From positions 1 through 41,582 of the forward strand of contig JBDKRC010000248.1 in NCBI GenBank assembly GCA_039683575.1: a stretch of DNA of 41,582 nt, read 5' to 3'. Both the position numbers and the translations under genes were made by a program. Position 1 is the stretch's first letter. Each line of letters opens with the position of its first letter. Positions 1 to 41,582 of the stretch are shown piece by piece. The DNA is from Armatimonadia bacterium. GTDB lineage: Bacteria; Armatimonadota; Zipacnadia; Zipacnadales; UBA11051. Under the pieces are notes generated by a model. It was not told where the DNA came from, made no database searches, and worked only from the letters and a program-made list of their open reading frames with translations.

Positions 1-117
1 AACAATGCGGCTGCGCAGCACCATCCGCTGCGGCGCAGTCAACTGACGCGTAGTCTTCTCAAGGTGCTGACGGTCAGCGTCGGAGAGGACAATTGGAACG
101 GCTCGCGGACCAGGCAT
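1..117 (-). CDS. IS630-family transposase, N-terminal fragment (runs off the window edge)
   Basis: Not in the ORF track. Reverse-strand translation from ATG at 117 gives MPGPRAVPIVLSDADRQHLEKTTRQLTAPQRMVLRSRIV, matching the typical IS630 N-terminus (L-S/T-x-x-E/D-R-x-x-L...R-A/S-R-I-V-L). Frame is open to position 1. Confidence 0.8.
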   Translation of the reverse strand, partial: MPGPRAVPIVLSDADRQHLEKTTRQLTAPQRMVLRSRIV

Positions 118-210
118 AGGTCACTCCGCAAGCAAGATGATCTGCCTATTCCACAAGCCAGCCGAAATCCTTTTATTTAACTGTTTAGATATTTATTGGA
201 CAAGACACTA
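1..210 (-). mobile_element. IS630-family insertion sequence, left end
   Basis: Transposase start at 117 and an AT-rich terminal segment. On the minus strand the end reads CTAG-TGTCTTGTCCAATAAATATC, with a TA/CTAG (208-211) at the boundary as expected for IS630 target sites. The other end lies outside the window. Confidence 0.7.
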
Positions 211-221
211 GCACACAAACC

Positions 222-944
222 TCATCGTCCCAACATCCCTGCCCAATCCCTGACCGGCGCGTCCCTTAGCCCCTCCGGCCCCCTCGTCACCGCCCGCCCC
301 AGATCGTCCAGGCAGTGCGCATCCGAGCCCCTCACCAGCCTCTTCTCCGCCAGTTCCGGCCATCTCGCTCTTGCCTGCTCCGGCGTCATCCACGGCGAGA
401 GCTCCAGCACCTCAGCCTCCAGATCGTCCGGCAGGAACCCCAGGACCGAATACAGTCCGTACGCCTCTCTGTCCACATGTGCCGGGATTGCCAGCCCCTC
501 GCTCCCCGTCACCATTCGTGTCAACTCCGACAGCCCTAGCTCCACCGCCGTCAGCAGTAGCCGCTCTTCTTCACCGACGACGTTCCCCAGGCTATCCACG
601 AGCCACTGGTCACCGAACAGGTCGGGCCGGTTCAGCCTGTGGGGCAGATGCGGCTGCAGCGCGCTTTCAAAGCTGCTTGCCATCTCCGGCGTGTCAAAGA
701 GCGCCAGCACGTGTACCCCCTCCGCCGTCTCCACTTCCAACCCCACCACTACCCGAACTCTGAAGGCGGGCGCCGCCTCCGCAGAGGCCGCCGCATTCCC
801 AGCCGTCCCGTGGTCGACAATGCCAATGATGGCCAGCCCCTGCCGCTCGGCCAAAAGCAACACTGCCGGTGGCGTCATCTGCGCTGTGGCACACGGCGAG
901 AGCACCGTATGGACATGCAGGTCGAGTGCGATCTCACCGGCCAT
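222..944 (-). CDS. PHP-domain metal-dependent phosphoesterase
   Basis: PHP motifs DLHVHT, DH, E..T.EGVH.L, PAHVDR and GSDAH. Start set at ATG 944 (GGAG RBS upstream) rather than 977. Confidence 0.88.
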   Translation of the reverse strand: MAGEIALDLHVHTVLSPCATAQMTPPAVLLLAERQGLAIIGIVDHGTAGNAAASAEAAPAFRVRVVVGLEVETAEGVHVLALFDTPEMASSFESALQPHLPHRLNRPDLFGDQWLVDSLGNVVGEEERLLLTAVELGLSELTRMVTGSEGLAIPAHVDREAYGLYSVLGFLPDDLEAEVLELSPWMTPEQARARWPELAEKRLVRGSDAHCLDDLGRAVTRGPEGLRDAPVRDWAGMLGR

Positions 945-979
945 GACAGCGGGCTCCTGCTGCAACTCCAGCACCAATG

Positions 980-1040
980 GGGCAGGCGGCTCGCCTGCCC
1001 GGAGGCCCGCTTCCCTGCGCGGGCGGCCCGCCCGCGCTAC
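980..1040. repeat. Two REP-like palindromes
   Basis: GGGCAGGCG-gct-CGCCTGCCC at 980-1000, and a minus-strand GTAG-type hairpin GTAGCGCGGGCGGGCCGCCCGCGC at 1017-1040. Confidence 0.6.
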
Positions 1041-1061
1041 TGGAATTGCTGTGGGGCAACA

Positions 1062-1415
1062 CTACCGCAGCCCCATGCCATAGAGCCGACCCGCTACCTC
1101 AAAGGCGCTGGTCCCTGAGGCCAACAGTGGCATACCCTCATCGTTGGCGTGGTTGATGGTATCCTCACCCGGCAGGAGCCCATCCGCCACCACGATGGCC
1201 GCCATACCACCCAGCGCCGCCACTGCCACTACGTTAGGGTGCACCTGGATCGTGATCCATAGCTGCCCCGCCTGCCCGCGGGCCATCACGTGGCTCAGCA
1301 GGTCGCATACCTGTACCCCGGTCACCCCGCGCACCAGCCGTTCGCTTCCGGCGATCACCGTGAGCCCCAGTTCCCGCACGACGTCAGCGACCGTCACCAC
1401 GCCGGCCTCAGCCAT
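1062..1415 (-). CDS. DRTGG-domain protein
   Basis: VTVADVVRELGL...CDLLSHVM...GQLWITIQVHPNVVAVA...AFEVAGRLY is typical of the stand-alone DRTGG/HPr-kinase-N family. Start ATG 1415 overlaps the upstream stop. Confidence 0.85.
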   Translation of the reverse strand: MAEAGVVTVADVVRELGLTVIAGSERLVRGVTGVQVCDLLSHVMARGQAGQLWITIQVHPNVVAVAALGGMAAIVVADGLLPGEDTINHANDEGMPLLASGTSAFEVAGRLYGMGLR

Positions 1416-1878
1416 GGTTCTCATCCCTCCGCACAAACGTCAGGTAAAGTTGCACACCTTCGCCGACCGTACTCTCCAGACGCATCTCGTCGGCTTGCTG
1501 CTTGATGTTCGCCAAGCCCATTCCCGCGCCAAAGCCCAGTGTCCGGGCTTCTTCCGAGGCCGAGGACCACCCTGGCGTCTGCGCCAACTCCACGTCCTCG
1601 ATACCCGGCCCCTGATCCAGCACCGCCACCAGAATCCGGTCCGGGTAGACGTCCATCGTCAGGTATCCCGACCGGCCATGCAGAACTACGTTCATCTCCG
1701 CCTCATAGCACGCGATGGCTACCCGTTGGATGGTGTCCTCATCAATCTCAGCGCCACTCAGCGCGGCCTTGACGGCGGTTGAGGCTCTTCCCCCGAGGAA
1801 ATACGCCCGCCCCAGTATTGGAAACTCGTAGTGCCGAGGCCTATCCGCCGCGGCGTCGGGATTACTCACTGCCGCCAC
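1408..1878 (-). CDS. Anti-sigma-factor-type Ser/Thr kinase (HATPase_c ATP-binding protein)
   Basis: GHKL motifs: N box YEAEMNVVLH, G1 DQGPGI, G2 GFGAGMGLANI, and STVGEG. Confidence 0.88.
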   Translation of the reverse strand: MAAVSNPDAAADRPRHYEFPILGRAYFLGGRASTAVKAALSGAEIDEDTIQRVAIACYEAEMNVVLHGRSGYLTMDVYPDRILVAVLDQGPGIEDVELAQTPGWSSASEEARTLGFGAGMGLANIKQQADEMRLESTVGEGVQLYLTFVRRDENHG

Positions 1879-2263
1879 GCCCTCCCTCTACCAACTCAGC
1901 AGGCTCAGCGGGCGCCTGTTTCCGGTACGGCCGCAAGCCAGCCTGCATGAGCAGCCCGCTGCACTCATAGCTGGAGAGCGGAGTCGCGTAGACGCCGACG
2001 CCCTGTTCGCAAGCGGCCTCAAGCATCTCGCTGCCTGGCTGCTTGCCCTGCACGATGAGAACCGCGGGAACGCGTTTGATGGTGGCGGTACGGATGGTCT
2101 GGTCGGTGGTAAGTCCGGTGAGGAGAAGAGATCCGGGGTGAGCGAAGGCCAGCACGTCACTCATCAGATCGGCCGCAAAACAGCCGGTCAGTAACAATTG
2201 CTCGTCATCTGCCTGGACGAGCGTCTCGGCCTTCACAATATGGAGAGCCCCTGCCAGTGTCAA
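1862..2263 (-). CDS. DRTGG-domain protein
   Basis: FAADLMSDVLAF...LLLTGLTTDQTIRTA...GKQP...YECSGLL family pattern. Paralog of 1062-1415. Confidence 0.85.
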   Translation of the reverse strand: MTLAGALHIVKAETLVQADDEQLLLTGCFAADLMSDVLAFAHPGSLLLTGLTTDQTIRTATIKRVPAVLIVQGKQPGSEMLEAACEQGVGVYATPLSSYECSGLLMQAGLRPYRKQAPAEPAELVEGGRGGSE

Positions 2264-2578
2264 TCCTGCGCTCCTTTACGACGGGGTCAGGTGACTACCG
2301 GTCAGCTGCGTAGATTGCTACGTCTCGTTATATCAAGTCTGGTTGCATGCCCCCAGCCCAAAAGTCCTGATTGGTAAACAACTCTGTTTAGTTCCTTCGC
2401 CGTACACCCTCGCCATTCCTTCTCCCTGAAGACCATTTCCGTGATCTTTTTCTGTGGCCGTCAGCCTGAGCAGCATGCGGGCAGCAGCGCATGTTACGCC
2501 AGACATCTGGCGTGAACATGATGTTCAGGCCTCGCGTCCCAGATACCGGAACGATGCCAAACTGGAGGAGGGGCTGAA

Positions 2579-3538
2579 GTGGTACTGGACACAAACCTTG
2601 AAACACTCGAGAAGCTCGACATGATGGAAGAGGCCAGGATGGTCGATGTATCGATCGTCATCCCGGCGTTCAACGAAGAGAAGGCCATAGCCGAGAGCCT
2701 GCGGGAACTGCAGCACGAGCTACGGGACGTGCCCTGGCGCTATGAAGTGATCGTGGTGGACGATGGCTGCCAGGACGGCACCGTCTGCCAGGCCCGCAGC
2801 GTTCCGGGCGTCACGGTCATCAGCCATGCCCAAAACCGCGGCTACGGAGCCGCCCTCAAGACCGGCATCCGACAGGCCCAGGGAGACATCATCGTCATCA
2901 CCGACGGTGACGGCACCTACCCCGCGCGCTTCATCCCAACCATCGTAGAGGGGCTGAAATCCGCCGACATGGTGGTTGGCTCGCGCACCGGCACGATCAG
3001 CAAGATCCCGGCGATCCGCCGCCCGGCCAAGTGGTTCCTCAACAAGCTGGCAAGCTTCCTGGCCGAGACCAAGATCCCGGACCTGAACTCAGGCCTGCGC
3101 GCGTTCCGCAAAGAGGCGGTGCTGCCATTCTTTGGCATTCTCCCGTCCGGCTTCTCCTTCACAACCACCATCACCCTGGCGATGATCTGTAACGACTACC
3201 GGGTACGCTACGAGCCGATTGACTACGTCCAGCGCGTCGGCAAGTCGAAGATCAAGCCGTTCCAGGACACCTACCGGTTCATCCTGCTGGTGCTGCGGAC
3301 GGTCTGCTTGTTCAACCCCCTCAAGGTCTTCCTGCCCCCGGCCTTCCTGCTGATCCTGGCCGGGCTTATCCGCCTGACCTACGACGCCATCACAATCAAC
3401 CACGTAGCCGGCACTGAGTTGCTGTTCATAATCAGCGGCATCCAACTGGGCGCCATTGCTTTGCTGGCCGATGTGGTGACAAAGGTACGCAGTGTGCCTC
3501 GCGGCGACGCCGCAAGCGGCGGAGTGGTGGTGGCCTAG
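2579..3538 (+). CDS. GT2 glycosyltransferase, DPM1-like (polyprenol-phosphate sugar synthase type)
   Basis: VSIVIPAFNEE, VVDDG, NRGYGAALKTG, TDGDG, DLNSGLRAF, R.GKSK and two C-terminal TM helices. GGAGGAGG RBS before GTG 2579. Confidence 0.9.
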   Translation: MVLDTNLETLEKLDMMEEARMVDVSIVIPAFNEEKAIAESLRELQHELRDVPWRYEVIVVDDGCQDGTVCQARSVPGVTVISHAQNRGYGAALKTGIRQAQGDIIVITDGDGTYPARFIPTIVEGLKSADMVVGSRTGTISKIPAIRRPAKWFLNKLASFLAETKIPDLNSGLRAFRKEAVLPFFGILPSGFSFTTTITLAMICNDYRVRYEPIDYVQRVGKSKIKPFQDTYRFILLVLRTVCLFNPLKVFLPPAFLLILAGLIRLTYDAITINHVAGTELLFIISGIQLGAIALLADVVTKVRSVPRGDAASGGVVVA

Positions 3539-3541
3539 CAT

Positions 3542-4828
3542 ATGAAGATCGTTCTGGCGCACAAGTACTTCTACCGTGGCGGTGGCACGGCCACGTATCT
3601 ATTCGCCCTGATGGACCAGCTACAGGCGTGGGGACACGAATGCCTGCCCTTTACGGTCGCCTACGAACAGACCGTGCCGCAGCTGCATTCTGAGTACTAC
3701 GTCTCGCCGCCGGCCGGCGCCGACGAGACGCACCTCAGCGATATGCACTCACCCGCATCGCTGGTCAGGGTCCTCGGCCGCGCCATCTGGTCTACCGAGG
3801 CCTACCGCAAGGCCAAGGCGCTCGCCAGGGACCTTCGCCCCGACGTGGCCTTCGTCCACAACCTCTACAGCTACATGTCCCCCAGCCCCATAGCCGCCTT
3901 CAAGGCGGCGGGGCTGCCGGTGGTGATGCGTGTCTCGGATTACAACATGCTCTGCCCCGGATTGCGCGTGATGCGGGATGGCAAGCCTTGCACCGAGTGC
4001 GTCAAGTGCGGGCCCTTCCACTCCCTCGCCCATCGTTGCCACAAGCACTCCTTCCCCGCCACCGCCGCCCGCGTGCTAACCATGTGCGCGCACCGCTGGC
4101 TGCGCGTCTATGACAAGGTGGACCTCTTCCTGACCCCTTCGCACTTTCTGCGGGACTTGATGATCGAGGCCGGGTACCCCGCCGAACGTATCCGGCACCT
4201 ACCCAGCTTCTACCCCGTCAGCCCTGCCTCCGAGCCTGGGCAGGACCGTGGATACGTTCTGTACTTCGGCCGCGTCGCACCGGAGAAGGGCCTGGAGACG
4301 CTCCTCGATGCCATGGCGCTGCTCTCCAGGCGACCACCGCTGCTCATCGCAGGGGCCGACGTTGACGGCGAAACAGCGCGTCTCCAACAGCGCACCTGGC
4401 GCAACAAGCTCACCAGTGTGGAATTCCTGGGGATGCAGCAGCGCGAGCAGCTTGACCGCCTCATCTCCGGCGCCCGCTTCGTCGTGGTTCCCTCCAACTG
4501 GTATGACAACTGCCCCATGAGCGTGATAGAGAGCTTCGCGATGGGCAAGCCAGTCATCGGGGCCAACATCGGCGGCATCCCCGAGCAGATCACCCCGCAA
4601 TGCGGGCTGCTGTTTGAGCCCGGCAACGCCCACGATCTCGCCTTGAAGATGGAGCGCCTGCTGGACGATCCGGAGCTTCGCGAGGACATGGGGCAGGCAG
4701 CCTTGAACCGCATGCAGACGACCTATAGCCCGGAGCGACACTGCAGCCGGTTGCTCGACACCTTCGCCAGTTTGCTGAGGGGGCCGGCGTCAGCACCATC
4801 GCCACGACGGGCCGTCGGCACCACTTAG
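3542..4828 (+). CDS. GT4 glycosyltransferase
   Basis: MKI...GG, YFGRVAPEKG, VPS.WYDNCPMSVIESFAMGKPVIG.NIGGIPE. Cys-rich insert LCP...C..C...C. Confidence 0.92.
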   Translation: MKIVLAHKYFYRGGGTATYLFALMDQLQAWGHECLPFTVAYEQTVPQLHSEYYVSPPAGADETHLSDMHSPASLVRVLGRAIWSTEAYRKAKALARDLRPDVAFVHNLYSYMSPSPIAAFKAAGLPVVMRVSDYNMLCPGLRVMRDGKPCTECVKCGPFHSLAHRCHKHSFPATAARVLTMCAHRWLRVYDKVDLFLTPSHFLRDLMIEAGYPAERIRHLPSFYPVSPASEPGQDRGYVLYFGRVAPEKGLETLLDAMALLSRRPPLLIAGADVDGETARLQQRTWRNKLTSVEFLGMQQREQLDRLISGARFVVVPSNWYDNCPMSVIESFAMGKPVIGANIGGIPEQITPQCGLLFEPGNAHDLALKMERLLDDPELREDMGQAALNRMQTTYSPERHCSRLLDTFASLLRGPASAPSPRRAVGTT

Positions 4829-4879
4829 GTTGCGATGAGGCGACGGGCCGGGGGCGCCATCGGTAATCATCTTCCACAA

Positions 4880-4908
4880 GTCTCACGTTTCACGCTTCAT
4901 GTTTCATG
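4880..4908. repeat. Short heptamer tandem repeat
   Basis: GTCTCAC GTTTCAC GCTTCAT GTTTCAT G in an intergenic spacer. Confidence 0.5.
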
Positions 4909-4946
4909 CCGTCTCACACCCCTGAAGGTGACAGGAGCGTCGCTTC

Positions 4947-6488
4947 TTGGCCAGCGCAGGTACTGTCTCTGAGCGAGCCGTCAAAGACACCGCCAAGCAA
5001 TTCGGGTCGCAACTGGCTGTGGGCCTCTTCGCAGTGTTCTTCGCTGCCTGGCTCAACCGCCTGCTGCCGGCCCGCGAGTTGGCTGTCTGGCCGTTATGTC
5101 TGAGCCTCGGGGCAGCGGTGGCAGCCGTCGCTTCCTTCGGCCTCGGCGACACCTTCATCCGCCTTATTCCCGCCATGGTCGCCCGCGGGGAGCAGGACGA
5201 GGCCGCGCGGCTCCTCAAGACCGGCCTGCTCGTCAACCTCAGCGCCTGTCTCGGCCTAAGCGTCGTAGTATACCTGCTCTCCGAACAGACCGCCCGCTAT
5301 CTGCTGCATGACGAGGCGATGACCTCCCTCGTGCGCGGCATGGCCCCCGCGGCCTTCTTCATCGCCTGCAGCGAACGCCTCAACTGGGCTATGCAAGCCG
5401 TTCAGGAGTTCGGCAGACGCGCTCTCATCAACGGCCTCACCGGCATCATCCGGACGCCGCTGGCCCTGGGGCTCTGTCTGCTCCTGCACAGCCCCCGTGG
5501 TGTAATCCTGGCCCTGACGTTCACACCGCTGCTGTCCTGCCTGCTATCGCTGCTATGGCTCTCGCCGCATCTGCGCCGGGGAGCGGGCTTCACCCCCGTA
5601 GGCCAGGTACTGAGCTTCTCTCTGCCTTATTACGGTGTCTCGCTGATCGGCCTTGTCTGCGGGCGCATGAATCAGCTCATCATCGCCCTTTTCGTGGCGC
5701 CCGAGGTGCTTGCTACCTACTTCGTTGCCGGCAGCATCTCCGGCTACGTCTCTTCCCTCGACCGCTTCGCCATTGAGGCGACCACGCCAAAGCTCTCCGA
5801 GAAGGGCGCGCTGGCCGCAGGCATTCACGAGACCGAGGCAGTCTTCCGCAAGTGCACCCGTTACGTCTTCCTCGGGCTGATTCCGCTGCATTTCCTCGTT
5901 GCAGTGGCTGCCACGCCCCTGCTTCAGCTATACGGCGGCTCCCAGTACGCCGGTGCCGGTCCAGTCCTGGCCGTGCTCTGTATGGGCCTGCTCTTCTTGC
6001 TGCTTTACGACCTGCAGCGCGCCCATATACAGGTCTTTGCCCAGCCCCTGCACCTGCTCTGGCTGTCAGTCTCCCAGAGTCTCGTCAATATCATCCTCCT
6101 GGTGCTTCTCGTCCCGGCTCTGGGCGCACTGGGCGCGGCCCTGGTTGACGCGCTGGTGGGTCTTTCGCTCCTGATCGTCTCCGCCCTGATGCTCCGCCGC
6201 ACGATGGTGGTCCGCTATGACCTCCACGCGCTCTGGATCGCCCTGAGTGCCTCTCTGGCCGCAGCCGCCATTCTCTGGCTCCTGCACCCTCTCTGGCAGC
6301 AACATGCCTCTCCGGTTCTGCTGGCTTTGGCTCTCGCCGGGGTCATCTACGGCCTGGCGCTGGCCCGTCGACTGCACACTGATGACGTCACTTTGTTCAT
6401 CCGCTGCCTGCCGGCGCGCGTGGCCGAGACAGAAACCGGGCAGGCTTTGGGGCGCAGTCTTAGCTGGCTCTGGACAAAACCTGCCTGA
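4947..6488 (+). CDS. wzx: Wzx-type oligosaccharide flippase
   Basis: 513 aa with many TM segments and MOP-family patterns (FGLG...IR.IP; LLVP.LGALGAA). Lies in a polysaccharide operon. AGGAG RBS before TTG. Confidence 0.85.
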   Translation: MASAGTVSERAVKDTAKQFGSQLAVGLFAVFFAAWLNRLLPARELAVWPLCLSLGAAVAAVASFGLGDTFIRLIPAMVARGEQDEAARLLKTGLLVNLSACLGLSVVVYLLSEQTARYLLHDEAMTSLVRGMAPAAFFIACSERLNWAMQAVQEFGRRALINGLTGIIRTPLALGLCLLLHSPRGVILALTFTPLLSCLLSLLWLSPHLRRGAGFTPVGQVLSFSLPYYGVSLIGLVCGRMNQLIIALFVAPEVLATYFVAGSISGYVSSLDRFAIEATTPKLSEKGALAAGIHETEAVFRKCTRYVFLGLIPLHFLVAVAATPLLQLYGGSQYAGAGPVLAVLCMGLLFLLLYDLQRAHIQVFAQPLHLLWLSVSQSLVNIILLVLLVPALGALGAALVDALVGLSLLIVSALMLRRTMVVRYDLHALWIALSASLAAAAILWLLHPLWQQHASPVLLALALAGVIYGLALARRLHTDDVTLFIRCLPARVAETETGQALGRSLSWLWTKPA

Positions 6489-6511
6489 CGCTGAAAGCGT
6501 CCGAGACATAC

Positions 6512-7996
6512 ATGGCTCACGCACACCATCTGCAGTCACCAGGCGCCTCCCTGACGCGCAGGCACTGGGCAATCTACATCACCGCAGCAGTGCTCGTGGC
6601 AAGCCTTGGCGCCGCAGCCGTCTTTGGCGACGCCACCATCATCATGGTGGCACCCATGGGTCTCGCCCTGGCTGCGACGGCCCTCCTGCAGCCATTCGCG
6701 GTCTACGTCGTAATGCTCTGCATGCTGTCTATTGTCCCCATCGAGAGCAGCTTCTTCACCCTCTACATCCCCAACTGGCTGCAGGCAGTGATACCTGCCC
6801 TGCTGCTCGGCACCGTGCTGTACAACGTCGTTCACCGCGAGCGCAAGGCCTTCAGCGCCAACTGGGCCGACGTCTTCGTCGTGGGGTTCATCGTCATTGG
6901 CTACCTGGGTGTCTTTCGCGAGCCGGGAAGTGTCAGCTACAAGTTCTTCACCAATCAGCAGGTTTTCCCGGCGCTGATGTACTTCATTGCCAAGTGGCTC
7001 CCCATCGACCGGGAGCGCTTCCGAAGCCAGCTAAGGCTGCAGCTCTTCTCAGTTACTCTCCTCTCGTTGATCATGGTCGGGCAGGTGGTGACAGGCTTTG
7101 ATCCCGTCTACCACGGCTTCTCATTCCTCGGGCTAGGTGGTCTCGCCCGGGGCCCCATGTGGTCAATCTCCGACACCGTCGCCTACACCAGCGTCTGGCC
7201 CGTCTTCTTTGTCTATGCCCTCGCCACCGGTCTTCCCGCACTTGGGCGGCGGCGGCGGACCTTCTGGGGTGTGGGCCTGGCGCTGGCAATCCTGGCGACA
7301 CTGGCGACGACAGAACGGACCGGCCCTGTCGCAGTGCTCGCTGCCTTTGCCATTGCCATGCTGCACCCACGCATGGGCAAGTACGTGATGATGACGGGGT
7401 TGGCGGCCCTGATCATCGCCCCGCTATGGCTGGTGAGCCCCGCCGGGCGCCACGTGGCGACGCGCATGAAGACGGTCAAGGAACAGGGGGCCGGTTTTGA
7501 GCGGATCATCTACCGCGACAAGGCCCTGCGCTACACCCGATCACCCCTCTGGAACCCAGTGTGGGGTACCGGCTTCGGGCGCATAAATGAACTGGCGGGC
7601 AAGACCATACCCGAAGATGACTGGGTATACGACTACAACTGGGGAGAGTTCCGCCTGCGCAAAGACTTTGCCTCGCGTCCGACGCACTGCGCGCCGGTGA
7701 CCCTCTATGCCGAGTACGGGTACGGCGGCATGCTGATGCTGACTCTTGCCGGAGTGATGATCGCCGCCGGTCTGGTGCGCACCGGACGCGTGGCGCGCCG
7801 CATGGGAGGGCGAGTGGACACAGCACTGGTCCTGGCCGGGACTGGAGCCCTCGTGACCGTCCTCGTCAACGGCGTACTTCACAACACGGAGGCGGTGGTT
7901 GAGGTACTCATCCTGCTCTGGAGCTTCGGCGGGATGGTAGTTGGCCATCCTGAGGTGTTCGTGATGCCCCGCCGTGCCGACCAGTCTCAAGCTTGA
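6512..7996 (+). CDS. Wzy polymerase / O-antigen ligase family membrane protein
   Basis: Polytopic protein with T..RT, a periplasmic loop R.IY...A....P.WGTGFG, and H.......AEYG..G (Wzy_C-type motifs). Confidence 0.82.
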   Translation: MAHAHHLQSPGASLTRRHWAIYITAAVLVASLGAAAVFGDATIIMVAPMGLALAATALLQPFAVYVVMLCMLSIVPIESSFFTLYIPNWLQAVIPALLLGTVLYNVVHRERKAFSANWADVFVVGFIVIGYLGVFREPGSVSYKFFTNQQVFPALMYFIAKWLPIDRERFRSQLRLQLFSVTLLSLIMVGQVVTGFDPVYHGFSFLGLGGLARGPMWSISDTVAYTSVWPVFFVYALATGLPALGRRRRTFWGVGLALAILATLATTERTGPVAVLAAFAIAMLHPRMGKYVMMTGLAALIIAPLWLVSPAGRHVATRMKTVKEQGAGFERIIYRDKALRYTRSPLWNPVWGTGFGRINELAGKTIPEDDWVYDYNWGEFRLRKDFASRPTHCAPVTLYAEYGYGGMLMLTLAGVMIAAGLVRTGRVARRMGGRVDTALVLAGTGALVTVLVNGVLHNTEAVVEVLILLWSFGGMVVGHPEVFVMPRRADQSQA

Positions 7997-8076
7997 ACTA
8001 CTACCTGTTCTCGTAGTATTCTCTCTGTCTCCCGGCCATCGACCGGCGGGCAACAGCTTTCGGAGTGTGGACGTGC

Positions 8077-10761
8077 ATGGCAGATCAGAAGTCGTTTTCC
8101 ATCATCATGGCCGCCGGCAAGGGCAACCGCATGAACTGCCCGGGCCAGAACAAGGTCTACCTCGAGATTGACGGTCTGCCTGCTGTCATCAGAGCCCTTG
8201 ACACCTACGAGAGTTGCGGTCTGGGCCACCACATCATCGTCGTCGGTGAGTGTGCCGACCAGGTCATGTCCGTTGTGGGCGAGCGCTTCCCAAACTGCAC
8301 GTTCGCCTACCAGCCAGTTCCGCTGGGCACGGGCAACGCCATCAAAGTAGGGGCCCGCGTCCTGCAAGATGCCGGCTATACCGGTCCCGTCTTCGTTACC
8401 GCCGGCGACAAGTACATCGAGGCAGACGTCGTTCGCGACCTGATCGCCCGCTTTGAGCAGGGCCAGCATGATCTGATGCTGGTCGCGGGCAGGAAGAACG
8501 ACTACCCGACCTCCGGACGGGTGCTTACGGACGACCAGGGTGCCCCCACAGCCATCGTGGAAGTGAGCGAGATACGTCTCTCCCGCGCCCTGCAGGAGAT
8601 TGAACCCCTCCTGGCGGGGCAGAACGTGAAGCCCCAGCCACTGCTCGAGATCATCCAGCGCCACTTCACCAACGAGAAGAAAGCCAAGGTCGCTTTCGGC
8701 GAGCTATGGCACCTCCTGCAGCCCAACGGCGAGGGGCCCGGCCATCCCGGCCTCCCCACCGCCAAGGTCCGCCCGTTGGTGGACAGCCTTCGCCACACGG
8801 TGACGCTCCCGCTGTGGCGCGGTGGCGAGATGACACCCATTCCCGCGTCCGAGGTCGAGGACATGACCGACCTCGCCAACATCTCGGTCTACATGTACAG
8901 CGCCCCGGCGCTATATCACAGCCTCGCCAAACTCGCCCGCGACAACGCGCAGCATGAGGAATTCCTGACCGACACCATCAAAATCCTGGCTTCCGAACGC
9001 AATGACGACGGCACGCCCACGTACCGCCTCGGAACTGTGGTCGTGGACGATCCCGAACTGGTAATGGGCTACAACACGCCAGAAGAGCTGGATACGATCC
9101 GCCAGGTTGTGACCCGTAAGGCAGCGGCGAAGGTTCAGGAGGACCTCCGCGAGTTGCGTCCGGTGAGCCAGTGGCACCACTTCTTTGCCGATGACGGCGC
9201 CGACATGCACCGCTTCATGGATGAGATTTACGGCCCGGACCGCGATCTTCACGCCCGCAAGCGCCAGGAATACCTCCACGCCCTGGAACTCTACCGCTCC
9301 CGCCTCGGCACCGACGATGAAGTGATGCTCATCCGCACTCCCGGACGCATCAACCTCATGGGCCGCCACACCGACCACCGGGGCAGCCGCACCAACATGA
9401 TCGCCATCAGCCAGGAAGTGCTGATGGTAGTGGCGCCGCGCGACGATGACCGTTTCCGCCTGTACAACTCCTCACCTGAAGCCTTTCAGGAAGCCAGCTT
9501 CAGCATCGGCGACGAGATCAGCCGTCTCGACTGGGGTGATTGGCTCGAGACCGTTCGCAGTCCCCGCACCATCGCCATGGTCAGCGACGGCCACTGGGCC
9601 AACTACGTCAAAGCCCCGGCCTTCCGCCTCCAGAAGGAGTTCCCAGATCAGGCGCTCCGTGGCGCGGACATTGTGATCCACGGCACCATCCCCGTTGGCT
9701 CGGGCCTGAGTTCCTCCTCAGCCATGGTCGTGGGTGCTGCCGAGGCTCTGATCGCGATCAATAGCCTTCCCGTCCGCCCCGCCGCCATGGTAGACCTCTG
9801 CGGCGAGGGAGAGTGGTTTGTCGGCACGCGTGGCGGCTCCAGCGACCATGCGGCGATCAAATTCGCACGCCGCGGCCAGGTCGCCCATGTCTCCTTCTTC
9901 CCCTTTGCTGTCCAGGGATTTGCCCCGTTCTTCGAGGACCACTCGCTCATCGTCTGCAATTCAGGCATTCAGGCCAAGAAGGCCCAGGGCGCCCGCCAGA
10001 CCTACAACAGCAAGGTCTTGGGCTATGTCATAGGCGAGTTGCTCTTCAGGCGCTTCAACCCCCAGTTCGCCGACCGGATCGAGCACCTGCGCGACCTCAA
10101 CTGCGAGAATCTGGGCATCGGCCTGGCCGACCTGTACGGTCTCCTGCGCAAGCTCCCGCTGCGGATGACCGAGCAGGAGTTGGACGGCCAGTATGGCCCG
10201 TTCGACCCGGCTGACGAAGACAAGCTCCGCAGCATCTTCTCCGGTCTCAGTGACCGCTCAGCGGCTTTTGACGTCCGCCCGCTGGTGATCTACGGTCTGG
10301 CCGAATGCGAGCGCAGCAAGCTCTGTTTCGACGTCCTGCAGCGTGGGGATGCTGAGGCACTCGGGCAGTTGTGGAATCTCTCCCACGACGGTGACCGCGT
10401 GGTCAGCCATGATACCAACTGGCGTCAGACGCCCTTTGCCGGCGACTGCTCGGACGAATACCTCGACCGTCTCGTCGCAGACCTGGAAAGCTCCGATCCT
10501 GCCCGGCAGGAGGCTGCCCAGTTGTACCGGCAGGTGGGCTGCTACGCCTGCAGTACTCCTGAGATAGATCTCATCGTCGACACAGCGCTCCGCACCCCCG
10601 GCGTCAAGGGTGCTCAGATCTCCGGAGCCGGCCTCGGTGGGTGCGTTATGATCCTCGCAGAGAACAGTAGCCGCGACGCAGCCGTCAGAACCTTTAGAAC
10701 AAGAAGCTTGGATACCGAGATTCAGGCTCCGGTGGCCGGTTCGGGCCTGGTCCGAGCGTGA
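8077..10761 (+). CDS. Bifunctional sugar-1-phosphate nucleotidyltransferase (GlmU-N-like) / GHMP sugar kinase (galactokinase-like) fusion
   Basis: N-terminal half: IMAAGKGNRM...K, PLGTGNA, NAQHEEFLTD, MGYNT. C-terminal half: PGRINLMGRHTDH, IPVGSGLSSSSA, GAQISGAGLGGC. Start ATG 8077. Confidence 0.88.
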   Translation: MADQKSFSIIMAAGKGNRMNCPGQNKVYLEIDGLPAVIRALDTYESCGLGHHIIVVGECADQVMSVVGERFPNCTFAYQPVPLGTGNAIKVGARVLQDAGYTGPVFVTAGDKYIEADVVRDLIARFEQGQHDLMLVAGRKNDYPTSGRVLTDDQGAPTAIVEVSEIRLSRALQEIEPLLAGQNVKPQPLLEIIQRHFTNEKKAKVAFGELWHLLQPNGEGPGHPGLPTAKVRPLVDSLRHTVTLPLWRGGEMTPIPASEVEDMTDLANISVYMYSAPALYHSLAKLARDNAQHEEFLTDTIKILASERNDDGTPTYRLGTVVVDDPELVMGYNTPEELDTIRQVVTRKAAAKVQEDLRELRPVSQWHHFFADDGADMHRFMDEIYGPDRDLHARKRQEYLHALELYRSRLGTDDEVMLIRTPGRINLMGRHTDHRGSRTNMIAISQEVLMVVAPRDDDRFRLYNSSPEAFQEASFSIGDEISRLDWGDWLETVRSPRTIAMVSDGHWANYVKAPAFRLQKEFPDQALRGADIVIHGTIPVGSGLSSSSAMVVGAAEALIAINSLPVRPAAMVDLCGEGEWFVGTRGGSSDHAAIKFARRGQVAHVSFFPFAVQGFAPFFEDHSLIVCNSGIQAKKAQGARQTYNSKVLGYVIGELLFRRFNPQFADRIEHLRDLNCENLGIGLADLYGLLRKLPLRMTEQELDGQYGPFDPADEDKLRSIFSGLSDRSAAFDVRPLVIYGLAECERSKLCFDVLQRGDAEALGQLWNLSHDGDRVVSHDTNWRQTPFAGDCSDEYLDRLVADLESSDPARQEAAQLYRQVGCYACSTPEIDLIVDTALRTPGVKGAQISGAGLGGCVMILAENSSRDAAVRTFRTRSLDTEIQAPVAGSGLVRA

Positions 10762-10769
10762 ACATATCC

Positions 10770-10849
10770 TGAGCGCGTGGTAGGCATACTCCACATGCTG
10801 GAACCCGCGTGGTGAGCCCGGCATACGGAATATGCCTACCACGCGCTCA
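10770..10849. repeat. REPIN-like inverted pair of GTAG REPs
   Basis: 32-bp arms TGAGCGCGTGGTAGGCATACTCCACATGCTGG and CCGGCATACGGAATATGCCTACCACGCGCTCA (4 mismatches) around a 16-nt loop. Confidence 0.8.
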
Positions 10850-10898
10850 ACAAGTGCGGCTATCGACTTCAATTATTTCGCTCGAACTGGTGGATGTG

Positions 10899-12224
10899 GT
10901 GGAAGCACAGCTAGAGGCACTATCGGAGCAGGAATACCTGCTCCAGCAATACAAGCTCCTCTCCCGGCAACTCGGTGAGGCCAAACGTGCAGGGCGTGAC
11001 CTCGCGCCCCTCAAGGCTGAGCACAAGCGCGTCTACGACCGACTGCAGGAGCTCGCCCCCCGCAAGGTACGCTCCAACCACGCTCCCGCTCCGCAGCTAC
11101 GCACCGAGGTCGTTACGGCCCCGGCCGACCTTCAGGCTCTCCGTCAGGAGTGGGACGACCTCCTGGCCCGCGCTGACAACTACTCTCCCTTCCTCACCTG
11201 GGAATGGTGGTGGCCCTGGGTCCGGCACTTCGGCCACCTTCACCAACCCTACCTCATACTCGCACGCGATCAGGACAACCGGCTCCTCGGCGGCCTTCCG
11301 CTCGCCCTCATGTCCGATAAGCTGCTCGGGTTCATGGGCTCGCGCAGTGGCCCGGATCCCGCCCACCTCGGCGTGCCACTTCATGCTTCCCACCGTACCG
11401 AAGCCCTGCAGGCGCTGATGGAGCGGGTTGCAGCCGACTGCGGCAAGCACTTCCCCGCCTGGCGCTGGGACCAATGCGCCGTGGATGGGCAACTCGGGGA
11501 CATCCTCTCCGCCGCTGCCCGCGCGGGCCTGCAGGCCAATCTTCAGGTCAAGCGACACTACGTCCACGGCGACCTTCCCGACACCTTTGACGCCTACGTC
11601 AGCAACGTTCCCAACAAGAATCGCCGCAACTACCTGCGCAACCAGTTCGAGCGCTTGGAGCGCGAATGGGCACGCCCGGTTCTGCGCGTGTTCACGGAGG
11701 CCTCCCACGAGACTGTTGACACCATCGCGCAGATGGCCCAGTACAACATCAGACGCCGCCAAACCCTCGGCGACTACAGCCGGTGGAACGCACCTGCCTT
11801 CAGCGACTGCCTCGACGACGTCATCCAGCTTTTCTCCGAACGCAACTGGCTTCGTCTCTACACCCTCACCATCGAGGGCCGTCTGGCCGCCGCCCTCCTC
11901 GGCTGGGCCTACCGAGGCACCTTCTTCGCCTACCAGATCGGCGAGACCGACGAGCATCCCGATCTGGGGCTCGGCCAATGCGTCATCAGCTACGCCATCA
12001 AGGGCAGCATCGAAGAAGGCCTCAAGCGCTTCGAGTTTCTCGGCGAAGCCCACCCGTTCAAGCAGACCTACTTCCCCGGCCTTACCGGCGCCGCCACAGT
12101 GCTGCTCGGCCGGGATGATTGCGCCTACTGGTCACGGTTAGGCTGGTCGAGCCTGCGCCGCGCGGTAGGCAGGAGACTGCGCAGGGCGGGCGTTTGGCCC
12201 GTCTCCAGCCACCAATCTTCGTAG
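10899..12224 (+). CDS. CelD/BcsL-type GNAT (Acetyltransf_6/FemAB-like fold) with an N-terminal SerRS-arm-like coiled coil
   Basis: EWDDLL...SPFLTWEWW..W, LP.TFD.Y, WLRLY.L...G...A, Y.IG, LG, G...FEFL.....K. The track start 10809 lies inside a REP, so GTG 10899 (or 10890) is more likely. Confidence 0.82.
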   Translation: MEAQLEALSEQEYLLQQYKLLSRQLGEAKRAGRDLAPLKAEHKRVYDRLQELAPRKVRSNHAPAPQLRTEVVTAPADLQALRQEWDDLLARADNYSPFLTWEWWWPWVRHFGHLHQPYLILARDQDNRLLGGLPLALMSDKLLGFMGSRSGPDPAHLGVPLHASHRTEALQALMERVAADCGKHFPAWRWDQCAVDGQLGDILSAAARAGLQANLQVKRHYVHGDLPDTFDAYVSNVPNKNRRNYLRNQFERLEREWARPVLRVFTEASHETVDTIAQMAQYNIRRRQTLGDYSRWNAPAFSDCLDDVIQLFSERNWLRLYTLTIEGRLAAALLGWAYRGTFFAYQIGETDEHPDLGLGQCVISYAIKGSIEEGLKRFEFLGEAHPFKQTYFPGLTGAATVLLGRDDCAYWSRLGWSSLRRAVGRRLRRAGVWPVSSHQSS

Positions 12225-12243
12225 GACGGGCGTCTCGCCCGTC
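12221..12243 (+). repeat. GTAG-type REP overlapping the GNAT stop codon
   Basis: GTAG-GACGGGCG-tct-CGCCCGTC. The TAG of the tetranucleotide is the stop codon at 12222-12224. Confidence 0.65.
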
Positions 12244-12267
12244 TCCGCCAAGCAGAGCGAGAACACC

Positions 12268-13299
12268 ATGCCCCCAAACTTCTTGATCACAATCGACACC
12301 GAAGCCGACGACGAGTGGCATGACGAGGGTGACCGCACCTACGCCAACATCCAGGCCCTCCCGCGCTTGCAGGACCTATGCGACCGCCACGGGCTCAAGC
12401 CCACCTATCTCGTGACCTACGATGTCACCGCTGACGACCCGTCACGGGAGACCCTGCAAACCCTGAGCTGCGCAGACAACTGCGAAGTCGGCGCCCATCT
12501 GCACGCCTGGTCCACACCACCGCACTACGACCTCATGCCCGGCATCTTCCAGCACAGCCCCTACCTGCACGAATTCCCGCCGGGCATACAGGCCGCCAAA
12601 CTGGACTCGCTCACCAGTACCCTAAGTGACGCTTTCGGAAAGCCGAAATCCTATCGGGGCGGACGCTGGAGCTTCGACAGCCTGGCTGCCAGCATGCTAA
12701 TCGAGCGCGGCTATGTTGTAGACACCAGCGTAACGCCCGGCATCAGTTGGCGAATCAACGGTGGTTACGAACCGGGCTCCGGTGGCCCCGACTTCAGCCG
12801 GGAGACTGTGCGCCCGTACCGTCTCGTACTCGATGGCCAGGAACTCGTCGAGGCCCCTGTCTCTATCGCCGCTACCGGGGCCCTACGGCGGCTCGCCCAC
12901 AGCCCCTTTGACAGCCTCGGCGCCCTTGGAGCGCTCTGCCGCCGCGGGCTGCACAAGACCGGCCTTTGCCGTATGGTCTGGTTGCGCCCCGGCTTCAGTT
13001 CGACCGACGAAATGCACTGGGTCTGCGACGAGCTATGGCGTCAGGGGGTACCGCTGCTAAACCTCATGTTCCACTCCAGCGAGTTGATCCCCCGCGGCTC
13101 ACCGCGCGTCCGAACGCAGTCTGCTGCCGACGAAATCTGGGCCAGCCTCGACAGCGTCTTCGACTACGTGACCAACCATGTTGGGGCCCAATCGGTCACA
13201 CTGACCTCGTGGGCCCGCGACTGGCAGGAGCAGCACCGCTCCGCCGCACCGGCCCCTGTCACCCCGGCAACGCTAAGGGAGGCGCCAACACATGGCTGA
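12268..13299 (+). CDS. Polysaccharide deacetylase (CE4/NodB superfamily, WalW-like)
   Basis: ITIDTEAD, PTYLV, EVGAHLH.W.TPP, SYRGGRW, VDTSVTP, FHSSEL.P.GSP. Confidence 0.85.
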   Translation: MPPNFLITIDTEADDEWHDEGDRTYANIQALPRLQDLCDRHGLKPTYLVTYDVTADDPSRETLQTLSCADNCEVGAHLHAWSTPPHYDLMPGIFQHSPYLHEFPPGIQAAKLDSLTSTLSDAFGKPKSYRGGRWSFDSLAASMLIERGYVVDTSVTPGISWRINGGYEPGSGGPDFSRETVRPYRLVLDGQELVEAPVSIAATGALRRLAHSPFDSLGALGALCRRGLHKTGLCRMVWLRPGFSSTDEMHWVCDELWRQGVPLLNLMFHSSELIPRGSPRVRTQSAADEIWASLDSVFDYVTNHVGAQSVTLTSWARDWQEQHRSAAPAPVTPATLREAPTHG

Positions 13300-14440
13300 T
13301 CGCACCAATCCGCGCCTCGGCCTCATCGCCCTTAACAGCGGCGTGCCGCATCTTCTCGGTCTCGTCGATGACGGCGCCGTCGGCGGCTTCGCCGTTGGTG
13401 GCATCGAGGTCCAGGTACTGACGCTGGCGAGGGCACTGGCCGCGAGGGGCTGGGACATCACGATCCTGGCGGGGGACTGGGGCCAACCCGACGAGGCGCT
13501 GACCGATGACGGCCTCAGGGTCATCAAAGCGTGCCAGAAGCGCCGTTCCCGGCTTGGCAAAGCCCAGACGGCCCTGGAGCTTATCGGCAGCATTGGAAGC
13601 CTGCCTGTGGACATCCTGATGCTTCAGGGGATACATCCTGCGGTGGGCGTCTCGTCCTTTGTCAGCCATCGCACCGGCAAACGCTTCGTCTTCTGGCTGG
13701 CCAGCAACACCGATGCCACCTGTACCCACCGCAAGACCTCCCGCCTGCCCCTGGGCCAGCGCACCTGTGCCGGCTATGGTGTCCGCCATGCCGACGCGGT
13801 TGTGACCCAGACCACCCACCAGCGCGACCTCGTGCGCCAGAACTTCCGCCGCGACAGCGTCGTGATCCCCAATGCCTGGCCCGTGGACGTCCTCAAGCCC
13901 GGCCGCGCCGATCGCCCCACCGCTCTCTGGGTGGCCAACCTCCGCTGGGAGAAGCGCCCGGAGATGGTTTTGGAGCTAGCCCAGGCCGCCCCGGAGATCA
14001 ACTTCCTGATGGTGGGCGGTCCCATGCCGGGCAACGACGCGCTCTACCAGCATATCGTCTCCGAGCAGCACAACTACCCGAATTTCGAGTACGCCGGGTT
14101 CGTCCCGTTCAGCGACGTCGGCCGCTACTTCGAGCAGGCGGACGTCTTCATCAACACCTCGGTGGTTGAGGGTTTCCCAAACACGTTCCTGCAGGCCTGG
14201 GATGCCCAGTTGCCCATAGTAGCCACCTTCGATCCTGACAGCGTCCTGAGCCGGGAGAAGCTCGGCTACCACTGCACGGAAGTCCCAGTCTTCGCCGATA
14301 AGCTCCGCCAGCTAATGGCGAACCCCGAAGAGCGCCAGGCGCTCGGTGGCCGTGCAAAGCAGTATCTGCGCGACAACTTCTCGATGGAGGTCGTGGTCCC
14401 GCGGCTAGAAACCCTCCTCCGCGAGGTAGCCAGCCGCTGA
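13292..14440 (+). CDS. GT4 glycosyltransferase
   Basis: GGIEVQ, VIPN, WVANLR.EKRP, FINTS..EGFPNTFLQAW. Confidence 0.9.
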   Translation: MADRTNPRLGLIALNSGVPHLLGLVDDGAVGGFAVGGIEVQVLTLARALAARGWDITILAGDWGQPDEALTDDGLRVIKACQKRRSRLGKAQTALELIGSIGSLPVDILMLQGIHPAVGVSSFVSHRTGKRFVFWLASNTDATCTHRKTSRLPLGQRTCAGYGVRHADAVVTQTTHQRDLVRQNFRRDSVVIPNAWPVDVLKPGRADRPTALWVANLRWEKRPEMVLELAQAAPEINFLMVGGPMPGNDALYQHIVSEQHNYPNFEYAGFVPFSDVGRYFEQADVFINTSVVEGFPNTFLQAWDAQLPIVATFDPDSVLSREKLGYHCTEVPVFADKLRQLMANPEERQALGGRAKQYLRDNFSMEVVVPRLETLLREVASR

Positions 14441-14449
14441 GCCGGCGTC

Positions 14450-14620
14450 GTACGAGCGGCTTCCAGCCGCGAGATCACGCCGAGATAGCCCGGCTTCCAG
14501 CCGGGCGAGCCATGCACGCCGGGATGCTTCATCGACTCGACCAAGGTGCTGCAAACAGATCTGCGGGGCTGGCAGCCCCACTTCACTGGCATCGCGCTCG
14601 CGGTCGGAAGACGCTCGTAC
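14450..14620. repeat. Composite REPIN/MITE-like element
   Basis: 24-bp terminal inverted repeats GTACGAGCGGCTTCCAGCCGCGAG and CTCGCGGTCGGAAGACGCTCGTAC (3 mismatches). They enclose further hairpins: TAGCCCGGCTTCCAGCCGGGC at 14486-14506 and GCGGGGCTGGCAGCCCCA at 14563-14580. Confidence 0.75.
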
Positions 14621-14670
14621 AGCTCAGAACCGTCCTGCGCACGCGCCGTTGGCCCAAACAGGTAACCACC

Positions 14671-15243
14671 ATGTTCAGCATCTTGAGCCGCGACATCGCC
14701 CGCCACGTGCCCGAGAATGCCAACTGGCTCTCTCGCCTCGGCTTCTGTCTCGGCGCTCCCGCCGCCTGGGCCATCATCAACTACCGCTTCGGCAGTGGCC
14801 TTGAGAAACGCCGACTGCCCAAGCCGATCAAGCTCGTACCCTGGTTCTTCTACCGGGTTGCCAAGCTCGGCGTGGAGATCACCTCCAACATCCATCTGCC
14901 CGCCAAGGCCGAAATCGGTCCCGGACTGTACATCGGCCACTTTGGCCCGGTTTTTGTCTCCAAGCACGCGCGCCTCGGCGAGTCCTGCAACATCTCCCAG
15001 GGCGTCACCATCGGCGTAGCGGGCCGCGGCGAGAACCGCGGCGCGCCAACCTTCGGCGATCGCGTCTACATCGGCGCGGGCGCCAAGGTCATCGGCAAGA
15101 TAAACGTCGGCAGCAACGTCGCCATCGGCGCGAACGCCGTGGTCACCAAAGACGTCCCTGACAACGCCGTAGTAGCGGGCGTACCGGCCAAGATCCTGAA
15201 CTACAACGGCAGCGGTGACTTCGTCCACGATCACGCGCAGTAG
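14671..15243 (+). CDS. Serine O-acetyltransferase-like (CysE/WcaB-type left-handed beta-helix) acyltransferase
   Basis: IGPGLYIGH, ISQGVTIG, P.FGDRVYIGAGAKVIG.I.VG.NV.IGANAVVTKDVP....AGVPAK. Real start is ATG 14671; the track extension is REP-derived. Confidence 0.88.
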   Translation: MFSILSRDIARHVPENANWLSRLGFCLGAPAAWAIINYRFGSGLEKRRLPKPIKLVPWFFYRVAKLGVEITSNIHLPAKAEIGPGLYIGHFGPVFVSKHARLGESCNISQGVTIGVAGRGENRGAPTFGDRVYIGAGAKVIGKINVGSNVAIGANAVVTKDVPDNAVVAGVPAKILNYNGSGDFVHDHAQ

Positions 15244-15261
15244 CCCACGGCCTCTTCTGCT

Positions 15262-15286
15262 GTAGGGCGGGGGCTCGTACCCCGCC
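15262..15286 (+). repeat. GTAG-type REP, same family as the 24185-24347 array
   Basis: GTAG-GGCGGGG-gctcgta-CCCCGCC. Confidence 0.7.
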
Positions 15287-15318
15287 GGCCTTCATCTACG
15301 ACCATCAATAGCACTCAT

Positions 15319-16470
15319 ATGACCAAACCGAAATCAATCGCCATCATCGCCCATTCCCCCCGCACCGTCCGCATCGCCCTCGGCGACACCAGTGTCGAGG
15401 CCGGCGGCGCCGAGCTTCAACTCGCCTGGACCGCCCAACTCCTGCGCGATCGCGATTGGAGTGTCTCGTTCGTCATGCCTGTCACCGGGGAAGCCCCGCC
15501 CACCGGCGAGGGGTCTGGCTTCGAGGTCGTTCCTGCGCACCATCCGGGGCGCGGACGCGGCCCCCTTGGCTATCTCTCCTGCACTGTTCGCGATTACTGG
15601 CGCGCCCTCGGCCAGGCCAACGCCTCCGTCTACCTCCACCGTGGCGCCACCGGAATGGCTGGCTGGACTGCCCTGCACTGCCGGCTCACTGGCAGCCATC
15701 CCGTGCTCAGCGCCGCCTCCAATCTTGACGTAGCCCCGGACTTGCACGGCCAAAGCGGCGAAGCCTGCCCTTCGCGCCTGAACCAAGCCCTGTACCGCTA
15801 CTTCCTAAGTCGCTGTGAGCGCGTCTTCGTGCAATCACCAGAGCAGGCGCAACTCTACCGGGAGCGCTCCGGCAAGGATGCCGTCGAGATGCCCAATATC
15901 GCCGACATCCCCGCCTTGGTCCCCGCAAAGTCCCCCACGCCCCTCATCGCCTGGGCAGGGGCCATTCGCAAGTGTAAGCGTCCCCTGTGGGTCATCGACA
16001 TGGCCCGTCTACTCCCGGAGGTCCGCTTCGCCGTCGCCGGTGGCCCCAATCCCGGCGAGGAGCCGCTTTGGGAGCAACTGCAGGAAGCAGCCGCCGACAC
16101 TCCCAATGTTGACCTTCTCGGCTGGCTTAAGGTCGCCGAAGTCGAAGACCTCATCGGCCGCGCCTGGGCCTGCCTGTGCACTTCGCAGATGGAAGGGTTT
16201 CCCAACGTCTACCTCATGGCCTGGGGCCGCGAAACCCCGTTGATCACAAGCTTCCCCGCCGGCGGACTGGCCGAGCGCAGTGGCGCGAGCTTCATTGGCG
16301 ACAGCCCCGCGGCCCTCGCCGACGCCGCCCGTCGCCTGGTTGCCGAAGAGCCCCTGCGGCGCAACATGGGCCACACTGGTCGCCAGTATGCCCTCTCCAA
16401 CCACAGCCGCGACGCCGTCGGCGACCGCTATGATGCTTCACTCTCCGCAATGCTGGGAGCCTCTGCATGA
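15319..16470 (+). CDS. GT4 glycosyltransferase (paralog of 13292-14440)
   Basis: GGAELQ, W.G.IR.CKRP, TS..EGFPNVYL.AW. Confidence 0.88.
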   Translation: MTKPKSIAIIAHSPRTVRIALGDTSVEAGGAELQLAWTAQLLRDRDWSVSFVMPVTGEAPPTGEGSGFEVVPAHHPGRGRGPLGYLSCTVRDYWRALGQANASVYLHRGATGMAGWTALHCRLTGSHPVLSAASNLDVAPDLHGQSGEACPSRLNQALYRYFLSRCERVFVQSPEQAQLYRERSGKDAVEMPNIADIPALVPAKSPTPLIAWAGAIRKCKRPLWVIDMARLLPEVRFAVAGGPNPGEEPLWEQLQEAAADTPNVDLLGWLKVAEVEDLIGRAWACLCTSQMEGFPNVYLMAWGRETPLITSFPAGGLAERSGASFIGDSPAALADAARRLVAEEPLRRNMGHTGRQYALSNHSRDAVGDRYDASLSAMLGASA

Positions 16471-18194
16471 TCCTGCTCGCTTCTCGTCAGGCCAACCGCC
16501 TGACCATGGTCATCATCGTGATCCTGGCGCTCCTGCTCGGCGCGCTGGCTTTTGATCCTGCCCTGAACATGGGCGGTGACAATGCCGAGTACCTCGGCCT
16601 CGCCCGCGCCCTCTCAACCGGCCAGGGCTTCACGGTACTGAGCGCCCCCGTGCCCCATCCAGAAACCCAGCGCACGCCCGGATATCCGCTCTTTCTCGCG
16701 CTCTTCATGCGCATCTTTGGCGAGGAGTTGTGGGCGCTCAAACTCACCTCGCTCCTGCTCATGGCTGCCAGCGCCCTCCTCGCCTACCGCTTTCTGCGCT
16801 GCCAGCGCGCCTCCACTCTCCTGTTGAGCGCGTTTGGCGTCTGGCTCTTCATCTGGAACCTCGACATCCTTGCGCTGGGCTCGGTCACCGGCTCGGAGAT
16901 GCTCTACACGTTCGTGACGATGATCGCCCTGCTCGCCGCCGTCCGCTACGTCGGCAAAGACGAGACGGTGCGCCCGGATTTCGTCAGAAACAAGCCTCAC
17001 ACGTGGGCCTGGCTCATTGTCATGGTCCTCGCCGCCGTCGCCTCCATCTACGTCCGACCCAATGGCATCACCATGGTCCCCGCCCTGGGCATGTACCTGC
17101 TCTTGCGGCGCGAGTGGCGGGCTCTGCTCGTGGGCCTGATTGCTGGCGGCCTGCTTTTGACCCCGCTCATCCAACTGCAGCGCCAGGCAGCCGCCCAGGG
17201 ACCGACCTACCTGACCTACATGAATACCAGCGAGGAGGGTGACAGCTCGCGCGAGATGCGCGGCGCCGGGGACCTGGTCCGGCGCATCGCCCGAACCGCT
17301 TCCACTCAGACCCTCAACCTCGGGCAACTGCTGATCCTGCGCCCTGAGCACTTCAGCCTTCGTCCGCGGCCGGTAATTGCCGATCCACAGCCTGGTCCGC
17401 AGTCAGAACTGAGCCCCGCTGCCAGCGCAGTCCCTGCAGGGAACTCACCTCTCAGAGCTGCCCGCCACGCCTCACGCTACTTGCTCGGGCTCATTGTCAT
17501 CCTGGGGTTCATCATCACCTGGCGCGGACGCGGCAGCGCTATGCACTGGTACACCCTGATGAACATCCTGCTGCTCCTGCTGTCCCCCTTCCCGCGCGGG
17601 CGCTATCTCCTCCCGCTCCTGCCCCTGTGGGGCTGGTTCTTTGCCATGGCGGTCATGTGGGGCACAAGCCTCCTGCTCCAAAGACGCACTCCTGGTCGCG
17701 CGCTTCTCGTCATCATTGGTCTCATCGCCGTCGGAACGACTACCGTGGGTATCGCCCAGCGGGTTGCGCTCAACTGGGAGAACCGCGGGCTTAGCTGGCA
17801 CGCCCCCCAGCGCTATGCCCTCGACGGCACTGACTTCGTGAACTACGCCGCCACCATGGAGTGGACTGGCCTGCACACGCCCGAAAACGCCGTCGTCGTC
17901 GCGCGCAAGCCCTACAACGTCTACTGGGTCACCGGCCGCCACTCAACCTGGGCGCCGCTGTGGATCGAGCAACCTGACAGGCTCTGGCAAAGCCTCGTCA
18001 TCCAGTCCCGGCAGACCCCGCTGTATGTCATTCAGGATGGTTTCCGGAACCGCTATCACGGAGACCTAACCAACCGCAACCTGGCGCCGGCCCTTGCTGC
18101 CCACCGTCAGGAGATCGATCCGGTCTTCCGGGTCCTGCAGCCGCAGACCACCGTCTGGCGCCTGAGGACCTTTGCGGGGGCACTCCAGCCATGA
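16467..18194 (+). CDS. GT-C fold (ArnT/PMT-like) integral membrane glycosyltransferase
   Basis: First TM followed by GDNAEY..LA..L..G.G, then PGYP..LA, SE..Y, RP.G and RYLLPLLP, with many TMs. Confidence 0.8.
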   Translation: MILLASRQANRLTMVIIVILALLLGALAFDPALNMGGDNAEYLGLARALSTGQGFTVLSAPVPHPETQRTPGYPLFLALFMRIFGEELWALKLTSLLLMAASALLAYRFLRCQRASTLLLSAFGVWLFIWNLDILALGSVTGSEMLYTFVTMIALLAAVRYVGKDETVRPDFVRNKPHTWAWLIVMVLAAVASIYVRPNGITMVPALGMYLLLRREWRALLVGLIAGGLLLTPLIQLQRQAAAQGPTYLTYMNTSEEGDSSREMRGAGDLVRRIARTASTQTLNLGQLLILRPEHFSLRPRPVIADPQPGPQSELSPAASAVPAGNSPLRAARHASRYLLGLIVILGFIITWRGRGSAMHWYTLMNILLLLLSPFPRGRYLLPLLPLWGWFFAMAVMWGTSLLLQRRTPGRALLVIIGLIAVGTTTVGIAQRVALNWENRGLSWHAPQRYALDGTDFVNYAATMEWTGLHTPENAVVVARKPYNVYWVTGRHSTWAPLWIEQPDRLWQSLVIQSRQTPLYVIQDGFRNRYHGDLTNRNLAPALAAHRQEIDPVFRVLQPQTTVWRLRTFAGALQP

Positions 18195-19300
18195 AGGTCC
18201 TCACCCTCACCCATGAACTACCCCCCATCGGCGGCGGCGGCGGGCGCATCGCGCTCGAACTGGCGCGCCGTATGGCCGGGCTCGGCCATGAGATTGAGAT
18301 CGTGACCGCAGCCTGCGGCGACCTTCCGCTCGACGAAGTCCTGGACGGTGTTCGCATCCGCCGCCTCCCCTGCGGGCGCAAGCATCTCGAGTATTCCACC
18401 GGCACGGAGAAGGCCCGCTACATCGCTGCCGCGGTCAAGGCTCTCCAGCGTCAGGCGCTGGACTACGATCTCATCCACGCCCACTTCATACTTCCCGCGG
18501 GCCTCGTAGCGGCACTGCGCCCTCTGCCCTACCTCGTCACCTGCCACGGCTCCGACGTCCCCGGCCACAACCCCTACGAGGGCGCCTGGGAGCATCGTCT
18601 CATGCGCTCCCTGTGGCGCCGGGTCGTGGACCGCGCCGGGGCCATAGTCTCGCCGTCTCAGAACCTCTGCGACCTCCTGCTGCGAGTGGACCCGTCCCTG
18701 GACGCCAAACTCCACCGTATCCCCAACGGCTACCCATGCGGCAAGTTCGCCGAGAGCACCCATGAGGGCGGCATCCTCATGCTCAGCCGCCTGATCCCGC
18801 TCAAGGGCTTCCAGTGGTTTCTGCAGGGGCTTCAGGGCCTGGACCTCGGCGTAGACGTGAGCCTTGTGGGCGACGGCCCCATGCGCGCTGAACTCGAGGC
18901 TCTTGCCAATGAGACGCCGACTAAGGTGATCTTTCACGGCTGGTTGGATAACGACTCTCCGCGCCTGCGGGAGCTATTCGAGAGTGCCTCGATCTTCGTC
19001 TTCCCCTCGGAGGCAGAGAACTTCCCCACGGTCCTGCTTGAGGCGATGGACGCCGGCCTTGCCATCGTCACCACGAATGTAAAGGGATGCCCTGAGGTCA
19101 TCGGCCCCGCGGGCCTCACAGTACCGCCACGCTCGCCAGAGGCTCTCCGTGACGCAGTCCAGGGCCTCATCGGGGACCCCGAGCGTCGCCTCAGCCTCGG
19201 CCGCCAGGCTCATGCCCGGGTGCGCGCTGAATTCGACTGGTCGGTAGTGGAACGGCAGTACGAGGCGCTCTATGGGGCGGTGGCCAATGCCACCACCTGA
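18191..19300 (+). CDS. GT4 glycosyltransferase
   Basis: E.PPIGGG, HAHF.LP.G, HGSDVPG, IPNG, SRL...KG, FPS..ENFP.VLLEAM..GL. Confidence 0.92.
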   Translation: MKVLTLTHELPPIGGGGGRIALELARRMAGLGHEIEIVTAACGDLPLDEVLDGVRIRRLPCGRKHLEYSTGTEKARYIAAAVKALQRQALDYDLIHAHFILPAGLVAALRPLPYLVTCHGSDVPGHNPYEGAWEHRLMRSLWRRVVDRAGAIVSPSQNLCDLLLRVDPSLDAKLHRIPNGYPCGKFAESTHEGGILMLSRLIPLKGFQWFLQGLQGLDLGVDVSLVGDGPMRAELEALANETPTKVIFHGWLDNDSPRLRELFESASIFVFPSEAENFPTVLLEAMDAGLAIVTTNVKGCPEVIGPAGLTVPPRSPEALRDAVQGLIGDPERRLSLGRQAHARVRAEFDWSVVERQYEALYGAVANATT

Positions 19301-20876
19301 GCAAACCACCACGGCCACTCCCGAAGCGATCACCACGGCTCCCGCGTCAGTCCCTGCCGCCGTGCCCACCGAACAGGGCCGCCGCGCCGCCCGCAACATC
19401 CTGTGGTCCGGCTGGGGACAGATCTCAGTCGCCGCCGCCGGTATCGTCTGGCTCTTTACCGTGCCCCGCACGCTTGGCCCGCAGTACTACGGCATCTTCG
19501 TCCTGCTGAGCTCGCTCATTGACTTCCACACCATGGGGTGCACGCTCGGCGTTCAGAATGCCTTCGCCTATTACTTCCCGCTTCTGCGCACCCATCATCC
19601 GCGGCAACTCAGCCGTCTGACGACCGCCTACAGCCTGGTGGTTTTGGGGATAAGCCTGCCTGCCGCGTTTCTCATCGGCTGGCTCGGAATACGCCTCGGC
19701 GGCAATATTGTGACGGCGCTGCTGGCCGGGCTGGCCGCGCTGGCGGCACTCATTCAGGCAGCCAACGGCATCTTCGGCGCCATCCTCTACGGCGAGAACC
19801 GCATCGCCACCTATTCCGTACGCTTCCCGCTGCAGCAGGTTGTCACTACCGCCGCCGTGTTTGCCGGCGCGTGGTGGTTTGGGCTTAAGGGTTCCGTGGC
19901 AGGGCTGACAGCCGCCGTGGCAGTCATGCTACTCTGGCTTCTCGCGGTGGCTCGCCCGTGGCGCTATCTTGCTGCGCCGGCGGACACCGTCGCGAGACTG
20001 CAAGACGTGACTGCAGCCACTGACACGACCACCAATGATCCCCCTCGCCGCCTGCTCCGTCAGGCCCTGGTGTTTGGCCTATACTCCCTTTTCGGCGGCC
20101 TCGCCGCCCTCACCGTCACCCGCGGTGGCAACATCATCCTTGTCGGCGTGTGACTCAAGGCCGATGAGGTGGCCGTCTTCGCCGTCGGCCTCGGATTCGT
20201 GCTTCAGGGCGTCGTACTATTGTCGGCGCTCGGCACGGCCCTTACACCGGGACTCGCCAGTCTGATCTCCAAGGGCGAGCCAGGCCGCGCCGCCGACTGG
20301 GCACAACGCGCCGCCAGGTATCAGGCCTTCGCTGCCATTGTCGCCGTTGGCTTCGTGGCCTTCCTCGGCAAGCACCTGCTGTACGCCGCCGTAGGCAATC
20401 GCTTTCCTGGCGTTTTCACCATCACCATGATCGGCGCCGCAGCCCTGGTACCCATGGCGCAAACGAACCTCAGCAATCAGATGGCAATCGCCTGGGGCCG
20501 CCCGCGCATCACGATGGAAGCCTGGGTGCTGATGAGCGTGCTGTTCCTGACCGGCGCAGCCATCTACGGCTCTCTGGATGGCCCCGTCGGCGCCGCTCTC
20601 GCGCTGGTAGGCACAGCCTGGCTGACCTCCTTCCTGGTCAGTTGGCGGCTCAGGTCCTCTGGGGGGCCCGAAATGTGGAACTGGCCCGTAGTGAAGCTAC
20701 TGCTCGTTGCGACGCCGGGCTTCGCCGCGACGCTGCTCCCCGACACCATTCTCCTTAACGTCCTGCTATATGCCGGTTTCATCGTCTATCTCGCCCTCGT
20801 GGCCTTTATGACAAACACCATAACCCCCGCTGAGATCAGGGAGATCATCGGCGCGATACGCCACCGCGAACCCTGA
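19287..20876 (+). pseudogene. wzx: Second Wzx-type flippase, interrupted by one in-frame TGA at 20151-20153
   Basis: ORFs 19272-20153 and 20169-20876 share a frame. Read-through gives ...IILVGV*LKADEVAVFAVG..., a continuous 529-codon flippase. R.LGP..YG.F near the N-terminus and G..GAA.A near the C-terminus. Confidence 0.78.
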
Positions 20877-21102
20877 CGGGCCCCCTCACGCGCTTTTGGG
20901 CGCTTCTTTGGCCACTTCATACCCTCCCCTGAGCTTTCCCGGGCAAACTCGCTGCTGAGGTGAGACCAATGGCAGGTTCCAACACACGGGCCCGCTCTCG
21001 CCGGCCCGTGTTCGTTTGCCACGCCCTCGACTCGCAGGTAAAAAGCGTCCCTGGGGCGAAGCACGGAATTGTTGTCAGCATATCCGCCAGCGGAGGCCGA
21101 CT

Positions 21103-24100
21103 GTGAAGACCCTCTGGATCGCCCTTTCAGTCCTGACCTGCCTGACCGCTCTCGCCGCGCCCGTTCCTCCCGCCGATCAGAAACTATGGTTGCGGCACCT
21201 CATCCCTCTCCCCAAGCAGATTGAGTTCAAAGGCACCTTCCAGGTCGCACCGCAGGCCCTCAGCATAGAGACTGCCCCCGGTGTTGGCGACGTTGGACAG
21301 GCAGGAGCCGCGCTTCTCCGAAAGTCCCTGGGGCTTCCTGAAGATCAGGGCAAGACGCTTGCCAAGCCTCAGTTCACCATCACTTTCGCGCTATGCAACC
21401 CGAAGGACAAACGCGCAGTAACCGAGGCCGCTCAATTGGCCAAGCGCCCTAACTGCGAGCAGGCGTACGCCATCGTCCCCGGTAAGAACACCCTCGCCGT
21501 GGTCGCCCTGGATGAGCGCGGCCTGTACTATGGCGCCCTGACGCTCTCTCAACTGCTGCCCGTCAAGCAGACCCCGCAGCGCCTGGCGATCCCGATGGTC
21601 TCGGTCCTCGACTGGCCGGACCTCAACGAGCGCGGTCTGTGGGGCGGCAACGCGGTCAATGACATCGAGTGGATGTCGTCATACAAGATGAACCTCGTCG
21701 AGGCCCATGCGAACCTGAGCCTCAGCCCCGACGGCAAGGGAGTCGCCAAATTCAGCCCGGAAAAGGTCGAGGAGGGTCGCCTGCATGCCTTCAAGGTAGT
21801 CCCGGTGCTCACCCATCTGGACCAGATAGCCCCGCTTGGCGTCTTCGAGCGCTTCCCGGAGCTACAAGGCAAGGAGCCCGGCGCCAAGCTCCAGGGCCAC
21901 GCGTATGTGACCGCTCCGTGTGCCTCACAGCCGGGCTTCGTGAAGCTCCTCAGCGAGTGGATGACTGATCTAGTCACCATCCCCCACGTCACAGACATCT
22001 GCATCTGGCTCAGCGAAAACGATGTCCAGTGCGCCTGTGACCAGTGCAAGGCAATTGGCGAGTTCCCCGCCGAAACCCGCGCCTGCGTGCAGGCCTTCCG
22101 TATCGCCCAGAAGGCCAACCCCAACGCGCACCTCCGCATCCTGCTCACCCAGGGCAGCTACAAGACCAATGACAAGGTGCTGGCCGAAATCCCGGCTGAC
22201 GTCAATGTGAGCTACTACGACGGCGGCCGGACGTACGACTCGTCCCGCGATCCGATGATCTACCCCTTGCTTGAAGACTACGCGAAGAAGGGCCGCTGGC
22301 TTGGCGTCTACCCTCAGGTCACCGCTTCCTGGCGCATCGTCTGCCCGTGGAGCGGCCCGCAGTTCATGAAGTACCGCATGACTGAGTTCGTGGACAAGAA
22401 GCTGACCAACCTCTGCGGCTATGCCACGCCCCACAACCGCCTCTACGACTTCAACGTCACCGCCGCCGCCGAATGGGGCTGGAACGCCCACGGCCGCGAT
22501 GAGCGCGAATTCGCCGCCGCGTGGGCCACCAGACGCGCCGTCAATGATCCGGAGAAGGCTGCCGACTGGGCAGTGATGCTCGGGCCGGTCGGCTGGGACG
22601 TCTACGGCTCGCGTGTGCCCTACACCGCCTTCTTCGGCGAGGCTGGCCGCATGATCCAGAACCGCGCCAAGCCTGTCTTCGGCAAGGGCATGTACCGCTA
22701 CTTCCCCGACGAAAAGCACCTGGCGGACGATCTCGCCATCTGCGCCCGAGCCGCCAAACTCGCTGCCGATCTCAACGATCCGTGGATCACCGCCGAGACC
22801 CAGGTCATCTCGGGCTATGTCACGATGCTGACCAAGCTCAACGACCTCTCCGCTCTGATCTCACGGGCCACCCCTCCCACGGAAACCGAGCGTACCGGCC
22901 TGCAGCGCACTCTCCGCGAATTCGCCCAGGCGGGGATTGAGGTAAATGCGGGGCTACGCGCCTGGGAAGCCGCCTCTCTCGGCGGCAAGGGGGGCGGCCG
23001 TCTGCAGGACACGATGTCTGTGACCGACCAGACGGTGGATCAGGTCAGCAAGGCGCTCCTGCCCTTCGGCGTCCGCAACCCCTTCGCCCCCTACCTGGTG
23101 AAGACCGTCGGCGAGTACCACGACCGGGACTTCGAGGACAAGCAGGTGATAGTTAAGAAGCTCGACATCACCTCCGCCGTCTCAGGTGCCGGCACCTACC
23201 AGGTACGCTTCACCCACACCGAGGGCTACCACGGCGCCACTGTGCAGCGCGTGGCCATCGCCACGGCCCCCCACGGGCAGACCGAGCCCCTGACCGAGGT
23301 AGTCTTCGACAAGCACTACGGCTCCATCGGCTACACGCCCAAGGGCGAGACCTACACGCTGGCACTGCCGGCTTATGACGAGACCTCAGACTACTTCCTC
23401 GTGGTTGACATGAGCGGGGTGAAGTCCAGTGCCCAGCCCATGAGCCGCCGGGGCATCAACGGGACCATCACCATGTGGAAGGAGCAGACGCCCGGCGAGG
23501 CTATCCCGGACCTCCCGCTCCTGCCCATGAGCGATGCCGAGAAGGCCCGCTACGGCGGGCCGAAGTTCACACAAGGCGGGGTACGCGTGGGAGTGCTGCA
23601 GGGCGGCTACGGCGCAGAGGCCTTGCTGAAATACCTGCAGGGCAAGCCCGGCATCGATGCGCAGCCCCTGTGGCTCGTCAACGCAGCGAACCTCAAGCCC
23701 TGCCAGGTGCTCATCGTGCCGCAGCCCTACCTGCCCGAGACCTACGCGCCGGCGATAGCGGCCCTCCTGACGAGATTCGTCACCGAGGGCGGCGGGGTAC
23801 TGACCCTGCACAACTCGGTTGGCTACCGCGGCCTGCCCGTCGCGGTGCCGGAGGTATGCGCCAAGGGCGTGACCCACATCAAGGACCCGGGGTGGCACCT
23901 AACGCCCGACACGACCCTCGCCACGGGCCTGCAGCGCGGCCGCACTCTCACGCAGAGCTACTATGACTACATCGTGCTGGAACCGGGCTCAAAGGGGACA
24001 GTAGTGGCCACCGGCGCCGCAACCGGCCGTCCGGTAATCGTCTTGGGGGAAACCGGCAAGGGGCGCTACGTAGCCTCCGGTCTCGGCACCTGCATCGGCC

Positions 24101-24183
24101 CAGGCGCCGACCAGGATGTCCCCCCGACTGAAGATGAAGGAGTATTCCTGCAAAACGCGGTGAAGTGGCTGGGAAAGCAATAG
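21103..24183 (+). CDS. Secreted multidomain glycoside hydrolase-like protein (GH20 N-terminal domain, TIM barrel, C-terminal ThuA/GATase-like domain)
   Basis: Signal peptide from GTG 21103 (GGAGG RBS). LIPLPKQI, EQAY.I, RGLYYG..TL.QL, DWPDL.ERG, KMN (GH20-N pattern), CACDQC, and C-terminal FV.EGGG.L.LH...G.GR.V. Confidence 0.7.
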   Translation: MKTLWIALSVLTCLTALAAPVPPADQKLWLRHLIPLPKQIEFKGTFQVAPQALSIETAPGVGDVGQAGAALLRKSLGLPEDQGKTLAKPQFTITFALCNPKDKRAVTEAAQLAKRPNCEQAYAIVPGKNTLAVVALDERGLYYGALTLSQLLPVKQTPQRLAIPMVSVLDWPDLNERGLWGGNAVNDIEWMSSYKMNLVEAHANLSLSPDGKGVAKFSPEKVEEGRLHAFKVVPVLTHLDQIAPLGVFERFPELQGKEPGAKLQGHAYVTAPCASQPGFVKLLSEWMTDLVTIPHVTDICIWLSENDVQCACDQCKAIGEFPAETRACVQAFRIAQKANPNAHLRILLTQGSYKTNDKVLAEIPADVNVSYYDGGRTYDSSRDPMIYPLLEDYAKKGRWLGVYPQVTASWRIVCPWSGPQFMKYRMTEFVDKKLTNLCGYATPHNRLYDFNVTAAAEWGWNAHGRDEREFAAAWATRRAVNDPEKAADWAVMLGPVGWDVYGSRVPYTAFFGEAGRMIQNRAKPVFGKGMYRYFPDEKHLADDLAICARAAKLAADLNDPWITAETQVISGYVTMLTKLNDLSALISRATPPTETERTGLQRTLREFAQAGIEVNAGLRAWEAASLGGKGGGRLQDTMSVTDQTVDQVSKALLPFGVRNPFAPYLVKTVGEYHDRDFEDKQVIVKKLDITSAVSGAGTYQVRFTHTEGYHGATVQRVAIATAPHGQTEPLTEVVFDKHYGSIGYTPKGETYTLALPAYDETSDYFLVVDMSGVKSSAQPMSRRGINGTITMWKEQTPGEAIPDLPLLPMSDAEKARYGGPKFTQGGVRVGVLQGGYGAEALLKYLQGKPGIDAQPLWLVNAANLKPCQVLIVPQPYLPETYAPAIAALLTRFVTEGGGVLTLHNSVGYRGLPVAVPEVCAKGVTHIKDPGWHLTPDTTLATGLQRGRTLTQSYYDYIVLEPGSKGTVVATGAATGRPVIVLGETGKGRYVASGLGTCIGPGADQDVPPTEDEGVFLQNAVKWLGKQ

Positions 24184-24184
24184 G

Positions 24185-24347
24185 TGCAGGACCGGGGCCT
24201 ATACCCGGCCGCCGCACTGTCCACTAACTGTAGGGCCGGGGCTCGTACCCGGCCGCCGCGCTGTCCGCCAGCTGTAGGGCCGGGGCTCGTACCCGGCCGC
24301 CGCACTGTCCACCAACTGTAGGGCCGGGGCTCGTACCCGGCCGCCGC
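24185..24347 (+). repeat. Tandem array of ~3.7 x 44-bp GTAG-REP units
   Basis: Units start at 24185, 24229, 24273 and 24317. Consensus TGTAGGGCCGGGGCTCGTACCCGGCCGCCGCACTGTCCACCAAC. Lies between convergent genes. Confidence 0.9.
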
Positions 24348-24357
24348 CCCCCTCTGC

Positions 24358-25236
24358 TTACTTCCAGCAATATACCCCCGCCAGCATCGGCGCCAGTTCA
24401 TCATCTGTGAACCCCTGGAAGTCACCATGCATCCGGGGCCGCAGCCGCCTCACCGCTTCCACGTCCTCGGCCAAGGCTCGCGTCTCCACCTCCAGTCCCA
24501 GTTCCTCAAACATCCGCTGCAACTGCGGAAGACGCAGGCGGTTCAGGTAAGCTTTGTGCGGGTACCGTGAGGTCAGCACATGCGACCACATATACTCTGA
24601 GTAACACAGGAACTGCAGCGGGAACCGGAAAAAGTGGTCCCGCAGGTCCACCATGTGATACATGAACCCGCCGGGCTTGAGCACTCGCGCCAACTCCTTG
24701 AAGACCTCCTGCGGCTCGTTCAGGCACTGCAAAACACTATGTGAGAAGATCGCTCCCACCGAGTTATCGGGCAGTCCCGTAGCCGTGGCGCTCTGCCAGC
24801 GGAACTCAATCCTTCCCCCTCCGAAAGTGGCAAGCTCCCTCGTCTCCCCGGGGTCGAGTACCGCCACACGCTGCCACTCCGCGCCGCAGTACCCAAATGC
24901 CGCCATCAGGTCGCGAATCCGTTGCTGCAGAAGGCCCTGGTCCAGATTGCGCCGTGCCCGCTCCACGAACACTACCCGCGCTGCGCCCTGCCCCAGGAAC
25001 CCAACCGCTGCCGGGTTGTACCTCCCAGGACCGATCTCCAGGACCGTCTCTCCGGCCAGCTCCCCCGCCGCATAGTCGACTGCACTAACCTGCCCCTCGT
25101 GGACCTGCACAAGGTGCCGCAGGTCATCGAAGTCGTTCGTCAGGTACCGTCTGGCTACGTTCCCCGGCATAAGCCGACGCGACAGCCTGCCAGCCAGATA
25201 CGGTACTTCTGTCAGAAGACTCATACCAGGACTCAC
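24358..25236 (-). CDS. Class I SAM-dependent methyltransferase
   Basis: VLEIGPG motif I, LPDNSV..IFS.SVL, RVLKPGG.M.H.VDLRDH, NRLR. Confidence 0.88.
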   Translation of the reverse strand: MSPGMSLLTEVPYLAGRLSRRLMPGNVARRYLTNDFDDLRHLVQVHEGQVSAVDYAAGELAGETVLEIGPGRYNPAAVGFLGQGAARVVFVERARRNLDQGLLQQRIRDLMAAFGYCGAEWQRVAVLDPGETRELATFGGGRIEFRWQSATATGLPDNSVGAIFSHSVLQCLNEPQEVFKELARVLKPGGFMYHMVDLRDHFFRFPLQFLCYSEYMWSHVLTSRYPHKAYLNRLRLPQLQRMFEELGLEVETRALAEDVEAVRRLRPRMHGDFQGFTDDELAPMLAGVYCWK

Positions 25237-25471
25237 TTACTAGCCGAGATTGATGGTTCTTCGACGCCCTTGCGTCGTCACGGTTCAGGCCACACCCCCA
25301 CAGTTCCTCACCACCATCGAAGCCTGGAAACCGCCCTGAGCGCTCCCTGAGCCCATCTGCGGCCTGGTCCCGCCATCGGTGCTTCTTCTTCATCATCACC
25401 AGGATATATTTTCATTGCAAAACAGGAACAATATCACGCTGATGGGGGGTCATACTTACCGACGTACGGCG

Positions 25472-25727
25472 TAAGGGTTTTCGAAAGGCCGCCTAAGGTT
25501 TTACGAAGCGGTTGTCGGGGTATACTCACCCACAAGGCGTTGTGGCGTTGGCAGTGCCCCGCAGGTCCCCGCTGTTCAGCCCACGCAGTACGAAGCAAAT
25601 CCAACGGTTCCCCCAAAGTCGTGGCCTGTTTGTGTTGCAGCTCTCTTTTGTAGCGCTGCTTTCGAGAGGTTGTGCTTCCCGGAGCCGTCGAGGACGGATT
25701 GGTTTCGCACTGCTAAGGGATTTCGAA
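25472..25727. promoter_or_regulatory. Three copies of a 14-bp motif in the divergent promoter region
   Basis: TAAGGGTTTTCGAA (25472), TAAGGTTTTACGAA (25494, +22 bp) and TAAGGGATTTCGAA (25714). Confidence 0.45.
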
Positions 25728-25814
25728 CAGCGGGGTAGGGGATTGGCGGAGATCTGGCGAGAGAGGAGGTGGAGGCCCAATGCGCTCGACAGGCTCAACA
25801 TTCAGGAGGAACAG

Positions 25815-28391
25815 ATGTATCAATCAGGCCATAGGAATGCTCCGACTGCCGTCGCTGTGGCGATCGACACCCATTCTCTCAACCGGAGCCTCCACACCAG
25901 CAGCGTGCTGTGGATGCTTCTCTTGCTGCTCGCTGCCTCTTTCTTCGCTTTCGCTCTTCCGGCGCACAGCGCCACGTATTATGTAGCCACCAATGGCAGT
26001 GACGATGCCGCCGGTACCAGCAGCACCCCCTGGCGCAACATCAACCACGCCGTCCCCCTGCTCCAGTCCGGAGATGTTCTCATCATCCGTGACGGCACCT
26101 ACAACGAATATGTAGACCTCGACCTACTGGCCAAGGCCTCTCCCGCCATCACCATTCAGGCTGAGAATCCCCGCAAGGCGATCATCAACTCCGGCAACGA
26201 CAACTCCATTGGTATCGGAGCCTGGCAGCCCGTGCAGGGCGTGCGCCTCGTCGGCCTCAAGGTCATCAGCGGCAAGATGGGTATCTGTTTCTACCGCGGC
26301 GGCGATGGCATGGACGTCATCAACTGCGAAGTGTCCGGCGGTATCGAGGGCATTCGCATCCCCGACGGCAGCAACCTCAAAATTCAGGACTGCTACGTGC
26401 ATGACAACAACCAGGGCGTGCTCCTGGGCGTCAAGGACAGCTCCGGCGTCTCCAACATTCTCATCGAGCGCGTGGTATCCGCCAACAATGCCTACGCAGG
26501 CCAGACCGGCAATACCGACGGTTTCGCCGTTGAGGGCATGTGCACGAACCTCGTCATCCGCGACTGCGTCTCCTACGGCGCTGGCGACAGCGGCTTTGAC
26601 CTGAAGCCGAGTGACGTGCTGATCGAGCGCGTGCTTTCCTACAATAATGCCGGCATGGGCATCAAGCTCTGGGGCAATAACGTCAAGGTCGTAAATGCCA
26701 TAGTCTATGGCAACAAGATTGACGGCATCGCCACGGCGGGCACTGGCCTGCAGTTCTACAACTGCACCATCGCCAACAATGCCTCCAACGGCATCCGCCT
26801 GGAGACCACCAGCCCCAGCACTGTTACGCTTCGCAACAATATCATCTACAACAACCCCGTCCAAACATACGGCTCGACGCTGTGGAACGACGACTACAAC
26901 CACTACTACTCGACCTCCGGCGACTACGTCATTCGCACCGCCGGCGCAACCTATACCCATTCGCAGGTCGCTTCTCACACCGCGCCTGTCGGCAGCCATT
27001 CCAGCGGTGGCGATCCCGTATTCGTGGGCCCGTCGAGTGCCAACTTCCGGCTGTCATCGACCAGTCCGTGCATCGGCACCGGCGTTGCTTCGAGCCTCGC
27101 GACCGTGGACTACTACGGCACCACGCGCAACAACCCGCCCGATAAGGGCGCCATCGCTGCCTCCGGTACCACGGCCGTAATCCCGACTGCACCGACCGGC
27201 GTCAGCATCACGCCCAGTGGCTCGACTGGCGTGGACACCGATCTCACCGCCCTCGCCACCGGCAGCACCGCCAGCAACGGCTCCACCGCTACCTACCAGT
27301 ACCAGTGGGCCAAGAGCACCGATGGCGGCACTACCTGGGGCGCCTGGGGCAACACCGGCGCCACCCTCGCCAAGAGCAATCTTGCCGACGGCCAGGTCTG
27401 GAAGGCTCACGCCCGCGCAACTGTTGACAATGCCAACTACAGCGCCTGGACTGAGAGCGCCACTGTCACCATCACCACGGGCACCGCGAGCGCTGTAGCC
27501 GCGCCGAGCCAGGTCGCGATTACGCCCGGCAGCCCCACTGACAACGACAACCTCAGCGCTTCAGCCAACGGGGGCGGCGTGACGGGCAAGAGCCCGAGCT
27601 ACACCTTCCAGTGGTCCAAGAGCGCCTCTGGCAGCACCAGCTGGTCAGCGTGGGGTTCGGCCGGTTCGGTCTACACCGCGTCCAACACCGCTGCCGGTGA
27701 CCGCGTCAAGGCCCGGGCCTGTGTTGTGGACGGCACGAGCACCAGCGCGTGGACCGAGAGCGCCGTCGTTACGATCGCCAGTGGTACCACCACCACCACG
27801 CCTGTGCGCCCGACCAGCGTGGTCGTCACGCCCGGCGCACCGACGGACACCCAGAACCTCGTTGCTACCGCTTCACCTGCGGCCCCGGCCGGTATCACGT
27901 ATATCTACCAGTGGCGCAAAATGGACGCGGGCAGCAAGAAGTGGAGTTCCTGGGGCTGGACCGGGCAGACGCTGAGCGCTTCAGTGACCAGTCCCGGCCA
28001 GAAGTGGCAGGCTCGCGTCCGCGCCACCGATGGCACCACACTCACTAGTGGCCGGGCGAGCAACGCCGTGACCATCCAGGCCGCCACGAGCACCACGCAG
28101 GTAGGTCCTGGCGCCCCCACCGTCACAATCTCGCCGACCGCGCCGACTGATGGCTCAACCCTCACCGGCTATGCTACCGCCACCGACGCCAATGGCGACA
28201 CGCTCGAGTACGAGTTCTACTGGGCTCGCAGCACCGATGGCGGCCGGACCTGGGGCGGGTGGAACTACTACGGCAAGACCCTGTCCGCCTCCCAGACCAG
28301 CGTCGGCGATTGCTGGAAGGTCCAGAGCCGCGCCCATGACGGTCAGGTCTGGGGCCCCTTCGCCCAGAGCGCTGCGGTCACCATCAGATAG
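25815..28391 (+). CDS. Secreted right-handed parallel beta-helix protein (pectate-lyase-like) with four C-terminal Ig-like repeats
   Basis: AGGAGG RBS before ATG 25815. Signal peptide ending AHS-ATYYVATNGSD...PW..I..A...GD....RDGTY, beta-helix repeats, GDP.FV...NFRL...SP.IG.G...PD.GA, then four ~100-aa repeats. Confidence 0.85.
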   Translation: MYQSGHRNAPTAVAVAIDTHSLNRSLHTSSVLWMLLLLLAASFFAFALPAHSATYYVATNGSDDAAGTSSTPWRNINHAVPLLQSGDVLIIRDGTYNEYVDLDLLAKASPAITIQAENPRKAIINSGNDNSIGIGAWQPVQGVRLVGLKVISGKMGICFYRGGDGMDVINCEVSGGIEGIRIPDGSNLKIQDCYVHDNNQGVLLGVKDSSGVSNILIERVVSANNAYAGQTGNTDGFAVEGMCTNLVIRDCVSYGAGDSGFDLKPSDVLIERVLSYNNAGMGIKLWGNNVKVVNAIVYGNKIDGIATAGTGLQFYNCTIANNASNGIRLETTSPSTVTLRNNIIYNNPVQTYGSTLWNDDYNHYYSTSGDYVIRTAGATYTHSQVASHTAPVGSHSSGGDPVFVGPSSANFRLSSTSPCIGTGVASSLATVDYYGTTRNNPPDKGAIAASGTTAVIPTAPTGVSITPSGSTGVDTDLTALATGSTASNGSTATYQYQWAKSTDGGTTWGAWGNTGATLAKSNLADGQVWKAHARATVDNANYSAWTESATVTITTGTASAVAAPSQVAITPGSPTDNDNLSASANGGGVTGKSPSYTFQWSKSASGSTSWSAWGSAGSVYTASNTAAGDRVKARACVVDGTSTSAWTESAVVTIASGTTTTTPVRPTSVVVTPGAPTDTQNLVATASPAAPAGITYIYQWRKMDAGSKKWSSWGWTGQTLSASVTSPGQKWQARVRATDGTTLTSGRASNAVTIQAATSTTQVGPGAPTVTISPTAPTDGSTLTGYATATDANGDTLEYEFYWARSTDGGRTWGGWNYYGKTLSASQTSVGDCWKVQSRAHDGQVWGPFAQSAAVTIR
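27180..28388 (+). repeat. Four intragenic ~100-aa Ig/FnIII-like repeats
   Basis: Each unit reads P..V.I/V(T/S)P...T....L...A...Y.(Y/F).W.(K/R)....W..W...G......G..(W)K...(R)A.(V)DG.......VTI. Approximate starts 27180, 27500, 27800 and 28105. Confidence 0.8.
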
Positions 28392-28428
28392 CCTGACGCT
28401 CTTCCTCTCGCAACACTACCTCGCAGCA

Positions 28429-28473
28429 ACAAAGCGAACCGGGCCGCCAACTTGGCGGCCCGGTTCGCTTTGT
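28429..28473 (+). terminator. Intrinsic terminator (possibly bidirectional)
   Basis: Perfect 22-bp inverted repeat ACAAAGCGAACCGGGCCGCCAA-C-TTGGCGGCCCGGTTCGCTTTGT, 37 nt after the stop. Confidence 0.8.
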
Positions 28474-28539
28474 GCACCTCACTGAACCCAATACCTCCCG
28501 TTCGCGACTAAGAGCTATGACTTCATCCACAGGGGAGGG

Positions 28540-29523
28540 GTGTCGTTGAGGCTGAAGAGGTTGGTCCAGAAGGCGGCCTTTTCCAGCGGATTCACTGCCT
28601 CATGGGGGCACCGCCGGCATTCACGCGTCGGGATCGCCACGCTGGAGATCTTCTACGGGCACCACGTCTTGCCGGATGATGCCCAGGCTCCCGACCTGAA
28701 GTCCTCGCAGCTTCGCGAGCGTCTTGATTACCTCCGTCGCACCCGTGATCTCGTTACCTTCGACGACGGCCTCGCCGCCCTGGAGAGGCCCAAGGACCGC
28801 CTTCGTCTGGCCGCTCTGACGTTTGACGACGGCTACCGGGACAATCTCCACACCCTGCTCCCGATTCTCCGGGATTCCAGCACGCCGGCGCTCATTTACG
28901 TCTCGACTGGACCGATCATGCAAGGCTGCGGCCTGTGGTTCGACCAGGTGCGCACCGCCCTCCGCCTCAGCCGCCTGACTGCGCTTAACCTCCCGTGGCT
29001 AAGCGAGCGCTTCAGCGACAACATCAGCCTTACCTACATGGCCATGGAGAGGCTCCGCCGCTTGGGACCGGCTGAACGACAGACCCGGGTGGAGGAGCTA
29101 CTCAATGCCGTCCCTGCCGAATGCCGTACGCTGCTGCCTCACCAGGAGATGCTGACGGTGCCGGAACTGCAGGAGTTGGCTGCCGATCCGCTTATCACCA
29201 TCGGTGCCCACACCCACAGCCACAGCGTCCTCTCCTCCTGCTCTGAGACCGAGGCACGCACCGATCTTCAGGACAACCTTACCACTCTGCAACTCCTCCT
29301 TGGACAACAGCCCATACACTTCGCTTACCCCAACGGTCAGCCGGCTGATTTCACTGCCCGCGACCAGGCTCTGCTGCGCGAATCTGGTCTTACCACGGCC
29401 ACTACGACTGTCCGTGGGCTCAACCTGCCCGGAGTAGACCCGTTCGCCCTGCCCCGCAGTCCCCTGGGAGAAGGGCCGGTTGACCGCTTTGCCTGGCAGA
29501 TTGAGAGGGGAGCGCTGGAATGA
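28540..29523 (+). CDS. Polysaccharide deacetylase (NodB/CE4)
   Basis: LTFDDGYRDN, IGAHTHSH..L, FAYPNG...DF, T..G.N. GGGGAGG RBS. Confidence 0.9.
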   Translation: MSLRLKRLVQKAAFSSGFTASWGHRRHSRVGIATLEIFYGHHVLPDDAQAPDLKSSQLRERLDYLRRTRDLVTFDDGLAALERPKDRLRLAALTFDDGYRDNLHTLLPILRDSSTPALIYVSTGPIMQGCGLWFDQVRTALRLSRLTALNLPWLSERFSDNISLTYMAMERLRRLGPAERQTRVEELLNAVPAECRTLLPHQEMLTVPELQELAADPLITIGAHTHSHSVLSSCSETEARTDLQDNLTTLQLLLGQQPIHFAYPNGQPADFTARDQALLRESGLTTATTTVRGLNLPGVDPFALPRSPLGEGPVDRFAWQIERGALE

Positions 29524-30770
29524 CTCCCAACGATACCAAACTACGGCTACAGGAGCTCTCGCGCACCATCGCAAAGGCTAGGGCGGAGGGCAGCGACGCT
29601 TCCGACCTTATCGCCCAACACCAGACCCTGCGCCGGCAGCTTACCAACGGCCAGCATCCGCCCAGGAAACACGGGCCCCCGTCTCTCAGACTTGAGGTAC
29701 TTACCAGCCTCGACGGCCTCCCTCCGACCGACTATGAAGACCTCCTCGCGGAGTCGGAGACAGTCTCACCATTCATGACGCTCAACTGGCTCGAGCCCTG
29801 GTACGCCGCCTACGGAGGTGACTACGACCTGCATCTGGTTGTCGTCCGCCAGGGCGACAGGCTCCTGGCTGCTCTCCCCCTGATGATTGGCATGGAGCGG
29901 CGACACGGCTTGCGGCGCCGGGTGGCGCGATTTGTCGGCACGGGCCCGGGCCTGCGCGGCAACTACTTCTCGATGCCGCTGCGCTCGGGCGCGGCAGAAC
30001 AGACCGGCGACCTGCTCAACGAGCACCTCGAGAGCCTGCTCGAGCGTGTCACGCTGGTACTGGAGAACCTCTCGCCTTTCGCTGACGGCCTCACGACCCT
30101 CAGGCTGCTGTGTCGCCAGCCTCACCGCGCCATATCGCTCACTACACAGATAGGCTGTGTTCATGGTTCCCTTCCGGACACTTTCGACAAGTTCATCCAG
30201 AGTGTGCCGACGGCGACGCGCCGCACTTCCCTCCGCCACGGCGACGCCCCGCTCAGGCAGCATGGAGACGTGGAGTACAGAGTTTGTCGGCGTTCAGAAC
30301 AGATCCCCGAATTCCTCGATTCCCTCGGCCGTCTCAGCGTCCAGCGACGCGCCCGTGAGGGGCAGCAGAGCACCTGGGCGGTGAGGCAAAACACCGAGGC
30401 ACGAGAGCAAGTATGTGCACGATTTCTCGCTGACGACCGCCTCCGCCTGGAGTTGCTCACGTACGATAAGAAGCCAATCGCTGCGCTCATCGGCTTTGTT
30501 TACAGCAACATCTACTTCTGCTACAATATGGCCCTAGACCAGGCATTTTCCGACTACCAACCCGGACATTTGCTCCTGGCCTGGCGCATCAGACAATCCA
30601 TCGACGAGGGTCTGACTGGCTTCAACTTCCTCGTCGGTGATGCAGATTATAAGCGGCAATACTTCAGACAGGTGCTCCCGGAGCTTACGGCGACGGTTCT
30701 ACCGTCCCGCGGCGTGCAGCACTGCTTTGAGGGAGCTTGTCAGTTCTTACGTGGCCTGAGGAAGTTGTAG
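29520..30770 (+). CDS. CelD/BcsL-type GNAT with an N-terminal SerRS-arm-like coiled coil
   Basis: SPF.T..WL..W, LPDTFD.F, L.L..L.....PIA, Y.PG.LL....I..SI.EG...F.FL.GD..YK. ATGA overlap with the deacetylase stop. Confidence 0.85.
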   Translation: MTPNDTKLRLQELSRTIAKARAEGSDASDLIAQHQTLRRQLTNGQHPPRKHGPPSLRLEVLTSLDGLPPTDYEDLLAESETVSPFMTLNWLEPWYAAYGGDYDLHLVVVRQGDRLLAALPLMIGMERRHGLRRRVARFVGTGPGLRGNYFSMPLRSGAAEQTGDLLNEHLESLLERVTLVLENLSPFADGLTTLRLLCRQPHRAISLTTQIGCVHGSLPDTFDKFIQSVPTATRRTSLRHGDAPLRQHGDVEYRVCRRSEQIPEFLDSLGRLSVQRRAREGQQSTWAVRQNTEAREQVCARFLADDRLRLELLTYDKKPIAALIGFVYSNIYFCYNMALDQAFSDYQPGHLLLAWRIRQSIDEGLTGFNFLVGDADYKRQYFRQVLPELTATVLPSRGVQHCFEGACQFLRGLRKL

Positions 30771-30883
30771 AGGTTGTTGACCGGTCGTCCCCCGGCCCCT
30801 AGCTGGGGATGCTGAAGAACTACTCCTGCGGCGGCTTGCGTCCCGTCGCTGGTCTCCTACATCGTTGTCTGGAGCGTAATATA

Positions 30884-32644
30884 ATGCTGCGACTGTGCTT
30901 GGCGGTGGCTTTCGCGTGCGCGCTTGCGCCTCTGGCCGCCGCTCCCCCGGACCATCCACCACTCCAAGTCGCTCAAGCTCCCGTTGCTCCGGCAGCGCCG
31001 CCCGCCGCCACTGCCGCTGGCGCCCCAACCGTTCTCTTCGGCCAGCCACTGCAACCCGGCGATACCATTCTCATCACCGTCGCTGGCGAGCCCCTGATCA
31101 CCGGCCCGTACACCGTGCGTGAGGACGGCCGCCTGATGCTGCCCATGATCGGGGATTTCCAGGCCGCCGGCTTCACGCCTACCCAGTTTGCCGACCGCCT
31201 CGCCACCGCTCTTCGCCGCTACGTCAAGAACCCCATTGTCTCCGCAAACGCCACAACCACGATGCCCCGCTCGGTGACCATACTCGGCGACGTCCCCCGC
31301 CCCGGCATCTACGACCAGCGCCAGACACCCACGCTGCTCTCGCTGCTGGCGGTCTGTGGCGGGCCCACCCCCACTACCGACTGGTCACGCTCAAGCTTGA
31401 TCCGCAAGGGTGAGGTCGCACTGCTGGCGGTGCGCGAGGGCAATCTGCCCCAGGACGCGCCACTGCAGGCGGGAGACGTCATCTCCGTAGCCTCCAAGGG
31501 GACACCCACCGTGCAGGTAGTTGGCGCGGTCAAGGTCTCCGGCGAGGTACCCCTCACCAAGGCCGACAGCGCCGCGAAGCTCGCTCTCATCAGCGGTCTC
31601 GCCCCCGATGCCGACCCCTCGGCCGCGTCCATCCTGCGCGGCGACAAGCGGATCCCCAGTGACCTCTCCGCGCTGGTTAGCGGACAGGCTACTCCTCCTG
31701 AGGTGACGCTGCAGCCTGGTGACATCCTCGTGGTGCCCCAGAAGGCGGAATCCAGCATCTACCTCCTCGGTGATGTGAAGACCTCCGGCGTGCAGCCCCT
31801 GACGAAGCCCACCCGCGCCACGGCCGCGCTGGCCGCTGCCGGCGGCCTTCTGGATACCGCCGATGGCGCTCGCGCCTACATCCTGCGCAACGGTGAGCGC
31901 GTGCCGCTCAATCTCGTCGCCCTGCTGCAGTCGGGCTCCACCGCGTCAGACCCTATGCTGCAGCCCGGCGATGTGCTCGTGGTTCCGAAGCAATCCGGCT
32001 CGGTCTACATAATCGGCGAAGTCACCAAGCCCGGCCCGCAGCCTCTCAACGTCGCAGGCTCAGTAATCTCCGCCTGGGCGCTCGCTGGCGGCGCTACCGA
32101 ACTGGGCGACCTTCGCAACGTCCTCCTGCTCCGCGAGAATGAGACCATGCGCCTCGACCTCCAGGGGCTGGACCGCGGCGACACGCGCTGCGACATCAAG
32201 CTTCAGGATGGCGACCGCATTCTCGTGCCCAAGCTGGCGCAGCAGATGTACGTCCTCGGCGAGGTCCACACGCCCGGCATCTACCGCATCCAGGAAGGCG
32301 AAACGCTTCTGAACGTCATCGCCCGCGCCGGCGGCCCCACCGGGGCAGCCGCCATCGGCCGCATCGCCATCGTTCGCCGCCTCGGTCCCGGAGCGATGCC
32401 CACTGCGGAGCAGCGGGCCGCTGCGCGCCGCGCCCGACCGACCGATCCCGCGGACAAGCTCGAGCAGGCCATGCAACTCGGTCTCAACGTCCACTTCATC
32501 AACCTCGCCAGGGTGCAGCCCGGCGAGGCGGTCTACCTCGCTCAGCCCAACGACCTCATCTACATCCCGGCCATCAAAGTGAAGACGATTGACTGGTGGC
32601 AGGTGCTGCTGACGCTCGGAACCGCACTGCTTCTGAACGACTAG
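30884..32644 (+). CDS. wza: Polysaccharide export protein (Poly_export domain plus multiple SLBB repeats; Wza/OPX)
   Basis: LQPGD.I.ITV.GE......V..DG...LP.IG...AAG.T, repeated V.I/LG.V..PG, LQ.GD...VP, and a C-terminal amphipathic helix. Start ATG 30884. Confidence 0.88.
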   Translation: MLRLCLAVAFACALAPLAAAPPDHPPLQVAQAPVAPAAPPAATAAGAPTVLFGQPLQPGDTILITVAGEPLITGPYTVREDGRLMLPMIGDFQAAGFTPTQFADRLATALRRYVKNPIVSANATTTMPRSVTILGDVPRPGIYDQRQTPTLLSLLAVCGGPTPTTDWSRSSLIRKGEVALLAVREGNLPQDAPLQAGDVISVASKGTPTVQVVGAVKVSGEVPLTKADSAAKLALISGLAPDADPSAASILRGDKRIPSDLSALVSGQATPPEVTLQPGDILVVPQKAESSIYLLGDVKTSGVQPLTKPTRATAALAAAGGLLDTADGARAYILRNGERVPLNLVALLQSGSTASDPMLQPGDVLVVPKQSGSVYIIGEVTKPGPQPLNVAGSVISAWALAGGATELGDLRNVLLLRENETMRLDLQGLDRGDTRCDIKLQDGDRILVPKLAQQMYVLGEVHTPGIYRIQEGETLLNVIARAGGPTGAAAIGRIAIVRRLGPGAMPTAEQRAAARRARPTDPADKLEQAMQLGLNVHFINLARVQPGEAVYLAQPNDLIYIPAIKVKTIDWWQVLLTLGTALLLND

Positions 32645-32657
32645 AGGGCGGCCAAAC

Positions 32658-34001
32658 ATGGAACTAATCGAGTACTACCGCATCATTCGGCGCCGTCTCT
32701 GGATGCCCCTGACCCTCGCGGCCTTCGCGCTCATTGCCGTCAGCGTCCTGTTCGTCTTCGGTCCCAAGCGCTGGCGGTCAGAGGGGCAGATGATAGCCCA
32801 GCCGGGCGCCGCGATGCGCGTGCAGTGGACCGGCACGACCGTCGAAGTCGTTGAGGAGGCCGAGGTCTGGGGGACTCTGCAGCAACTCGTGGAGAGTCGC
32901 GCCATAGCCACCGCCGCCGCCCAGGAAGCGGGGCTCATCCCTCCCGGTGGCAACACCGCTGCCTTGCAGGCCCTCGCTTTCGAGCGCGCCAAGCGCGGCG
33001 CCATGTTCATGGTCCGGGGCAATGGCCCCTCGCCCGACGCGTCCACACGCTATGTTGACGCCGCCATGGATAAGCTCGCGGAAATGTGGAACCAGACGCG
33101 CCTCGAACGCGCCCGCGCCATGGCCGCAGACATGCGCCGTCAGCTTGAGATTCAGGAACCGCCCCGCCAGGCGCTACTTAATCAGGTAGACCGGGCCGAG
33201 GCCGGCTCACCTCCCGGCAAGCCCACCGACCTGCTCGCCTGGATGCAAACCCAGATCACCGAGAACCAGGGCGCTCTGTCCGCAGCTCAAGTTGATGTGA
33301 ACGTCGCCCGCGACCGCCTCACCTCGTTGCAGGAACTCGCCCGCCGCGAGCGCAATCTCCCGCCCGAGCAGCGCACCTGGGTCGAGGGCGGCACCGTCAC
33401 TACGCCCTTAGCCGGACTTGAGGCCCGCCTGGCCGATCTGGAAGCCCAGCGCGCCCGGATGCTGCAGGGCCGCACCGAAAGTCATCCTGAGGTCGAGGCC
33501 CTGACGCAGGACATTGCCAGTGTGCGTCGACAACTGCAGGTGGAGCGAGAGCGAGCCGTCGGGGGCCAAAACCGCGTCTCACCCGCCCTCTCCCAGCAGA
33601 TCGTCATGTCCCGAATGGAACTCGCCTCCGCCCTGCGCCGCATCCAGGCGCTGCAAGCCCGTGACAGCGAACTCCGCAACCGCCTTCCGGCTCTGCAAAA
33701 CCGCGCGCGGCTCTACAGCGAATTGCTCGAACGCCTCAAGCCCCTCGACGACCAGCGAGCGAGTATCGTGGCCAACCTCAAGATCCTCGACGCCGAAGCG
33801 CGCCGCCTCCGCGAGAGCCGGGACCTCTCCGTGGTAGACAAGGCCGAGGTCATCTCTACCAACCGCAGCCTCTCCCGCTTTGCTTTGTTGGCAGTCGCAG
33901 GCATCTTCGCCGGCTTCATCATCGGAATCATGGTCGTGTTCCTACTGCACTACCTGGACGTCGGCGGCCAGTCCAAGGATGCCCAACCCGCCCCAGCCTA
34001 A
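32658..34001 (+). CDS. Polysaccharide co-polymerase (Wzc/GumC-like), no fused tyrosine kinase
   Basis: MEL.EY..IIRRR.W N-terminal TM, long coiled coil with TE.HP.V, and C-terminal TM ending YLD. Confidence 0.85.
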   Translation: MELIEYYRIIRRRLWMPLTLAAFALIAVSVLFVFGPKRWRSEGQMIAQPGAAMRVQWTGTTVEVVEEAEVWGTLQQLVESRAIATAAAQEAGLIPPGGNTAALQALAFERAKRGAMFMVRGNGPSPDASTRYVDAAMDKLAEMWNQTRLERARAMAADMRRQLEIQEPPRQALLNQVDRAEAGSPPGKPTDLLAWMQTQITENQGALSAAQVDVNVARDRLTSLQELARRERNLPPEQRTWVEGGTVTTPLAGLEARLADLEAQRARMLQGRTESHPEVEALTQDIASVRRQLQVERERAVGGQNRVSPALSQQIVMSRMELASALRRIQALQARDSELRNRLPALQNRARLYSELLERLKPLDDQRASIVANLKILDAEARRLRESRDLSVVDKAEVISTNRSLSRFALLAVAGIFAGFIIGIMVVFLLHYLDVGGQSKDAQPAPA

Positions 34002-34020
34002 CCCCCATTCCCCCAGAATT

Positions 34021-34050
34021 CAAAAGAGCCGGGCGCCCACCGCCCGGCTC
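34021..34050 (-). terminator. Intrinsic terminator of the minus-strand ROK operon
   Basis: GAGCCGGGCG-5nt-CGCCCGGCTC hairpin, followed on the minus strand by TTTTG. Confidence 0.65.
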
Positions 34051-34125
34051 GCAACTCCCGCGTACATCCCGTTCCCGACGTTCCCGCCCCACCCGTTCCC
34101 GCCGTATCTGTTCCCGCCTCACCCC

Positions 34126-35025
34126 TCACATCATCAGCGCCGCCGCCCCCACCACACCCGCGTCATACCCCAGCGCCGCCGCCACCACCGGCGTCTCCCT
34201 GGCCGCCGGCATTGCTGTAGCCCGGTACGCCTCCCGCGCCGGCCCCAGGAAGGCCTCACCCAACTCCGGTACTCCCCCTCCAAGCACGATGATCTCCGGG
34301 TCGATCAGGTTAGCCGCATTCCCGATAGCCAGCCCCAGCCACCGTGCCGCCCGCGCGACAACCTCCACCGCCACAGGCTCACCAGTCAGGGCGCTCTCCC
34401 CCACTTCCCGCCCTGTGACCTCACCCATTCCCGCCGCGCGCCCTTCCCGCCCAATCGCGGACCCCGAACTCAGCGCCTCCAGGCACCCACACTTGTCACA
34501 GGTGCACACCGGCCCGCCCGGGAGCACCACACTATGCCCGATCTCACCTGCGGTGCTATGCGCGCCGTGGTGTATCTCTCCGTTCAATATGACCGCCCCG
34601 CCGATACCCGTACCGATGTTCACGTACAGCACGTTCCGGTATCCATGCGCCGCCCCAAACTTCGTCTCTCCCAGACCGCCGCAATTCGCATCATTATCAA
34701 CCACCACTGGCAGCCCGAAGCGCTCGGCAAACAGCCGTGCCATCGGCAACCCCGGCTTCCACCCCTCCACATGATGCGACCGCACGATCGTCTGCGTTCC
34801 GAAATCAACCGGCCCGCCAAACCCGATCCCGATGCCCGCCGGGGGCGCCGCGAGAGCCTTCGTCGTCTGCTGCAGATCGCGCACCATCTCAAACAGCAGT
34901 TCCAGCGCCGCCTCGCCGCACTGTGGCGTTCTCTCCCGGGCCACATTCAAAACGCGCCCATCCAGCCGCACCAGAGCCGCCGAAAGCCGCGTTCCACCAA
35001 CATCAAGTCCGATAATCGTATGCAT
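34126..35025 (-). CDS. ROK-family sugar kinase (glucokinase-like)
   Basis: IGLDVGGT, GIGIGFGGPVD, DNDAN...LGE..FGA, GTGIGG, AGEIGH, C.C.KCGCLE..SG, GGGV. Start ATG 35025. Confidence 0.92.
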   Translation of the reverse strand: MHTIIGLDVGGTRLSAALVRLDGRVLNVARERTPQCGEAALELLFEMVRDLQQTTKALAAPPAGIGIGFGGPVDFGTQTIVRSHHVEGWKPGLPMARLFAERFGLPVVVDNDANCGGLGETKFGAAHGYRNVLYVNIGTGIGGAVILNGEIHHGAHSTAGEIGHSVVLPGGPVCTCDKCGCLEALSSGSAIGREGRAAGMGEVTGREVGESALTGEPVAVEVVARAARWLGLAIGNAANLIDPEIIVLGGGVPELGEAFLGPAREAYRATAMPAARETPVVAAALGYDAGVVGAAALMM

Positions 35026-35049
35026 AGTGCCTGTACCCGCTACCACTTG

Positions 35050-35544
35050 TCATTCTGAGCCCGCACGTCCGCGTGCGGCAAACGAAGAATCCCCCTGCGC
35101 CAACAGCCATAGTCCCCCCGCCACCATCACCGCCGAGATACCCACCGGAACCCACACCGGCGCAAACCACGCCTTCGGAATCAAAAACAGCAGATCCATC
35201 GTCGCCAGCGACGCCGGCCACCCAATCAGCACCTTCAGCGCCACATAGTAGAAGATGTCCCACACCCCGAAAGCAAACAGGAACACCGCCAGCCTCTGTA
35301 CGGGCCTCTTCCCCACGAGATACGCGAGGCTGAGCAGCATGATGATCGTGGATGCCTCGCGCCACTGCTCACTCGTGACGATCCACTGCGGCACCCGCGC
35401 GTACACGTTTGCATCCAGCTGTTCCGGCGTCGGCACGATGTTCAGGATGTGCCGAATGTACACCACCACGACCGCCTCAAGGTGCCCCATAGCCACCGCA
35501 AACGCCGTCAGCGCCCCAATCCTCCGCCAATCCACACGCTTCAT
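35050..35544 (-). CDS. Conserved hypothetical membrane protein
   Basis: 164 aa with about 4 TMs. Motifs LEAVVVVYIR, REASTIIML, FGVWDIFYY, GWP.SL...D.LFLIP..W..PVW. Tightly coupled to both neighbours. Confidence 0.75.
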   Translation of the reverse strand: MKRVDWRRIGALTAFAVAMGHLEAVVVVYIRHILNIVPTPEQLDANVYARVPQWIVTSEQWREASTIIMLLSLAYLVGKRPVQRLAVFLFAFGVWDIFYYVALKVLIGWPASLATMDLLFLIPKAWFAPVWVPVGISAVMVAGGLWLLAQGDSSFAARGRAGSE

Positions 35545-35545
35545 C

Positions 35546-37918
35546 TCACTGCACCCGCTCGATCACTGCCACCGCCCCCGCCGGCAATCGCAGCTCCGTG
35601 AAGTTGCTCCCCTTGATCGTCCGCGCCGGCGCGACGAATCCTTCCACCTCCCGCCCATCCTTCCCGTACACATACACGCGGTGCTTGCTCTGGTCATTCC
35701 ACCCAAACAACCCCGACCGCCCGGTCAGGATGCGTTCCTTGCCGATCAGGTACCCCTGATGCAGTTCAATCGGCGTGAACGGGAACATCCGCTGCGTCAC
35801 CGTCGGATGGGTCAGCTTCACCAGAGACTGGTTGTAGTAATAGTACCACAGTCCCCCATTCTCCAAATGCGACCGCACACTCGGCACGATGTCTTCCTCA
35901 GTTCGCAGCCGGTCAGGCGAGCTTAGCCCCAGCGGGCAATACAAGTGCGCCGTGCGCAGGCTTGCCGGTTGCCATGCCTCGACGAATCGCGGGAAGTGCA
36001 GCTTGGTCATCGTCTCGGTCCGCGGTTGCCCATTGCCGATCAGTATCTTCCCCGCGTCCAGCACCCGCCGCGCCTGCTGCACCTGGTAATCCTGGCAATA
36101 TAGCGGCGTCAGCGCCACCCGTTCCTGCACCGTCAGCGTCTCCATGTTCGGCATGGCCGAATGCCCGTCATGCACCCCATACGCCACGTCGGTCCGGCTG
36201 TATGCGAGCTCATCCCAATATACCCCATCAAACCCCAACTCATCGCACACCAGGTCAAACGTCTTGTTCATCTCGCGCCCGTAGGCGTTCGTGGTCGTCG
36301 GCAAGAACAACCAGAACGTCGGCTTCCAGCTCCCCGCCGCGTACGAAAGCTGCTTCCCATCCGCCCCCAGGTGCCGCGCGTCCTTGTATGCTTCCACTGC
36401 CTCATCCAGACGCGTGATGTACACGTGCAAATACTGCAGCACCTTCAGCCCCGGCGCCGCCGCCCGGAGCCGGTCTGCCTGGTCCTTCAGCCGTGCCTGC
36501 TCTGCCTTCTCCCGCAGAAACGCCAGCCCATGCGACAGCACGCCAGGCTCCGGCATCGGGATCTGCAGCGAGACGATCTTCAGCCCGGCATTCCGCACCC
36601 ACGCCCCCAGGTCCGGCACCTGCTCCTTCTCAACCGTCGGATGCGGAGCAAACGCAAACTCACCCGGTACCGTGAAGTTCGTCCCCCAGTTCCGCCGGAT
36701 CGCGTTCACAAAGTCGAAGTAATCCCCCTCCGGCGTCGGGTAAAGTGACCACCGCAGCGTGTACTTCCCCCGCGCGGGCAGCATGAAGTAATGGTCGACG
36801 AGCCCCGCCTCCGCTGGCTCCTTGGTCGCCACCTGGCTGCACTGCGCCCGCAGCACATCATCCTCCGCCACGATCCCCAGCCCATCCTTACCACTCCGCA
36901 CATACACCGTCGGATTGTCGCCCCCGCTGTCATTCCCCTGCATGATCCGCGACTTCAGCCCTCGCAGGTAGACCTCGCCCTCCGTGAGCCCCGCCGTCAC
37001 GATGGAATGCTTCACACTGACATGCAAGTCGCCCGCCGTCAGGTTCGTCAGCTCATCACTCACCGCCAGATGGTCGCCCAGCCGCTTGACCACCCGCCGC
37101 AGCCGGTACGCCGCACACTGTGCCGTGACCACCGTCTCATCGCCCCGTGGAGCCACCGCCACCGCCACCGGCCACTGCGCCCCGGCCCCCAGCACGTTCC
37201 ACCCCGCGTTCGGGTACGAGAAGCTGCTTCTGACCTCAAACGTCACCTTCCCTGACGTAACCTTCAGCCCGCCATCCGCCCCGCACTGCACCCCAAACGC
37301 CACCTTCCCCACCGGCTTGGGCGCGATCACCGGCAGTGGCGCCTTCGGGTCAATCGCCGCCGGGTCCGGCACCACCACGCGCGCCGGCTCATCCACCAGC
37401 GCCAGGTCTTTGATGACCAGCGCATTCTTGATGAGGCCTTCGCTATGCCGGATCTCGATCTGGTTCTCCCCGGCTTTCAGCAGGTCCGCCACCTGAAGAA
37501 CAAAGTCATACGCATGCCCGCCCACCAGACAAGCCGGATGATCCGCCCGGTTCGCCGCTTCATAGTCCGGCGAATACGCCACCCGCCACGCCCCTTGCCC
37601 ATACCACGACAACTGCAGCCCGCTGAGCATCTCAGTCTCAAGCAGCTTGTTCAGTAGCCGCGCAAAATCAACCGCTTTGCCGTTCACCCGCACCTGCATC
37701 GAGTAAGTCGAGCCGCCCAGCCCGGGCGAATCCAGCCGCGCCAGCAGGCTCAGCGCCAGCTTTCGCTGCAGCATCTCCGGCGTCAGCGTCACGGTGAAGC
37801 TTTGCGGCTTAGTGGGCTCGATCCGCGCGGAGGGGGCGATGACAACGGGGGGAGCCGCCACTGCCTCACCGATCACAGCAGCGAAGCACCACATCAACAA
37901 TACGGCGAATGGTCTCAC
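35546..37918 (-). CDS. Secreted hypothetical protein, probable glycoside hydrolase-like TIM barrel
   Basis: Signal peptide, beta-rich N-terminal domains, and a GFDGVYWDE strand-end acidic motif. AGGAGG RBS. Confidence 0.6.
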   Translation of the reverse strand: MRPFAVLLMWCFAAVIGEAVAAPPVVIAPSARIEPTKPQSFTVTLTPEMLQRKLALSLLARLDSPGLGGSTYSMQVRVNGKAVDFARLLNKLLETEMLSGLQLSWYGQGAWRVAYSPDYEAANRADHPACLVGGHAYDFVLQVADLLKAGENQIEIRHSEGLIKNALVIKDLALVDEPARVVVPDPAAIDPKAPLPVIAPKPVGKVAFGVQCGADGGLKVTSGKVTFEVRSSFSYPNAGWNVLGAGAQWPVAVAVAPRGDETVVTAQCAAYRLRRVVKRLGDHLAVSDELTNLTAGDLHVSVKHSIVTAGLTEGEVYLRGLKSRIMQGNDSGGDNPTVYVRSGKDGLGIVAEDDVLRAQCSQVATKEPAEAGLVDHYFMLPARGKYTLRWSLYPTPEGDYFDFVNAIRRNWGTNFTVPGEFAFAPHPTVEKEQVPDLGAWVRNAGLKIVSLQIPMPEPGVLSHGLAFLREKAEQARLKDQADRLRAAAPGLKVLQYLHVYITRLDEAVEAYKDARHLGADGKQLSYAAGSWKPTFWLFLPTTTNAYGREMNKTFDLVCDELGFDGVYWDELAYSRTDVAYGVHDGHSAMPNMETLTVQERVALTPLYCQDYQVQQARRVLDAGKILIGNGQPRTETMTKLHFPRFVEAWQPASLRTAHLYCPLGLSSPDRLRTEEDIVPSVRSHLENGGLWYYYYNQSLVKLTHPTVTQRMFPFTPIELHQGYLIGKERILTGRSGLFGWNDQSKHRVYVYGKDGREVEGFVAPARTIKGSNFTELRLPAGAVAVIERVQ

Positions 37919-37988
37919 GGCAGCCTCCTGTGCCCCTGAAGCTTACCCCTGACTACAGACGTTGCCCCAATGCTTTGGATCGTTTCGC

Positions 37989-38025
37989 CAAAAACAGGGA
38001 CGGAGCCTTCCAAAGGCTCCGTCCC
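37989..38025 (-). terminator. Intrinsic terminator
   Basis: GGGACGGAGCCTT-loop-AAGGCTCCGTCCC hairpin, followed on the minus strand by TGTTTTT. Confidence 0.75.
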
Positions 38026-38055
38026 ATCATCATCTCAGTTGCTGCGTCCCGGCTG

Positions 38056-38799
38056 CTACACCCCCGCCGCCCGCAAATACTCCCGGCTGATCTTCAGGTC
38101 TACAAGCGGATCCTGCAGATGCGTGTCATGCTCAACCAGCAACCACCCGTCATACCCAACCTTCTTCAACGCCGCCACGACCGCCGCATTGTCGAGTCCA
38201 ATGTTCCCCGCGCCCAACTCGCAGAACCTCCCCCGTTCCCACCACTTGTCCAGCCCGATCTCCAGGTTGGTGACCAGCCAGTCCTTCAGATGCATCGAGG
38301 TCAACCGCTCCGGGTACTTGTTCACGATCTCCACCGGATCCCCATCCGCCGCCGCCAGATGCGCCGTATCGAGGATCAGTCCGCACTCCGGGCACCGCTT
38401 CAGGAACTCCTCCAACTCCGCCTGCGACTCCACCAGCGACCCCAGATGGTTGTGCAGCGCGACCTTGATGCCCCAGCGCTGGCAAACCTCCGCCTGCACA
38501 TTGACCTGCCGGCAGAAGGTGTCAAAATCCTTCCCGGTCACATTAGTCCAGACATACCCTTTCCGAAACGCCGCCGTCCATTGGATCGAGATCTCAATGC
38601 TCGGCCCGGCGCAGGTCGCGAAATCCATCCCCAGCGCCGTCAGCCGCGCCGCCTTGAACAAGGCCTCCGCCGCTTCATTGGCCCCTAGCCTCTCCAGTCC
38701 CTCGTACCCAATGGCCCGAATATCGCTCCACCGCTGCTCAATGTCAAAAGACCCGCCATACCAGACATTCATGCCGTAGTCAGCGATACCGATTTTCAT
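38056..38799 (-). CDS. Sugar phosphate isomerase/epimerase (xylose-isomerase-like TIM barrel, IolE-like)
   Basis: GYEGLE, HNH.G..VE, LDTAH, HLKD, ELG.G.I, GYDGW..VEHD. Start ATG 38799. Confidence 0.88.
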   Translation of the reverse strand: MKIGIADYGMNVWYGGSFDIEQRWSDIRAIGYEGLERLGANEAAEALFKAARLTALGMDFATCAGPSIEISIQWTAAFRKGYVWTNVTGKDFDTFCRQVNVQAEVCQRWGIKVALHNHLGSLVESQAELEEFLKRCPECGLILDTAHLAAADGDPVEIVNKYPERLTSMHLKDWLVTNLEIGLDKWWERGRFCELGAGNIGLDNAAVVAALKKVGYDGWLLVEHDTHLQDPLVDLKISREYLRAAGV

Positions 38800-39029
38800 T
38801 CTCATTCTCCAATCGGGGATCACACATCATCTCTGGGGGAAGAGCCTCCCAACAGCCCACAGCATACCATCCGGCACGACTGAAGTCGAGGGCCAGGCCC
38901 TTGCACCAAATACGTTGCAAGCATGGTGGAGGCCCCCCTGCGCACATACTACCCAATGGCCTCCCGTACTACCGGGGCCAGCGCCACGCTTCCTGCCAGG
39001 ACCAGCATCTTCCTCGTACCAGCCTGCCT

Positions 39030-39281
39030 GGACCCATCCGCACGCAGCCCCGAGGACCCGTCCGTACGCAGCCGCGGCCCGCCCATCCGCCGTTTGACCC
39101 CGAAGGGGTCACTCGCATGCAGCCCCGGCGGGCACATCCGCCGCTTGACCCCGAAGGGCCCATCCGCACGCAGCCCCCGCGGCCCCGTCCGCCATTTGAC
39201 CCCGAAGGGGTCACCGAATATAGCCAGGGGTGAAACCCCTGGTACCCGGCCGCTTTCTCTCCTTGACCCCAACGGGGTCAC
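39030..39281. repeat. Array of TGACCCCGAAGGGGTCAC-type REP hairpins, 51-bp period, ending in a three-hairpin element
   Basis: TGACCCC units at 39095, 39146, 39197 and 39264, with a central CCAGGGG-TGAAA-CCCCTGG hairpin at ~39224-39242. Degenerate CCATCCGCACGCAGCCC sub-repeats upstream. Confidence 0.8.
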
Positions 39282-39419
39282 CCACACCCGGGCACCATGA
39301 CTTCATGCCTATCACTTCATGAGCGCCAAGGCACAATAGCGCCCCCAATCACACGGCAACTCAGAACCAACCGTCGTCATCCACACCGCCCCCCAGGCCT
39401 TCCCGTTTTCGCCTTCCCC

Positions 39420-40430
39420 CTAGTCGGGCGCCTTCCCCTCACTCACCGGATCCTGCCCATCCTCCGCCCCTGGCTCCTCACTCCAGTCCACCTTCCACGG
39501 CGCTCGCCGCCGGAACTCTTGATGGAACTTGTTCTTGAGCACGCCCCGCTTCTCAAGCTGAATCATGCATGCCCGCATGCATCCTCGCCCGCCGCATATC
39601 GCCTGTCCCGTGTTGTACAGGTTCCGCGGCTTGTGATAGAACGGGCTGATGTTGTTCGGTCGCACGTCCTTGCGCTCGCCACCCATGTAATCCCCTTCTT
39701 CGCCCTCACCCACAAGCTCCCCGCCCCGGAAAGCAATGCTGCAAGCCTCGCAGTCCAGATCGCCCCATTCCACGTCATGCCCCGCCAGCGTCACCTTTAC
39801 CGTCTTCTCAGTGCTGATCGCGTTCCCCGGACAGTCCTTCACGCACGCCATGCACCGGTTGCACAGCTTCGGCCCGTCATATATCGGGGTTGGCTCAAGC
39901 TCCGCCTCGGTCAGCACAATACCAATGCGCTGTCTCGGCCCGAACTCCGGCGTCAGGAACACCTTGCTGTACCCAAACTCACCCAGCCCCGCCAGGTAAG
40001 CCGCGATCCGCAGGTGTACCATCACGTCCGGGCAAGCCTGCCCCGGGCGCACCGGGCGGCTGTACCCCGGCCGCGGCTCGCCGGTGTTGCCAATCGCCCG
40101 CCAGTCACTCTGGTGTCCATACGGAATGGCCTCATAGCCGTCGTCCTCGATGAACTTCGCCAGGTTGATGACCACCATCGGCATATAGAGATAAGTCAGC
40201 CCGCCATACCCCATCGAGGAGTAGTTGCTAAAGAACGTACCCTCCTCGATCCCACGCAAGCTCCCCCTGTTGACCCGGAACGCCATGGCAATGAGCGACT
40301 TTGCCTCGGGCATGATCTGCCGCGGGTCCATTTGCAGCGGCGCTCCCTCATAGCGGTCCATCGAAGCGATCCCCACCGCATCCGCCCCGAGCATCCGAGC
40401 CTGTGCCTTGACCTTATCCGCTGTCAGCAT
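39420..40430 (-). CDS. Epoxyqueuosine reductase / reductive dehalogenase-like 4Fe-4S protein
   Basis: GAD.VGIA, P...MP.AKS.I, AA.LAGLGE.G.S...LTPEFGPRQR...VLT, CNRCMACVKDCP, C..C, CGGRGCMRAC. Confidence 0.8.
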   Translation of the reverse strand: MLTADKVKAQARMLGADAVGIASMDRYEGAPLQMDPRQIMPEAKSLIAMAFRVNRGSLRGIEEGTFFSNYSSMGYGGLTYLYMPMVVINLAKFIEDDGYEAIPYGHQSDWRAIGNTGEPRPGYSRPVRPGQACPDVMVHLRIAAYLAGLGEFGYSKVFLTPEFGPRQRIGIVLTEAELEPTPIYDGPKLCNRCMACVKDCPGNAISTEKTVKVTLAGHDVEWGDLDCEACSIAFRGGELVGEGEEGDYMGGERKDVRPNNISPFYHKPRNLYNTGQAICGGRGCMRACMIQLEKRGVLKNKFHQEFRRRAPWKVDWSEEPGAEDGQDPVSEGKAPD

Positions 40431-40445
40431 TTCTTCATCTCCCTG

Positions 40446-41234
40446 CTATTCAGCCGCCGATAGCTCAGCGGCAGCTTCAACAACCTGCCTTACCTGCTCC
40501 TGCCATACGTCCTCCGCTATCTCCTGCTCCGGCATGCTTGCCCCTAGAACCGCCACCAGTTGCTGATTTCCACCGTACACCGGCGCCGCTACCAGGTACA
40601 CGTTCTTCGTCTTGAAGATCGGCACCCCATAGCCCTTCTGGCGAATCTCTCTCAGCAGCGCCTCCAGCTTCTCCGGCGTCTCCCAGAGATACGCCCCCTC
40701 CTCCCAAAACGGGTGTCGCCGCTGGTACTCGCGCCGCTCCTGCTCAGTCCAGAACGCCTGATACGTCAGACTGCAAGCGCTGGCATACGGTGCCATGACC
40801 CGCCCCCGTGGCCGTTCCAGAATGCCCGGCCGCTCCGGACTCATCCTCAGCACTGTCTCCACCTCACCCGCCGGCGCCTCCGTCAGGACCACGGTGGCCC
40901 CATACTCCCGCAAACCATCAAACAACCGCCTCACCACCGCCCCCGCCCGCCGCAGGAGTTTCCGCTTCCAGTACTCATCTGCCAGCTCAAACGCCCCGCG
41001 TCCCAGCGAGTAACGCACGGGCCGCTCGCTCTTCTCCACAATTCCCGCGGCCACCAGCGTCCGCACCAGCTTGTACACCGTCGGCTGCTTCAGCCCCAGA
41101 CCCTCCGCCAACTCACGCAGAGTCAGTCCATGGTCCGCCGCCCCCAGCCGGCGCAGAATGTCCAACCCGCGCAGCAGTGACTGCACGAGAACCCCCTCGC
41201 CACCGTTGTCGAACGCATTGTTACCTATTGTCAA
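40446..41234 (-). CDS. IclR-family transcriptional regulator
   Basis: VQSLLRGLDIL..L......L.ELA..LGL...TVY.LV.TL...G HTH, and C-terminal L.EIR.KGY...VAAPV. Start uncertain (TTG 41234 or GTG 41186). Confidence 0.9.
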   Translation of the reverse strand: MTIGNNAFDNGGEGVLVQSLLRGLDILRRLGAADHGLTLRELAEGLGLKQPTVYKLVRTLVAAGIVEKSERPVRYSLGRGAFELADEYWKRKLLRRAGAVVRRLFDGLREYGATVVLTEAPAGEVETVLRMSPERPGILERPRGRVMAPYASACSLTYQAFWTEQERREYQRRHPFWEEGAYLWETPEKLEALLREIRQKGYGVPIFKTKNVYLVAAPVYGGNQQLVAVLGASMPEQEIAEDVWQEQVRQVVEAAAELSAAE

Positions 41235-41289
41235 TACTCCTTACTTATGGGTAACAATATCATTACACCATCACTGCCATCGCTGTCAA
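41217..41289 (-). promoter_or_regulatory. Sigma70-type promoter plus inverted-repeat operator upstream of the IclR gene
   Basis: Minus strand: TTGACA (41289-41284), 16 nt, then TGTAAT with a TG-n extension. Downstream, 12-bp inverted repeat ATTGTTACCTAT (41217-41228) / ATGGGTAACAAT (41247-41258), 1 mismatch. Confidence 0.6.
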
Positions 41290-41300
41290 TACGTACTCCA

Positions 41301-41342
41301 CAAACAAAGGCGCGCACAGCTCAGAAAGTGCTGTGCGCGCCT
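41301..41342 (-). terminator. Intrinsic terminator after valS
   Basis: AGGCGCGCACAGC-9nt-GCTGTGCGCGCCT, followed on the minus strand by TTGTTTG. Confidence 0.75.
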
Positions 41343-41384
41343 CTAGTCAGGTCTAGCTACTTCAGTCGGGCGGACGCCTCTCCC

Positions 41385-41582
41385 CTACACCAACCCCTCA
41401 AACAACGCCACCTGCTCCTTCACCACGCCAATCTGCTCCTCGATCGTGACCAATCGCGCCCGCTCCTGCTCCACGATCTCGGGCTTGGCATTCGCCACGA
41501 ACTTCTCGTTCGCCAGCTTGCCCTCCGCCCGCTGCTTGTCCTTCTCGAGCTCCCCGAGCCGCTTGCTAAGCCGTGCCAACTG
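41385..41582 (-). CDS. valS: Valyl-tRNA synthetase, C-terminal coiled-coil fragment (5' part outside the window)
   Basis: LARLSK.L..LEK......GKLANEKFVANA.PEIVEQER.RL is the ValRS C-terminal tRNA-binding arm signature. Confidence 0.88.
   Translation of the reverse strand, partial: QLARLSKRLGELEKDKQRAEGKLANEKFVANAKPEIVEQERARLVTIEEQIGVVKEQVALFEGLV

Follow-up and report, generated by a model that had tools for sequence, protein, structure and literature searches.

The protein encoded at the centre of this analysis joins an N-terminal GlmU-like nucleotidyltransferase to a C-terminal GHMP sugar kinase in one 894-aa polypeptide, and it belongs to a large, uncharacterised bacterial family whose two halves occur fused or split, with relatives in at least 579 species genomes. 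It probably turns a free, perhaps acidic, sugar into an activated building block within a single polypeptide. Our preferred reading, to which we give a probability of about 40%, is a two-step UDP-sugar enzyme acting on a C6-acidic sugar (GalNAcA or GlcNAcA likeliest, GalA or GlcA less so), which would provide a dehydrogenase-independent route to a UDP-uronate. The stretch of DNA analysed, 41,582 nucleotides in full, is hereafter called the window.

Architecture and distribution of the fused protein

The first-pass annotation had described a GlmU-like pyrophosphorylase without the acetyltransferase beta-helix, fused to a GHMP kinase in one ORF, and Pfam agrees with this description. NTP_transf_3 matches residues 9-155 (3.6e-13), together with NTP_transferase, followed by GalKase_gal_bdg at 405-454 (2.3e-10), GHMP_kinases_N at 509-596 (1.1e-13) and GHMP_kinases_C at 813-871 (4.1e-9), and there is no Hexapep (beta-helix) match in the 894-aa protein (Table 1). 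Two starts were listed on the + strand for the frame ending at 10761, a GTG at 8065 and an ATG at 8077; the ATG gives 894 aa, is preceded by GGAG about 12 nt upstream, and encodes the equivalent of the Met at which 28/28 aligned homologues start. Homologues span the full length (E = 0 down to 31% identity) and the AlphaFold model of the 894-aa protein has a mean pLDDT of 88.6, which together argue that the ORF has not arisen by chance.

Table 1. Features of the fused gene and its neighbours, in window coordinates.
Feature	Coordinates	Strand	Basis and remarks
Bifunctional nucleotidyltransferase / GHMP sugar kinase, whole gene	8077..10761	+	894 aa, stop codon included; ORF list, Pfam, full-length homologues, model
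N-terminal GlmU-like sugar-1-phosphate nucleotidyltransferase domain, ~residues 1-350	8077..9126	+	NTP_transf_3 and NTP_transferase; no acetyltransferase beta-helix
Helical insertion of ~90 aa inside the nucleotidyltransferase domain, ~residues 176-266	8602..8874	+	missing from glmU profile
Alpha-helical linker, ~residues 355-410	9140..9306	+	model helices H363-371, H375-385, H389-409
C-terminal GalK/GalNAc-kinase-like GHMP anomeric sugar kinase domain	9307..10758	+	Pfam, PDB, Foldseek, gal_kin profile
Altered sugar-binding signature PGRINLMGRHTDHRG	9340..9384	+	R430 where GalK/GALK2 have Glu, H434 where they have Tyr; aligned with GALK2 and GALK1
GHMP ATP-binding motif II, PVGSGLSSSSA, residues 539-549	9691..9723	+	translation; G543, S547 and S548 invariant
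GTRGGSSDH loop	9823..9849	+	D590 aligned to the catalytic Asp of GalK/GALK2; kept in 90% or more of the sequences
Upstream neighbour, 494-aa polytopic membrane protein, candidate Wzy-type polymerase	6512..7996	+	no Pfam family; homologues in loci L001, L005, L014
Downstream neighbour, Acetyltransf_6 (FemAB/GNAT-like) protein	10809..12224	+	PF13480 at 3.4e-20; homologues in loci L001, L014

The nucleotidyltransferase domain matches PDB GlmU chains at 2e-14 and carries the pyrophosphorylase motifs of GlmU (the G-x-G-x-R-M loop, Lys, Gln, GTG-A, GD and NAQ-E--LTD), with G14, R18, K26, Q79, G84, T85, D111, E162, N268, N290, Q292 and E294 invariant in the family alignment. It differs from GlmU in lacking the left-handed, hexapeptide-repeat acetyltransferase, in its helical insertion and in its score, the NCBIfam GlmU equivalogs matching residues 5-174 with 105 bits against a cut-off of 611. 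The glmU profile covers window positions 8101-8661 (profile 4-182) and 8875-9138 (profile 165-245) but no position in between, and the model has helices at residues 163-241 in the region of the insertion. A separate canonical GlmU (559.8 bits) is encoded elsewhere in the same genome. The linker goes with the kinase gene in split forms: the kinase of a split paralogue in this genome aligns from residue 360, and alignments of standalone kinases of 520-560 aa begin at about the same residue. Across the two domains, nucleotidyltransferase R18, K26, Q79 and D111 and kinase R424, D590, GSGLSSS and GAGLGG are invariant or near-invariant. With conserved catalytic residues in one polypeptide, and adjacent genes where the halves are split, the family has the features of a bifunctional anomeric kinase / NDP-sugar pyrophosphorylase. 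Every NCBIfam equivalog falls below its own cut-off for the 894-aa protein.

The kinase is carried by 41/151 sampled genomes of the phylum, in open frames of ~800-920 aa (fused) or 530-620 aa (split), and the family occurs in Armatimonadota, Planctomycetota, Verrucomicrobiota, Spirochaetota, Hydrogenedentota, Chloroflexota and others. Pfam scans of 14 long relatives (945-1314 aa) returned NTP-transferase and GHMP-kinase domains only. Database proteins of at most 490 aa that start with 'MGRH' were considered as products of a split or recoded gene and rejected as truncated gene calls, because closely related genes in the loci are normal ORFs of full length. Many members bear the automatic label 'N-acetylgalactosamine kinase' in one source; the present automatic names of the family are probably generic or wrong. 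Our literature search found no paper on the fusion family and no biochemical data for any member.

The kinase domain and its altered sugar-binding signature

The human GalNAc kinase 2a2c is the top match of the kinase domain both by sequence in the PDB (8.5e-26) and by fold (Foldseek E 3.2e-23, TM (target) 0.80, ~20% identity), so that on either measure the domain is most similar to a characterised GalNAc kinase; Foldseek comparisons with galactokinases give TM (target) values of 0.76-0.82. With GALK2 (PDB 2a2c/2a2d) and GalK/GALK1 the domain shares the GHMP fold, the GalK-type signature region, ATP motifs II and III and the catalytic pair of Arg and Asp, with R424 and D590 at the corresponding GalK positions. 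It differs from them in its low identity (~20%), in large additional insertions, in the nucleotidyltransferase that is fused to it or encoded alongside, and in the signature itself, where Glu is replaced by Arg and Tyr by His. The galactokinase equivalog (gal_kin / GalK TIGR00131) reaches 109.2 bits, short of its 226.65 cut-off, and the other galactokinase equivalogs are likewise below theirs.

The first-pass annotation had located the sugar-binding motif at about 9340-9384, and this placement is exact, PGRINLMGRHTDHRG being residues 422-436. Where galactokinases have G-R-x-N-[LI]-x-G-E-H-x-D-Y, the protein reads GRINLMGRHTDH, and the canonical GalK of the same genome retains GEHTDY (GRLNLLGEHTDYN). 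P422, G423, R424, N426, L427, G429, R430 and H431 are invariant in 29/29 sequences. The galactokinase Glu was found at this position in no family member seen (29 aligned sequences, 110 cluster representatives, 80 loci). The 80 loci have Arg in 77 cases and Ser in three, and the 110/141 new cluster representatives that match the motif pattern have R 95, M 7, V 3, K 2, S 1, N 1 and T 1, the Met forming one clade. Ser occurs in L023 and L035, which are two of the three loci with a decarboxylase-like neighbour.

In galactokinases the signature Glu binds the C6 hydroxyl, and it had been argued that its exchange for Arg suits a C6 carboxylate. The loss of Glu holds throughout the family, but Arg is not universal (the Met clade; Ser in L023 and L035), which weakens the Arg-carboxylate argument; the position of R430 relative to the sugar C6 is read from the alignment. 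Plant galacturonokinase (GalAK) is reportedly a standalone GalK-like GHMP kinase without the signature Glu whose substrate is a uronic acid, and is said to have Ala, not Arg, at the Glu position. R585 was considered as a second family-specific Arg near the sugar and was discarded, because Arg stands at the same place in the canonical GalK of this genome (FVGVRCGIMDQ).

Gene neighbourhoods and UDP-sugar 6-dehydrogenases

Consistent with the first-pass annotation, which had reported no NDP-sugar dehydrogenase or epimerase gene in the window, 0/29 scanned ORFs match Epimerase or UDPG_MGDP_dh (Pfam, E <= 1e-4; 9/29 are without any Pfam match). The epimerase that is absent here stands beside a paralogue elsewhere in the same genome. 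On that contig (C9) the two halves are split, in the order nucleotidyltransferase, kinase (46% identity with that of the window) and WbpP/TviC-like epimerase, the last with TviC as its top NCBIfam match (254 bits) and WbpP as its top PDB match (1.2e-80), followed by WbgU. Upstream of the C9 nucleotidyltransferase lies a divergently oriented, ArnA/UXS-type decarboxylase-like SDR that carries STSEVYGK, of which STSEVYG is presumably a decarboxylase-type motif. Its top PDB match is human UDP-glucuronate decarboxylase (1.1e-45), and its NCBIfam matches, all below cut-offs, include UDP-4-keto-pentose/UDP-xylose synthase (147 bits), dTDP-glucose 4,6-dehydratase (143) and ArnA (129); the near-equal score of the dehydratase counts against the decarboxylase assignment. 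The same divergent arrangement is found in L023 and L035 (SDR 69% identical).

Over 80 loci, the epimerase is the only neighbour that recurs (10 loci, at least 53% identity to the C9 copy), the rest being heterogeneous. The Armatimonadota clade to which the window's gene belongs has a consistent context of polysaccharide locus plus 4-epimerase; contexts outside Armatimonadota are mixed and include a GFO/IDH/MocA oxidoreductase, sulfatase, TRAP DctP binding protein, SSF symporter, LpxA, GT9 and GH127. In Spirochaetaceae the gene is the last of an operon that also encodes an ABC sugar transporter, a PIG-L deacetylase and an amidohydrolase as well as an AGE-family epimerase, an arrangement that fits salvage of a neutral amino sugar equally well. 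In a relative (G120), a UDP-glucose-dehydrogenase-like gene and a UDP-ManNAc/TviB-like dehydrogenase gene lie 10 kb 3' of the fused gene, within the same exosortase-type locus, which we count in favour of uronate chemistry.

The window's own genome (96.4% complete) has 0 matches to PF03721 or PF00984, the UDP-sugar 6-dehydrogenase families, under searches in which these profiles were positive in 13/14 and 11/14 named genomes, respectively. The genomes of L023, L035, L001 and L005 have marginal dehydrogenase matches only (best E >= 1.4e-5). In a genome with 0 dehydrogenase matches, the SDR with STSEVYG and the TviC/WbpP-like epimerase at the paralogue point towards UDP-uronate chemistry. More broadly, the ArnA/UXS-like SDR co-occurs with a dehydrogenase in 40/43 genomes, equal to the 93% background.

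Complementarity between the kinase and UDP-sugar dehydrogenases was evaluated over the 151 sampled genomes of the phylum, taking a best E < 1e-25 as our threshold for a strong PF03721 match. Such a match is present in 35/41 kinase-bearing genomes versus 98/110 without the kinase, so complementarity is rejected, and the module does not hold as a general substitute for dehydrogenases in the phylum. Within the window's own order 10/12 genomes lack the dehydrogenase, kinase or not, and its absence is thus a trait of the order rather than of kinase carriers. Myo-inositol oxygenase (MIOX), a possible source of GlcA, gave no match, and no control genome matched either.

Candidate sugars and known fusion enzymes

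In the mechanism we propose, the C-terminal GHMP kinase would phosphorylate C1 of a free hexose-type sugar at the expense of ATP, the GlmU-like domain at the N-terminus would convert this sugar-1-phosphate and UTP to a UDP-sugar, and the product would be passed to glycosyltransferases of the surrounding polysaccharide locus and, elsewhere in the genome and in relatives, also to a WbpP/TviC-type 4-epimerase. Homology suggests both the anomeric phosphorylation and the use of UTP. The choice of UTP rather than GTP is probable from Q79 and G84, which by analogy with GlmU we take to be UTP-type positions.

The earlier proposal that free GalA, GlcA or HexNAcA is converted to an NDP-uronate survives in part: the paralogue's context points towards uronates and HexNAcA is favoured, with GalA and GlcA less likely. 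Among characterised enzymes, the nearest relatives act on N-acetyl sugars (human GalNAc kinase, GlmU, WbpP/WbgU/TviC), and therefore HexNAcA or a neutral HexNAc is likelier than GalA or GlcA. This N-acetyl character appears both in the kinase, where GALK2 is top by sequence and fold, and in the GlmU-type motifs of the N-terminal domain. An acidic-sugar route is thus plausible, with an N-acetyl-hexuronate a likelier substrate than GalA or GlcA, although the origin of a free HexNAc-uronate lacks an explanation, which we count against it.

The same relatives would also suit a Leloir-like salvage of neutral N-acetylhexosamine, in which GalNAc or GlcNAc passes through HexNAc-1-P to UDP-HexNAc, a WbpP-type epimerase interconverts the products, and the Arg is a lineage peculiarity of the pocket. 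We consider this less likely than an acidic sugar but a strong rival, and several observations favour it. It would parallel GALK2 plus UAP in animals, and NahK/GalT/GalE of bifidobacteria offers another parallel; the human GalNAc kinase leads both sequence and fold comparisons, the nucleotidyltransferase is GlmU-like, and many members are automatically named for GalNAc. The adjoining epimerase matches WbpP and WbgU at 1e-76 to 1e-80, these being UDP-GlcNAc/GalNAc 4-epimerases from a family that also takes neutral UDP-GlcNAc/GalNAc. The ABC sugar transporter, AGE-family protein and PIG-L deacetylase of the Spirochaetaceae operon point the same way, as does the failure of complementarity with dehydrogenases. 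However, GALK2 and GalK retain the Glu that the family never has, and identity to GALK2 is only ~20%. UDP-GalNAc can moreover be obtained from UDP-GlcNAc by an epimerase alone, and since a canonical GlmU (560 bits) is encoded in the genome, a dedicated kinase/nucleotidyltransferase pair in two polysaccharide loci would not be needed for it. Neutral salvage also leaves the ArnA/UXS-like neighbour in a dehydrogenase-less genome unexplained.

Less probable again is another sugar altogether (6-deoxy, 6-substituted, or an amino sugar with a carboxyl group, for example MurNAc), or a substrate that differs between subclades. The Glu position behaves as a specificity position would, being clade-dependent (mostly Arg, a Met clade, scattered Val, Ser, Thr, Lys and Asn), and the heterogeneous contexts outside Armatimonadota and the sub-cut-off scores of all NCBIfam equivalogs are compatible with such variety; yet nothing speaks positively for any particular alternative, and the polysaccharide-locus and 4-epimerase context is consistent in the clade of the window's gene. 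That one domain is catalytically dead, with a regulatory or scaffolding role only, is very improbable. Nothing specific favours it beyond the scores of both domains below family cut-offs and the helical insertion in the nucleotidyltransferase, whereas in 29 sequences, down to 33% identity, neither domain shows any change in its catalytic and substrate-binding residues, and the halves can also be encoded by two neighbouring genes, as they are elsewhere in the same genome, which is the usual pattern for two active enzymes of a shared pathway.

The dehydrogenase-independent UDP-uronate route could extend to a widespread bacterial module, in which a Glu-less GalK-like kinase and a GlmU-like uridylyltransferase convert a free sugar to a UDP-(N-acetyl)hexuronate, bypassing NDP-sugar 6-dehydrogenases and feeding a TviC-type 4-epimerase and an ArnA/UXS-type decarboxylase; we regard this extension as doubtful. 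Oxidation of UDP-sugars is regarded as almost the sole source of the uronic acids in surface polysaccharides of bacteria. If the extension were true, a kinase/pyrophosphorylase would be a second uronate entry point in hundreds of species, lineages without any UDP-sugar dehydrogenase could build acidic or pentosamine-containing exopolysaccharides, and the uronate-dependent enzymes encoded in genomes without a UDP-sugar 6-dehydrogenase would be accounted for. Whichever the sugar, a single polypeptide leading from free sugar to UDP-sugar would be of use for one-pot enzymatic nucleotide-sugar synthesis.

Fusions that convert a free sugar to an NDP-sugar are an already known kind of enzyme (Fkp, zebrafish GKUP), of which the window's family is a variant. 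Zebrafish DrGKUP (619 aa) is described as a glucuronokinase/UDP-GlcA pyrophosphorylase, of eukaryotes only, which likewise takes a free uronic acid to a UDP-uronate in one polypeptide, with a bacterial-type nucleotidyltransferase at the N-terminus and a GHMP kinase at the C-terminus, and bacterial homologues of its nucleotidyltransferase domain are there reported as unfused (PMC3938481). Fkp of Bacteroides fragilis, an L-fucokinase/GDP-fucose pyrophosphorylase, also goes from free sugar to NDP-sugar in one polypeptide and has the same domain order, pyrophosphorylase N-terminal and GHMP kinase C-terminal (PMC11982464, PMC6468028). The window's protein differs from Fkp in that its kinase is GalK-type and its Pfam matches do not include PF07959 (Fucose_pyrophosphorylase), so the two are not homologous as fusions. 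A true Fkp-like gene does occur near the fusion in one locus (L003), with PF07959 at 1.4e-55.

The fused protein and its locus

An uninterrupted open frame runs from 8065 (GTG) or 8077 (ATG) to 10761 on the + strand in the ORF listing of the window, and ATG 8077 is the likely start because GGAG lies ~12 nt upstream and an equivalent Met begins all 28 aligned homologues. Translation from this ATG gives 894 aa, to which Pfam assigned nucleotidyltransferase (NT) and GHMP kinase domains; scanning the whole protein detected no hexapeptide (beta-helix) domain. ORF, translation and Pfam therefore agree with the first-pass annotation, which had described a single 894-aa ORF joining a GlmU-like pyrophosphorylase without the beta-helix to a GHMP kinase, and the altered sugar-binding motif, PGRINLMGRHTDHRG, indeed occupies residues 422-436 (nt 9340-9384) as it had proposed. 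NCBIfam puts the two halves close to galactokinase (109 bits vs 226.65) and GlmU (105 bits vs 611), though in both cases far under the cut-off.

With 29 family sequences as input, AlphaFold2 gave a model (mean pLDDT 88.6, pTM 0.61) that comprises an alpha/beta NT domain with a helical insertion, placed at ~residues 176-266 by comparison with the glmU profile, a three-helix linker (residues 363-409) and the GHMP kinase domain. ATP motifs II (PVGSGLSSSSA) and III (SGAGLGGC) of the kinase half are intact in the translation. All 29 sequences aligned, taken from the 47 proteins of a word-indexed search and reaching down to 33% identity, share G14, R18, K26, Q79, G84, T85, D111, E162, N268, N290, Q292 and E294 in the NT half. 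From its sequence, we regard as firm the prediction of a bifunctional enzyme, with a GalK-type anomeric kinase and a GlmU-type pyrophosphorylase. By analogy with GlmU, Q79 and G84 presumably point to UTP, which is probably the nucleotide used by the NT domain.

The gene sits in a long same-strand polysaccharide locus. As the first-pass annotation had stated, NDP-sugar dehydrogenase and epimerase genes are absent: none of the 29 ORFs scanned in the window matches either family. The GH20b and beta-helix proteins may trim or degrade the polymer and could in this way set free sugar loose. An Acetyltransf_6 (FemAB/GNAT-like) gene lies directly 3' of the fusion, and homologues of the two such proteins recur in related loci L001 and L014. 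The second Wzx-like gene is broken by an in-frame TGA (20151-20153), its frame resuming in an ORF at 20169-20876 (293 + 235 aa); the gene may be a pseudogene or recoded, or the stop may reflect a sequencing error.

Features of the fusion, of the polysaccharide locus in the window and of C9, a 19.4-kb contig of the same genome
Place	Feature	Position	Strand	Remark
Fusion	NTP_transf_3/NTP_transferase	residues 9-156		Pfam
Fusion	GalKase_gal_bdg	residues 405-454		Pfam
Fusion	GHMP_kinases_N	residues 509-596		Pfam
Fusion	GHMP_kinases_C	residues 813-871		Pfam
Window	GT2 and GT4 glycosyltransferases			more GT4s downstream
Window	Wzx-like flippase
Window	polytopic protein			494 aa, no Pfam match
Window	Acetyltransf_6 protein	10809-12224	+
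Window	second Wzx-like (Polysacc_synt) gene	19272-20876	+	interrupted
Window	GH20b-domain protein	21016-24183	+	1055 aa, only GH20b domain found
Window	right-handed beta-helix protein	25512-28391	+	959 aa
Window	Acetyltransf_6 protein	29520-30770	+
Window	hexapeptide acetyltransferase
Window	PMT_2-like protein
Window	polysaccharide deacetylase
Window	Wza-type exporter
C9	WecA-type transferase fused to GT4 domain	2193-3731	−
C9	Wzy_C protein	3770-5131	−
C9	three GT2	5158-8024	−
C9	two proteins	8024-10983	−	no Pfam match
C9	SDR epimerase	11129-12058	−
C9	kinase	12082-13752	−	46% identical to window protein, motif GRINLMGRHVDHR
C9	nucleotidyltransferase	13724-14905	−	44% identical to window protein
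C9	SDR	14980-16245	+	divergent from module
C9	Wza-type exporter	16460-19207	−

The signature residue and the family

Human GalNAc kinase (2a2c) is the top solved structure by sequence (E 8.5e-26), followed by human galactokinase (~3e-18); for the N-terminus, GlmU chains are found at 2e-14. Foldseek ranking agrees (2a2c at E 3.2e-23, TM (target) 0.80; then GALK1, Gal1p/Gal3p and Pyrococcus GalK). In the printed alignments the fusion reads 'pgrinlmgrhtdhrg' against 'pgrvniigehidycg' in GALK2 and 'pgrvnligehtdyn' in GALK1, so that the signature Glu is replaced by R430 and the Tyr by H434; the conserved Arg and the catalytic Asp of these kinases have their counterparts in R424 and D590. The genome's own canonical galactokinase, an internal control, reads GRLNLLGEHTDYN; it also carries the same Arg as R585, which was therefore rejected as a second meaningful Arg.

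Glu was found at the signature position in no family member seen (proteins with a readable motif and 80 loci), and its loss is therefore the family hallmark. Among the first 167 proteins, 56 fit the strict pattern (54 with R and 2 with M); 111 do not, mostly because the kinase start is missing. An exhaustive search added 141 proteins, of which 31 gave no match to the motif pattern and 110 did (R 95, M 7, V 3, K 2, S 1, N 1, T 1); the 80 loci carry R in 77 cases and S in three (L011, L023, L035). Arg is thus the ancestral and dominant state, yet not obligatory. A FastTree of 152 kinase domains, with the genome's canonical GalK as root, groups the Met, Val and Thr forms into a single clade of standalone kinases. 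In this tree a long branch leads to the family, within which fused forms are intermixed with split ones, some 'split' labels being truncated gene calls.

The word-indexed search returned 47 proteins including the query (74% down to 31% identity), nearly all of 790-1020 aa with both domains; one source attributes one close relative to an Armatimonadota MAG. Searching 50%-identity representatives exhaustively gave 8562 matches at E <= 1e-3, 2760 at 1e-10 and 429 at 1e-30. At least 596 stretches of species-representative genomes match the patterns and at least 579 encode a relative, from which 80 loci were kept (Armatimonadota, Planctomycetota including Ca. Kuenenia, Verrucomicrobiota, Spirochaetaceae, Hydrogenedentota, Chloroflexota, Acidobacteriota, Omnitrophota and others). 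Within the window's own phylum the kinase occurs in 41 of 151 sampled genomes (E <= 1e-60), in open frames of ~800-920 aa (fused) or 530-620 aa (split). Many catalogued members of <= 490 aa begin at the internal Met of NLMGRH (P0052, P0053, P0055, P0059, P0068, P0083, P0084, P0074); they look like truncated calls that remove the first kinase strand, since the retrieved loci encode their close relatives as normal, full-length ORFs. P0268 and P0277 (1307-1314 aa) and P0298 (1129 aa) carry a C-terminal kinase after 600-770 residues without a Pfam match at 1e-5.

The concept of single-polypeptide sugar activation is already known, since zebrafish DrGKUP is reported to convert GlcA to UDP-GlcA (PMC3938481). 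According to the same paper, this is a eukaryotic, 619-aa protein whose kinase is of GlcAK type, and the bacterial homologues that its authors found for the NT domain are unfused (PMC3938481). Fkp shares the fusion's logic and domain order, but its pyrophosphorylase belongs to another family (PF07959), absent from the fusion and present in an Fkp-like gene near the fusion in L003. The literature searched yielded no description of the bacterial GlmU-like/GalK-like lineage, its signature or its partners.

Partner genes

The assembly (6.23 Mb, 352 contigs, 96.4% complete) encodes a true GlmU (559.8 bits) and a true GalK elsewhere and, in another polysaccharide locus on C9 (locus L095 1-19424), a further copy of the module, here split. 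Among solved structures the C9 epimerase matches WbpP (1.2e-80), capsular protein 10ke and WbgU, and its top NCBIfam match is TviC, a UDP-GlcNAcA 4-epimerase (254.5 bits, under the cut-off of 760). The divergent SDR best matches human UDP-glucuronate decarboxylase (1.1e-45); NCBIfam gives UDP-4-keto-pentose/UDP-xylose synthase (146.8 bits, cut-off 294), dTDP-glucose 4,6-dehydratase (142.7), LegB (134.6) and ArnA (129.3). It carries YACSK and STSEVYGK, which we take to be the Ser-Glu form of UXS/ArnA, not the Asp-Glu form of 4,6-dehydratases.

Clustering window ORFs together with those of the 80 loci showed the epimerase as the sole clearly recurrent neighbour (one SDR cluster, 16 ORFs in 13 loci). 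An ORF >= 53% identical to the C9 epimerase occurs in 10 loci (L001, L004, L005, L006, L007, L014, L023, L025, L035, L045), directly adjoining the module in nine. We regard as firm that the family is large, uncharacterised and, in Armatimonadota, serves polysaccharide loci with a WbpP/TviC-type 4-epimerase. The divergent ArnA/UXS-like SDR recurs in L023 and L035 (69% identical) and 9 kb upstream in L006 (50%). Gene contexts otherwise differ between loci: GFO/IDH/MocA oxidoreductases lie near the module in eight loci and sulfatases in four. Spirochaetaceae loci (L015, L037, L054) have an operon of ABC sugar transporter, AGE-family protein, PIG-L deacetylase and Amidohydro_2 that ends with the fusion; in L015 the next gene encodes a TRAP DctP binding protein. 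Fkp-like genes (Fucose_pyrophosphorylase + GHMP kinase) lie no more than a few kb from the fusion in L003 (13665-16733, 1023 aa), L006, L025 and L051, placing two different one-polypeptide sugar-activation enzymes side by side.

Dehydrogenases and the activated sugar

The window's own 96.4%-complete genome gave no PF03721 or PF00984 match (UDP-glucose/GDP-mannose dehydrogenase family), although of 14 named control genomes 13 and 11, respectively, were positive for these profiles. Among genomes of unreported completeness, those of L023, L035, L001 and L005 gave marginal matches only (best E >= 1.4e-5) and that of L006 several strong ones. Counting best E < 1e-25 as strong (our own reading; 141 of 151 genomes pass the search cut-off), 133 of 151 phylum genomes have a strong match. 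These include 35 of 41 kinase carriers vs 98 of 110 non-carriers, and complementarity between module and dehydrogenases was rejected. Of 12 sampled genomes of the window's own order, 10 have no strong match, and seven of these also lack the kinase; the missing dehydrogenase is a lineage trait, not compensation by the kinase. ArnA/UXS-like SDRs occur in 43 of 151 phylum genomes, 40 of them with a dehydrogenase, which is the background rate.

We tentatively favour an acidic sugar (probability about 0.42) because Glu is lost throughout the family, because the partners are TviC-like and ArnA/UXS-like, and because the latter occurs in genomes without a dehydrogenase to supply UDP-uronate. The uronic-acid route of the first-pass annotation is thus partly supported, by the lost Glu and by the uronate-type partners; it shifts towards HexNAcA over GalA or GlcA, since the relatives are of N-acetyl type (GALK2, GlmU, WbpP/WbgU/TviC), and its Arg is not obligatory. 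Ser and Met at the signature position in some members, the lack of complementarity, family scores below threshold and the lack of an explanation for where free HexNAc-uronate would come from count against an acidic sugar, as does the Spirochaete operon, whose neutral-amino-sugar-like look speaks for neutral GalNAc or GlcNAc, a substrate we consider somewhat less probable. Another sugar, or sugars differing by clade, is less probable again, and a catalytically dead domain is very improbable, as both halves look catalytically competent from their conserved residues.

Bearing on the favoured acidic sugar, the exosortase-type locus of G120 (the genome of L014) holds, besides the fused gene, two nucleotide-sugar dehydrogenase genes 10 kb further downstream, one UDP-glucose-DH-like and one UDP-ManNAc/TviB-like, indicating that uronates belong to such loci in at least one relative. 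The exosortase of G120 (L104 13879-14961; XrtA-like, 144.6 bits, below the cut-off of 208) ties such polysaccharide loci to the PEP-CTERM/exosortase system.
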